A program made the translations under genes and the position numbers. Under the pieces are notes generated by a model. The model did not search any database. It saw nothing but the letters and a program-made list of their open reading frames with translations, and was not told the DNA's origin. Shown piece after piece: positions 1 through 64,000 of a stretch of 64,000 nt of DNA; the stretch's first letter is position 1; every line of letters starts with the position of its first letter. The stretch is from assembly GCA_010093605.1 (NCBI GenBank), contig MU004199.1, positions 1,054,001-1,118,000 on the forward strand, given 5' to 3'. The DNA is from Lophium mytilinum. Taxonomy: Eukaryota.

Positions 1-1640
1 CTTTACCTAACTATATAGCGGAAGTCCTTATAAGGACTTTAGGTAGTACTATTAAATAAGGTTCTCTTATAGCTAATATTTTCTTAAAGGCTTATTAGAG
101 CTCTTATATAGTTTATTCTAATAGACCTTTATTATAGTCTAGTATTAGATAATCTAAGGAAGCGTTAGATAATAGACCCTAAGAGTAGATAGTACTCTAA
201 GAAGTAGGCTACTACTAGGGGTTATCTAATATATTCTTAACGCGGGTATAGTAATTAGAAACTATAGCTTATAGCTATCTTAGTATAGTAGCCTACTACT
301 ACTATATAGAAGAAGCTAATATAAAACTAAAGAGTTCTAGTTTCTAGTAATCTATTATATACTCTATTATAGAGGCTTAAAAGCATTAATAGCTATCTAA
401 AGAAGGCGCAAATAATAGCCCTTAATAGGTAAGCTCTAGATTATAGGCCGGGGCACTACTATAAATAATTAGAGGACCTTAAACTAGTAGCTTAATAGGT
501 TCTAGGGCAGCGGCCTGCTTAGCCTATAAGGCTAATATTAGATTAGATAGATTATAAAATATAGTGCTAAACTAAGAGAGCCTTTAGAAGAGTTCTTAAA
601 GGTTAAAGAATAATCTATTAAAATAATAATATCTATTACTAAATATAAAAGAAAGCTAAGAGTTATAGAATATTTAAGGATAAGAAAGAGTAGAAAAGAG
701 TTAATAACTATAATATAATTAAATTAAAGAGTAAGAAAAGGGTGCTAAAATAGTAGTATTAAGTTTCTTTCTTAAATACTTTTTAATATCCTATTAGAGA
801 GGAAGAATCCTTAAAAGGACTTCTCCGCCTTCTTCTTATAATTAACTTATAAGAATTTCTAATTACTATATAATTATTAGGCTCTATTAAGCTATAATAT
901 TATTCTTCTTACTATTCTACTATTAATCTTACTTTAGTAGCTAATAGAACGCGTAGTTAGTTACATAGAAGTATTAAAAGGAATAGAAAAATCCTATAGT
1001 AATATTCTAGCTAAGAGCTCTTTAGACCTATACTATTTAATTTTTATAAGAATATTTATAATAGGCGGTTATACTATAATACTAGCCTAATGCTAATTAG
1101 GGGCTATTATTAATAGTTATTATTAATTACTAATTAGGTTAATTTTTAGAAACTATTAATACGGCTTAGTATTATTATAATAATCTAAAAATTCTACTAA
1201 TTATAGAAGCTAATATCTTCTATTATTACTAAGGGTTAATTATAAGAATATAGCCTTAGCTAGCTCTATACTATTAAGTTTAAGAACCTAATAGCTCTCT
1301 AAGAAGGCCTTAAAGGCGGCTAGAACTATAACTAAGCTACTAGATATAATATTTCTAATTACATAATATAAGAATTTAGAGAATAATAGATATTAATTCT
1401 ATATAGAAATCTAGCTAGTCTATATATATATTAGAGAGGCCTATATAGGCCTTAATTATACTAGATCTATATAGAAAGGTATTTCTATAGTAGATCTATA
1501 TATTATATATATAATATCTAAATATTAACTATATATTAAGAATTCTATAGGCTTAAAAGACTAATTCCCTCTCTATATAAGCGGACCGATATAAGCTGCT
1601 AAATATACAAGCTAATGAGCTTAGGTAATTAAAGGGTATT
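1..1640. mobile_element. RIP-degraded repeat/transposon relic, family not identified, truncated by the window start
   Basis: Very AT-rich, TpA-saturated, with CpA/TpG almost absent and no ORFs. Abrupt switch to ~50% GC near 1640. Short TCTATATAGAAA-like repeats at 1395-1500. Confidence 0.85.
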
Positions 1641-1679
1641 AGCGTGGATCTCGATCTGAAGAAAGTGGCCTTTCTTTCG

Positions 1680-4600
1680 TAATTTTTGAAACATTGATTC
1701 CGTCGGCGATCACCAGGTAATGCGCAACCACAACCACGGAAACCCGTAGAGATGTTTATCTCCTACAACGACCATGACACCACTTCGGAGAGGTTTTGCT
1801 TTTATCATGAAGGAGAAGCAGGCGGACTGTAGGTAGATTGACACTCGCCGCGACTGGACAGAAGCCGAACCCATATCTCTTCAGTGTTCTGGTGTTGGTG
1901 CTGATGAGCGTCTTAGCAGCAACTGGACCCAACACTAGTCCATTGAGCACCGTCCTTCAGATTTTCGACAGGCTTATACTTCCCGGACTCATCGAATTCA
2001 TGCAAGGCCGTGTTGATGCCTTGCTAATCGTGGAACGAATCTGATGTATGCGATTTCGAGCACGTGTTTTACTCGCTTAGGGTGTCGCTTAGGTGGATTC
2101 GGCGTGGGTGAAATTGTATCAACGGTGCTCTACATCTGGCTAAACCCTCGTAGAGCTAAAGCTTCCTTTCTCAGCCATCAGGTGTTGTTGATGAACAGCT
2201 GGCATGTTTCCCAGTTTCGAGCCTCAGCCATGGAAGAGCCGTCCTCAGGCTTTAGACTTTAGATAGCAGCTTTTGCTCTAGTCCAAACTGATGCTGAGAT
2301 CGAGAATTGTGATCGCTTGACGATTCAGAAGACTCGAAAACTTTCCATAGACCGCGAGGAGACGGTAGCTGATAAGTACCGAGAGGCAGATGTCGTTCAG
2401 AAGGAGTTCTTTGAAAATATTCACCATGGATCAATCGTTTTCCGCGGGACCGATAAACACATATTCCCTTACTGACCAGCCCGTCATGAGCCATACCTGT
2501 GCTCGGTATTGAAGGCCCATTGTAGTAGCTAAGACCCCTTTTGCTCATGGATCCATTTCTTTCCCCAGACTGACGCTACGATCTCCGGACATCGTAGTAG
2601 AAAACGGGTTGTGTACCGTAGGAGATACAGTAAATCTCGTTTCACCCTGGCTTTTGTGGCGGACTGCCAGCGAGCTCTTGCTCATAAAGTCAAATCAAAC
2701 AGTACCTTTGATGTCAATGGTGATCACGCTCCTGCCTCCAAGGCTTCCGATATATTCAACGGCCCTACTTGACTGCTAGAGTGACACATTCCGACCGTTC
2801 TCCAGTTTGACAGCCGGATTTAGATCGACTGGCAACTCCAGGATCGTGTTAGATTTGGGTTCCGGCTGATGAAGTCTTCCAGAGAAGATCCAAACAGAGA
2901 CATCGCCAGAGTTTCCACATCGAGTCCTTCATCCGGGAACAGCTCATATCTTAGCGTAAATCGCATGACATAGAAGTACGTCTAGGATTATGCACACTTC
3001 TAGTTATCATACCAGTAGACAACACGGCTGACATCGTGGCGCTCAACACATCGGATACCCGTTTACTCTCGGAGCCATACAGCTCCATTTCCATTGTTTC
3101 TGCATCGATTGACAACACCATGACCATGGTTTGAGAGGGTTTCGACTCGGTCTCCCGTAAACGGCTCGTTCCACGGATGGTCCAAGCAGAGACATGAAAG
3201 TGAGGGAATTCCTGGTGTCGGGCCGGGCCATGCAAATTCTCCAGATTTGTTTCCGATTATGCATGTCGAGGGAGGCAAAGGTAAACACCCCAACAAACAT
3301 CGTTCATCTGAGTTTGAGGTTGCGGAATTGCGTGAAGGTGATAGACTCGCGCTGCTATCGTTCAATACCCAATCTTTTCTACAAACCGTTCCACTGCCAA
3401 GTCATTCAAGAGAATTCTAAGTAGAGGCACGTAGCGATTGTAGCGAGAGTTTGAACTGTTTGCAACAGCATTCAAGAATACAGGCTAATAAATTTTGGAT
3501 CGTATGCTTTGGTAGTGATCGGAGATCACGGCTCCAAGAGCTGCCACGCGAGCAGACAGGATTTCGGCACCATCCTTCTCTTCCGCTGTCAATTTTGGTG
3601 ATCCATAGAGCCATGACGACTAGAACAAGCGTATATGTCGAGTCGCGTTGTGGCCTAATCACGTCCACCAGGAAATTCTCAGCCAGACACATGGAACCGA
3701 ATATGTTTACGTTTTGCGCCGAACACCATGGTCGGCCTAGCATTGTCGTATTGGTCATTTCATATCCTTCTTGAAGGGTTCAACGGCGGCGGCGCCAGAG
3801 AACACAACTCAGACACCAATAAAGGGCGTTGAGAATCCGGTGGAGTTATTGATGACATACGAGTAGCGATTTTGCCATCCGGGAATTTACTGCGACAGCT
3901 TCGCCTTGCTCATAGATTAGAGTTCATTGTCCTTTGATCTCACCCTTATGTACCGTTCTTTCGGTTTGCGGTGAACCAGGAGGATGTATGTCTAGTGATG
4001 GTTTAGACCCCAGCAAAAGAACCCCGGAGCCATCGGTTCCCACTACAATTTTGGTTAACCGAACGAATAACCATTTCATCCTATTTATGACGATTTGGAC
4101 ACCAGCCTCCTTCTTGTGAGATTCGGAGCAAGTTTTGACATGAAACATCACACCTTCCGAGTTTCTTGGTTGAGACCGCAACTGTAACAGCACACGGAGG
4201 AAACCGAGCGAGAGACACATCTCTCCTCGGAGGATTTCATAATCTCACACCGGCTCACCTAAGCTCACTACAAAAACTCTCAGCCAGAAACATCGGACGT
4301 ATGGAATAGCGTTGTTGCTACAATTATCCATGGATTCTCTCGACGAGAAGTTCGACCCAAGAACATATCCGCGTCCCATCGCGAGTCTTCGAGATGCCAT
4401 GCAGCTATTCCAAATCTCAGCTTACTCTCACCCATAGGTGTGAAAGGTTTATTTGTTTCTCTGCGCTGCCCATCAGTGCTTTGACTGGGGAAACGCACTC
4501 AGACTCATGGGTCTGTGGAATGCTCCCTTTTGCAACGCTCGTACGTTGGCAACCTTGCGGAGCTGTGAAATCAGCCATCACCATTCGGTTTGTCTTCTCA

Positions 4601-7600
4601 TTCATTTGGGAAATGCAGAATACTCTTTTGATAGGAGTCTGCGCACACATATTTATGGGAGGCGGCTCAGTATCTTAGAAAGATCCATCCCAGGTTTAAA
4701 ATTCCATTTTATCCAAGTTGAAGCGATTCGAGCCACTGTCGATCGACCCATACCGTTGTTTGAAAGGGGTGTACTAGTACAGTGCCCTGCCATAGATGTT
4801 GGTACACTGTCGATTTGTGTGTACTATGTTGACACTGTCTGGAGGACCATTAGGAGTTTGCTAGTACTCCAAAATCCCGAACCTCCCTCGTATTCGGGAC
4901 GCTGAAAATACCCTGAGGCTCCTCAAGCAGTGGTAAAGGAGTGCACGGGATATTATGACGAGTGACTGTAGGAGGTTAAAAGTCCAGGAGCAAGGTCATG
5001 ACTGTAGTTGCTGGACCATTACTACTCTTCTGATCTAAGAGTTGCTGCGGCGTCGGAAGACCACGCTGGAGAAGCTGTGCCAGGGACATATCGGAATTGG
5101 CTCTGTGGTGCTGTAACGAAAACCGTGCAATCACTTCAGAGAATGCACAGCCAGGCATGGGTCTCGGGCAACGAAAATTTGTGCCCACAACCATGTTTCC
5201 CTTGATGAGACCACTTTAAAGAACTTCTTTCTTCTCTTCCAGACACAGGCAGCCATGGGAAGTACGAACCTACGATTTCAATTTCGAAAACGGCAGGACT
5301 ACCGCATGGCCTCCAAACACGACGCCACTTATCATACATTAGGAAGGAGTCATGTTTGATGTCATAGCTGCAGGACTGTTACAATGGCGATATGCTCCTC
5401 GATGCGCTCAGTCTAAGATGAACCCTCTCACTCATAAGAGTTTTCTCTCCGGATGAGTGATCCCTATGCAATCGTGATAGTCGAGTGCCACTCTTCCGCC
5501 CGTAAAACACGATTTGTGACCAGTATTCACTTCTGCCGGGAACCCAAATATGGAAACTTGCAGCACTTTCTTTCAATACCGCAAACAAGCGCGAGGAACT
5601 AAATGGCGGACCCGGTCTAACAATTGGTCATAGAGGAATAGTGTCCGATATCTCAGTAGACCCTGGCCAAATCCACATATGACGACACTGATCACGATTT
5701 GGGGACACCGCACAGGAGTGCCGGAGACTCACATTCTGCGGAAATAGCAGCATGATTGACCTCCGCCGGGGTTCCGCACATAAAATCGTACGGTTTCGAG
5801 TTTCAAGACGCTGGGCAAGAATTCCGGACACTAACATGCGCGCCTCCCTTCTGCATACTTTTTAATGTTGAGTCCACCAAGGAGCCGAACATGGTATGTC
5901 CCACTGTGTCTTTTTGAGTTGCCTTTGAGTTTGAAAATGCCGGATCCGAACATTGTCGGTGAATGTCCAGATTTTGACTTCCAGCAGAGACCCACACATG
6001 TGTCGTATGCCTCCGGTCTTTTGTTGGAACTCCACGGGTGCCCAAGACACTACCACGAGGATGCTTTGACATGGCCGCGATCTTTTGTTCGTTTTTATGA
6101 GTACTCTCCGCGCGCAACAGACGCATAAACATATTCGAATACCGGTGTTGGAACTGCAGGGAAGAATGCCGTACGCGGACATCCTTCTCCGGTCTTCAGT
6201 AATTGACTGTCACATCAGGACCTGGCAGAAGATGTTCACGCACATACCGTCGCATCTCTTGTAGTACCTGATATCCACCGCATGATCCGTTCGATATCTT
6301 CAAGTTGAAGATACTGCAAACGAGCGCTAGAGACGACCATGGCGGATGGCCATAAATCATTTCACTACCGTACTGAGTTCCACAAAGAACAGACGCGTCC
6401 CATGTACCAGTCTTTCGGGTTGGAGATGTTGGGAGGGAATGGCAGACAGCGACACAAGTTTCTTCACTTTCGTCTTTGACACCACCGCGAACCCTAAGCA
6501 TCATCCGAGCATGTTTTCTAAATTCAAGCAGTTCAACACCCTCTGAGGCGGCCTGGAGTGCTATCAGGCTTGCCAAAGCCATTTTTTTGAGAATAGCAAT
6601 AGCATACTGGTGGACCCCAAACAATGCTATACAAGAGTATGTAAGCACATACTTACTGTGTATGCCACTGGACAGGAATGCCAGAGACCGACATGCAGAA
6701 AATTGTTGCCGTGTTATGATCCCACCAGAGGCCAGCACATAGAGCGAACTCTGCCAACCTTTTGTACTGGAGAATTGGCACAGGAACCCCGATAGCACCA
6801 TTCCAGAAGGTGTAGGAGGTATTTTCATCCGCCGGGAACCCACACATCAGATTACCAGTTGACTCATTTTTCAAAAAAACCAGACCTGAATTCCACAGCC
6901 AACATAATTTCAGATGCGTTTACGTTGACTTTCGCCGCAGTCCACTCATAGTCCTTGTCTGATTCTCGATTGGCTGCTGAAGCTCGTTTCCGCTCTTTCC
7001 CACGGTTCGGCCACATGTGAGCCTTTTGGCGGTAGAGATGAATGTGCTCCAGAAACTCATCCACGCATCGGGGTCTGCGTCGTCTTATCGTCGAGATACA
7101 CCAGAATTCGCTTCTTCCTCTTCCACGTGGTTTCGGATCGTTCGATGACAGAATGCCGAGACCCACAGGGCAACCACCCATAGGGCATGGGGGATCCCGC
7201 TTTTTCCCAATCGTGGGAGATACCGGACAAGGTCGCTTTTCGCTCCTATGGAGGAACATGTGTGCGACGAGTTGAACAGCGACCGGGAGTTCGCGATGAA
7301 ACTCGTTCTTCGAGATTTGGTTTCGAAGACACCCCAAAGCACTCCCGGTACTCTCCATTTGCGGTTGGCAAATGAGATGAGTGTTGGGCGGTATCGACTT
7401 CCAGCCAGAGACCCACACATGAGATATTTATACTGGTTGTTTCACCAGCCTCGTAGTTCTCTCCACGGCAAGATCCATCTCTCCCTGTGGATACGATATT
7501 GATTCCCCAAGAAACCCACACATCCAACAAAACTTTTGAAGGCGTCGTTGAACACCCCAAGCACACAACACCCTCCCCATCGAAGTAAGTGGTAAAGAAA

Positions 7601-7810
7601 GTTCAACGACATCCCACCAAGTCCACATAATCTCTTGGTCTGCTCCATCTTTCGAGACACCCCAACCTCCCACCAACCTCCACATGGCATACACTCTAGG
7701 AGCGTTTTTGGCGCCACCAACGCCCACCAGACCCAGCACGCTCCACCCAGCCCATGATGGAATGAGTGATTGTTTTCGAAGACCCCCACCCTCCCACTCC
7801 CATAGCCAGT
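1680..7810 (-). repeat. Highly diverged tandem array, ~100-130 bp unit, roughly 50 units
   Basis: The minus-strand motif ATGTGTGGGTTCCCGGCGGAAGTCAATAC recurs with substitutions and indels at 7523, 7420, 6949, 6847, 6740, 6501, 6126, 5999, 5892, 5781 and 5551. Most copies are preceded by a GGGGTGTCTTCGAAA-like motif. Weaker copies continue to ~1680. Confidence 0.75.
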
Positions 7811-8728
7811 CCAATCCCCTCAAAGTCCACCGAACACTGCCCTGAAGAATCGACCTTAGACTCGGGGGACGCCATTCTCTTATACCCCAATCCCGCCGAC
7901 CTCGGAGCTCTGCACGCCCGGCTGTCGGCGAGGATGCCGACGCGGGACACGTATGGTAACAAAAAAGGTGTCATTTGGCACGGGAGGTTGAGGAAGGAAG
8001 ACAGCACAGGGAGCCAATCGGGGTCCGCGACTAGTCGAGAGACGGGCACAGAAAGAAGAAAGATGGGACATAGTAGTATCATTGATGTTACGTTGAGGGA
8101 GAACACGTGAAAAAGGGAGAACATTGACCAATTGACGAGTTCGATGCAGCAGCTGAGCTCTCCGAAAGCCGCCGACGGGCACGAGGTAAGAAATCCTGTA
8201 CTACCTACAGTGACAGACCACGAGTCTGGGCACACTGGTACGCCACTGCTTGGGGTACCCCCACAGGGTTTCGGAGACTTAAGGCCGATGTCAAGCGTCA
8301 AGCCGTGCAGATTAGACTGCCTCTTGAATAATTGCCAGCTCAGCAACCAGGCTATCCCCGACAGTGGTGTTCAGTGGGCAGGTTCGAGCCGAGTCCGTAT
8401 GCCTAGACCTGTGGCCTGGGACTGTACCGTGGAGATAGGAGTAAGTCTACCCAATCCAAGGTAACCCGTGTCGTAAATCGACCATGTGGTAACAACAGCA
8501 ACGGCTCGAAGCCCCCGAAAGAAGCCGATTCGTATTGTGAACTCACCGCTACGAAAATGCTGCCCAATCCCACGCAATCATATGCCAAAATCCCACCTCA
8601 TGACGCTGTATGTACCGCGAACGCCCTCAAATGCCACATGCGCTGCTCAAACGCTATCACAACGCTATCACACGCCGCGGAACCCGTTCCGTCAACCACT
8701 TGTCCCCCTGATTACACTCAATGGCGGA

Positions 8729-10570
8729 CTACAGCGTATCTTCCCGCCAACGACTCCTGACGCGGTCCCACCCCTCCTTCTCTTTCAAGCCTCCCTTGTT
8801 TTCCAGACCCATCCCTCTCTCCACCCACTCACGTCCGCCCATCTCACTCAGCCGGCTCAGCGCTCGCGCAAACGCAAACCGTTCTTCATCGCCCGAGAAG
8901 AGTGACGAGTTCTTCAGCATACTCATATTCATCCCCAAATCATCCATCAAGTGCCGCATGACATCACTCACGTCCTCATTATCATCGCCCTTCGGGATCG
9001 AACCATCAGACTGTCCGCCTTTCATCGCATCGTCAAGCTCGTTGTGGCTGAGGAACAGCTCCGAAAGGGGCACGGCAGTAGTGAGGACAAGCTTAGCACG
9101 TGACTCGTAGACAGCGTCAATGAAGGTGATGAAACGGCGTGCTAGATCGCGACTACGAGTGTCCATCCCCGGGACATCTGTCACGATAAAGGCTTCGTAG
9201 TGCCGCATCAGCTCGAGGTAGTCAGCTGCACCTGTGGCACGGCGAATGATTTGGTCGAAAGTGAACATGGCGGCTTTCCCGCTGGCTTTGGCGACTTCGA
9301 TGTCGCGGCCCCATACTTGGTGCACGGCGTGGTGCGGGGGGTCGTTTTCGAGATCGCCGAGAAAGCGGAACCAACGCTCGGCGTGCGTTTTCGCGGCGGC
9401 GTTGAGGGGGTGGTGGTATACGCCTGAGGGCGGGCGTGGGATGCGGCGGTAGTCGGTTTCCGAGTCAAGGTTTAGGACTTGAAGGCGGGATTTGAGTAAG
9501 TTGATTGCGGGGATGAAGCTCTCGCGTTGGATGCCGTTTTTGTAGAGGTCGTCGGGGTGTCGGTTGGAAGTTGTTACTAGAACGACGCCGTGTGACATGA
9601 GGGATTCGATGAGGCTGGGGTATTTAGTGTCTATCCCTAATTCGACCAATACGACGAAGAGTTTTGGAAAGTAAAATGTGAGAAATTGATAGCGTACCGT
9701 CTCAATATCATGGCATCCGCGACGTCCGTACATTGAAATTCATCAAAACATAGCACGCTGCTCTTGCTAGCAATATCCGCTGCGACAAATGGGATCGCGT
9801 CAAACTCGTTTCCATACTTCATGTGAACTTTATGCACTTCCTTGTGGACACCCTGCATGAAGTTGAGAAAGTGTATCCTTGTTTTTGCCTTGATGTTTGG
9901 AGGTAGAGTGTCATAGAACAAGTCCATGAGCATAGTCTTTCCACTCCCAACATCACCGTACATGTATAGGCCTTTTGGTAGGAGGCTTGATATAGGTGGG
10001 AGTTTTATTTGGGGCGAAGAGGAGGAGAATATGGAGAAGAACGACTTCTTCGGTTTGAGGGACTCGACGGTTGGTTGGACGACTTCGGGGGGGCTGTATT
10101 TGGAGAGCATCTCGTGGAGGTCTTCGAGGTTTTGTACGATCCCTGAAAGACTGTATCAGTTCTAGTGTCCTATACTGTGCATGCATAAAAGCAAGGCATA
10201 CCTCGTTGGTGCTCATCTTCCTTCAGCCGTCCAGACTCGACACGGTCATTGTATTCAGCCACGGGTCCCCATGACTTGGTGTTTCCTTAAATATACTCCG
10301 TGAGACGCTTTCTTATAATCTGACATCCACAATACACGTACTCTGCAGTGACGTTGCGAGCCCCCTCCATGCATTGGGGGCAAACACCACCGGAAGCGTC
10401 CTCCTTCGCAAGCCACCTCTAGGTACAATGGAAGCCCAGCGACGGGTCCCTGGGCGTGAAACTCTCAAACAACTCGAACATAGTGTCCTTCGACCCTCGT
10501 AGGTCCTTTGCGATCGGTGGGCGGCTCGTAGCAGGAGCCGGAAGCCTTGGAGAGCGTCGGTCGAGCGCAT
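8729..10570 (-). CDS. AFG1: AFG1/LACE1/ZapE-family mitochondrial ATPase (multi-exon)
   Basis: KGLYMYGDVGSGKT Walker A, LCFDEFQ Walker B, TSNRHPDDLY and RRFITFIDAVYE family motifs. Arg-rich presequence-like N-terminus. Confidence 0.95.
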
Positions 10571-11780
10571 GGTGGGGGCGGCTGAAGTGCAAAAGAACGG
10601 GGAGAGGTTCGAAGATCGCTACGAGGGTACCATGACACAAAAACCAAATTGTGAGGCAAAACGATGCATGCAATTATTTACAGGATGCGACGACGTGGTG
10701 GTGACTTCGGGGTGAAATCTTGCGGGAGCGAGTTCTTCGGCACCATCCCTCGGCTTTTGGTCCCGCTTCGCGCTGATTGGGTGGGGCATCCTTCACTGCC
10801 GTGCCCTTCACATCTGTGTAGGTACTCCACACAAAATCCATCGGCGGGTCAGGTACGGCGTTTCGAAGACCTGGTTCGGAAGGCGTATGGAAGCGGAGAG
10901 AAGTGCGAGCCCGGAGCGCAGAAGGTGTCATACCGGCCCGTCATGGGTGTCTTTGCCAGGATATCTGACCTGCTTTTCTGACGACTCGCGGATGGCACTC
11001 TCAAATTGCTTCAAACAGGCCCATTTATTCTAAACGATACATGCCATGATCAGCTGTGGAATAGGAATAAACCACTAACTCAGACCGCATTCAGCTGTCA
11101 GAATTGCACATGACTTGCAAAGAGTAATCCATTCCCACGCATATCAGCGCATGGAGGTCAGGAGGATGGACTATGTTCGCATGTGAAAATGCCTCGTGTA
11201 TATTGCCCCCTACATTCATCGCACGGGTGGTGGAGAGACATGCGTGGGTACACTCCACAGGCTGCTGTATATTATTCAGCGCAGAAAGGAAAAAAGAAAA
11301 CAACATCACGCTGCAGAGAAGATCTCCACCTGCCGCCAGACCGACAACCTAGAATAGAACCCCACGTGGTCCCCGCTTTCACGCAGGCGGCGGTGCTTCT
11401 TTTGACCTCGCAAGATGGTGAAGAGCCTCATGGCACCGGAGCCCGTGAAGACGTGACGGCCTGGGACGCTGCCAGCCCTCTTGACATCATCTGTCGCGAT
11501 GCCTCGGCCGTTGTCCGAGACCTTAATCAGCTTGACGCCTTTAAATGGGCCCTTTAGTCCTCAGCACTTGGGCCAAACAGACGCCAGACTACTCTGACTA
11601 CAACTTCTTCCCTTACCCCATTACCCCATTACCCCGTCTTTTACGTTTGCGTTCCTTTCCGCCGGTACCTACGAAACCTGGCCAGCTTCAGACACGCCAT
11701 CTAGCGCCATTTGATCCGACTTACGTCGGCACGGGACGAGCGTAAGTTTGTACGCTCGCCTTGGCAGGGTACAAAACACA

Positions 11781-13246
11781 ATGGCGCAGCACGCCTATCA
11801 GACCGGCTCATCCCCATTCACCTCCTCTGACTCCCCTAAACTTCGACTCTCCCAGCTCTCCGACCAGCTATCCCCAATGGCCTCCACACACTTCGACGCC
11901 GATGTCGTCCCCCAAGCCCCCGAAGACCCCCTCTTTGGGTTGATGGCCGCTTACCGCAACGACACCTTCGACAAGAAGGTTGATCTCGGTATTGGAGCTT
12001 ACAGAGACAACAATGCGAAGCCGTGGGTCCTGCCCGTCGTCAAGAAGGTGCGTTGGAGCTTGCTTCAGCTCGAGCGAGCTTGCTGAGCTGCTCTCATACA
12101 TTTATGCTGACAGGTCTTGACGTCAGGCCGAAGAGGTGCTTCGGAACGACCCCGACTTCAACCACGAATACCTCCCCATTGCCGGCCTAGCGAACTTCAC
12201 AAGTGCATCGCAGAAGCTGGTGTTGGGTGCAGATAGCCCCGCAATCAAGGAGAAACGGGTGAGTCTGCCGCTTGATCCGCATGGCGGCCGGAGCTGATAG
12301 TGTGATTCCCCAGGTTACCACCGTCCAGACCATCTCCGGAACAGGTGCTGTGCACCTCGGAGCCCTCTTCCTCTCCAAATTCTATCCCGGCCGTAGCGTC
12401 TACTTCTCGGATCCAACATGGGTCAACCACCACCAGATATTCACCAATGTCCACATCAAAATCGCCACGTACCCATACTTCTCAGCCAAGACCAAGGGTC
12501 TCGACTTCGAGGGAATGCTAGACACAATTGGCAAGGCCGCAGAGGGTAGCATAGTTCTCCTCCACTCGTGTGCACACAACCCCACAGGAGTAGACCCTAC
12601 ACAAGAGCAATGGAAAGAGATTAGCAAGGTGATGAAAGAGAAGAAGCTCTTCCCCTTCTTCGATTCCGCATATCAAGGATTTGCCTCTGGCGATCTCAAC
12701 AAGGACGCATGGGCGATTCGATACTTTATCGAGCAGGGTTTCGAGCTCTGCATTGCCCAGAGTTACTCCAAGAACTTGGGTCTCTACGGAGAGCGTGCCG
12801 GCTGCTTCCATTTCGTGACAGGTGCATCCTCGGATGCTGAGTCAACAATTTCCCGCATTGCCTCCCAGCTCGCAATCCTTCAGCGCTCGGAAATCAGCAA
12901 CCCTCCCGCCTATGGTGCGCGCGTCGCATCGGCTGTCCTAAATGACGAGGCTCTTTTCGCGCAATGGGAAGAAGATCTCCGTACCATGTCCGGTCGCATC
13001 ATCGAGATGCGAGATGTCCTGCGAAGTAAGCTCGATGAGATGGGCACCCCGGGAACCTGGAATCACATCACGGACCAGATTGGCATGTTCAGCTACACCG
13101 GCCTTACGGAGAAGCAAGTCTTGAAGATCCGCGAGGCTGCTCACGTCTACATGACCAAGAACGGCCGAATTTCGATGGCTGGACTAAACACCAACAACAT
13201 CGACTACTTTGCCAAGGCGGTTGACAAGGTTGTCAGAGAGACTTAG
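11781..13246 (+). CDS. AAT2: Aspartate aminotransferase, cytosolic type (2 introns), with a possible PTS2 N-terminal extension
   Basis: KVDLGIGAYRD, HNPTGVDP, FDSAYQGFASG, PLP-lysine motif SYSKNLGLYGERAG, and GRISMAGL. Confidence 0.96.
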
Positions 13247-14004
13247 TTTGCCTTGCTTTGTATCAGGGGAGCTAAGTTAGTCTGATACCAGGCGTCATTG
13301 GATGGTTCCAGGGCTTGCTTAGTTTGGTCGGTCTTGCTTGGTTTAGTCGAGCTTGTTTCCTGCTGTACAATAACCGACTCGTAGGTTTCTGAATTACGGC
13401 CTAACGCTATAGACTTGGATGTCATGTCCAACATTTCTGTACTCAGTGTGCAATTTAGAAACTAAAACCTTCTTCTCACCACACATAGCGGTCGCCAGGA
13501 CATTTGACTTCCACATATCATACTGAACTTGAGCTGATGGTCTTGGGTTTTAACTAATACATGCTGCGAACTCAACGTTAGTCACCTGGAAATCGCTAGA
13601 TGTAGAATGCGAAGCCTGGAGAAGGCTTTTGAGCGAATGTTCTGTCGCGTCACATTGCGTACAGAAAGTTGTCAGCGTGATGCCGCTTAACATCTTTTTC
13701 GGGTGTGCTAGCGCGGCTGCCATCGGAGGCAGTCGCTCCTTCCTCAACTCACAGCAAGCCCCTAACTATGTTCTTGTCACCCTTTCCATCTCTTGTCCTT
13801 TCACTTTCCATACTGCACCTCTTTGCAAGTCGTCTCTACAGTCTACCTCTCCACAGCCATCAAGGCGTCCTGCCTTCGTCTTGTCTTGTCCACCGTGACG
13901 CCTAATTTGCCCACATACCTCGACCGGCATCACTTTAGCGTCATAAACAGCGCATGCCAGAGCTAGAACGAAGCTCACATCCCCCCCAAGAGACTTCTGC
14001 GAAC

Positions 14005-16128
14005 ATGTCTTCGCCCTGGTGGAACCGCAAATCGGCGTCTCCCTCGCCTAGCGACGGAGCAGAGGATTCGGGCAAAGCCTCGCGACTGAGTTTACGTCAT
14101 CGTCGCTCTGAGCTGCCCGTTCCTAAAGGTCTGCAAACTGGCACGAGGCTCAAGAGGTTCCTGTATGACGCATCACACCTTCTTTCGCTTCCAAGATTCT
14201 AACATCGTCTAGTTCGTCAAAGGCTTTGCGTCAGGAAGCCCCTGTAAGTATTTCCGTTCCATATTGTTTGCCGAACCCCGTCCATTCCAGAAGTTTGCTT
14301 CAGAGCGTGACCATTCTTTCATCAAACCCCATTCTTACCTATCATTCAATCCTTGCCGCACCTGCACATCCATCCACCAACTCGTTACCTCACTCTCCTG
14401 TCAAGACGCTCCTTAGTGAAAGCTACATCGAGATTCGTTTCAAACTTGTTTTCACTGGGTACTGATAGCCTTCAGGGAGTCGAATCAGACCCTTCCTACA
14501 ACACCATCATGCCCGACACGGAGCACAACTTCGCCAGCATTCCCGCCGTTGACGGTCCTCCAGATAGCCCTCCCGTCATGGCTCCTCAGCCAGCAGTCAA
14601 AGGCCATCAACTCGTTGCACGGCCTCGTGTAGACTCTTCCCTCCAAGACTACACTTTCGAGAAGTTTCCAGCCGAAGAGGATATCCCAAAGACGGACAAC
14701 ACTCCAGTGAGGCCAGACAATGCTTCAATGAGGCCCAAAACCCGCGACGCCACGCCTCCTGGCAATTCAACCATCGAGCTTGTCAAACACATTGGATCTA
14801 GAGTCCTTGGCGTTATCGACGATGGAGACTCTGCTATCTTCGCCCAACGTACCAGTACTAAGAAGGCAGTGGAGCGCATTCCTGCTAGAGATGCCATTGC
14901 TATGGGCCTTGGTTTCCAGGACGCAAGCCAGGAATACTGGTGGAACGGCCTCACTCCCCTCATCGAGAGCCTGATGATCAAAGCACAATACCCAGATCAT
15001 CTCAAGTATGCATACTTCGGATTCATTGCCAAGTTTATCCTTCCATCCCTTGGTTCCCACAGCGGCAACCAACCGGCCATTCCCAAAATCACTCACGACA
15101 GATGCCCCTTGGAGCCAAGCCTGAACATCTCAAAGTCCAGCCTCACCGTCCGCTTCACCATAGAGCCTCGTGGCCCCTTCGCCGGCCTACCCCAAGACCC
15201 CTTCGGCCAGCTCCAGGGCCGCAAGCTCTTCGACGAGATTCTCGCCTCGTCCCCGCTCGCGACCAACATCGACAGCATCCTCTTCAACCACTTCGCCAAC
15301 GAGTGCTGGGTCCCGAAATCCACCGCCTCTGCCCTCGACATCCCCCGAGACCGCATCCCCCCGCAATGCCAACTCGCCTTCGACCTGCACCCAACCAAAC
15401 CCTCCATCAGCCTCAAAGCCTACTTCATCCCCCGCGTGAAATCCCTTATCCACTCCACAAACGCGCAAAACATGGCCTTCGACGCCATTGCGCGCTGCCC
15501 CTCCTTCGACACCCTTGGCCCCGCCTTCTCCATCCTGACAGCCTACATGTCCTCGCTCCCGGACTCCCGCAAATTCACCGTCCAGATGATCGCCGTCGAC
15601 TGCGTCCACCCGTCCACCGCCCGCGTCAAGGCTTACGCGAAACCCGGCATCGGCGTCCCCGTCAGCATCGCGCATATCTGCGATATGTACACGCTCGGCG
15701 GCCGCCTCTGCTCGAAGACGACGATGGAGGGCCTCGACGTGCTGCGCGCTATCCTGCCCCTCCTTCTCGATGCCGAGGACGAGGACCCAGACACCCTGCT
15801 CACGCGCCCGCTGAACGCGCACCACCACGGCGGCATCGTCGCGAGCTACGAGCTGATGCCGGGCGCGCCTGAGCCCGAGGTCAAGATCTACGTGCCCGTG
15901 TGGGCGTTTGTGCGCAACGATCGGGTGGTGGCGGAGAACCTGACGAGGGTGTTGAGACGGTTTGGGTGGGATACGCAAGCGGTGTGGTATGCGCCGGAGT
16001 TTGAGGCGATGTTTGAGGGAACGTTGGGGAAGGCGGGCAGGCATTGTTATGTGTCGTTTGCGTGGACGGAGGGGAGGGGGGCGGGGTTGACGGTTTATTA
16101 TAGTCCGGGGGTTGGGGTGGTGGAGTAG
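14005..16128 (+). CDS. DMATS-superfamily aromatic prenyltransferase with a long low-complexity N-terminus (5' exons uncertain; alternative start 14509)
   Basis: PLEPSLN, LAFDL, LKAYF, RVKAY, KIYVP and VYYSP motifs typical of DMATS enzymes. In-frame splice path 14005-14162 / 14213-14243 / 14476-16128. Confidence 0.88.
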
Positions 16129-17322
16129 AGGGGTGGGGATGGAGGGGGCGAGGGGAGAAAGAATAGAGACCGAGAGGGAGAGAGTGAAAAGAGAACAAGG
16201 GCGAAAGGGAGGGAGTGAAGAGAGAATCAAGAGCGACAGAGAAAAGAGAGAGAAGAGAGTGTATGATCAGTCATCTTTATATCAACAGGGATTAGAGGGA
16301 GAAAGAGTGTGCGATGGGGTATGCGGACTACGGGTATCCGGTATGCGAGTACGATGAGCTTTCAGTATTGCGAGTTAGAGGGCTGGTATGCTTATTGCTT
16401 TTACATGGGTATGGCGTTCGTATTGTCCCTTCCAGATGGTTAGGGGGCTTGTACGCATATCCCTTTCATGTCACTATGGCGTTGGTATGCTTATCCCTCT
16501 CAGATCAGATGGTTATTGGAGGGACTGTGCCTTTTGAGAGTGTTCTTACACTTACATGATTCCTTTTCATAGAATGGTTACCGCCCTTGCTTCAGTAAGT
16601 AAATTCAATGAGTATAAATACATCAACGGTGCCTTTTGTGATTGGCGGGATTTATGGTGATGAGTGCAGTTAATTAGGCAAAAACTTGGACGGGTCACGT
16701 GTGCGGCGGGAGCTTCTTCTGAGTGGGGGGTATAAATTGCAAGTTTGATCTGTGATTTCCAGTTCATGGGAGGATTTAGGTTCAGAGCGATCGAGCAAAC
16801 GAATTGCAAGACGAGATCATGGCACCTGGAAGCCTGGCCGTTCAAACGAGCCAGTTGAAGAGCTTATGGTGGTCTGGAGCGTGGAGGAGATCGAAAATCG
16901 GACTCCGAGCCGTTTCATGTGCGGGTGGTGGCGGCTCTGCTCTGAACGTGGTGATGGACTTCTGCAGCCGAGCGAAAGGATGGGTTGCGTTGCGGATGGA
17001 GTGTGGCTGTTTGGGTTCATACTTGGGGATTGCTGCTCTGGAGTCCGAGACAGGAATGATGAAATTGGCGTCGTATTGTACTGGTGCTGATGATCGTCGA
17101 AGATTGAGATGGGAATGATGGTGAGCATCCTGAGATGAAGCTCAGATTCTCGTTGGAATCTCCTCACTTGGTTGATTTGCAGGGCTTAGCGTCTGAACAT
17201 CGATAGAAGGTCGAATGATATGTACACAGATGCCAGACAACGGATGCATTGACTCCGCTTCAAAGAATATCGTAGGCAAATGGACTCTAAACCTACGCTG
17301 CTAAGGCAACATCCCGCCCCTC

Positions 17323-18516
17323 TCACATCCAAACCACTACCGCCCCCAAGATACCTAGCAAGCTCCAACCACTCGCCTTTATGACTCCAATCACCGCCGC
17401 CCCCGTCGAACTCGCCGCCGCCGTCGCAGAGCCCGTCGGCGAGGGCTTCGAAGACGTAGGCGAGCTTGACGGATTTACCTGATCCAGCGGCAGCATCACG
17501 CTATCGAGGACATGCATGAGGCCATTATTCGCCCTGCAAAGATTAGCCACAGATGTACAATCTCCGGTAACTTCAACTACTCACAGAAGATTCGCATCGA
17601 CGACTTTCGCGTTGTTGAAGTAGATGTCCTTTCCCTTGATAAATACTCTGACGGTGTTAATACTTAGCGTCGTGAACTCCATCCCGTCGGTCAAGAAGCT
17701 CGAATTCAGCGGTTGTGCTATTGTGTGGAACAGCAACGCGTTCGTTAGCGCCGAAACGTTGAGCGTAGAATCAGCGTTCCCAGCGGAGCTGAACGCGTTG
17801 TTGTTAGGACCGAGGCAAGTGATGTTCTGGGCATGGTCGAGGGTAGGCCAGATACCAGTGCGATTGAGGGCATTATCGAGCGCAGTGAGTTTCGAGTTAC
17901 GGACAGTCTTAGAGCAAGACGCCGGGAGGGTAAGGATGCCATCGAGGATATGGAAATTGCCGCCGTCGAAGGCACCGTCGTTGACGATGGTCATGTTGAC
18001 CGAGGCATCGAGACCGGATTTCACGGGATTGGTGCCAGAGCCGCCCTGGCGTACTCGGAGTTTGGCCCCGCTGGATGAGGCGGAAGAGACGAAGAGGACT
18101 TGTCCAGAGCTCCTGTCTGCGCTGCCGACTTGGTCGGTCAGGGCGGCGTCGGCAGTTCTGTTGTTGTATTACGGGTCGTTTAGGAGGGTTGGGCATGTTG
18201 TACTTTTTGGGTTTGTGAAGTTGCTTCCGCCGAGGGCTCCTACGAGTAGGTGGTAGGAAAAGAGTGGTGCGAGGTCTGTGGGTGGGAGGGAGGTGACTTC
18301 GACGCCGTATGTCTGCTTGTTATTTGCGAATACGTTATCATCAGGTACCAGCACTGTAAGTGGAGCGTCTGCGCTGAAGGGGAGGATGGCTGTGTTCGCT
18401 TTGGCGAAGACCGTGAAGTTGGATAATTGAGGATATGCGCTAATAGCTTTAAGAAAAGTTTTCGCATTCGCGCCGAGCGCGCTACTTAGCAAAAAATAAA
18501 TAGGAGAACGATGCAT
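17323..18516 (-). pseudogene. Secreted, probably GPI-anchored fasciclin (FAS1) protein interrupted by an in-frame TAA at 18169-18171
   Basis: Signal peptide, TVLVPDD and TCLGPNNNAF FAS1 H1 motifs, NGLMHVLDSVM H2 motif, Ser/Thr linker and hydrophobic tail. The frame continues unchanged past the stop. One clear intron at ~17533-17584. Confidence 0.75.
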
Positions 18517-19325
18517 TATAGATTAATTAAAACTTCAATGGCAATGTGAGAAGCGAGGATTGAGAGGGAAAAGATGGCACTAAATTGTACTTATCCTCCA
18601 TGTTCGTAAAGGCTGCGCCGTTGGCACAAAGCCTCCCGTAGAGCTGAAGGCTGGCGCAGCCAAACATATGCCATCTGCAAAGCCACTTTAAGCCGCGGCA
18701 CAAACCTTGGAGGAGCTTTGATGGCCAGGCGTCCTCAGCCCTGCAGAGGTACTTCAGCTGGAGTGGGGTTGACAATGCCAAGCGCAAAAGAATTAGCAGA
18801 GGTAGTTTAGTAAAATCAGTCGCGGGCAGTGGTCTATGCCGCCAGTAGAGTGAGGTTCACTTCAGCCAACGCTAAGACAGATTAAATGGGCCGGTTGCGA
18901 TTTGATGAGAAATTGAGATAGCCGTTTGGAGTTGAGGAAGATGCGAAACAGGTCTACCGACCCTGACTGAAATAGCGGAGTTTAGCTACATTCATCCTAC
19001 CTTCATGTGTATACCGCAATTGTTATACGCCCTTCATTGTTAATTACGCATCGAAGCCGCTCCGGTCTACAGCGGTCAATTTGATTATGAGAGTTACACA
19101 CCTCAAGCTTTGTTGTCGAGAGTATAGTGCAGCGATTGCGCCGTCCACCGTAAGGTACGAATCCTTCCACCAACGCCCATAGGCTATGACTCGAAAACAA
19201 AGTGACACGAGGACATGGTTTTAGGGAATAACGTAGTTTTAGGAAATAGCAGAGGTCTTGGACACGCTTTATTGCCTCTTAGTCCCTACCTTATCCGTTT
19301 CAACAAAGTAAAAGTGCCGTGGCGC

Positions 19326-20105
19326 TCAAACCAAAGCTCCAAAGTACTTCAAATACTTCGGCACGTCAGGTTCAGTCGTGGCCTCTTTAGCCAACCAGTC
19401 CGCCTCTTCGTTGTGATGGATTGGCAAGAGCCAAAAGTGGACTTCACAGCCCTCCTTCGCAAGCTTATTGATCTCCACTAGAAGAAGCTTCCACAGGTCC
19501 TTGTTCTTGACTGTCGTCCCTCCAAATGTCTGCCACTCGGTCTGCGCCCAAGTCTCGATCAGATCAGTGATGCCGAGCACGACGTATTCCGAATCGGTGC
19601 CAATAACGATACTTTTAAAGTGCTCTCCCCGCCAGACACGGAACTGTAATGCCGCAATCACCGCCCGGAGCTTAGCGCGGTTGCTTGTCTGCGGATATTC
19701 GACGCCGGTCGGGCCCAGTCGTTCCAGGCGGAAGCTACAGCTCTTCTCCTGCAGGTTGTATGGCGATGGTTTGAAAATGAATGCGCAGCCGCCACGACGC
19801 TGTGAGATACCGTTGCGATCCTTGTGGCCGTAGCAGGAACCATCGGTATAAATGAGCATTTCCCGAGCGTTGGTACGGCGCACGAGACGGTGAGTGTTGA
19901 GAGGGTGAATGAAGGAGATTTGGTGTTCATTTGCCGTGTGAGTGAAGAGAGTGCGAGGGGTATCGTCCGAAGATAGCGGATGGAAAGCTTTGGCTTTCTT
20001 AAGAGGGTATCCTGGGAGTGGAGGACCAGTCAGGCTCCTGAAGTCCAATATATGCCATCCGGCGGACTTTTGGGCGAGGGGCAGCGTGCGCGTTGAAAGC
20101 TCCAT
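19326..20105 (-). CDS. RNase H1-like domain protein, probably catalytically impaired (E to K)
   Basis: IYTDGSC, TSNRAKL (normally NRAEL), TDSEYV, VKNKDLW and NEEADWLAK. Confidence 0.85.
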   Translation of the reverse strand: MELSTRTLPLAQKSAGWHILDFRSLTGPPLPGYPLKKAKAFHPLSSDDTPRTLFTHTANEHQISFIHPLNTHRLVRRTNAREMLIYTDGSCYGHKDRNGISQRRGGCAFIFKPSPYNLQEKSCSFRLERLGPTGVEYPQTSNRAKLRAVIAALQFRVWRGEHFKSIVIGTDSEYVVLGITDLIETWAQTEWQTFGGTTVKNKDLWKLLLVEINKLAKEGCEVHFWLLPIHHNEEADWLAKEATTEPDVPKYLKYFGALV

Positions 20106-20782
20106 TATGAGTATAATGTGAGGGTGTCACTGGGTCTAGCAATGACTCGAAATTCGTGGAGATAGAGCCTGGTTGTCGATGAAACAGTGCCGCAAACGAA
20201 GAACCGTACGATCCTACCGGGATGCGCTCTGGGAGTCGACGACGCACAGCGAACTAGCTTCGACGTCAACAGCTTGGAAGCCGCTGAAGTGTGTAGGACA
20301 TGAGTGAATTAGTTATAGTATGTTCGTCGGGTTCTTGTCCGGAGAGTAATCGGCACCGGTGGTCGTCGAGAGATTGAAACTTCGAGTAGAGGAAGGAGCG
20401 GACGCTCGGAGCAATGCTAGGAGAAGGCTCTGGCCTAGAGACAAAGCTAAGGAGATGGAAAACGTAGGTAGCGAAAGAACAAGCGGATTTATCCAAAGCG
20501 GGAGAAGCTGTTTCAATCAGAATGTCTCCTCAGACCGGCGGCTGGTAGCGGCGGCTGATAGCGGGGTTAAGCCCCTGTCGCTTCGATCACGTGAAGTGCA
20601 TGTGACGCAGGGTCCAATTCAGGGTCCAGTAGAATTTCCCTCAGTAATAGCAGAGGCGAAACAATGTTCTCAACATAAGGACGACGTCGTATCTCACCCC
20701 ACTTTCCTGTCCGTATCAAAGCTCAACTCACTGAATATTAGCCCCCTCTACTAGGCCTAGCTCCACGTCACCAAAGCTCCAT

Positions 20783-21042
20783 GCACGCCCCCTAATTCCT
20801 CCACGCACATCCCCCTTTCGTCTGATCTTCTAAATGGCTCGGAGGGCTCGGATCACTGCTCCGGCGCTCAATTCTCACACACATCCGTGTTACAATATAG
20901 GGTAGCCACGCCGCATTTAGAGAGGGCACTTGGAATTAGTGAGCGACCTAAGGAAGCGAATTGGAGGCTTCGGAGCGATCCTCCGGGCCAATTAGAAGAT
21001 CAGATGAGAGGGGGGTGTGCGTGGAGGAATTAGGGGGCGTGC
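20783..21042. repeat. Long imperfect inverted repeat (MITE/foldback-like)
   Basis: 20783-20845 (GCACGCCCCCTAATTCCTCCACGCACA...) is the reverse complement of 20980-21042 with few mismatches. Looser pairing extends inward to ~20874/20958. Confidence 0.85.
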
Positions 21043-21444
21043 GATTATCCCTCCCCTTAGAATAACGTCTACAGCCTCAAAATCCTTCTTCTCTTCCACC
21101 CCGTACCTACCTCTTCTCTCCAGATTTCGAACCTCGTAAATAGAATTAGGCTTCAATGATTTAGAAATATGGCCACTACAGTACCCTGTTAAAATAATTA
21201 TCCGGCCAAACAAGGGAGTACTATTAGTGGAGCATGCAGAAGCCGGGCCTGTCAGAGGGAGAGGACGTATAGTGAATATCGAGGATGGAAAAGGAGAACA
21301 GAATGCAGAAGAAACGGGAGCGAAAGCCCTAGCATATGCGTACTCATTATGGAATTAGGATAGCCCGGTCCATTTGTGGATACTCGACATCACATTCAGC
21401 ACATCAAACCGCCCATTCTAATTTCCCAGCCATATCATGATTGC

Positions 21445-22759
21445 TCACGGCGCCGAGTGTACCGGCATAGGTTGAGCCATGTCCACAGGCTGCGGCTGCT
21501 GTGGGTTGACTGGACTCCCTATCGGCTGAGGAGGCGACATTGCAGCCCACTGCTGTCCCTGCGGCTGCGGCTGCCCGCCTATCTCATGCACACTCTGCGG
21601 CGCTGGTGTAATGCCGTAGTGTGGTTGTACGTTCGCATTTCCCTATCCTTGCTGTGTTGCATATATTGGCGGTGGGCTCATAGTGGCAGGAATCGTTATG
21701 GCAGCTGCAGATTTCTCGGGTGGGGCGCCGTAGTAACCTCCTCCTACTACTGCAGCGCCTCCAGCACTTGCCCCTCCATCGCCGCTCATATGCACAGGTT
21801 GGGCATGACCAGCAGAGGGATTCGCGGCGGCGTCGCGACGCTTCTTCCACCAGAGAAAGAAGCCAAGAGCGCTTGCTAGAACGAGGAAGAGGATACTACC
21901 AAGTACGCCACCGACGATAGCGGCGATAGGAGCTTTCTTCTGAGGGGTGGAAGTAGCCGTGGGTGAAACGGGGGTGGTGGTCTGCGGGCCTGGAGTTGTT
22001 TGGGTATGAGCTGTAGCAGAAGCTGTAGTAGGGGTTGGAGTTGGGGTGGTGCTGAATGAAGAGCTTTCTAGAGTGGTAGTGGAGTCTAGACTCGTGCTTG
22101 CGACGGTGACTAGTCGTGTTAGACGAAACACCAAGCTCCAGACAGGAAATCACCTACTTTCAGGGAGAACTGCCAGGGAAGTTCGATAGAGAGTCATGAC
22201 TTCATCCCGGGACCAGGCTGGGCATTCGACAAAATATGACGTGGAACTATAGCCAGGCGTATACACCATCAAGTCGTAAACACAGGGGTACGTGCTTCGA
22301 AGTGTCAGCGATTTCTAAGTGCGTGAAGGAAGTACAGAGAAAAGTACCAGCTTTGTGACGAATAGAAGGAAGTTGTGGAGGTTCCGTAAGGGGATACAAA
22401 GAGTCCATAAGCGGTGTTGTCGGAGCAAGTCGTAAAGTAGGAAGCCATGTCGCTATACCAACAGCCTCCATACCAATCGCCATGGGTTCTGATTTCACCA
22501 TATTGGGTTCCGTAGCATTGCAAGTAGTTATCTGTTGTGGGAACGTGTTAGCAGAAAGATCAGCAATGATAATGACAAAGAACATACACGACGAAGCTCT
22601 GTCCGTCGAGAAATAGCCGATAAAGTCACTTCTGCCATACGCATCGTATCTTTTCTCAAGGCGCGGAGCAGCTGTGATTACGGGTCCAGGGATTGCTCCT
22701 ACAATAACAAGGACACTGAAAAGTGTGGGGGGCCCCAAAAATAATCGAGTTGAAGTCAT
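21445..22759 (-). CDS. Type I membrane protein: signal peptide, Cys-containing ectodomain, Ser/Thr stalk, TM helix, Pro/Gln tail; in-frame TAG at 21643-21645
   Basis: VITAAPRLEKR Kex2-like site, three GT-AG introns that keep the frame, and TM segment IAAIVGGVLGSILFLVLASALGFFLWWKKRR. Confidence 0.8.
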
Positions 22760-23402
22760 GCTTAGTGACTCGGAATACGCTATTTGAAGCGAAAATTGGA
22801 TAGGAGGAGTAGAAAGCTGGGAAAGTCTGCTAAGGTGGACGGGCACGTAGTGCTTCATCACGAGCCAAACCACGCGAGGCTATGCCTAGGTATTTGTGCT
22901 TGAGTGTGTACATCTTGGGCCCAGTTAGCAATTGTCAATGGAAAGACAGGAAGTCCTCCCGCTGAGCCGTGTCTGGGCATGGCTGGACCTAGAGGCCTTG
23001 GAAAGGAAGTAGGCGCAGCCGAGACTTCTGGATCCGCGGCGTATGCTCCCCAACCGGTCAGCAGCTGTAGCGCAGCATGGTGGTTGGCGTGATGAAGGGG
23101 GGAGTCATGCAAGGCTGAACTTCTCATCCCGTCGAAAAGCCTTGGCATTATTGGACCTGGTTAAACCTACCTAGGTAAGGTTGGAAGGGTGTTCGCCTTA
23201 GCGCGCGTTTAAGGTTGGCACGGTTAGATCTCGTCCCGCCACAGCCCTCCCCTCTTTCCGTTCTTTACCACATGCGAAATCCCTATGCATGCGATCCAGC
23301 AACAGCCCGATTTACAACCCAATTCTCTCAATCTATGCGTTCTCAGGACCATAACGCTTCTCTCCATCCATTCTATGGCTCCCAGAGCTCGTTTTGTCAG
23401 TC

Positions 23403-26400
23403 ATGAGCGCGGCAAAGAAGGTCGCAAATATGCAGCAGCTTCCAGTCGCCAAGGATGAGGGGAGGATGAAGAAACATATCCTTGCGAGGCAGCTTGTTCT
23501 TAATATAAAATCACCGGCTCGACTAGAGGTAATGCGACTACTAGAGGACTGTAACGCTGACCCTGATGTTGGCATAAATTGGGACAACACATACATCTTC
23601 CCCCTTACGGAAGCTATTTCCATGGGGTTTGCGATGGCAGAGACACTTCTGATCAAAGGGGCGAAGTTGAAGCCCTGCCACGATATCCTACATCACAACA
23701 TGCCACCGGCGCTGAGTCACCCCATTACTGTCGCAATTGCCAATCGGCAGACGGAGATGGTACATTTGATGCTTGCCTACGGCGTCCCCGTAAACTTTAC
23801 CTGGGACGTTGCCAGGGACGGCATGAGGACCCCTTTCATCGAAGCGCTTTCTCGCGGAGACCTAAAGTTGGTGCGAGTGCTCCTGGATCACGGTGCCGAC
23901 GTTTTCCAAAGTAATCTTACCCAGCTGAGCCCGGGACAAATGTCTCGATACACTAGCAGGTTCGATCCACGACAAGCCCAACTCCTGGGGCTCTTGTCAC
24001 AGTGCAAAGCACTGCATCTTTGGCCTTATCCTTCCGGTCTTGCGCTTCTCCATGCGACTGGAATTGGAAACCGCGAACTGATGGAACACCTCGTGAGTGA
24101 CGGGTTTGTGGAAACCAAGCTTGCCAACGAGAACCGTTTGACTGCTTTACATTTGGCAGCAGGCGCTGAGGGAGGTGATATTATCGAATTTCTGCTCGCG
24201 AAAGGTGCATCCGTCGAGTCCCTGGATACCTACGGTACTACACCACTGATGCATGCGGTTTTTTACGGGAATTTGGCTGCGGTGGAGCGTCTCTTGTCAT
24301 TTGGAGCCACTGCGAACGATTTCTTCCGTCGAAACGAATATCTTCCTGTCGCGGTTCCAGCAGTCCCGTTCGAGTATCATTTTGATCGTATCGCAAAGAC
24401 GCTGTCAGGATTCGCGCAGTTCCGCGAGTTTGAATGGTCAGCAATACAAGTAGCGTCTCATCGAGGCTTTTGTAAGATCCTTACTGTCCTACTTAAAGCT
24501 GGAGGAGATCCCTATTATCAGTCCATAGATGGAAAAACAGCGCTTGATGTTGCAATAAACAATCGTCATTGGCGCGTTGTTAACGACTTACTTCAACTAG
24601 GCGTCAACTTCAACGCCACGAAACCTTCAGTTGCTCGGCTTCTCGAAGAGACGAGTGATGATTATAACAGCGAGGCTGCGTGCCTATTGGTCGAACGCGG
24701 AGCTAATCCATCGACGATGTTTTCGGATATCAAATTCAAAGGGCTAGAAAGAAATACCGAAAATCTTGCCATCCTCGACGAAGCGACTAAAGCACTGTTC
24801 CTAACAGCGGAACCACGTGATCCTAAAAGAGAGTCAAAGTTCTGCTCAGCATGCTCGAGGCTTTTCGAAAGACCGCCAATATCGTTTGAGACTGTACTGG
24901 AAGGGTGTCACGACAGTCGGACTAGTTGCGCCATCTGCGCGCTTGCAAGAGATAGCATCCGATCGCTTTCATCCCTTCAAAGATGGGACATACGTTTTTC
25001 TGGATTGATGAATGTGCGCGATGAACGCTTTCGAATATACCTCTGTGGAAAAAGCCACGAAGTCCAACAATTCCCAGGTCAGTACTACAATTGCTAAGCG
25101 TATACACAAAAGACGCCTCTGTAAACCGATCACTACTATCCCGTCCACCTTTCCACGCTTCCCTCTACGCGAATCTCATTATTCGTTACCTCATGTCATA
25201 CTCTACCGTCCCAATCGCGAACACACGTTAGCATGGAAATCCCTCTTTACACCCGCCACCTCTTGTCCGCATGGGTGTGCCTCCTAACACTCCACCTAGT
25301 AAATTGGGATCGCGTTCTATCAGAGGCCAGCCAACTCCAGGACGTCGGGACAGGATCACCGGCTGCAACACGAGTTGCAATTCACTGGCTTCGAAACTGT
25401 ATCGCAGGCCATTGGCAGTGCAACATAGCCATGCATCGGCGGTTTTTTCCCACCCGGGTTCTTGATACAGGCCCCCCGGGAATTCTAGCAGAACCTGTAC
25501 TTCTCGAAGCGGACTCTTACCGTGGGCCATATGTTGCTTTGAGTCATCAATGGGGAACGTCCACTCTTCCACGTACTACGCTTGCCAACATTAAGCAACG
25601 AAGACAGTCAATACCGCTAGCAGAGTTGACGAACACAATGCGGGATGCTATCTCAATAGTCCGAAATCTAGGGTTCCGCTATATATGGCTAGACGTTGCT
25701 TGTATTATACAGGACTCGAAAGAAGATTGGCTAGCCGAGTCTTCCAAGATGGCTGATGTTTACCGATCCGCAATACTGACACTAGCAGTAGCGGACGCTG
25801 AAGATCACAGCGAAGGCATTTTCCGACCACGAGAAGCACACTGCGTAAGGCCTATCCGCTTCGAAGACTTCCGTATGCCGCGAAGGGAGCGGAGCTGGTT
25901 TGATGGCGAGGGAGCGCTGTATATCGTGCCCTCATCTCATCAAGTTGCCAAAGGTGTCCGTCCGAGGGGACCGCTGGATTCTCGGGGCTGGATCCTCCAA
26001 GAACAGCTCCTCTCACCTCGCATCCTTTATTATGGAAAAGGAGAACTGTTCTGGGACTGCATCTCCACGTCTGCTTCTGAGTCTTCTCCCGTCTCCGCGT
26101 CGCTTCTTGACGATGAGAAGTCTTCCGAAACTTGGGCCATGAAGCTGATCCGAAGGGCCATCGTTGGCGGAGGCGATCCCGGGACAGTCCAGAGATACAT
26201 GCAAAACGTGTGGATCGAGCTTATTCAGAACTATTCAGCCAGAAGTCTGACGCGGCCTCTGGATAAGCTGGTGGCCATGGAGGGAATTCTTTCGGCGGTG
26301 GAGCAAATATTCGGTGATGCTGTTGTCGCCGGCTTGTGGAAAGATGGACTTTGGCGTCAACTGACCTGGTGGACTGTGAGTAAGGAGGTTACTGTCGACT

Positions 26401-26894
26401 CTCAGCCTACAGCTGCTAGGTTTACGGCTCCTTCATGGTCATGGCTCAACGTCGAAACTCCCGTTTTGTACCGCAACACTCTTCACCCCGAGTACAAAGA
26501 GTTGGCGTCGGTAGTGCAGATACGCGAAGTGCGCGAAGAAGTTTTATCAACAAAGGCCGAGATTCGAGGAAGGCTCACTATATCCGGACTTACCTTTCCT
26601 TACCTTCTTACTTCGGACGACTTCAGAGTGAAGATCTGGAAACAGTTCCATCGCAAGCATCTCAATTGCGGTCAGTGGTGGCTTGACGAGCCATTGGAGT
26701 TGCCGCAGAAGATCGAATGTTTGATCCTGGCGGAGGATGCGAACCTGAAGATGCTAGTTTGTCTATGTTTAATTCCGGCGCAGGAGGAAGGGGTCTTTAA
26801 GCGAATTGGCCTTTGTCACTGGGAAGGAATGCGGCACGAAGTTTATAGATTCGCTAAGATTCGACCAGAGGAGCGTCTGATCACTATTGTATGA
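23403..26894 (+). CDS. Ankyrin-repeat plus HET (heterokaryon incompatibility, PF06985-type) domain protein
   Basis: Ankyrin motifs TALHLAA, TPLMHAV and TALDVAI, and a CxxC...CxxC linker. HET motifs YVALSHQWG, RYIWLDVACIIQDS and SRGWILQE. Intron 25078-25299 joins the two ORFs in frame. Confidence 0.9.
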
Positions 26895-27468
26895 AGTATA
26901 CTGACCGACCGTAGGAGAGCGTTTGCCACTCGGATCAAAATATCAAATTCAACCTTCAACTTCCCATCATCCAGAACGTAATAATCTCCAGTGAGATAAT
27001 GCACCTTGGTAATGTGGTTCCACGTTGGCATGCACTCCTCTGCCGTTTCGATGAGCCGTAAATAGGCACCTATCAAATTCTCGACACTAGCCTTTGTGAC
27101 GCAATTTCCATGCACGTTAGCATTCTTGAGACTCCGCAACTTGCTATCCAGTCTAGGGATGGTAGTATTAGCAGAGATGTAGTTGGCACGTATCTGGGAT
27201 AGATCGTTATTTGCATGGTTGTAATAGTTGAACTCGTGTAACAGCGTTCACTCCTGACGTTAGGTGAAGCTTCGCAAGCGTAGCTTCAGAGTTCATCTAT
27301 TAGATACATAGAACTACTGGTTGATCATTACAGGTCGAATAGCGACATGGCAAATTTCATGTAGAATATCTTCTGGGAGTGTTCCAGAGAGCATGTGTAT
27401 GTAATAAAATCAAAAAGAATCCCTAAGCAGGTTCGACCCATCTTTAGAGCTCAATTCAACTAAAGTCC

Positions 27469-29544
27469 TCATGACCTAACAAATCTTAGCCGGCCCTCGC
27501 TATTCGGCTGAAACGACGCCGACAGTCCCTTCGCCAAATCCTCAAGCTTCTCCGCCGTCTCCGGGCTTGTAGTCTCTAGTTCCTCTTCCCAGCGGCCATC
27601 CAGGCCGTGTGACAGCAGGGCAATCACGGAGGTCTTCAGTAATGGCAGTTGTCTGGTCATTGCGACCGAGACGGCGAGGAGGACCGCAGTTAGCAGAGTC
27701 TCTGCAACGGGGAGGATGAGCCACTGCCATCGGACCTCGACGAAAGTAGCGTTTTTGTGTGCTGTTCCTCGAAAAGTTGTCGCGTTGGTGTTGTCGCCTG
27801 CAGGTGGAGCGTTCCTGATTTGGTTAGTCAAAGTGGCTGCGAGATTCTCGGTGAATACACTTAGATTGGTGGAGGCTAGATAGCCTCCCCAGTCCAGAGT
27901 CGAAGCATCGTATGTAGCATTGCTATACGAAGTATTGAGTGCTGAATCTGGGTACTGGAATATATCCATGTAAGCGTACTGACTGAAGCCGTAAATTTGG
28001 CCACTTGAGTTTGACTGGAACAAAAATGGCTCGCTGCCAGTATAACCTCCTCCTTTAAATGACAGCCGTTCAATGTGAGGTGCAGTTTTATTAAGGCCAC
28101 CTGGTGAACCTTCTAGATCTTGATAAGTTTGTTCGCACAAGAACCACGTTGAGTAGTACGCTTCCCCCAATGACGGATCAGGCAAAGTATCATCTATCAA
28201 TACCGAGTTGTAGGCAAGGATCACGGTTGACAATGTACCTATGACACTCGTAGTCTGATCGTTCCTCAATTCCTGAGACTGAGGTAGGAAAGAGCCCTGC
28301 CCTGCCACAGATAGGAAGTATGGTGGATTACTATATTGAGGCTCGACCAGGGTCGACGATAGGATAGAGTCCGACGGCAGGCGTCCTGGAAAATCCCAGG
28401 TGCACCGTTTCGTCGACGGGTCGTCACGCGTGGTACATTGAACTGTAGTGACGCTAGTAACGTTTCTGAAGTTGCTGCACACTCCAAGCGTCGTGAAACT
28501 TTCCCAGGAGCACACTGCAGCTGAGTCCGGGCATTTAAAACTCAGCGAAGGAACTTTTCCGGTCATGCCGCTGATGAGGGAAGCCTGTGAAGCCATTACT
28601 CCATCCACGACATTTTAGCTAACATTCGAAGAAGGCATGAGGCCAGAAGAGTTCGTACTATCTTTACCAAGACCGTTATTATTCATGAACGCATATGAGG
28701 TGTAATTATAGGCCACGCCCACCTCCACCGTGGCGTCTTTCATTAAAATGAGCTTTTGGGGAAAACTCAGAATCTGCTGTGCACTTGGTTCAATCACTAA
28801 GGCTACTATCGTAACAAGCGCAAGGAGTGAGGCTACTATGGCCTGGAAACGGACACTGCATAGCATAATAATAGACCCCCAGGGACCTCGAGTGGCATCA
28901 TCGAATAGTTGAAGGTGATTCAGTTGGCGAGTTTGATGGTCAAAATGCTGCCACTTAAGCTGAGCCAGACACGCCGTAATAGGCACCATCATTGAGGTCT
29001 TTCCAACGGTAGTGAGAATGGCAATGATGGAATTGGGTTGAATCGGTAGTTTCCAGTTTGAAAGAGGTTTGTTGTTGGCTGTGGAGAGAACGACAATAAT
29101 GAGAAGCATGCTCAGCATACTCAGTGCTATAGCTCCTACCTCCCACCACCACCACCATTTTACCACTTTGGCTCCTTTCTTGCGATACCAGCTCTTTGTA
29201 GTGTTCGCATTGGTGGAGGGAAGATCGTTGGTAGACGAGATAGATTCGATCAACGAGGTGGATTCTATCAACGAGGTGGATTCGATCAACGGCGTGTTGC
29301 GAATTTCCTCTTTTCTGGCCAAAACGTCTAGCGCCAATGCTTGAGTCGAATAGCTGTTGATAGCTGCATTTCGATGCGTTGCATTCATTCCATCTGCGCT
29401 GTGGTCTAGGGATAACACCGGTGAGATATCTTCTATTGAAGATCGGTCGTGGAATGCCCCGCCATGAAGATTATCAGATAAGTCAAGTCGTGGTAGAGGA
29501 GAAGGCTCCGTCCTAGTACTTGGAGAGGAAATACGGAGGTCCAT
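27469..29544 (-). CDS. DUF3176-like multi-pass membrane protein; in-frame TAA at 28615-28617 (possible pseudogene)
   Basis: WWWWEV, LAQLKWQHF, FDDATRGPWGS, EPSAQQIL and VEVRWQWLILP motifs. The two ORFs are in the same frame. Confidence 0.8.
29237..29292 (-). repeat. 18-bp coding minisatellite x3 (TSLIES)
   Basis: GATTC(G/T)ATCAACGAGGTG units translate to PLIESTSLIESTSLIESIS. Confidence 0.85.
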
Positions 29545-30820
29545 TTTTACGTGAAACGTTGTGAAGCATGAAATCTTAGTGCGAGCGGACCTAGTCTATA
29601 AGCAAGAGAGCAGATTCAGCCTCATCAAGGCTATGTCTGGACACTCCTGCACGGATATTCTAAAGCGGTACAGCTTGTGGCCGCATGCTGCTGCGTAACA
29701 AGGCGTTTCTAACCCTGGAAAGACTATTCCGGCCAATCAAACCGCTCTCATCAGCTTTCCAGTGACGCCCCCAATGTACATCCGGATTCACGCTTATCCG
29801 GAACAGCCACACATATTCAGCCTACCAATGATGTGTGAGTTGCGAGGTCAAGCCGCACGCTCGGGCCTCCGTCGCCAAATTCTCTCTTCTTCTTCATCTA
29901 TGTTGCAACGCTACAACACTTCCAAAGATACTATAAGCTGGTCCAAGGAGCTTGCCAGCCCTGCTATACATGATAGGCTACTTTGGTGGGTATGCTTACA
30001 TTGGTCAATTATTCCGGATGGGCGTAGATTCCGGATGTGCGTTTGGGGCTGCATATTCTATTTTACCCTTGCAGCCACCTGCACGCTAGGTAATCATAAC
30101 ATGCAGCCACAAGCTGTATTCTAATGTATTGGCTGTCGCAAAAGCAAATTTAGAACAAGCGGAATCTGGGGCTGTGCCCGCGCCCTCGCTCTAGTCAGCT
30201 CGCTCTACGTTGGAATAGCAGTGAGGGGCTGAGGACAAACGATATTGGAAGCTCTTTGTTGCACATACTTTTGTGGCTGCATCATAGTAGGCGAGGGGAG
30301 TGATGTCGGTAAAGGCATTGAGGTAGGAAACCTCCCTATCAACCACAAACCATTGAAGTTCAGTGTTACCACTTTTGGGGTTGTTATGAGAGCAATCACT
30401 GGCTGCAGGAACACGCCAGAAGAGGAGCTCCGGCTGGTGTCACACATAATGGCGAACTTTGCGACGCTTAGCGGTACTAGTAAGTTAAGCTTATTTGCAA
30501 AGGAGACTCTAAGAACTTTATATCTAGAGATGACCTAGGACTTCGGGATTTCAGCGTAGAACGATACCTAGGTATTTCGTATGTGCAGCCATGTACAAAG
30601 CCTGGTATAAGCTATTGGCCTGTTTGAACCTCTCTCGTGCAGCCACGACACCTCCCCAAACATCCACCACCACTCCGCGGATTCCCTGGGCCCGCACCTT
30701 TGAACCGTCGCCACGAGGCATCGTACATGCAGGAAGCCGGAAAAGGGTCCGCCGCCAGCCCATCTTTCCAGGTGGGCCTCAGCAAATAGCACGACTTCGC
30801 TAGTTATATATGCCTTTTCA

Positions 30821-32675
30821 TCATGAAACATTCCATCTGCCAAGACTAAGAGCCGCATCCATCGCAGCTCGTCTCCGGCGTCTATTTTGCGACTCAGCTA
30901 TCGTAGGACGGGTAATCGGCTCGCCTTTAGTGTTTTCCTGGGACGACAAGGACGTTATCGAGATCGTCGGAGAGACTGGGGAGGGGTACGACGATATGCT
31001 GCTTGCTCTAAGTTTTGACGGTGGCCGTGAGCTCGTCGGCTTTATTGGGTAAGAAGGTTGAATCTGATCGCTAAAGTATTGACTCGGTTTTGGAGGTATT
31101 GATGGGTAGTAAGGGGGGGTAACCTCGAGCCCGGCCTCCATGGATAGCGATGGTTTTCGTCTATCGGAGTACAGATTTGATACCGGGGGTATATTTGGAG
31201 TCATCGATGTACTATCTTGAGTTCGGATCGTCGGAGACGACGACTGAGGACTTGTAATATCCCTCCTCTCTTGTAGATACCTGAGATATGGATCCAGCCC
31301 ACGCTCGACATCTGGGCCTTTGACAGGGGGAGAGCTATCAGTGGGCAGTTCGACATACCCGATGCGGTACGGATTCTGGTATGGGGTTATGGCCGCTTGG
31401 TGGGCGGCCAACTCCACTGGCACCGGCCCTTGGACGACCACGACTTCCTTCGCTGGCAAAACCGCTTGCCTGGTTGATGTGCTTCCAGTTTCTACCGACA
31501 CGGAGCTCATCATCTGGAGCAGACTTGGCCTGGTACCCAAAGAAATTTGAGTTGCGGAGGCAGGAAGTGGTCTTCGGTTGACTGAGTATCTTCTCGTATC
31601 CCACCCGGCTACTGCTGCTTGTTGGTGTGTGTCTGTGGGCGGGTTGTAACTCGAAGTTGAACCCGCTGATTGGGATATCGTGCTATCTGAAGGGGCTGGT
31701 GGATACTGTGCAGGTCGTTGATTTATGTTCAAGTCCCCAGGTTTACTAGCAAGCTCCCAGGGGTCTACAGGTCCAAGCCGATTGGGAGAATTAACAGAGT
31801 CCAGCTCCGCAATATAGTCGTTCGAAGGGTAGTTTGGATTTGGCGAAGCTTTGTAAGCCCTCACGTCCCATCCTGGAAAGAAGGCCTCAGAATGTTGCGT
31901 CTTATCTGACTGATTCGAACTTCGTACGGGCGGCGGTGTTCCCGGTTCCCACCGTGGAGGACATGCCGCTGTGGATTGGATATTGGGCTGCGGTACATTC
32001 TCTATCTCTAAACCGGCATCAGTACTTGTCATGGGGTAAATAAACACAGGAACAATGCGTACGTGTTGCCTCAATCTTCCTCTCAATCGCTGTCTCCTCC
32101 GCGATAGTCTCTTCTTTCCTCCTAGCCTTCTTCCTTCTGCTATACGGACTCTTGAAATCTAGATCGTCAATCACAGCATCATACATCGGCGGCGGCCCTA
32201 GTCCCTCCTTATCTTGATTGATACCTCCATTGCCTCCGCCATCAGCTTTCGTCTCAAGCTGATGCAGTTGCCCCAAAACCAGCGTCAGGCTCTGATGACA
32301 AGCACTCATTTCCATCCGCCGATTATCCAGGTTCTCGCGATCATTCATGAGCCAACGTACTCGATGCCCAAAGCTAATCGTTCCGTCCCTTTCCTTGTCG
32401 CTTCGCGCTCTCTCCACATACAACCCGATCTCATTCAGCGCGCATTTCGTGCCATAAACTTTACTCTCTATCCAGCGTTTCTTATCCGGGTTTTGGTCAA
32501 GCGAGGCCCGAATAGACGGCTGGTGCAGCAGTCGCTCGCATTCAGAAAGGTCGGATCGCACGTTCTGAATCATTCGTACGAAGACGTTGTTTTCGTCGTC
32601 CACGTCATTCAGCCGGATCACGAACTCGGAGAAGTTCCAGAGCGTGTTGATACCGCTGAAGATGCCGCCGTCCAT
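30821..32675 (-). CDS. Protein with a HeLo-like / fungal STAND N-terminal-like helical domain and a long disordered tail
   Basis: The ~140-aa amphipathic helical N-terminus ends HRVRWLMND...HQSLTLVL, a pattern shared with the NLR N-terminus at 48066-48509. Intron 32008-32062 fuses the two ORFs in frame. Confidence 0.7.
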
Positions 32676-33123
32676 TCTGGATGTGGGGATCCGTGGCTAT
32701 AGATCATTCAGCCTCCTACGGAGGGTACCATAACTAATTTCAAGTGAAGAGACGCCACGAGTCTGGAGTTGGAGGTTTATCAGTGGAATTCTGCGGGTGT
32801 CGACGTGCTATCGACAAGGCTGAGACACAACCCCTCCTTCCCGCCGTGCCGTGGCGTTTACGGGCTTAAACCATGCCCGACACGAAAATAGCAATTACTA
32901 CATGAAGCATGTCTTAGCTACACAAGCCCATGGCTCTAGACTATTTGAAGGAGTCCGCTTCCCCGAAGCCGAATGGGACGGGCTTCCTTAATCTAGACAT
33001 CACGTTCACAGGCCAGGAGGTCTCAGCAAGAACAAAGGTTGTCCAAACTCGATTCAGACATGTCTTCTGCTACATAGCCAATCACGCATTACTACTCATT
33101 ATGCCAGATCAAAAACATATCCA

Positions 33124-34625
33124 TCAAGCCGTCTCCATATTCGCAAATACACGCGGCGGATTTAGCAACCGTGCGTTCTCATCGCTCGTCTGGAGCAAGG
33201 CTGGGAAGACCACGAGCTTGCCTTGCGCAGACCACTGGAACACAAATGTGCTGGGCTGCGAGAAGAGCAAGAACGCAAAGGATGCTGCTCGCTGTATAAC
33301 GCTTTGAAGATTGCGAAGGCGCGGGGCGTCATCCTGCGGCGAGATCACGAAAGGGCGAAGAACACCATCTACGGCTGTAAGGGTGGCCGCAATGCTGTGG
33401 CTGCGCGGGTCTGAGTCGCTGATCGTCTTGCTGCTGTAGCGGGAGGAAAGGAGGGTAGCCGAGATAGAGTGCCATTTGCTCTTGAGGGCGAGTTGTCCTG
33501 AGATTCATCAGTGACTGTATTATTCAATGGTCAAGAATAGCACTTACCAGCATTCGATCCGTCAATTCCAGCCAGTGTGTCGGCGAAAAGTCCGACTTCA
33601 GGCGGCAACAGCGAGGCTCCTGCTCCGCCTTGTCCTCCGCATCGAGAGAGAATTGCATAGCTCAAGAACAACCGGATTGTTGCAATGCGAGTCCGTGGGT
33701 TCAGTAGCATGTCGCAGAGTGCCATACTCCGGATCCCAGTGGCTCTCGCTACGTCCTGGAACTCAGACTCATCCACCATTACTGGATCAACCGCCGCTGT
33801 GTGGTAGTATGTCTGCGCATGGTCCTTAATCTTGGTTCGTATGATGGACAGCTCGCCAATGATGGCGTTGTCTTCAGCGGGCTGCGGGAGTAGGGCATCG
33901 ACTGGCGAGATGGCGGTCGCAGTGGCGATCGGAACAGACTTCTCGGCAGGTGTGGCAGCTACCGTACCATTGTAGGGCCCGAGTTGGTGGTTGTAGGCGG
34001 CGGACTGTGCCTGCTGACGCTTCTTGTAGCGCTTGAAGAGGAAGAAGAATACCAAGGCCGCGATTGCGGCGCCAGCAATGAGGCAACCGATGGCTATGCC
34101 GGCTGCTGCACCGCTTGTTACGCCATTAGATTTTACAGCATGCGTCTTTGCGGGTTTGGGTGTGTTGGTTGGGGAGGTCACATTGCCATTGGTAAACGTC
34201 GTCGAAGAAGAGGTGGAGCTGGACGAGGTTTCGGTAGTGCCAGACGTTAGAGTCGAGGCGACTATTGCTGGGGGTGATGTGGAAAAGGCAGGGGAGCTAG
34301 TGGGAGTCGAAGTTGGAGTAGTCGTCGTCGTCTCAACTACAGTAGCTGGCGGACCGGCAGAAGCCGATGTCGAGAACCCGCATACGAAGGTCGCCCGGTC
34401 TTTCTCGCAGAATGGCGTTGGTAAAGATACACAGGGAATTCCCGCCGTTTGGGTAGTGCCACACAGAGTAGAATTCACGTTCGTTTCGGGCCAAAAAACA
34501 GCAGTTACCAACCCAACCGAAGGTGCGCAGTTCGCTGAGCAAAGCGTAGACAGCGTCGTCGATGCGGCTTGAATCCCCACCTGTGAGACCACATCAAGTG
34601 AAGTTGTTGCGCGAAGTCGGAGCAT
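33124..34625 (-). CDS. Single-pass membrane protein: Cys-containing N-terminus, Ser/Thr stalk, TM helix, globular cytoplasmic domain
   Basis: TM segment GAAAGIAIGCLIAGAAIAALVFFFLFKRYKK. Intron ~33499-33548. C-terminal LFSQPS...LVVFPAL. Start codon uncertain. Confidence 0.8.
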
Positions 34626-35789
34626 GGCTATGGACAAGTGAGTTTGGAGAAAAGACAGTGTTTGAACCGCGGACGAGATCAAACGCAGGCTGAAAGAAGA
34701 GAGGGCAAGGCAGTGCCTGGGAAAATGGGACAAGACTTTAATGGCTTACGACTTGTGCAGCAAATGGATAAATAGAAGGCCGAGATGCTCTTCACTCAGC
34801 CGCCCGCAGCCTGGTGGACCCTAAGGCGCCTCTATCAGACTATCACGACGCCCACGCCATGGACCCCGTGTTTGGGCTCCAATGGTGCCTCCTCGCATAC
34901 CTGCATTATCTCCACAGCGCCAGCTCGGCCGGGCAAGATCAGCGCGAAACTAGAGTAAGCTTTGAGAAGGCTGAGAGACCAGAACATGCAGCCCATGCGG
35001 AAGACTGTTGACGATAGGGGCCAGGCAACCATAACGGGAGCATCGCCGACTCTTTTGATCCAGCCAGCTTCTTCGCCGGCACCTAGACCGGAGCCCAGGC
35101 GGAAATTGTGCCTTGAACCATGCTGTGCGGCGAGGCTGAGGATTGAGGTGCAGCGAGGCTGTGGAACAAGGTGCGTTGAGGTTGAGCACAGTCGTGAAAA
35201 GGTCTTGGCTAGACGGGATGCGGGGCGTACCGGGATTGGGATTGGACGCCAAACGGCCCCCAATCTGTGCCTCAAAAGCCCATGTCTATTCTCATTCAGT
35301 AATTCGGTAAGCTCTACCCTCCATTGGCAATATGTTAAGTACCCCACTTCCTCGCATAAGGTGGTAATTTCAACCAGGCTCCTAATCCCTCTTATTCTGA
35401 TTCTCGCTCTCAAGATGTACTTCGTAGAGACAGAGCCACAGAGCCTGTATGATAAGGAACGGCCACTGACCTGGCTTGGAAGATATGTAGGGCGACACGG
35501 CAATGGTATTGGAGGACAGCCCCTAATCTACTATACCGAAGCCTTCGTCCATTTTCATATCTCGATGCATGGACCTTGACTAGTGGGATGCAAGCCCTCA
35601 CGGCGAGAACGTGACCACGGATCAACTAGAGATGCTTGGGATGCGGCTCTATTCGAGCTCGGACCGGAAGCCCCGCTGGCAGCTCCGTGAGAGAGTCGCG
35701 AAAGCTTCAGACATTCAGCCTTGGGGAATTTTGAGTCTTGCGATACAGCTCATGTCATTCCACTGTCCAACATACGAGTCGACGACATT

Positions 35790-38436
35790 ATGGAGGAGAC
35801 ACGGCCTGATCTCATAATTGCTATTGACTTTGGAATGACATGTATGTCTAGAAGCCTAGAATGTCTTTGGTACGCCTGATAAGATGATGCTGACCTCAAG
35901 GAAAAGGTACCGGTGTCGCGTACGCAAATCCTTCGATCGGCGCTGATACTATTCGGTGGATCCAGCGGTGGCCGGGCCGTATGCAAGCAAATGAAAATAA
36001 GGTCCGCTTCCATACATTGCAGAGACATGCTTTGTAGAGCTCTAGCTGACAACGTACATCAAGGTCCCAACAATACTAGTCTACCCCAATGACCAGCCCA
36101 ATCCTTCGTCATGGGGCTTCCTATCCGAAACGATGACCGAGGTGACGGCGGTTGACAAAGAGTTTCGTGAATGGTTCAAGACTTTTCTCGACGAGGGTAG
36201 ACTGAGTCAAGCTCAAAGAGACGCCAAAGATCCAGCCGATGTCCCCAAATCCATAGAAGAAGTGGAGAAATTGTTCTGCGACTACTTCAAGTTCCTCTAC
36301 CAACATATCCGATCGAAACTCCAAAATGAGATTGCTGCTCGCTGGGAAGATGCTAGGATTGATTTCATATTCAGTGTTCCAACAACATGGGCGCCAAACC
36401 CTACAGTCGAACGCTTCCGAAAGATCATAGAGCGCGCAGGATTCGGACAATACCCAAGCCACATCGCATCAATCGGGTTGACGGAAGCGGAGGCAGCCGC
36501 CGTTCACATGTCGCGTGAATCCCCTGCAATATTCCTCGAAAGAGATATACTGGTAGTTTGCGACGTTGGTGGAGGAACGACTGATCTATCAGCGCTCCGA
36601 GTCACTGACACGGGTAGCGGATCGTTGAGCCTGGAGCAACTAGACGTCGTCTTTGGTGCTAACCTTGGTTCTGCTCAAATTGATCGTGGCTTCGAGAATG
36701 CTGCTCTTCAACGACTGGAGTTTGCGAATCGAAGCCTCCCAATGGGCATCGAAGTCGAAGACGCAGCTTGGGAGATGATGAAGAGCAAAGAATATCAGAA
36801 TGCGAAATGCGATTATGGCGCTGAAGATGATACCCCCATGTTCTCCGTTGCGGTGCCTAAGCTGAGTAGAACGTACACGAATGAGTCTGCGGGGATCATC
36901 AATGGTGAATTAAGGTTTCAAAGGTACGGCCGAATAGAGATTTGAAAGATGCATGGTCTAATCGGAACGCAGGGATGATTTGAAGATACTCTTTGATGCC
37001 CAAGTGAGTATTGATGAGCTTCGGAAATTCGGGATAGATCAGTTTCTGACGAAAGCAGATCGACAGACTTTTCGGTCTGATAGACAAGCAACTTACACGG
37101 ATAAACCAAAAGTTTCCGCAGGAGCAAGTGGTGGGCCAAGCCGTACCTCTCGTTTTCGACCTTTACTTATGCATACAGGCTCATCTTGTCCTTTCCGGAG
37201 GTCTGGGTAACTCCGCATACCTTCAGCAACGATTACGAGAAAGATATGCTTTCGGTCGCGCACCCTTCCCAAATGCCTTGCGCTTGCAAGTTGGAGTAGC
37301 TCCGGATCCACAACTAGTTGTGTGCAAAGGAATTGTCGCCGATCGTATACAAAAGATGAAGAGTGGGAAATCGGTGCTGGGTTGGCGATGCTGTCGGTCC
37401 TCCTACGGAACAATATGCAAAGTCCTTTATAATCCTCAAAATCCGATGCATCACAACAAAGCAACGGAAAGAGATCCAATGGATGGACAGCTGTACATTG
37501 CGAACGTCATTGACTGGTAAGTTCACTGCCCATCAATTCTTGGATACGCTGACAACCGTTTGATAGGTTCATAAAGCAAGTCAGTTACCTCCGACGAGCT
37601 CAACTCATCGCGATACTGATGGCAGATAGGGCGACCCAGTATCGATTGACTACCCAATCGTTCGATCATTCAGACAAAAGGTCACGCCAGGCAACCCAAA
37701 AAGAGTCTTTCCCACCGCCGTTATTGAATCTCACCTTGATAAAACCCTTCTGCCTTTCGTCATGGACCATAGTATGCAATTCCTCTCAAGTCGATTCCAC
37801 TTGGCATAAACTGACTCGGAGAGCAGATTGTAGGACTTTATGTAGTGTACAGTCCGACTTTTCGACCGTCGAACTTGCCAAGTTTAAGCTTAAGAACAGG
37901 CACTTTTGGAACCGTGGGCAGAAGTACCACCGTGTGGACTACGTTGTAAAAGTTGTCTTAGGTCCCGCAGACATTCGCTTTGAACTCTGTAAGCCCCTCA
38001 TTTGATCGTCCTGTCTCGCCAATCAATTTAGCCCCCGCCTCGGCATCACACTCAATCTCCTAACATACAGTCAGGGTGGAACGGCCAAAAGCTCAGCCGC
38101 GATGCTCCCATCAAAGTCGAATGGCACGCAGCGCCCGCTCCCGACCCTTCCACGCTCCCTCCAGCTCCAGATATCAATCCTATGGCGCAACCGCACTTCG
38201 GCCTCCCCACTGCTCAGTCATGGGGTGGCGTGCCATCACAAAACGGATACGTGCCTGCATCACCACCGATGGCCATGTCGCCGGCGCCCCACATGTCGAC
38301 TGGATACCTACCAGCAAGTGTGAATAGCGGCTATGCAAATGGATATGCGAGTCCAAATCCGGGATACGCGTCCCCCGGTGCGAATTATGTCCAACCTGGA
38401 GGGAATTACCAAAGATACTCCAATGGGGCTTACTGA
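35790..38436 (+). CDS. Atypical Hsp70 (HSPA12-like, actin-like ATPase fold), many introns, low-complexity C-terminal tail
   Basis: IAIDFGMT phosphate-1, KVPT, FSVPTTW, LTEAEAAA, VCDVGGGTTD phosphate-2 and LSGGLGNS adenosine motif. Confidence 0.92.
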
Positions 38437-38999
38437 GGACGGAAGTCGCGACTGGCGTACAAGCTTACGACGATACCGAGTATGTCAAAATCAATACCTT
38501 GAAATCTGGACTGCCTTTGCCTGACGGACTGCGTAGCAAGCAGGCCACCCCACACGGCGGTGGTGAGCGGTCAAAACGAAGCCTAAGTAGGGGTAAATTG
38601 CGGCATCCAGCCTTTCGAACCTGATATGCGAGTGAAACAGTACATAGTTTAATGGAGATCCACATTGTCGAAAGCCGCTCGCCACTAGATCAATCTGTTT
38701 ATAATATACTTGATATCCTAACCTATTTAGAGATAGCACGAATCCCCACTCTTTATAATTTATTAGATGCGAAATAGTATAGAATCCTTAGTATATTTTT
38801 CTTAGCGTTCCTTACTAAACTTTATATAAGAATTATAGGGAGCACTACCTAATTAAATATTAGCCTTTTAATATCCCCCTAATAATAATAAGTAAGGTTT
38901 CTCTTCTATACTATATAGTTACTTACTAATATTTTCTTAGTATTTTAGTAAGCCTACTAACTACCTATAGTAATAGAAGATATATTTTCTTTATACCTA

Positions 39000-40930
39000 A
39001 TAATGCGCCTAAAACCCCCCCTATTTATATAAGTCTAAGAACTACTACTATAGCTAGTATACTAAAGGCTATACCTAAGCCTATAAAGGCTACACCTAAG
39101 CCTATAAAGGCTATACTAAAGCCTATAAAGGCTATACTAAAGTCTATAAAGCTAAAGGCTACTATACTAGTAAGAAAGCCGCCTCTAGCGTGTATATAGA
39201 CGCCCTCTATAAAGGCTAGAGTATTAGTATAGTAGAATATATTACTAGATATACTAAGTAGCTTTTTAAGAGTTAAGGGGGGGCCTATAGAGATAGCTAT
39301 AAGTAATAAAAAGAGCTCTAAAAAGGGCTCTAAAAAAGGCTCTAAGAAGATAGATCTAATAGCTATTAGTTCTAGTAGTATTAAGAGTACTACTAGTACT
39401 AGTAGTACTATCTAGCACTATATTAAAGAGAAGAAAAAAAAGGTTAATAACTTTCTTATTACTCTATTCTATATTCTCTATATTAATAGAAAGAAGATTA
39501 GTAATAGATAACTAGAAAACTCTATATACTTTACTCTTAATATAGAAAACCTAGAGTTTAAGCTAGATATAATAGTATTAATAGCGTAGGTTAATAGTAA
39601 CTATAAAAAGAAGTATAAGGTTATCTAGTATACTACTATTATTTATATAATAAAGGGGACTAGAGGCTTTCTTAGCTATAATATAGCTAACTTCTTACTT
39701 TTAGAGTTCTAGCGCGTATTCTATATACTTAATTTAAAGTAGAAGAACTATCTAAAGGCTACTATTTCTACTATATTTAAGTATAAGTTAATATATAAGG
39801 CCCCGCCGCCGCTATTAAAAAAGAGAAAGAAATTAGAGGTACTATTATTATTACTAGCTAGTACGCCCTCTATAGATAGGTTCTATAGTAGGCATTATAG
39901 TAATTATAATAGAAAGCTATTAGAGTAGTAGATAGTTTATTTAAAATTACTCTTAGTATCTAGCTACTAGTAAGTTAGTATACTATTAATATATAAGTAT
40001 ACTAATAACTTCTATACTAATATAGGTAACCTATACTAGGTTAATAATAATAAGAAGTACTATATAATACTCTCTAAATACTATAAGTTATAGGTAGATA
40101 TAATTACTTAAAAGGAAGCTATAATTTCTAAGCTACCTAATAAGGTATATAAAAACCTTATAAGAGAGGGTCTAGTTAAAAGTAATTACTAGCGCACTAT
40201 AAAGTTAACTTAGGCGTAGAAGTCTAAAGATAAGATAGCTAGAATATTTAATATAATAGAGCGCTTAATAGAGCTCTAGATATAGTAGAAAGGTATAGAG
40301 ATAGTAGATTAGATAGTATTATAAAGCGCTTCTTTTTAAAGCGCTTCTTTTTTTTCTTCTTCTTCTTCTATATAATCTTAGTATAGTCTACCTCTATAGG
40401 CTCTATAGATATATATATAGCTCTTCTCCCCTCTACTACTTATACTATAGAGTTATTACTAGCTTATATCTACGCCTTAGCCTCTAATATAGCTACTACT
40501 ATAGCCGTAGTATACCCCCTTCTCTAGCTAAGTAGTATTAGCGCACTATTTTTATAGCTTAAGCCTAGTATATATAGAGAAAGATACTAATATACTTAAG
40601 TTTTTTTTCTTCTAGAAGGTTAGAGCTATTATAAATATAGGTATAAAGTAGTAGTAGTAGTATACTATATAAGTAGTTATTAATTAGATATAGAATATTA
40701 ATTTTCTTTAGTAAATATAGAATAGATTCTTAAAGGTATACTAGATAGCTCTAGCTCTAGAGCTATTAGATAGAATAGTAATATAGTTTATAAGAGAGCT
40801 ATATAACTTTAAGAATTTATATAGATAGAAGAAAGCTATATTAGAGGCGCTAACTATACTAGAAGAAGGCGGGGCTAGTTAGAACAGGCGTAGAATATAT
40901 AAGAGAGTTAGAATATAGTTAGGCGTTAGA
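39000..40930 (+). pseudogene. RIP-destroyed accessory ORF 1 of the element
   Basis: The plus-strand frame reads as protein when TAA/TAG are reverted (e.g. NIGNLY*VNNNKKYY...*VDII near 40020-40110). Contains a 21-bp tandem repeat at ~39065-39150. Confidence 0.5.
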
Positions 40931-41519
40931 TAGCTACTATTAAATAGAGTAATTAGTATTATTCTATACTATTATAGTTTTATATATATTATATATAGTC
41001 TATATAGCCTTACTATTTAATATATAGTCTATATAGCCTTTCTATTTTAAATTAGGGGCTATTATAAAGTGCGGCTTAAGTATTAGTATAGGTAAAATAT
41101 AAAAATATATCTTAATATTATACAGCTTAAGTATTAGTAGTAAGGATTTTAATCTAATATTTTAAGGCTTAAGTATTAGCGTAGAGAAAATTTACCCTGC
41201 GCTAATACTTAAGCCTTAAAATAAGATTCTTACTACTAATACTTAAGCCTTAAAATATTAAAATAAGATTTTTACTACTAATACTTAAGCTATAGGTTAA
41301 AGACTATATAGAGTATATATAAAATAGAAAGGCTATATAGAGATAGAATCTATTACTTTATTATATTTTAGCCGCTATAAGTCTAAATTATATAAATAGA
41401 TAACTAAATTATGCATCTAGATATATATATTTATATCCGCGTACTAAATATATAGAAATATTAATTAGTATAAATAAACTTTTAAAGTTATAGTTATAGT
41501 TTCTAAGTATATAGTTAAA

Positions 41520-42410
41520 TAGGCTTAATTATCTACTTCTTTCTTCTAGTATAACTAGCTCTAGGCTTTAGAGCCCGCTTAAACACTACTATATCTCCTA
41601 TAGTATTAATTTAAGTATAGCGCTTACTTTTAACTCTATATATACTATATTTACTACCTAGATTATTATTAGTATAGAAATTAATATTATACTAATAATA
41701 GCTCTTAGTAGATATATTCTAGGCGCACTCTAGATATATACTATAGGCTAGGCCCGCCTAATTCTAGCTATATTAGCTATTAATAAGCTCTATATAGGTA
41801 AGCTTAGTATAGTAAAAGTACTCTTAAAGGGCTATAGTAATAGTAGAGAAGCTAAAAGTAGTAGTAAGGTTATTAGTATACTAAGAGAAAGTTAGTAGGC
41901 CTAGAATAATAGTAATAGTAAAGAAAGAGAGTAGATAGTAAGTATAGTACTTTCTATATAAATAGATTAGTTAGATTCTTAAGCTACTATACTAGAAATT
42001 ATATATAGTAGAGGGGGATTAGTTTTTTCTTTTTCTTTTTTATTTTTATTTTTATTTTTCTTTTAATTAGGTATATTATAGACATCTCTACTAATAGTAA
42101 AAGTAGAAAGGGGGTATATAGGCCTACTATATACTATATAAAGCCTCTAAGGGCTAGAATTCTCTAGGCTCTTACTAGAGAAAGCTTCTAGCTTTTTATT
42201 TTTAGCTTAAACGCCTATTATCTTCTTTTAATAGGGAGTAGTCTAGCTACTACTATCTATATTACTAGAGAATCTAGATAAACCCTAAGAGGCCTAAAGG
42301 GCGGCGTAGTAGAAGATAGAGAGAGAAAGTAGTACTCTTTTATAAGAATATTATTAATTAGGCTAAGAATAGAGCCTAAATTACTAGTATTATTAGCTAT
42401 AGTATTATAA
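41520..42410 (-). pseudogene. RIP-destroyed accessory ORF 2 of the element
   Basis: The minus-strand frame has RIP-type stops. A KNKNKNKKEKKK run at ~42025-42065 is consistent with a mutated acidic tract. Confidence 0.45.
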
Positions 42411-42699
42411 AAGTAGTAATTAATAGTATATAGAGTCTAAAGAAAGAAGAAAGTTAAAAGAAAGGTAAAAATATATAGAAAAAATAAATAATAGCTATTA
42501 AGCTTTACTATATAACTTTACCCTACGCTAATACTTAAGCTATAGATTATCCGCTAGCGCTAATACTTAAGCCTTAGCCTAGAGAGTATATAAAAAATAG
42601 TAATACTAAAATAGTAATACTAAAATAGTAATACTATATATAGAGTATATATTAAATAGAAAGGCTATATAAAGTATATACTTAGGCCTTCTTCTCTAT

Positions 42700-43790
42700 C
42701 TACTTCTTTTCTACTTACTTCTTCTCTATTTAATTCTTTCTCTTACCTCTCTTATATATATCTAGATATATCTAAATCTACTCTAGCTCCTCTATCTATA
42801 TATATACGCCTCTAGTAGTATAGTAAAACTACTTATAGATAAATCTATTATAATAACTCTACTCTATTATAGTCTATAGAAAGTTACTAAAGTTTTAATA
42901 CGCTAGGTATAGATAGTAGTAATAGTAATAGATCTACGCCTTTAGAGTTATAAAGGTTAATTTAATTAAATTAAAATTAGGTAAGTATAGCGGCAGGTAC
43001 TTTATAATATAGCCCTGCGCCTAGATTTTATAGATAATCTAATTATCTATATATATATTAATATTATCTAGTATAATTACCTTAATAGCCCTATTAAACT
43101 CTTCTTAAATAGCTAGTAGTAGTATATTAATAATCTAGTTATAGAAGTTATCTACTTTAAAGTATTTTTCTCTTACTCTAGTATATAGTAGCTAACTCTA
43201 AAGTATTATTATAGTATAGATAGCCTATATCTTTCTATATATTATATTATTCTTATAGTAAATAGGCTAGCTAATAGGTATATATATATAGTACTACTAG
43301 CTAGTCTTTTTATTAAAGATAGACTTATTAAGAAAGATAAGATTCTTAGAATTATACTATATAAGTTTCTTAAGATAGAGGCGCTAGAGCTTATAACTAG
43401 CTCTATTTAATAAATACTTTATAGCCTTTCTAGTCTATCTATACTATTTAAGTATATAAGAGATATATATTTATAAAACCTTAATACTATACTTTACTTT
43501 AAGCTACTTTATAATCTTATTCTAGTCTCTCTATTCTTTCTCTAGTAGCTAATTAAAGACTCTATTTTTATCTGCCTAAGAAAGCTTATAAGGTTACCTA
43601 GGCTATATAAACTATAGCCTTATAGCGCTACTATAATATACTAGATTCTACTATATTTAGTATATAGTTAATAGAGTAACTCTTATATATATAGCTATAT
43701 TAGCTAGAGGCTAATATAGCTAAAGTAATTATATAATATTAAGATATTAAGAGGTAGAAATTAGGTGCTAATTATAATAACGCATTTAGG
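42700..43790 (-). pseudogene. Tc1/IS630-type DD34E transposase relic
   Basis: Reads LIFLNKSIFNKKT (reverts to LIFLDESIFNEKT, ~43335), VIILDN (~43068) and YLPLYLPNFNLIK (reverts to YLPPYSPDFNPIE, ~42965-43003). There are 34 codons between the second D and the E position. Confidence 0.88.
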
Positions 43791-44132
43791 TAGTAGTAGT
43801 TAGATAGAGCTTCTATATAAGGCTTACTAAAATACTAAGAAAATATTAGTAAGTAACTATATAGCATAGGAGAGAAACCTTACTTATTATTATTAGGGGG
43901 ACATTAAAAGGCTAATATTTAATTAGGTGGTGCTCCCTATAATCCTTATATAAAGTTTAGTGAGGAACGCCAAGAAAAACGTGCCAAGGATTCCGTGCTA
44001 TTTCGCATCCGACAAATTCCCGATTGTGCGGGCCGATTACGCTATCTACTACCATCCTCCAACTACATATTTACATCATCATACTATTCATCTTCAACTA
44101 ATTTTCAATATCAATGATCCTACGTATCTACC

Positions 44133-44969
44133 ATGGCGGACACGGATAGTGCGCCATCAGCAAACACTAGCCTTCCCTTCGATTTCGTCAACCCAACCGG
44201 CAACCCAACCATCCTCCTCATACACGGCTCCTTCTCCACCGGCCACGACTGGGACCCAGTAATCTCTCACCTCCAGAAAATCACCGCTTATCACATCCTC
44301 GCACCTGACCTCCCCGCCCACGGCCGCGCCTCAGCCCTCCCCTTCACAGTTGCGTCCGCATCCGGCCATCTCGCTACCCTCATCGCCAATGAAGCGCACG
44401 ACGGCAAAGCTCATATCGTCGGCCTTAGTATGGGCGCCTATGTCGCCGCACATTTAGCCTCGCACAACCCCGAGCGCTGCCTAACTGTCTTCGCGACCGG
44501 CTTCAACATCCGAGATCCATCGCCCTCGTTCCTCGCCCCAATCGCACCGTCGGTGTTCTGGGGCATGCAGTCCGCGACCGATCTTCTTCCACGCTCGGTT
44601 GTCGGGTGGGCTGTCGACGCTGATTTGTCCGTCTCCCAAAAGGGGGTCGTTACGAAAGCGCTGTGTGCGGAGATCTTGAAGATGCTGGAGCCTGCGAGTG
44701 TTAAGGAGAATGTGGGGGTGGTGAGGGCGCGGATGCTGGTGATTGCGGCGACGAAGAGTGGGATTGTGCCGAGTGGAGATCGGGTGGAGGATGCGAAGAG
44801 GATTGCAGAGTTGGCGAGAGGAAAGGGGGCTGGAAGCGGGGAGGTTAGGGTGGTGAAGCATGCGGGGATGAGGCATGCGTGGAATAGGCAGGATCCGGAT
44901 CTCTTCGCGAGGGCGGTAGTGGCTTGGGTGGATAGAGAGGATGTGGTTGAGGGGTTTTTGGATGTTTGA
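44133..44969 (+). CDS. Alpha/beta hydrolase
   Basis: LLIHG, APDLPAHG, GLSMG nucleophile elbow and a C-terminal His (MRHAW). Confidence 0.92.
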   Translation: MADTDSAPSANTSLPFDFVNPTGNPTILLIHGSFSTGHDWDPVISHLQKITAYHILAPDLPAHGRASALPFTVASASGHLATLIANEAHDGKAHIVGLSMGAYVAAHLASHNPERCLTVFATGFNIRDPSPSFLAPIAPSVFWGMQSATDLLPRSVVGWAVDADLSVSQKGVVTKALCAEILKMLEPASVKENVGVVRARMLVIAATKSGIVPSGDRVEDAKRIAELARGKGAGSGEVRVVKHAGMRHAWNRQDPDLFARAVVAWVDREDVVEGFLDV

Positions 44970-45267
44970 AGGCATCTATAAGTTCTATCGCATCACGCCT
45001 AGGAATTCTTCGTCTTCGTTTTAGTCCACTATCCGCTCATCATGCCAGTAGCCTTCCTGGGGGCAGTCGAGCCAATGCACCACGTCACATCTTGCACATC
45101 AACTAATCAAAAATGACAATGATATACAATGTTTGTGGATTAGATGGTTACCATCAAATGGAAATGGATATACAACCAACCCCTATCACCGGGTATGAAC
45201 TCCTAATCGTACAGTTCGTAATAACGTTATGTCTAGTATGTACAGTGGTCTCTTCCGGGTGGCCTCA

Positions 45268-48200
45268 TCATCTATAAAAATACGTTACGAGAAGATCGTA
45301 ACTCTCTTGACTATCCTCGGATAGTTGTGTCTCTCCTTGTATTCTTTTTCTCAAGTCTCGAGCAGCATCAAGCTCTTGTCTCCACTCTTCGTTCTCAGGC
45401 GCAGAGTCTTTCAAGAGTTGTGATAGTAACCATTTCGATCTAGCACGCTCAGCTGTCATGTCTTCTGGCCTCTTATCGTATACTGATAGGGCAAGCTTCA
45501 GAATGTCACTAGCGTCGCCAATTAGTTCTAATTGCAGCCTTCCGTACCCCTAGGATTGCACTTACATGGCTCTTGTGTACTCTTCTTGCTTCCATAGTAG
45601 CCACGCCATCTTATGGTAGCTTGCCGCGGTCTTGAGATGAAGTGGACCTAAGATCTTTTCATGGAGATCCATACTCTCCGTGTGCAAAACCAGTGCCTCT
45701 TCCAAGCGTCCTCGATCTATTTGCACATTTCCTAACGCCCAAAGGGCCCATCCACTCCTAGAAACAAGTTCAGTAAGTCTCCTCTAAAAGCAAGGCAAAA
45801 ATAGACGTACAAGACGAAGCGGTAGCCACAAGCTTCCTCTCTTTCCTTGATGGTCGCCAGACACTTCTCAAGGGAGTCCGCCGCGTCATCAAGCTGGCCG
45901 GCACACCAATAGCTGCGTCCAAGGTTCAGGTAATTTAGTGCAAGACCATGCACCTGGTCATCTCGGTAACGTGTGGATTGTTGTCGGATTGCGATTGCAG
46001 AAGTGTGTAGCTCGATAGCTTTCAGCGGCTGCACTTTTGTATACATCACTCCCAAGTTCATCAGCCCGTTTGCTCGGTTCGGATGATCTTCTTCCAGAAC
46101 ACCATTTTCGACAGCCGTCTCCCGTATTTCGTGCGCTTCAGTCGCTAGTTCGATGGCGGTGCTACTATGATCCGTCTCATTGACGTAGAACAGTTTCACT
46201 GTGCACAAATCCGCCCAGAATAAATTGGTCTCCAAGCAAGTGAGGCTTTTGTACGTGTTTTCGGCGGTACAAATCAATTTTGAGCTTATCTCAAAGCGAC
46301 CTCTTTCGCAAAGATACCTATAGGCGTGTTAGTCGGATGTGGTTACGTTGTTTCGAAGAGACGTACCAAGCACAACTGTAGAGTAACTCGACGAAGTCAA
46401 TCGAAACTTGCACGAATCGAGTATCCTGAACCTCTTGATACCTATCATGAAGCGCGAGAACGTGTGACAAATACATTTCGCACTGCATCCATGACTCTGT
46501 CATATGATCTCTTGCGAGGCCATGTAAGGGGAATACTTTTCGAAGCAAAAATATGGCGGTATTAAAAGCAGTGTTGGCCTTGACCTGACTTGACTTGATT
46601 TTCCGAAGTGCGGCATCCCGCACTAAACGGTGAACGGATACGGTATTGTTTTCAGGATTATCACTCAGCAAAGTCATACTTCGAAGATCGCTGATGGCAA
46701 CAAGACGATGAACATCCGACACAGCACCAAGGCTTTCTTTCGAAAGCATCTGCTCCGGAATCTTGTCGGGGTCAAAGAGTGACAGAACATCGAGCAAGGC
46801 GGATGCTTCAGATCCCAGCTTCTCAGCTCTCTCGATGGTTAAATCAAATGCTGCGGCAACAGTGTTCTTATACCAAGGGCATTTGCAGTCTATACCTTGC
46901 AACTCGTTCGAAGCTTCACGCTGGGCGTAGAGTTCAAGGAAAGATGGGATGCTGCATCCACTCTTGATGATGAAAGTGGCCATCTGGTTGATCGCAAGTG
47001 GATGATACCCCAGAACGCGAGCAACCTGCTCGGCTTCATCTTGTGAAATAGAAACATTGGTAGCCTGAGAGATGTTCGTGATTAGATTGATTCCCTCCTC
47101 GGGAGAGAATAGATCGAGTCTGCATCCTTGCTTGGCTAGGGTATGGACCGAACTCGGATCTTGACTTGTGACTAGAACAGCACCATTCTTCGATGTTGGC
47201 CAAAATGCAGTGACATCATCTAGATTATCCAGGTTGTCGAAAACTAATAGCCACCACGTGTCTAGCACACAACTGCTTAGTGAGAGTGCTTTCGGTAGCC
47301 TAAACGCTAGAGACGTATGTACATACCTGTGTGACTGAGCCATGTCTTCACTAGACGAATGCTCTCTTCTTGGTCTGCGGAGGTCACAGTCTTGTTAAGC
47401 CCTAAAGCTCTAGCAATTTCATCGTACCCAAGAATGATTTTGTCTTTGCTGCTTGCGGATATCCAGAAAATGACTGGAAACTTATCTTTGTTCGAATAGA
47501 CAAACTGAAGAGCAGTCTGAGTCTTTCCAACTCCTGGCATACCATACAGCGCAAATGATGTTCCGCCTTGGCCTTTGAGATCGGGCGGGAGGAGAAACGA
47601 CTGTAGCTGTGCCAGGACATCAGACCGACCGACAAAGCGATCATTCTTGGGGTACGGGAGTATATGACACGTGCCATCTGGCGCAATAGGGAACGGCTGG
47701 ACCTGGGTCTCTTTGGTCCTCTGGTCTATCGTAATGAGAGATTGCTTTATCTGACTCATGTCCGAATGGGTGCGAGAAATGGAGGTATGTAGAGACTGAA
47801 CTCCATTGTTTGCCGTTGCGAGAGAAAGCTCGACCCGTTCAATGCCGTCCTTTGTGTGTATGGAAGACCTCTGTAGATTGTCGATGCCGTAGTTCGTGTA
47901 GCCAAGAGACTGCTGAATGCGCTCAACGTCGTTATTGGTGCTTGACGATGTGATTGCAAGATTGGATAAGGTAGCATTGGATGCTATGACTTGTCTCTGT
48001 ATGGTTTCGCCTTGGGCACTGTTTGGTGTCAGCAAATCTCTTATACGTGAAGATGTCCGGATGCCTTACGTTTGGAAGACGGAAAGTGCGAGAGTCAAAC
48101 TCGACTTACAAGTCTGAATCCTGGTTATAAACGCTGCAATAGAAGCTCTGCGCCCCTGCGTGAAGTAGTATCGGGCCTTGAAGCGCTGCAGTTTTCCCCC

Positions 48201-48509
48201 ATTGAACTGTCTTTCTAGAGATATCATCACTTTCTTCAAACTCGCCAAGTCATCTCGAAAAAGCTTCAGTGTTTCGGGAGCTAGACCGCACTCTTTGATC
48301 TTCCGTGCATCAGACTTTTTGATGGTTTGGTGGAGTTTTGTAAGGGATTGGAGGATACCGTAGAGATCCTCAATTTCCCTGCCGAGGCTGATGATGTCTT
48401 GTCTTGCATTCTTGATCCTATTTATGGCACCCATAATCTCCTGTGTGATCTTGAGTACTGCTCCAGTGAAAGTAATTATTCCTGTCGAGATGGCTAATGG
48501 GTCTGCCAT
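45268..48509 (-). CDS. Fungal NLR-like STAND protein: HeLo-like N-terminal domain, coiled-coil linker, NB-ARC, TPRs (5 introns)
   Basis: MADPLAIS start, FVGRSD, GMPGVGKT Walker A, WLLVFDN Walker B, GYHPLAI, SVHRLV and TPR-like helices. All splice junctions keep the frame. Confidence 0.93.
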
Positions 48510-49991
48510 GACGGAATGTCGCCGGACTGTCTAGCAAGATGGTGGTGAACGTCTGCGTTTACGGGGAGTTTCGGGAACCTTTGTGTAGCGTTGTAACTGA
48601 TAGATCTAGGGACTAGCGGAAGTACGTGAGCGTGAAAAGGGTGGTAACATGGCCATTTCGAGTAGGAGCGAGTGTGAATTTAGAATATAAGGCTGATGAT
48701 GGAAGTGAGAGAAGGTATTTCTAGGGCTACTTGCTCATAAGCTAGAAGCGTGCTACCACCGGCTTTGTGACATGTTCACTAAATGAAAGTCGCGAACGGC
48801 CAGGCGAACCCGAGGGCTGACTTACGGTGGCAAAAGCAGCATCTGTGCGGAAATTACAGTCCTTCTGTCCACTCTAGGTGCTTTACAGGAAGGACCAATG
48901 ATGGATCGGACATGCTTCACAGATTTTCTGTTTTCCTTTCTGGCAGTGCGTGCTAATGATCCACGCTATAATTGCGTCTTCGTTGAAGGGCGACGATACT
49001 TCGTCATAATGCCGTTTAGGATGGCATACCTAGTTGATCGAAATGTCTAAGATCTTCGTTAGATAGTCACTCAGTCAAAGAACGACACGTGTGATGCCGA
49101 CTTAGTTGCCCTGGGCGTTAGGCTTCAGCGGGGCTTAGACGGGGTGGCAAATTGGGGAATGCCTGTTTATTGCTGCGCGTCTGGTGGCTGCATGTGGTGG
49201 CTTCGAAGGTGTAGCGAGTAAGGGAGTACAGCGTCAGGACGCAGATTTGAAGCCACAACGTGAAATACTGTAGGTGTAATAGAGCGGAGAAGGTCCTCTT
49301 CTGGACCAAATTATACAGAGGCGGAACGGAAACTGTCAAAAGCACGGTACCTCGAGGCGTTGCCTTCGAGATTGTCCCTCTTGCGGCCGACTCTCGACGC
49401 CGGCCGAGTCCTGTGTACAACTCTTGACGCTGTACATTGTTGGGGTAAGCGAGCCGCGCTGTGAATGTGCCTCACGGGTGGTGAAACATCCATCTGGACG
49501 AATTACTGGGCTTCTAACTACCTATATGGGGAGGCTCAGATGGAGTCTTCACATTGCGTAATTTGGTTAGTTGGGATACCAAGTCTGCATGCTTGAACGC
49601 ATGCGAGGTGTGCGTGTCCCGTACAGCCCCTTTGCGTATCCCGCGGTCGGTTGGTCTCGTAATAGCCTTTGCAAGGTTTTAGGGCCTTGGTTACACAGCA
49701 TTTACGAGATAATCCACGGGATGCGCAAAGGGGCCGTGTGTCCGCCCATCGATGCGCCTTCAGCACATGCAACGTAAATCGTGAAACACAGCGTCCCAAT
49801 GGAACCAATCATCACTACGGCTGTTATCTTCCATCAAGCCACGAAGAATCGTGCGATTGTCTCAGATGATCTGACCCTCTCCGTTTCTCTCATCATATAA
49901 TGCCTCGCCCTAGCACACCAGTCATCCTCCCAATGAACCTTCCTATTTAGTTACACAAGTCTCACACTGAAACGCTTTCGAGAAGATCATC

Positions 49992-50360
49992 ATGGATAGC
50001 AAATCTTACGAACTCGCCTGGAACACTGGTCAGGCCTCCGGGACTGGTCCATCCTACCAGCCTTGGAGGGCGTTTTGGCCACCCAACCCCGACGTTGAGT
50101 TTACCGAAGAAGAGAAGAGGGCGAAGCCTTGGCTCACTTGGAGGCGAGATCCGGACGACGTCAACGTTAAACCCTGGTACGAGTGGGTCAACGAATTCAC
50201 GGGCGAAATTGACACACCCTGCACTGATGGATGCGACAGTTGTGGAGGAAAAGGATGTGTGAGTCCATATCGTCGCAAAAGTCTTGCCACCATATCTGTA
50301 AGATAATGCACTGACTTGTCATTCAAGGGAGTATGTTCCACGGTTGCAGAAGGTGGCTAA
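49992..50360 (+). CDS. Small 99-aa Trp/Pro-rich protein with a Cys-rich C-terminus
   Basis: ATG at 49992 in CATCATG context. Intron 50259-50327 (GTGAGT...CTGAC...AAG). Ends CTDGCDSCGGKGCGVCSTVAEGG. Confidence 0.65.
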
Positions 50361-50644
50361 ATAAAGCTCAAGTGGAAATGGAAGACAGGAACGTACGATC
50401 AGCCATCATTGTTGATCAACGTTGCATTGAATATGTGTGATATGTAGCAGAGAGCAACGAAAAGAAAAGAAATATGTGTACCTGTTTATAAATTATTTGA
50501 AGTGTTATTCTGGAATGTGCAATGTAGAAACAAGGCCTTCAATGGGAGAATGTCAAATTCGGCCGTGTCGTTCGTTTTAGAAGAGGTGGAGTAGCAACCT
50601 TAGAAAGTCCTACCGTGTCAAATAATGAATGCCTTCAAATCAAG

Positions 50645-51776
50645 CTACTTGACGCTATAAAAAACAAAGTTTCGTACTTCTACACTCTCTCTCGGAAGTG
50701 TTCCAGGCGGCGCGTCTCTATATGGAAAGGACACGTGAGGCGCGACTATATCATTAAGTTAGCTTCTTACGTATAAGCTATTCGAGCTTGCCCTCAACTT
50801 ACACTGTGAGACGTCAGGATCTTCAGCAGTCTTGCTGTCGAAGCATTTGATCATCCACGCTTCGTCTGGCATTTGTCCATCCACATAGTACCACTTGTGG
50901 TTTGGGTTCGGCCAAAAATTGTAGGTTTCACCCAGATAGTCGGGAAATACAACGTCCGTAGGCACGCGATCAGCATCTTCGACAGTACGATAGTCACATA
51001 CTGCCAGCGGTGCGTCAAAGGTTGGGCCGTGGAGTGGCTTCCAAATACTAAGCTAGTGTTAGCTAAGATTGAATGCTGAAGTACGGGCTACGTACTTCAC
51101 AATTTGGACTCGCCCATTCTTATACTTGTCAAACCACTCAGGATGGAAGTACTCTAAACGACGCATAGCTGAAGAAGCAGTTTGATCTTGAAGAGAGTTA
51201 ATTCTGCGGGTAGCGGACTAATTTGCGAGCGTAGCTTACCTGCATGAACTGACGCAAATGGTTGCGCTTTGCCAACCGCTCCTCGCGAATTTCGGGGCAA
51301 AGAAGGATCCCTCCGTCGTACCTAGCCAGAAATCAGCTATGTAACCTTTAGGTAGTGTGCACAGTTCGAGGACGCACTTGGTAATCGAAAGTCAATACTT
51401 CGCTAGCACCAAGAGCTTCGCGAAGGAATTGCTGCACCTCGGGAAAGAATCGTTTGGCAATAGCCTTGGAATCGGCAAAGTCTTCGTAAGTAAGCTTCGT
51501 TTGCAGCTTTCCAAGCTGGAAGCCTGTTTGGTCCAGTGTAAAAACGTGCTCGCAGCCGCGGATATTGGCAACATGAATTTGTTGCCGTGTGTAGCCCACA
51601 TTGGTCTGTGCAAGCTCAGAGCCGGCGTCGACCGGAACATTGAGAAAATAAGGTTTTTCCTTCTGGTATAGGGGCAGATGGTTCATGTAGAAGACGGTTG
51701 ACACTTTGACGTCCGTGCGCGCTGGGCTCGGGTTCGGCCCGTTCAGACATGCTACTGCCACTTCAGGAATTGCCAT
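50645..51776 (-). CDS. AsaB/CmcJ/GA4-desaturase-like non-heme oxygenase (multi-exon)
   Basis: FTLDQTGF, VHAD across a splice, NVWKPL, PLAVCD, HKWYY, APH and RESVEVR. Confidence 0.87.
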
Positions 51777-52200
51777 AGTGTGAATGTGACGGGCTGAGAT
51801 AGATTTAGGATGGTTTTCGTCAACATCTGGACGTGTGGATATTTATGGCAGCAGGTAGCCTCACCCGGCTCGCCACCCTGTGGATAGAAATGGGCGACGA
51901 TCACAACAGATTGTCGCGCGCTCAGACCATCGAGACCGGTGAGCGAGAATATTGGGTCATTTGACCACGAGACCGTATTCATTGAGGCTCTTATCTTGCT
52001 TTTTCGCGCGTCGCACCATTCACAAGTCGTCCAGAACACGCCTTGCATGAGACGTGGCTCGCCGCTTGCTTCCTCTGCTAATTGGTTGTTCTAACACCAG
52101 GCTGCACAGCATGTATGGGTTCTTGCAATCCCCCGCTCTCGGAATCATGAACGGCGCTTAAACAACTCAGTCACGCATAATCGCCGCTCCATTTTCGAAT

Positions 52201-54519
52201 ATGGGCATCGTCTTATTTTTGACAATACTTTCTTTCTTGATGACGGATGTCGGCTACGCTATGGACTCAGTATCGTTCTCGCTGGTCGTTCGCCTAGGCA
52301 GCATTGCCTACTACATGCATCAAATTCCGGAGGTGCTACTCCAGTACCCACTCATGATTTCGCCTTTCTAAAGCTTACAGGTCGGCTTTGAGCTTGAATC
52401 CAACCAGACGGCGGAGCCCTCTACCCTCTTCCAGGTCGCAAACGGACGGCAGCTCACAAGTACGTGGCTGCGCGAGGAAATCTCGAGATTCAGCCTGATT
52501 GACGATGTGTGGTCTAAATCTTTCCTTAAAAACATTGTCTTCGAATATTTCGACGAGGAACCCGCGATACATCAGGATATCAAACAACTGTGCGATGAAT
52601 GGGGTACACGTCGCGTTTACTCTGTGCGGCAACACAATGCAGATATGCATCACGAAGGCCCTTACTTTCTACATGCCGGAAGGCTGCATCCAGCATATCG
52701 TCTGTATCCAGACACTGCTGGGGCTTTCATGGTTGGGACGGTACCATCGGAGAAACCTTTCACGTAGGTACTCTATTTCTGATACGGATACAAAATCGAC
52801 CTCTTAGTCATGATATCTAGTTTCAAGGCGGTTGATGCTTCCGCTTACGGCGAAGAATTTCCAACTGCTTTAGCTATACCGGTTCCTTCCCGTCTGCACT
52901 TTAGCAAGAGTGCCAAACAACCGTATGCAGGGGAAAGGATTGCTCTGAAGGACATCATTGACCTTGCCGGACTCAAGACTGGAGGATCATCTCGCGCCTA
53001 TACAGAACTTCACCCTCCACGTGATACCACTGCTGAGATTGTCCAAAGTTTGCTAAGCCTTGGATTCGTGGTTGTCGGTAAGGTTAAGACCACACAATTC
53101 GCAGATTCGGAGTGGCCTACGTGCGATTGGGTTGACTACCATGCCCCTTTCAACCCCCGAGCTGATGGCTACCAAACTACTAGTGGTAGCAGCGCTGGAA
53201 GTGCAGCCGCTATTGCAACATACGACTGGCTTGATTTCGCTCTGGGCTCAGATAGTAAGATTCCATTTCCCTCCATTCGCGTAACTACGAGACTAAGCAT
53301 ACGCAGCTCTTGGAAGCATTCGAGCCCCTGCAACAGCACAAGGTATCTACGGGATGCGCCCTTCATTAGGCGCCGCAAGTTTCAACGGCGTCATTCCGTA
53401 TTCTCCGTGAGCCCTCTCCAGGTCTCTTCAGTTTCCAAAGTGCTAAACGAGACGATAGATATTTTGACACTATAGGTGCATTTGCTCGAAACGCGTCGTC
53501 TTTCGCGAGAATTTCACGGGCAATGTATGGATCGTACGACGCCCCGAAGTGTGAAAAGGTACGAATGTTTTCTACTTGTACACCGTTATCAATTTGGCCG
53601 CTAACAAAAGGCAGAAACCTACGAAACTTCTCTATCCCACAGACTACTGGCCAGTGCAAGATTCAAAGAGCCAGACGGTCTTCGAGGAGTACATCCAAAA
53701 GTTGGAAAAGTTCCTCGATGTTGAAAGAACACCGGTAGATCTAGGAAAGCTTTGGAAGGAGAGCAATCCTGCTGAGACCGATGAAAGCTTAGAAGATTAT
53801 CTCAACCACGTCTTTGAGTGGGTGGCGAACCCAGATCAATGGACTCACTTTCTCAAAGGCTTCATCGAAGAATATGAGTCGTCTTATGGCCACAAACCAT
53901 ATCTCAACCCACAATTACAATTCAAGAGGTATTTGAGGCGCTCGTGAATGCTAGTGAATCAAGGCTGACACATAAAAAGGAGCTATCTCCCCTCCACACT
54001 TGAGCCCAATCGGCAGAGAGAAGGTGTCGAATTGATGGAAACCTTCCGAAAATGGTATGAGGACAAGGTTGTGCCCGCGGCCGAGGACGGATGCTCCGAC
54101 ACTTTAATGGTCCTTCCGTGGAGCAAGGGAGAGCCAGACTATCGTGATAAATATCGAGAGTCTGCGCAAAAGTTTACTGGCGGTGGATTTTTCTTTTACA
54201 ACATTTCGCCATACGCACAGAGTCCTGAGCTCATTCTTCCAGGTAAGTGCCTTATAAATCATGAGTACGTCGACTAAGTACATTTGAAGCCGGTCGCACG
54301 CCTTTCAAGTCAAGATTGTCCGACCAGGAAGAATGGTTACCAGTTGGGCTCGGTGTCATTAGTGGCAGAGGAAGCGATGTCATGCTCGCGGACCTGATAG
54401 CCGATCTTGAATCACAGCAAAGTCAGACCGGCGATGTCGATGGAAGCAAATATGTTCCGGCCAATGAACTCAGGAACCAGGAAATACTCCGCGCAAGACC
54501 AGAAAGCGTTGAGAATTAG
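52201..54519 (+). CDS. Secreted amidase-signature family protein (many introns)
   Basis: Signal peptide, [33 protein letters not shown] and ALGSD...GSIR. Confidence 0.9.
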
Positions 54520-56005
54520 TTTCAGGCTATTCCGACACATATATCGGTCGTGCGGCAACACGGGGGCGCGTAAGCCAATTCGAAGGGGGGTGTTTTGTTG
54601 TAGGAAAAGTTAAAAGGGAAGATCTGGAAAATTTCCTCTACCATCAACGTTCTTATGTCTAGCCATACATTGAGATATGTCTACGGCTAAAGTGGCGCTC
54701 TCGGTTCATGATATTTTATCTATCACTAGAATGCTTAGCAATTTGATAGTACTTTTAGACAGAAAAAGAACGAAAAGGAAGCTCCGAGGTCTAACGGTTG
54801 ATTGACACTTTGTCATTTTCTATGTTTTACAAAAACAACGAACACATACATAATCGACCTGAAAAATCAGGTATAATAGCGTAGGCACGAATAGACGGAA
54901 CGTATGTAAGCAAACCCAACATATACACTACAATACGGAGGCTAACCATTTCTGCTCGCCCAGCGTAGTCCGACTCGACCAGCAAACCGCCAACCCATTC
55001 CGTGCACAACAGCACCATTGCGTAGGCATATAACAGGCATAATCGATCCCGTCAAATCCGCACGTATGATACGATCTGGATATATCTACACCTGCTATCC
55101 AGGCTTCCCTCGTGACGTAGATGCTGAACTCCGACACCATGGGTTGTTGATCATAGTGCAAGGCAGAAGACACGGGAAGAGCATTCATGAAAGAATTGCC
55201 GCTATTTTGTCGAAAGAGGGCATTGTTTGATTTGCTATTCATACAGCATATTCGTAAGTGGTACCTAGGAGACCAAAAATAGTCGCCATGGAGTCAACGG
55301 GCCGTATTCAGCTGCAGTAAAACGCAGGAGATATGATCTGTGTAAGGGGAACTCTCTTAGCTTTCACAAAGTCTATACTAACAGCATAACAGGAAGCTAG
55401 TAACCCATAACTATATGATGAGATTGAATAGTGAACACTTCGGAAACTTACGGATTGTTGCGAGACTATTGGCGGCCAGAAAATTCAAATGTAATAGCAT
55501 CTAGGGATACTGGTGGTACTGAAGGTTCTTATTCTACTGCGTGGAATTCTCGTTCGCCTTGAAAATGGGGTTCCCAACGGCCTTCGGCAGCATGAAGTTA
55601 TGAAATTATCTCCCTGAACAGGATTAATCTAGATAGAACATCTTGAAGAGATTAGCGTATTAAGTGGGGCATGTTGAGCTCGCTGATGAAATCAACGGGG
55701 TGGTGTTCTGGTGATGGAATTCGTAAGGCTACGCGGCTAGGAATCTGCCAAGGCCCGCCCAGTCCCGTGACTTCGCGAGACCGCGTCTCAGGAATGACTT
55801 CTTGCTCAATGTAACATTCACGCATGGGAGATAAGCGCTAGAGTATGATTTGACAAGTCTTTTGAGCCGGCTTGAACGTGACTGTATGGGTGTGCGTGAG
55901 TTTGTAACGGAGTTATTCAAGGTGGCGTCTCCTCGCGTCATTGACTCTAGAATATCTCAGCAGACTTCTTCTAACAACAACCCTTACAGCAACCATGCAT
56001 GCACA

Positions 56006-59000
56006 ATGCCCACATTACAAGGAGCGACAGTTTCGAGACAAGTTGTGAGGAAGAGGAAGAGGAAAAGCACCGAGGGTAGCCTTGCCGAAGCAGCATCGCA
56101 GCCCGCGCCGGACGAGACGGAAGCCCTGACCCCTTCCTCGAGCACGTCCACGGTCCTCACCAAGACACACGATGGTGGCAAGAAGCCTAGAAGAACACCA
56201 AAAGCAAAAGGAGATGGCTCGGCCCCGTCGCTGGTGCGGCGCACATCCTCTACAATCGTCGAATCCTCCATTCCGTGGCCAGACCAACTCACCCGACTCG
56301 CTCAAACCCACCGCGCGCTGAATCTCGTATATACCTTCTGCTGCACGCGCAAACACCTCGCGACAACTTTCGACAACATAAAGTCAACTGTAGAGGGACA
56401 CATAAAGCGGGAGCTCCTTGTGGAAGATGTAGCGCAGATCAAGGCTTTGATTCCACGGGCAATTAACTTTGTCTACGTGGACGAAGCCATGCTCCAGGTC
56501 AATCTGATGGGTTCAGAGGACAATGCAGCGGGAAGAAGAGCGAAGGAGTTCATCGTACCTGAGCCCGTCAAGCAGGAGCCCAACGAGAACAAGGAGGTGC
56601 TCCTTTTCGAGTACATTGACGGTGATCTCAAGCGACAGGTTCAGCATGCCAAGACCGGAGAGCCAACGAAGGCTACCCATAATCTACGGCAGGAGGAACT
56701 GAAGATGCCAGTATTTAGTCAAAAGCAGATGATGAATCTGATCGAGAAGCGAAATAAGAAGTTCACCTCCGCTGTTAATGGCTTCTTAAATCAATGCGCA
56801 GAGGACAACGTCGACCCGGTCAGCAGGCTTCAGGAAGAGCTGGCACTTTGCATACCGCAACCATCAGAAAGTAGAGGAGCTACCCCAGGTCCGGACCCTC
56901 GCGCTCCTTTCCCACCGACTATACCAAAGGAGCGTAAATCGGTTCCTGAAATCGTATCTGATATCAAGACCCTCGAGTGGTACACTGGTCAGATCGTTCC
57001 AGACGGGCACCGAGTGTTTGATCCCCAGCCCGCGATCTACGGCGACTTAAATTTTCAGATGTCCCAGAATCTAGTGAACGCGCTTTACAACACCCGTAAT
57101 ATTACCCAGCTGTACGCTCACCAGGCTGAAGCCATAAACAACCTGCACAATGGCCATAACGTTATTGTATCAACCTCAACGAGCTCTGGAAAGTCTCTGA
57201 TATACCAGCTGCCAGTGCTTCATCAGCTGGAGCAGGACCGTAATACTCGGGCCATGTATATTTTCCCAACCAAAGCGCTAGCCCAGGATCAGCGCCGGAG
57301 TCTCAAGGACATGCTTCGTTTCATGGAAGGCTTAGAAGATATTGTGGTTGATACTTTCGATGGCGATACGCCAATGACGGAACGAAATCTCATCCGCGAT
57401 GAGGCCAGAATCATTTTTACGAATCCAGACATGCTCCATATCACTATTCTACCACAAGAAGACAAATGGAGAATGTTTCTCCAGAACCTCAAATATGTCG
57501 TGGTTGACGAGCTACACGTTTACAACGGCCTGTTTGGGTCCCATGTTGCGTTCATTATGAGACGCCTGCGACGAGTATGCGCTGCAGTGGGAAATCGACA
57601 TGTTAAATTCATTTCATGCTCGGCTACTGTCGCGAATCCGGAAGAGCATATGAAGACCATTTTTGGTGTGGAAGAAGTCAAACTTACTGACTTCGATGGA
57701 TCGCCTTCAGGAAGAAAAGAGTTTCTTTGCTGGAACACACCCTTCAAGGACCCGGCTGATCCTACATCAGGTCGAGGTAATACAATGGAAGAGGCGGCAA
57801 AACTATTCTGCCAGCTCATTCTGCGTGGTGTCAGGGTCATTGCGTTTGCTAGAATTCGAAAGCAATGCGAGGTGCTGCTTGCTGCAGTCAAGACAGAATT
57901 GACTAATCTCGAGCGTCCAGAGGTCATGGCCAGAGTGATGTCGTATCGAGGCGGATATACTCCACAAGATAGGCGGCAGATTGAAAAGGAGATGTTCGAA
58001 GGCAAGCTCGTCGGCATCGTCGGCACTAGTGCGCTTGAACTAGGAGTAGATATAGGCTCTCTGGATGCGGTCATTACCGTTGGCTTTCCTTATACTATAT
58101 CAAATCTGCGCCAGCAAAGCGGTCGGGCTGGACGAAGGAACAAGGACTCGTTGTCTGTTCTTATTGGCGACTGCTTTCCCACCGATCAACACTACATGGT
58201 ATGTTCCCTTATTTGAATGAATGAGAGGGTCTATGTACTAACGTGCATCCCTTAGGCCAATCCGGATGAGATCTTCACAAAACCAAATTGCGAGCTCCAA
58301 GTGGATCTTGAAAATATGCTCGTACTAGAGGGCCACATTCAGTGCGCCGCTCACGAAATGCCAATCCGACCCGATGAAGACACGAAATGGTTTGGACCGC
58401 ATCTTGCTACGATCGCCAAAGAACGCATGCGAAAAGACGCTCAAGGCTTCTATCACTGCAACGAACGCTTCCTTCCCTATCCATCCCGCACCGTTGCCAT
58501 CCGCGACGCCGAAGACACGCACTTCGCGATCATCGACATTACCAACAATGCTAACACGGTGCTCGAAGAACTCGAAGCCTCTCGCGCCTTCTTCACGCTC
58601 TACGAAGGCGGCATCTTTTTGCACCAGGGCAGCACGTACCTCATTAAAGAGTTCTCACAAGACCGTATGATTGCGAAGGTGGAGCGCGTCAAAGTTGACT
58701 GGACGACGCAACAGCGCGATTTCACGGACATCGACCCCGTTGAGACGGAGGCCATCCGCAGCATCCCCGGCTCTCGCTCCCGTGCGTACTTTGGTCCCAT
58801 AAAAATCAAGCAAGTCGTTTTCGGATACTTCAAGTTAGATCGCAAGCGCCGCATCCTGGACGCCGTTGAGGTCGACAATCCTCCCATCATACTCTACAGC
58901 AAGGGCATGTGGCTTGATGTGCCTAAGCGCGCTCTGGATATTCTCAACGAACGTCGGTTGAACATTGCGGCCGCGATCCACGGCGCTGAGCACGCCGTCA

Positions 59001-59485
59001 TGTCACTCATGCCTAACTACGTAATCAGCATGCCCGGGGATGTGCGCACCGAGTGCAAAGTCGCGATCAAGGAATTTGCGCAAAAGCCAAGTGCGCGCAA
59101 GCGGCCAGCTCGGCTGACCTTCTTCGATGCCAAAGGCGGAGCCGGTGGGAGCGGAATCTCTACGAAAGCTTTTGAGTTTGTACATCTCTTGCTCAAGCAA
59201 GCTTGCGAGCGGCTACAGGAATGCCACTGCCTGGAAGGCTGCTTCGAGTGCTGTTGCAGTGAGCGCTGTAAGGACGCGAACTCGGTGATGAGTAAAGCCG
59301 GTGCCAATGTCGTGGTTATGTGCCTGCTAGGAAAGGCAGATGAGATCGATATCGATGCGCTGCCATGGGGCGAAGAGGAAAGCTCACCGGCGGGGATTGA
59401 AACGGTAATAGAGGCGGAGGAGGTTAGGCCAGGGAGGGGCGTGAGGGTTGATGATGTTGTCGTTAAGGATGAAGGCGATGTATAA
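56006..59485 (+). CDS. HRQ1: Hrq1/RecQ4-like DEAH-box helicase with DUF1998 zinc domain (intron 58199-58255)
   Basis: LYAHQ, STSSGKS, FPTKAL, VDELH, SAT, QQSGRAGRR and CHCLEGCFECC. Confidence 0.95.
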
Positions 59486-59773
59486 TCTAGTCGCCTCAAG
59501 GTGTCTTAGCACTGTCAGAGGAGCGTCAATGAATGACATGATGGATATTGTGAACGAATAATTTATATCGAATTACTGGACGAAGCATCATGTGAAGATG
59601 ACCTTTCCTACTTTGGTCTAGTCCTAAGTCACCGCCATCACCGCTGCTGATTTCTAAGCGAAATCCGAGAGCATTTTCACATCTCATTTCTGTTACAAGC
59701 ACCTTCTACTGAAAGCAAAGCTCTTATTACCAACGTCGTAAGACACGCTCTTGTCATAAGCCAGTCAGTGAAT

Positions 59774-60631
59774 ATGAGTGGGCCTCGCCCGGATTGTTGG
59801 CATGGTGTTACGGACCCCCGGGAGCGGAAACAGATACAGGACAGGCTAGCCCAAAGAGCTCGTAGTGAGTGATTTTGATATATTTCATCAAATGGCGTTC
59901 GTTTCGTCGTCACAGTACGGGTATCGACTTTTTGCATGGCAAACGCGTTCTTTCCGAGCATCGTGATAAAAGCACACATCATACTAACCATGTTCCATAT
60001 AGGGAGGCGATTACGAGAAGCCAAGGAAGCCAAGAAACAAGATAGTAGTGCTTCGAACTGTGCTACTGTAGATCATAGCTCAGCCTGTGACTGGCTCTCG
60101 GCAACATGCGATCTGGATCTAGCGACAGCAGTTGAGACCGTATCAAGACTTCAGCAATCCGCAAACCAAATACCATCCACAGACCTTTCAACCGACTTCT
60201 CTTTCGATTCCCCAAGCAAGCCTCTCGAGGAAATAGATTACCTTCCGCAACCTGCGTTCACAGCGCAACCTCCCGTTCCACTCACAGTCTTCTCCGCCAT
60301 GTTCTTGAACGGCAAAATGCTCGGCCTGAGTTGCGGTACCGTTCTACCGGGAAAGTCCAAACTCCAGCCAGTAGGTATACCATCAACTCTCCAGCCAACA
60401 GCGACACAAATTTACAACTACCACGCGCTTTTCATTGATCGCTTCCCGTTTCCTAAGATGCGCAATAACATGATCGATATGAGTCCGATCATTGATGACG
60501 AGGAGTTCTTGCAGGACCTGTTCACGATGGACAGTTTCACGATTACTCCGGGCTGTGCGAGCTGGGATCCGCGGTCGTGGCAGCTAATCAAAGGACCTTG
60601 GGCGGAGAAGTGGGGGTACTTGCTCTGTTAG
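59774..60631 (+). CDS. bZIP-like basic region plus DUF3425 domain protein
   Basis: WHGVTDPRERKQIQDRLAQRAR, then LQPT..Q....H..FIDRFPFPKMR and WDPRSW...KWGYL. Confidence 0.87.
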
Positions 60632-60783
60632 GGCGCCGAAGGATTGGAGTGAATAGGAGCAATCATGAGGGCGGAAAGGAAGAATAAGAAAAGGAAAGAG
60701 AGTTCTTATTCACTGCCAACTAGTCAACCAGAGATCACCCCCTTCTAGAGATCTTTAGCACGTCCTCAGCTCTCATCAACCCC

Positions 60784-61611
60784 TCACGCCTTCTCCTGCG
60801 CAGCCTTCTTAATCCACTCAACCACCTTCTCCGGCGCACTCGCATTCGGACAATGCCCCGTATCAATCTCATCAACCACCACCTTCTTCCCTGTCGCCTT
60901 CTCAATCCCATCAATAAACCCCTGCTGAAAGCTCGGCGGGACCGTCTTATCATTCTTACAAATCAACCACGAGATCTCGACGTCCTCGTACCCAGGATAC
61001 GTCAGCTCGCCCGCAAACGTAACCGCCGAATGATTCTCAAACTTCCGCGCCCACGCCTGCCCCTCAGCCTCAGGCAAGTCCGAGAAATTGAAAGTCGCGC
61101 TGGGCACGATGTCGTGGTACATCCAAGCGCCCTACGAAGCGGAAAACGTTAGCCGAATGCTTAGCAGCGCTCGAAAAGAAGAGGACAAACGCACATCGAT
61201 CCTGCAATAGCTGAAATCGCACCCCTCCAAAGCGGCCCCGGCGGTGCCGCCGACCAACGGCGCGAGTGCGCTCAGATACGCCAGTCGCACGATACCGCCT
61301 GCCTTCCCCGCCTGCTTTCTCTGCGTTTTCGCCAGACCTTTGATGGCTTGCGTCGCGGGAATCCCGCCGTAGGAGTGTGCGACGAGTAGGATGTCCTTGC
61401 CCTCGTCGGCAACTTTAGTCGCCGCGTCGGCGATGTAGGCGGCGTCGTCGAGCATAGTCGGAGCAGGGCCGGGCTTGCGGCCGATGGAGGGGAGGTAAAT
61501 TACGTAGGTGTCATAGCCAGCTGCGCGCAGGGAGTCAGAGATGGGAGTGTAGAAGTATGGGGGCGAGAAAGAGCCGGGGACTATAAGGATAGTCGGGTTC
61601 GTGGAAGACAT
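60784..61611 (-). CDS. Alpha/beta hydrolase (one intron)
   Basis: AHSYGG nucleophile elbow, NDKTVP acid and DTGHCP histidine. Confidence 0.9.
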
Positions 61612-62339
61612 AGCGGAAGTCAGAGCGTTGAAGTTATGATGGGAGATGGTGTTGGATGCAGTGGCTGGAGATCATAGTAATTGAAGGAAAAGAGGTCGTA
61701 TTTAACCACCTGTCTTGGTTTGTAACGGCCAAGGGCTATTTTTAATGTTTGGAGATGCTTTGCTCGTCTGTGCTTTCTCTGGTCGTCAAAATGGTCAGAA
61801 TGTGAACTATATCCTGACGTGGAGACTATTTTCTGACGCAAGGGTCCGATTCGCTCGTCTCCCCTCATCTACATCTAGCCGCTTTCCCCTATTCGTCACT
61901 AGCGCTCAATGCCGCTGACCAAGAGCGGTAGGAGTGACGCCGGACTTGGTGGGATCTTTCGGAGATGCGGTCTATCGTGACCATTTTCTGACGGTGCAGC
62001 GTTAGCAGTGCAGTAGTTTAAGGCCACTTACATTGACGACGATGAATGTGGATTAGATTAGGTTCCGAAGAAGGCCAAAGGGAGGAACAGAAGGCCACTG
62101 GGAGGATACCAAAATATTTCCAAAGATGGTTTCTTACTACAACATGAATTAAAGGTACTATTTGACAATTTTGTAAGAATCTCGTCCAATTCGTCCAAAT
62201 GTGATAAACATGTGGCCAGAAAGTAGCACAATAGGGCTGAATCCGTGCGTGTATGTATCCTGTCCAGCAGGCACCAATCCAAAGCAGTACAAACGGAAAA
62301 GGCGAAGTTAGTCATCCAAATTGAAATCAAAAAATCCTA

Positions 62340-64000
62340 TTACTCGTCATCATCTTCGTCGAAATCTGAATGAAAGGTGTTCTTGCGAGAAGGGTGTGGC
62401 GCAGACATGCCAGGTGATTGTGAGTAGTCGTACATGCCCGCACCGTGGGGGGTTTGACGAGGGTCGTAATAGTTGGAAGGAGGACCAAATTGGGCAGCAT
62501 TACCCCGTGGGGGCGAACCAAATCCTGGATTCCCTTGCTCTCGAATGGCGTTGACTCCGGAGTACTGAGGTGGAGGTCCCTGCGGGCCGCGGAAGCTGTC
62601 CTGACCACCAGAGACTCTGCGATTGCTTGCGTTGTTAGAGGTAGTAGATCGAAGCTCGGTACCTGGTTCGAGAGGAGCGCCACCAGTGAAACGCAAATGA
62701 TCTGCGCGATCTCCCCGGTCCCTTGCTCGCTCGCCCTCACTTTTTCCGCCAAGGCCAGCAGCTTCAGAGATATAGAGATCAAAGTTGGAGGATGCTACTG
62801 AGACTTTCTCAAAGTATTCAACCTTCAGGACTGGGATCGCTTTATCGATTTCTACTTCATCATTCAGTTTGCTAATGTTCGCTTGGTGTGCGTCAAAAAG
62901 AGCTAGGGCAGATGCTGTTTGGAATGCGTTGCGAATTTGCCGTCCATTCCAAGACCGATTCATTTTGCGACATTCTTGAAAGTGACGTTTCTGGTAGTCC
63001 ATGATAGCTGTTTCGTCGATGATCATTTCGGGATCGTGGGTCCGTTCAGCTCGCTCGCGATCAATTTTCCTTAGGCGGTCTAGGTTCATTCGCCAGATTG
63101 CATGCGTTTGTCGTTCGGTCAACTCTGGGTATAGCAGTGTCACGTGTATTCTGCTCTTGAAAGCTTCGTCGATAACCCCCACCCTATTCGTCGTAAGGAA
63201 AAGGATGCCAGAGTAGTATTCAAGTACGCGCAAAAACACTAACTCATTAGCACAAAGATCTCCTCGAAAGGGCTTGCTCTCAACTGACCTGAGACTAGAG
63301 CGTTACGTTTCAAATCGGTCCTGGTTCTTTGGGCCAAGAATATATCGGCTTCGTCCAATAGCAAGACGCAATCCCAAAGTTGTGCCAGGTGGAATATCTC
63401 ACGAAGAGTTCTCTCAACGTGCTCGGGGGTCTATAAAAATGATTAGTGACATGCTTAGCCCGAAGCCGTTCGATGCGAAATTACCAGGCCGAGATCACCA
63501 CAAGTGATCGGAAAGAGAGGTTTTCCTGTAGCCTCAGCGACACACTCAGCGGTACTTGTCTTACCAACTGCATACATGTGAGCTACTCTACTCGTGTGGG
63601 CACAAAGTTCGGAACGGTGTGATACATACCTCCTGGAACACCGTGGAGTAGAAAGACTAGTCCTTTTGCTTTCCCATCGACGAGATCGAAGTCAATGGAA
63701 TTGCTACGTCCAAAACTTTGCGAAACCTTCTTCTTCATGAAGTGGGTGAGGACGAGAGACTTGACCATCTTCTTATATCCTTTCAAGAGTTTGAGGTTTG
63801 CGAACCCGTCAGAATCCGCTTTGCACTTGCGAAGCTGGCTGAGCCTCAACAGAGCAAACCTTCGTTCACGAAAGACGTATGCAAGCACACGGGTTGGCAA
63901 GAGGATAAGATCTTCATCCCGAAGCTCCTGTTCTACTTCAGCGTCGTCGTCATTGAAGAATCGGCTCTCCCAGGCTTTCAAGAAGGGGTCCGATTCTACC
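62340..64000 (-). CDS. Fungal AAA+ ATPase, 3' part (gene continues beyond the window)
   Basis: LLHGVPG/VGKTSTAE Walker A split by an intron, LLDEAD Walker B, FLRVLEYYSGILFLTTNR and NGRQIRN. Confidence 0.92.

What the first reader, a model, noticed from the sequence alone, without database searches (positions are those of the whole stretch)
1680..7810. Cryptic ~6-kb array of about 50 highly diverged ~110-bp units that shows no RIP signature
Seen: this gene-free, ~50% GC stretch has only broken ORFs but carries an ordered three-part motif on the minus strand. Part A is ATGT.GGTCTC.GGCATTC (e.g. 6905, 6694, 6182, 5837, 5734). Part M is GGGGTGTCTTCGAAA (7775, 7652, 7548, 7322, 7091, 6870, 5803, 5572, 4392, 3360, 3285). 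Part B is ATGTGTGGGTTCCCGGCGGAAGTCAATAC (7523, 7420, 6949, 6847, 6740, 6501, 6126, 5999, 5892, 5781, 5551). Where neighbours can be followed, spacing is ~100-130 bp and often not a multiple of 3, so no common reading frame survives. CpA is abundant although the array abuts a fully RIP'd block. Inference: either an ancient satellite or repeat-protein relic, or a maintained non-coding array (polycistronic small RNAs or protein-binding sites) with conserved cores and diversified interiors. Copies left of ~4300 are weak, and the unit count is an estimate.
Basis: partly seen in the sequence, partly recalled or inferred. Interest (0 to 1): 0.85.

Follow-up and report, generated by a model that had tools for sequence, protein, structure and literature searches.

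The report
Decayed orphan repeat array beside AFG1
A real but very eroded tandem repeat of about 2.3 kb lies just downstream of a fungal AFG1 gene; it is most likely the broken remnant of a lineage-specific repeat-coding sequence, with no sign of current function.

Summary
The motifs are real, lie only on the minus strand and far exceed chance. The array is much smaller than claimed. About 2.3 kb (5520-7830) holds 8 solid B cores, 6 A cores and about 5 W/M cores in roughly 21 slots of 103-111 nt. Left of about 5300 only one B-like site passes controls. Cores are about 70% alike, while the interiors are at chance level. The lack of a RIP signature is confirmed and expected, since the units fall far below the RIP identity threshold. 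The minus strand is the most stop-poor stretch of the window: 43 stops against 85 expected, spread over all three frames. Its ORFs are longer than in any shuffle. However, there is no period-3 signal, no Pfam or Rfam match, no homolog, no fold and no RNA structure. An RNA run shows weak, unspliced cover that fades with distance from AFG1. Best reading (0.45): a decayed, lineage-specific repeat-coding relic that is transcribed by read-through. Interest is low to moderate.

The parts
5520..7830 (-). The array proper: about 2.3 kb and about 21 slots of 103-111 nt. Each slot carries the ordered cores M/W, then B, then A.
7495..7523 (-). B core (reads MCGFLGESI in its ATG frame)
   Evidence: (E 0.004)
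7392..7421 (-). B core, with 1 extra base compared with the other copies
   Evidence: E 1.9e-4
6819..6847 (-). B core (MCGFPADENT)
   Evidence: E 5e-5
6712..6740 (-). B core. An A core follows 46 nt downstream.
   Evidence: E 0.0015
5971..6000 (-). B core. An A core follows 46 nt downstream.
   Evidence: E 1.4e-5
5864..5893 (-). B core. An A core follows 55 nt downstream, and the next B lies 111 nt on (in frame).
   Evidence: E 0.0024
5753..5781 (-). B core (MCGTPAEVNH)
   Evidence: E 3e-4
5523..5552 (-). B core (IFGFPAEVNT). This is the left-most solid copy.
   Evidence: E 3.8e-4
6670..6694 (-). A core
6431..6455 (-).
6158..6182 (-). A core
5929..5953 (-).
5813..5837 (-). A core
5710..5734 (-). 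A core
7317..7812 (-). Copies lie at about 7774-7812, 7727-7755, 7650-7685, 7552-7580 and 7317-7358.
   Evidence: families D4, D11, D18; M hits at 7788 and 7335
1681..5300 (-). Left flank with no robust units. One B-like site lies at 2872-2897. The minus strand is mildly stop-poor (156 stops against 188.6 +- 9.5 expected). There is no Pfam match and no RNA cover below 4738.
6196..6846 (-). Longest open frame (216 aa). It was called as protein P0001 in public collections, has no relatives, and the Atlas model has pLDDT 0.28.
6143..7797 (.). Unspliced RNA-run contig, colinear with the genome (depth 9.3, 0 differences)
   Evidence: table 8
8206..8428 (.). Dispersed high-copy repeat between the AFG1 stop codon and the array. 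The sequencing-run contigs break here.
   Evidence: tables 2, 3, 8
8729..10572 (-). AFG1-like ATPase gene (PF03969, E 4e-50). Three introns are confirmed by a spliced RNA contig.
1..1640 (.). Fully RIP-mutated AT-rich block abutting the region

Best explanation
The stretch 5520-7830 on the minus strand is the eroded remnant of a lineage-specific tandem-repeat coding sequence. Its unit was about 35-37 codons.

While it was translated, selection kept a few short islands in each unit and let the interiors drift to saturation. The islands are B (roughly M-C-G-[FS]-[PL]-A-E-V-N-T), A about 46 nt later, and an M/W island before B.

The gene then died. Small insertions and deletions moved neighbouring units into different frames, and a few stops arose. 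Some of these stops are TGA inside the M island, at the place where other copies carry CGA.

Today the DNA is a non-coding tail downstream of AFG1. It is weakly transcribed, probably by read-through from AFG1, and is not spliced.

Shown: the motif array, its order and spacing, the contrast between cores and interiors, strand-specific stop depletion, the absence of any present coding signature, weak colinear RNA cover, and the absence of relatives.

Inferred: the former coding function, the order of events, and read-through as the source of the RNA.
For: (1) The motifs are strand-specific and have a fixed order. B-to-A distances are 46, 46, 46, 47, 55 and 44 nt. A-to-B distances are 58, 56, 61 and 56 nt. 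These come from coordinates. One of the 46-nt units has only a weak B, at 6501.

(2) Cores are 0.70 identical against 0.51 for shuffled controls (z 13.7). The interiors score 0.46-0.52, which is control level. That pattern needs past selection.

(3) The minus strand of 5800-7970 has 43 stop triplets against 85.0 +- 6.2 in 200 dinucleotide shuffles, while the plus strand has 64 against 77. TGA is the most depleted of all 64 triplets (z -4.8). TAA is third (z -3.5) and TAG is sixth. TGG, TAT and TAC are the most enriched. The observed/expected ratio of 0.51-0.56 is the lowest of any 2-kb window on either strand.

(4) The ORFs of 216, 187 and 180 aa sum to 583 aa, which 0 of 200 shuffles reached. 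Only 11 frame switches are needed to traverse 5300-7970 without meeting a stop, against 23.1 +- 3.2 (minimum 17) in shuffles. The plus strand needs 18.

(5) Core variability has a triplet period. For B it is 5/16/18 by position (p 0.005-0.011). For A it is 7/17/17 (p 0.025-0.058).

(6) pN/pS is lowest in the ATG frame for B (0.59, against 2.34 and 0.80). For A it is lowest in the frame starting 1 nt before its ATG (0.60, against 0.73 and 1.32). These are one and the same frame when the B-to-A distance is 46 or 55 nt, as in 4 of 6 units.

(7) The RNA contigs are colinear with the genome. Depth falls along the minus strand away from AFG1: 657, then 39.6, 9.3, 5.1 and 3, then none.
Against: - There is no period-3 compositional signal. 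The median is 1.22 in 24 windows, against 2.6-7.6 in most real ORFs of this window.
- GC content is flat across the three codon positions.
- There is no Pfam match in any of the six read-through frames at E up to 1, nor for 18 separate ORFs.
- No relative was found. The 216-aa ORF hit only itself. An exhaustive phmmer search with 1200 read-through residues of one frame also hit only itself. The other two frames found nothing among proteins of 489-1558 aa.
- Peptide profiles of the two half-units recover only their own seed copies.
- A unit profile finds no repeat protein in the PDB.
- Predicted structures are poor: pLDDT 0.28 on the Atlas's 0-1 scale and 45.5 on AlphaFold2's 0-100 scale.
- The triplet pattern is odd for codons, with one class low and the other two equally high.
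- The pN/pS differences rest on 6 copies of 9-10 codons and are small.
- A and B share a DNA string that their best frames read in different registers, which fits DNA-level conservation as well.
Confidence: 0.45

Rival explanations
1. This is a maintained non-coding array. The B, A and M cores would be binding sites for a DNA- or RNA-binding factor, held at fixed spacing. One possible role is a termination or boundary element between the expressed AFG1 gene and the RIP-mutated AT-rich block.
For: - Cores and spacing are kept while interiors are free. B-to-A is 46 nt, which is not a multiple of 3, in three units.
- The A and B cores share a DNA string that is read in different registers (sequence shown).
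- The array sits between a gene and a RIP block.
- It lies in a zone where transcript cover fades.
- There is no coding signature now.
Against: - The CGG triplets of the best copies read TGG or CAG in most other copies, so any candidate site is not kept (sequences).
- The B core occurs nowhere else in the other 51 kb.
- This reading does not explain the stop depletion with matching TGG/TAY enrichment, nor the triplet periodicity.
- None of 80 AFG1-bearing fungal contigs carries anything similar. However, those relatives are distant (62-83% AFG1 identity) and not syntenic.
Confidence: 0.17
2. This is an old non-coding minisatellite or higher-order tandem repeat that has drifted neutrally. It was never selected, and the 'cores' are simply the last recognisable pieces.
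For: - Tandem Repeats Finder sees nothing, and divergence is very high.
- Transitions and transversions are about equal, which indicates saturation (22:23 and 20:15).
- The array is lineage-specific, has no relatives, and has no RNA structure.
- A founder unit poor in stops would leave all three frames open.
Against: - Neutral decay cannot leave 29-nt cores at 70% identity while the sequence between them is at chance level and the spacing stays fixed.
- After saturation of the interiors, a founder effect on stop triplets should have gone too. Yet the strand is the most stop-poor in the window.
Confidence: 0.15
3. This is a cluster of small structured RNAs (snoRNA, tRNA-like or microRNA-like), or a small-RNA-producing locus processed from the read-through transcript.
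For: The unit size is about 105 nt, the arrangement is on one strand, and the stretch is transcribed at a low level.
Against: - There is no Rfam match at E up to 1 in 1-12000, apart from a chance-level hit inside the AFG1 last exon at 8855-8947.
- There is no tRNA.
- Mean fold z is -0.36. The only windows below -2.5 are the two overlapping ones at 7225-7389, so no recurring unit structure exists.
- Small-RNA data were not available.
Confidence: 0.04
4. This is a live protein-coding gene, decoded unconventionally or as several short ORFs.
For: The open frames are long, the strand is stop-poor, the region is transcribed, and most cores start with ATG.
Against: - The RNA contig 6143-7797 is colinear with the genome, so no splicing repairs the frames.
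- There is no period-3 signal.
- Structure predictions are poor.
- There is no consistent short ORF behind the ATGs.
- By direct reading of the flanks, the bases before these ATGs share no common context. That such a context would be expected at a start codon is recalled knowledge, not tested here.
Confidence: 0.03

Closest known systems
Unitary (orphan) pseudogene of a tandem-repeat protein
   Same: Like such a pseudogene, it has sense-strand stop depletion, long but broken frames, repeat units with a few conserved positions and free interiors, frameshifts between units, and weak transcription.
   Different: No parent or relative can be found in any searched collection. No codon-composition signal remains. 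The unit matches no known repeat family.
Helical repeat families with 33-35-residue units (ankyrin, TPR, PPR)
   Same: The unit length (103-111 nt, or 34-37 codons) is close. By eye and from recall, the B core resembles the loop of such repeats.
   Different: No Pfam match was found, although an intact ankyrin gene in the same window is detected at E 1.6e-30. A unit profile finds no repeat protein in the PDB.
Minisatellite or higher-order satellite DNA
   Same: The copies are arranged head to tail on one strand, and two core types (B and A) alternate like a dimeric higher-order unit.
   Different: Satellite monomers are similar along their whole length. Here only 25-30-nt islands are alike, and Tandem Repeats Finder reports nothing.
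Read-through (downstream-of-gene) transcription
   Same: RNA cover falls stepwise with distance from the 3' end of AFG1 and is unspliced.
   Different: Contigs give neither the strand nor the continuity of the RNA. A high-copy repeat at 8206-8428 breaks the assembly between AFG1 and the array.
RIP-mutated repeats
   Same: The array abuts a RIP block, and it is repetitive.
   Different: RIP indices are normal, and differences between copies are not dominated by C-to-T or G-to-A changes.

Membership tests
Ankyrin / TPR / PPR repeat proteins | Match to the family profile | tested here: not met
   Pfam found no such hit at E up to 1 on six read-through frames and none at E up to 10 on 18 ORFs. A unit profile against the PDB gave no repeat protein.
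Ankyrin / TPR / PPR repeat proteins | Regular unit of 33-35 residues in one frame | tested here: inconclusive
   Adjacent B-to-B spacings are 103, 107, 107 and 111 nt. Only one is a multiple of 3.
Pseudogene | Disabling frameshifts or stops in a sequence that bears marks of former coding | tested here: inconclusive
   Stops and frame breaks are present. Stop depletion and core periodicity favour former coding. No period-3 signal remains.
Pseudogene | Recognisable functional parent or ortholog | tested here: not met
   The only hit was the query itself. Searches found nothing. None of 80 AFG1 loci carries a match.
Minisatellite / satellite | Head-to-tail units alike over their whole length | tested here: not met
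   Tandem Repeats Finder found no array at minimum score 30. Interiors are at chance-level identity.
Minisatellite / satellite | Copy-number variation among individuals | not testable with these tools
   Only one DNA sample, and one RNA run with identical sequence, hold the locus.
Polycistronic small-RNA cluster | Rfam family match or a recurring stable fold per unit | tested here: not met
RIP-affected repeat | TpA/ApT above 0.89 and (CpA+TpG)/(ApC+GpT) below 1.03 (thresholds recalled, not from a call) | tested here: not met
   The values are 0.56-0.66 and 1.18-1.22.
Protein-binding-site array | The motif is kept intact in its copies and recurs at other targets | tested here: inconclusive
   CGG triplets are lost in most copies, and there are no other copies in this window. 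No whole genome is held, so the genome could not be scanned.

The most novel reading that the evidence does not exclude
The array is not dead DNA but a maintained element that is open in all three frames on one strand. It could be a boundary or termination array that shields AFG1 from the adjoining RIP-mutated heterochromatin. Alternatively, it could be a repeat 'cradle' kept free of stops in every frame, so that slippage-driven frame changes still give translatable products (an emerging de novo gene).
Probability: 0.12. Interest if true: 0.65.

Novelty: new member of a known kind. Interest (0 to 1): 0.3.

Why it matters
If the main reading holds, this is an ordinary piece of genome erosion, but an instructive one for annotators. 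A repeat too decayed for standard repeat finders still leaves a clear strand-specific stop-codon deficit and conserved islands, and public pipelines call it as a 210-aa 'protein'.

If instead the array is maintained, it would be a rare candidate for a sequence-defined border element next to a RIP block, or a locus where a new gene is forming. Both would be testable by deletion and by comparison with sister species.

Tried and rejected
- Whole-genome scan: no genome is held for this window, so motif counts across the genome and paralog searches could not be run.
- Earlier findings of this scan: nothing by place or by sequence.
- RNA runs: no listed holder is on record as RNA. X3 was labelled only as a guess. 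I treat it as RNA because its AFG1 contig is spliced. Parts of the region without contig cover are not evidence of silence.
- Peptide-level self-comparison gave only marginally more hits than shuffles: 36 hits below E 0.1, against 1-12 in shuffles and 22 on the plus strand.
- Peptide half-unit profiles found no copies beyond their seeds.
- The Atlas feature search scored 0.76, below the level that means anything.
- The AlphaFold2 single-sequence model of the in-frame 86-aa stretch 7431-7688 had pLDDT 45.5. No fold search was made with it.
- The three short multi-copy pieces (4847-4943, 6527-6579, 8206-8428) do not resemble each other.
- Synteny: only 1 of the 12 longest and closest AFG1 contigs that I checked, out of 80, shares a second gene with the window, and in a different arrangement. 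Orthologous positions could therefore not be compared.
- A resemblance of the B core to a yeast Rap1 site, to Pol III A/B boxes and to Zn2Cys6 CGG sites was considered from memory only. I dropped it because the copies do not keep those bases.
- The first literature look-up (PMC5496416, one passage read) held nothing on RIP thresholds.

Full report
CONTEXT. The window is fungal. Two AT-rich blocks, at 1-1640 and about 39200-43900, carry extreme RIP indices. The gene to the right of the finding is an AFG1-like ATPase on the minus strand (PF03969, E 4e-50). A contig of run X3 crosses three of its introns with GT..AG ends on the minus strand, which shows that X3 holds RNA. No whole genome is held for the window, and earlier notes of this scan hold nothing on it.

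- Motif A has 6 hits on the minus strand, none on the plus strand, 0.12 expected from 100 shuffles, and none in the remaining 51 kb.
- The first 20 nt of motif B have 6 hits against 0.01 expected.
- A position matrix finds 12 B-like sites between 5336 and 7527. Their spacings are 103, 239, 113, 221, 107, 342, 399, 107, 111, 230 and 219 nt, which are near multiples of about 105-115. It finds none on the plus strand.
- nhmmer gives 8 significant B copies.
- Autocorrelation in 5500-7810 is 3.6 times the shuffle level, with peaks at 103-105 and 124 and at their multiples.

Against the claim:
- Tandem Repeats Finder reports nothing in 1680-7810.
- M as a 15-mer is weak, with 2 hits.
- Left of about 5300, a matrix trained only on strong copies finds a single site above the shuffle maxima (2897).
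- The array therefore spans about 5520-7830, with about 21 slots, of which 8 carry a solid B core and 6 a solid A core.

ANATOMY.
- The cores come in a fixed order on one strand: M/W, then B about 15-25 nt later, then A.
- B-to-A distances are 46, 46, 46, 47, 55 and 44 nt. A-to-B distances are 58, 56, 61 and 56 nt. These use coordinates. The B copies at 6949, 6501 and 6126 and the A copy at 6905 are weak.
- The 29-nt B core is 70% identical between copies, against 51% for shuffled controls (z 13.7).
- The stretches between cores are at control level (0.46-0.52).
- Differences between copies show about equal numbers of transitions and transversions. This indicates old, saturated divergence that RIP did not drive.

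THE RIP QUESTION. The region has normal RIP indices, while the adjoining block is fully mutated. This is expected. In Neurospora, RIP needs at least 80% identity over at least 400 bp (PMC3017866, Background passage read), and these units are far below that.

A NEW OBSERVATION: STOP DEPLETION ON ONE STRAND.
- On the minus strand of 5800-7970 there are 43 stop triplets (14, 19 and 10 in the three frames) against 85.0 +- 6.2 in dinucleotide shuffles. The plus strand has 64 against 77.
- Among all 64 triplets, TGA is the most depleted, TAA the third and TAG the sixth. TGG, TAT and TAC are the most enriched.
- In a scan of the whole window with 2-kb windows on both strands, this stretch has the lowest observed/expected ratio (0.51-0.56). 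The strongest coding region, the DMAT gene, reaches 0.54.
- The three longest frames (216, 187 and 180 aa) together exceed all 200 shuffles.
- A stop-free path through 5300-7970 needs 11 frame switches, against 23.1 +- 3.2 in shuffles.
- The left flank 1681-5799 is mildly depleted on the same strand (156 against 188.6 +- 9.5).

SIGNS OF FORMER CODING IN THE CORES.
- Variability in the cores has a period of three. For B it is 5/16/18 (p 0.005-0.011) and for A it is 7/17/17 (p 0.025-0.058).
- pN/pS is lowest in the ATG frame for B (0.59). For A it is lowest in the frame that starts one base before its ATG (0.60).
- With a B-to-A distance of 46 or 55 nt, these are the same continuous frame, as in 4 of 6 units.
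- In that frame the unit reads roughly as follows: Q-K, six residues, M-C-G-[FS]-[PL]-A-E-V-N-T, five or six residues, then H-V-S-[VL]-R-H-S-C-P.
- In three units the M island carries an in-frame TGA where other copies have CGA or CAA. This fits decay at a CpG.

These signals are small and rest on 6-8 short copies.

SIGNS AGAINST A LIVING GENE OR A KNOWN FAMILY.
- There is no period-3 compositional signal (median 1.22, against 2.6-7.6 for most real ORFs here).
- GC content is flat at the three codon positions.
- Pfam finds nothing in six read-through frames or in 18 ORFs. In the same window it detects an intact ankyrin gene at E 1.6e-30.
- The 216-aa ORF has only itself as a hit (P0001, a called ORF from the same 1.45-Mb contig).
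- An exhaustive phmmer search of 1.84 billion representatives with 1200 read-through residues of one frame found only P0001.
- The other two frames found nothing among proteins of 489-1558 residues. Shorter or longer relatives were not searched for those two frames.
- A unit profile finds no repeat protein in the PDB.
- The Atlas model of the 216-aa ORF has pLDDT 0.28 on a 0-1 scale. An AlphaFold2 model of an 86-aa in-frame stretch has pLDDT 45.5 on a 0-100 scale.

NON-CODING RNA READING. There are no Rfam hits at E up to 1, apart from a chance-level one inside the AFG1 last exon (8855-8947). There is no tRNA. Mean fold z is -0.36, and the only windows below -2.5 are the two overlapping ones at 7225-7389, so no recurring unit fold exists.

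TRANSCRIPTION.
- In RNA run X3, contigs identical to the window cover 7804-8252 (depth 39.6), 6143-7797 (9.3), 5518-5798 (5.1) and 4738-4974 (3). The AFG1 mRNA contig has depth 657.
- The 1655-nt contig is colinear with the genome, so splicing does not repair the frames.
- The stepwise fall along the minus strand suggests read-through from AFG1. This is an inference, because contigs give neither strand nor continuity.
- A high-copy dispersed repeat at 8206-8428 breaks the assembly at exactly that point.

RELATIVES.
- Eighty fungal contigs with AFG1 (62-83% identity to the last exon) were fetched from metagenomes.
- blastn of 1681-8728 against them gave no hit at E up to 1e-3.
- tblastn with 120 ORFs from both strands gave 7 weak hits (best E 0.001), none of them meaningful.
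- Of the 12 longest and closest contigs that I checked, out of 80, only one shares a second window gene, and in a different arrangement. These relatives are too distant to say whether close kin carry the array.

VERDICT. The repeat is real but cryptic, about 2.3 kb long and confined to one strand.
- Best reading (0.45): the eroded remnant of a lineage-specific repeat-coding sequence, now part of a weakly transcribed tail behind AFG1.
- Rivals: a maintained binding-site or boundary array (0.17), a neutrally decayed minisatellite (0.15), a small-RNA cluster (0.04) and a live, unconventionally decoded gene (0.03). The remainder is unassigned.
- It belongs to a known kind of feature (a decayed orphan repeat), and interest is low to moderate.
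- The stop deficit in all three frames is the one feature that deserves a second look in sister genomes.

Noticed in passing
window 8206-8428: A dispersed repeat of about 220 bp lies between the AFG1 stop codon and the array. Dozens of other contigs in both runs match it at about 80-90% identity, and summed depth is about 13,900 against about 94-140 for single-copy DNA. It has no Rfam or tRNA match. It is possibly a SINE- or MITE-like element.
   Followed up: partly
window 4847-4943 and 6527-6579: Two short stretches inside the region also match multi-copy contigs of the genome (summed depth 559 and 1605). They do not resemble each other or the repeat at 8206-8428.
   Followed up: partly
window 12263-16128: A class I/II aminotransferase lies next to a tryptophan dimethylallyltransferase (PF11991, E 3e-85) in a 62% GC stretch. 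This may be part of an indole-alkaloid type secondary-metabolite cluster.
   Followed up: no
window 23355-26894: An ankyrin-repeat ORF is directly followed by a HET-domain ORF on the same strand. This may be one incompatibility or NLR-like gene split by an intron.
   Followed up: no
window 27469-28614, 30821-32158, 33531-34745, 36046-36945: These long ORFs (299-445 aa) have no Pfam match at E up to 1e-5. Two of them also have a weak period-3 signal (median 2.3-2.6).
   Followed up: no
window 7225-7389, minus strand: This is the only place in the array with an unusually stable predicted RNA fold (z -4.2 and -2.6 in two overlapping 110-nt windows). It does not recur in other units.
   Followed up: partly
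L071 16941-18432 compared with window 11844-13243: In the closest AFG1-bearing contig (83% identity), the aminotransferase homolog lies downstream of AFG1 on the same strand. In the window it lies upstream on the opposite strand. The AFG1 neighbourhood has therefore been rearranged between these lineages.
   Followed up: no
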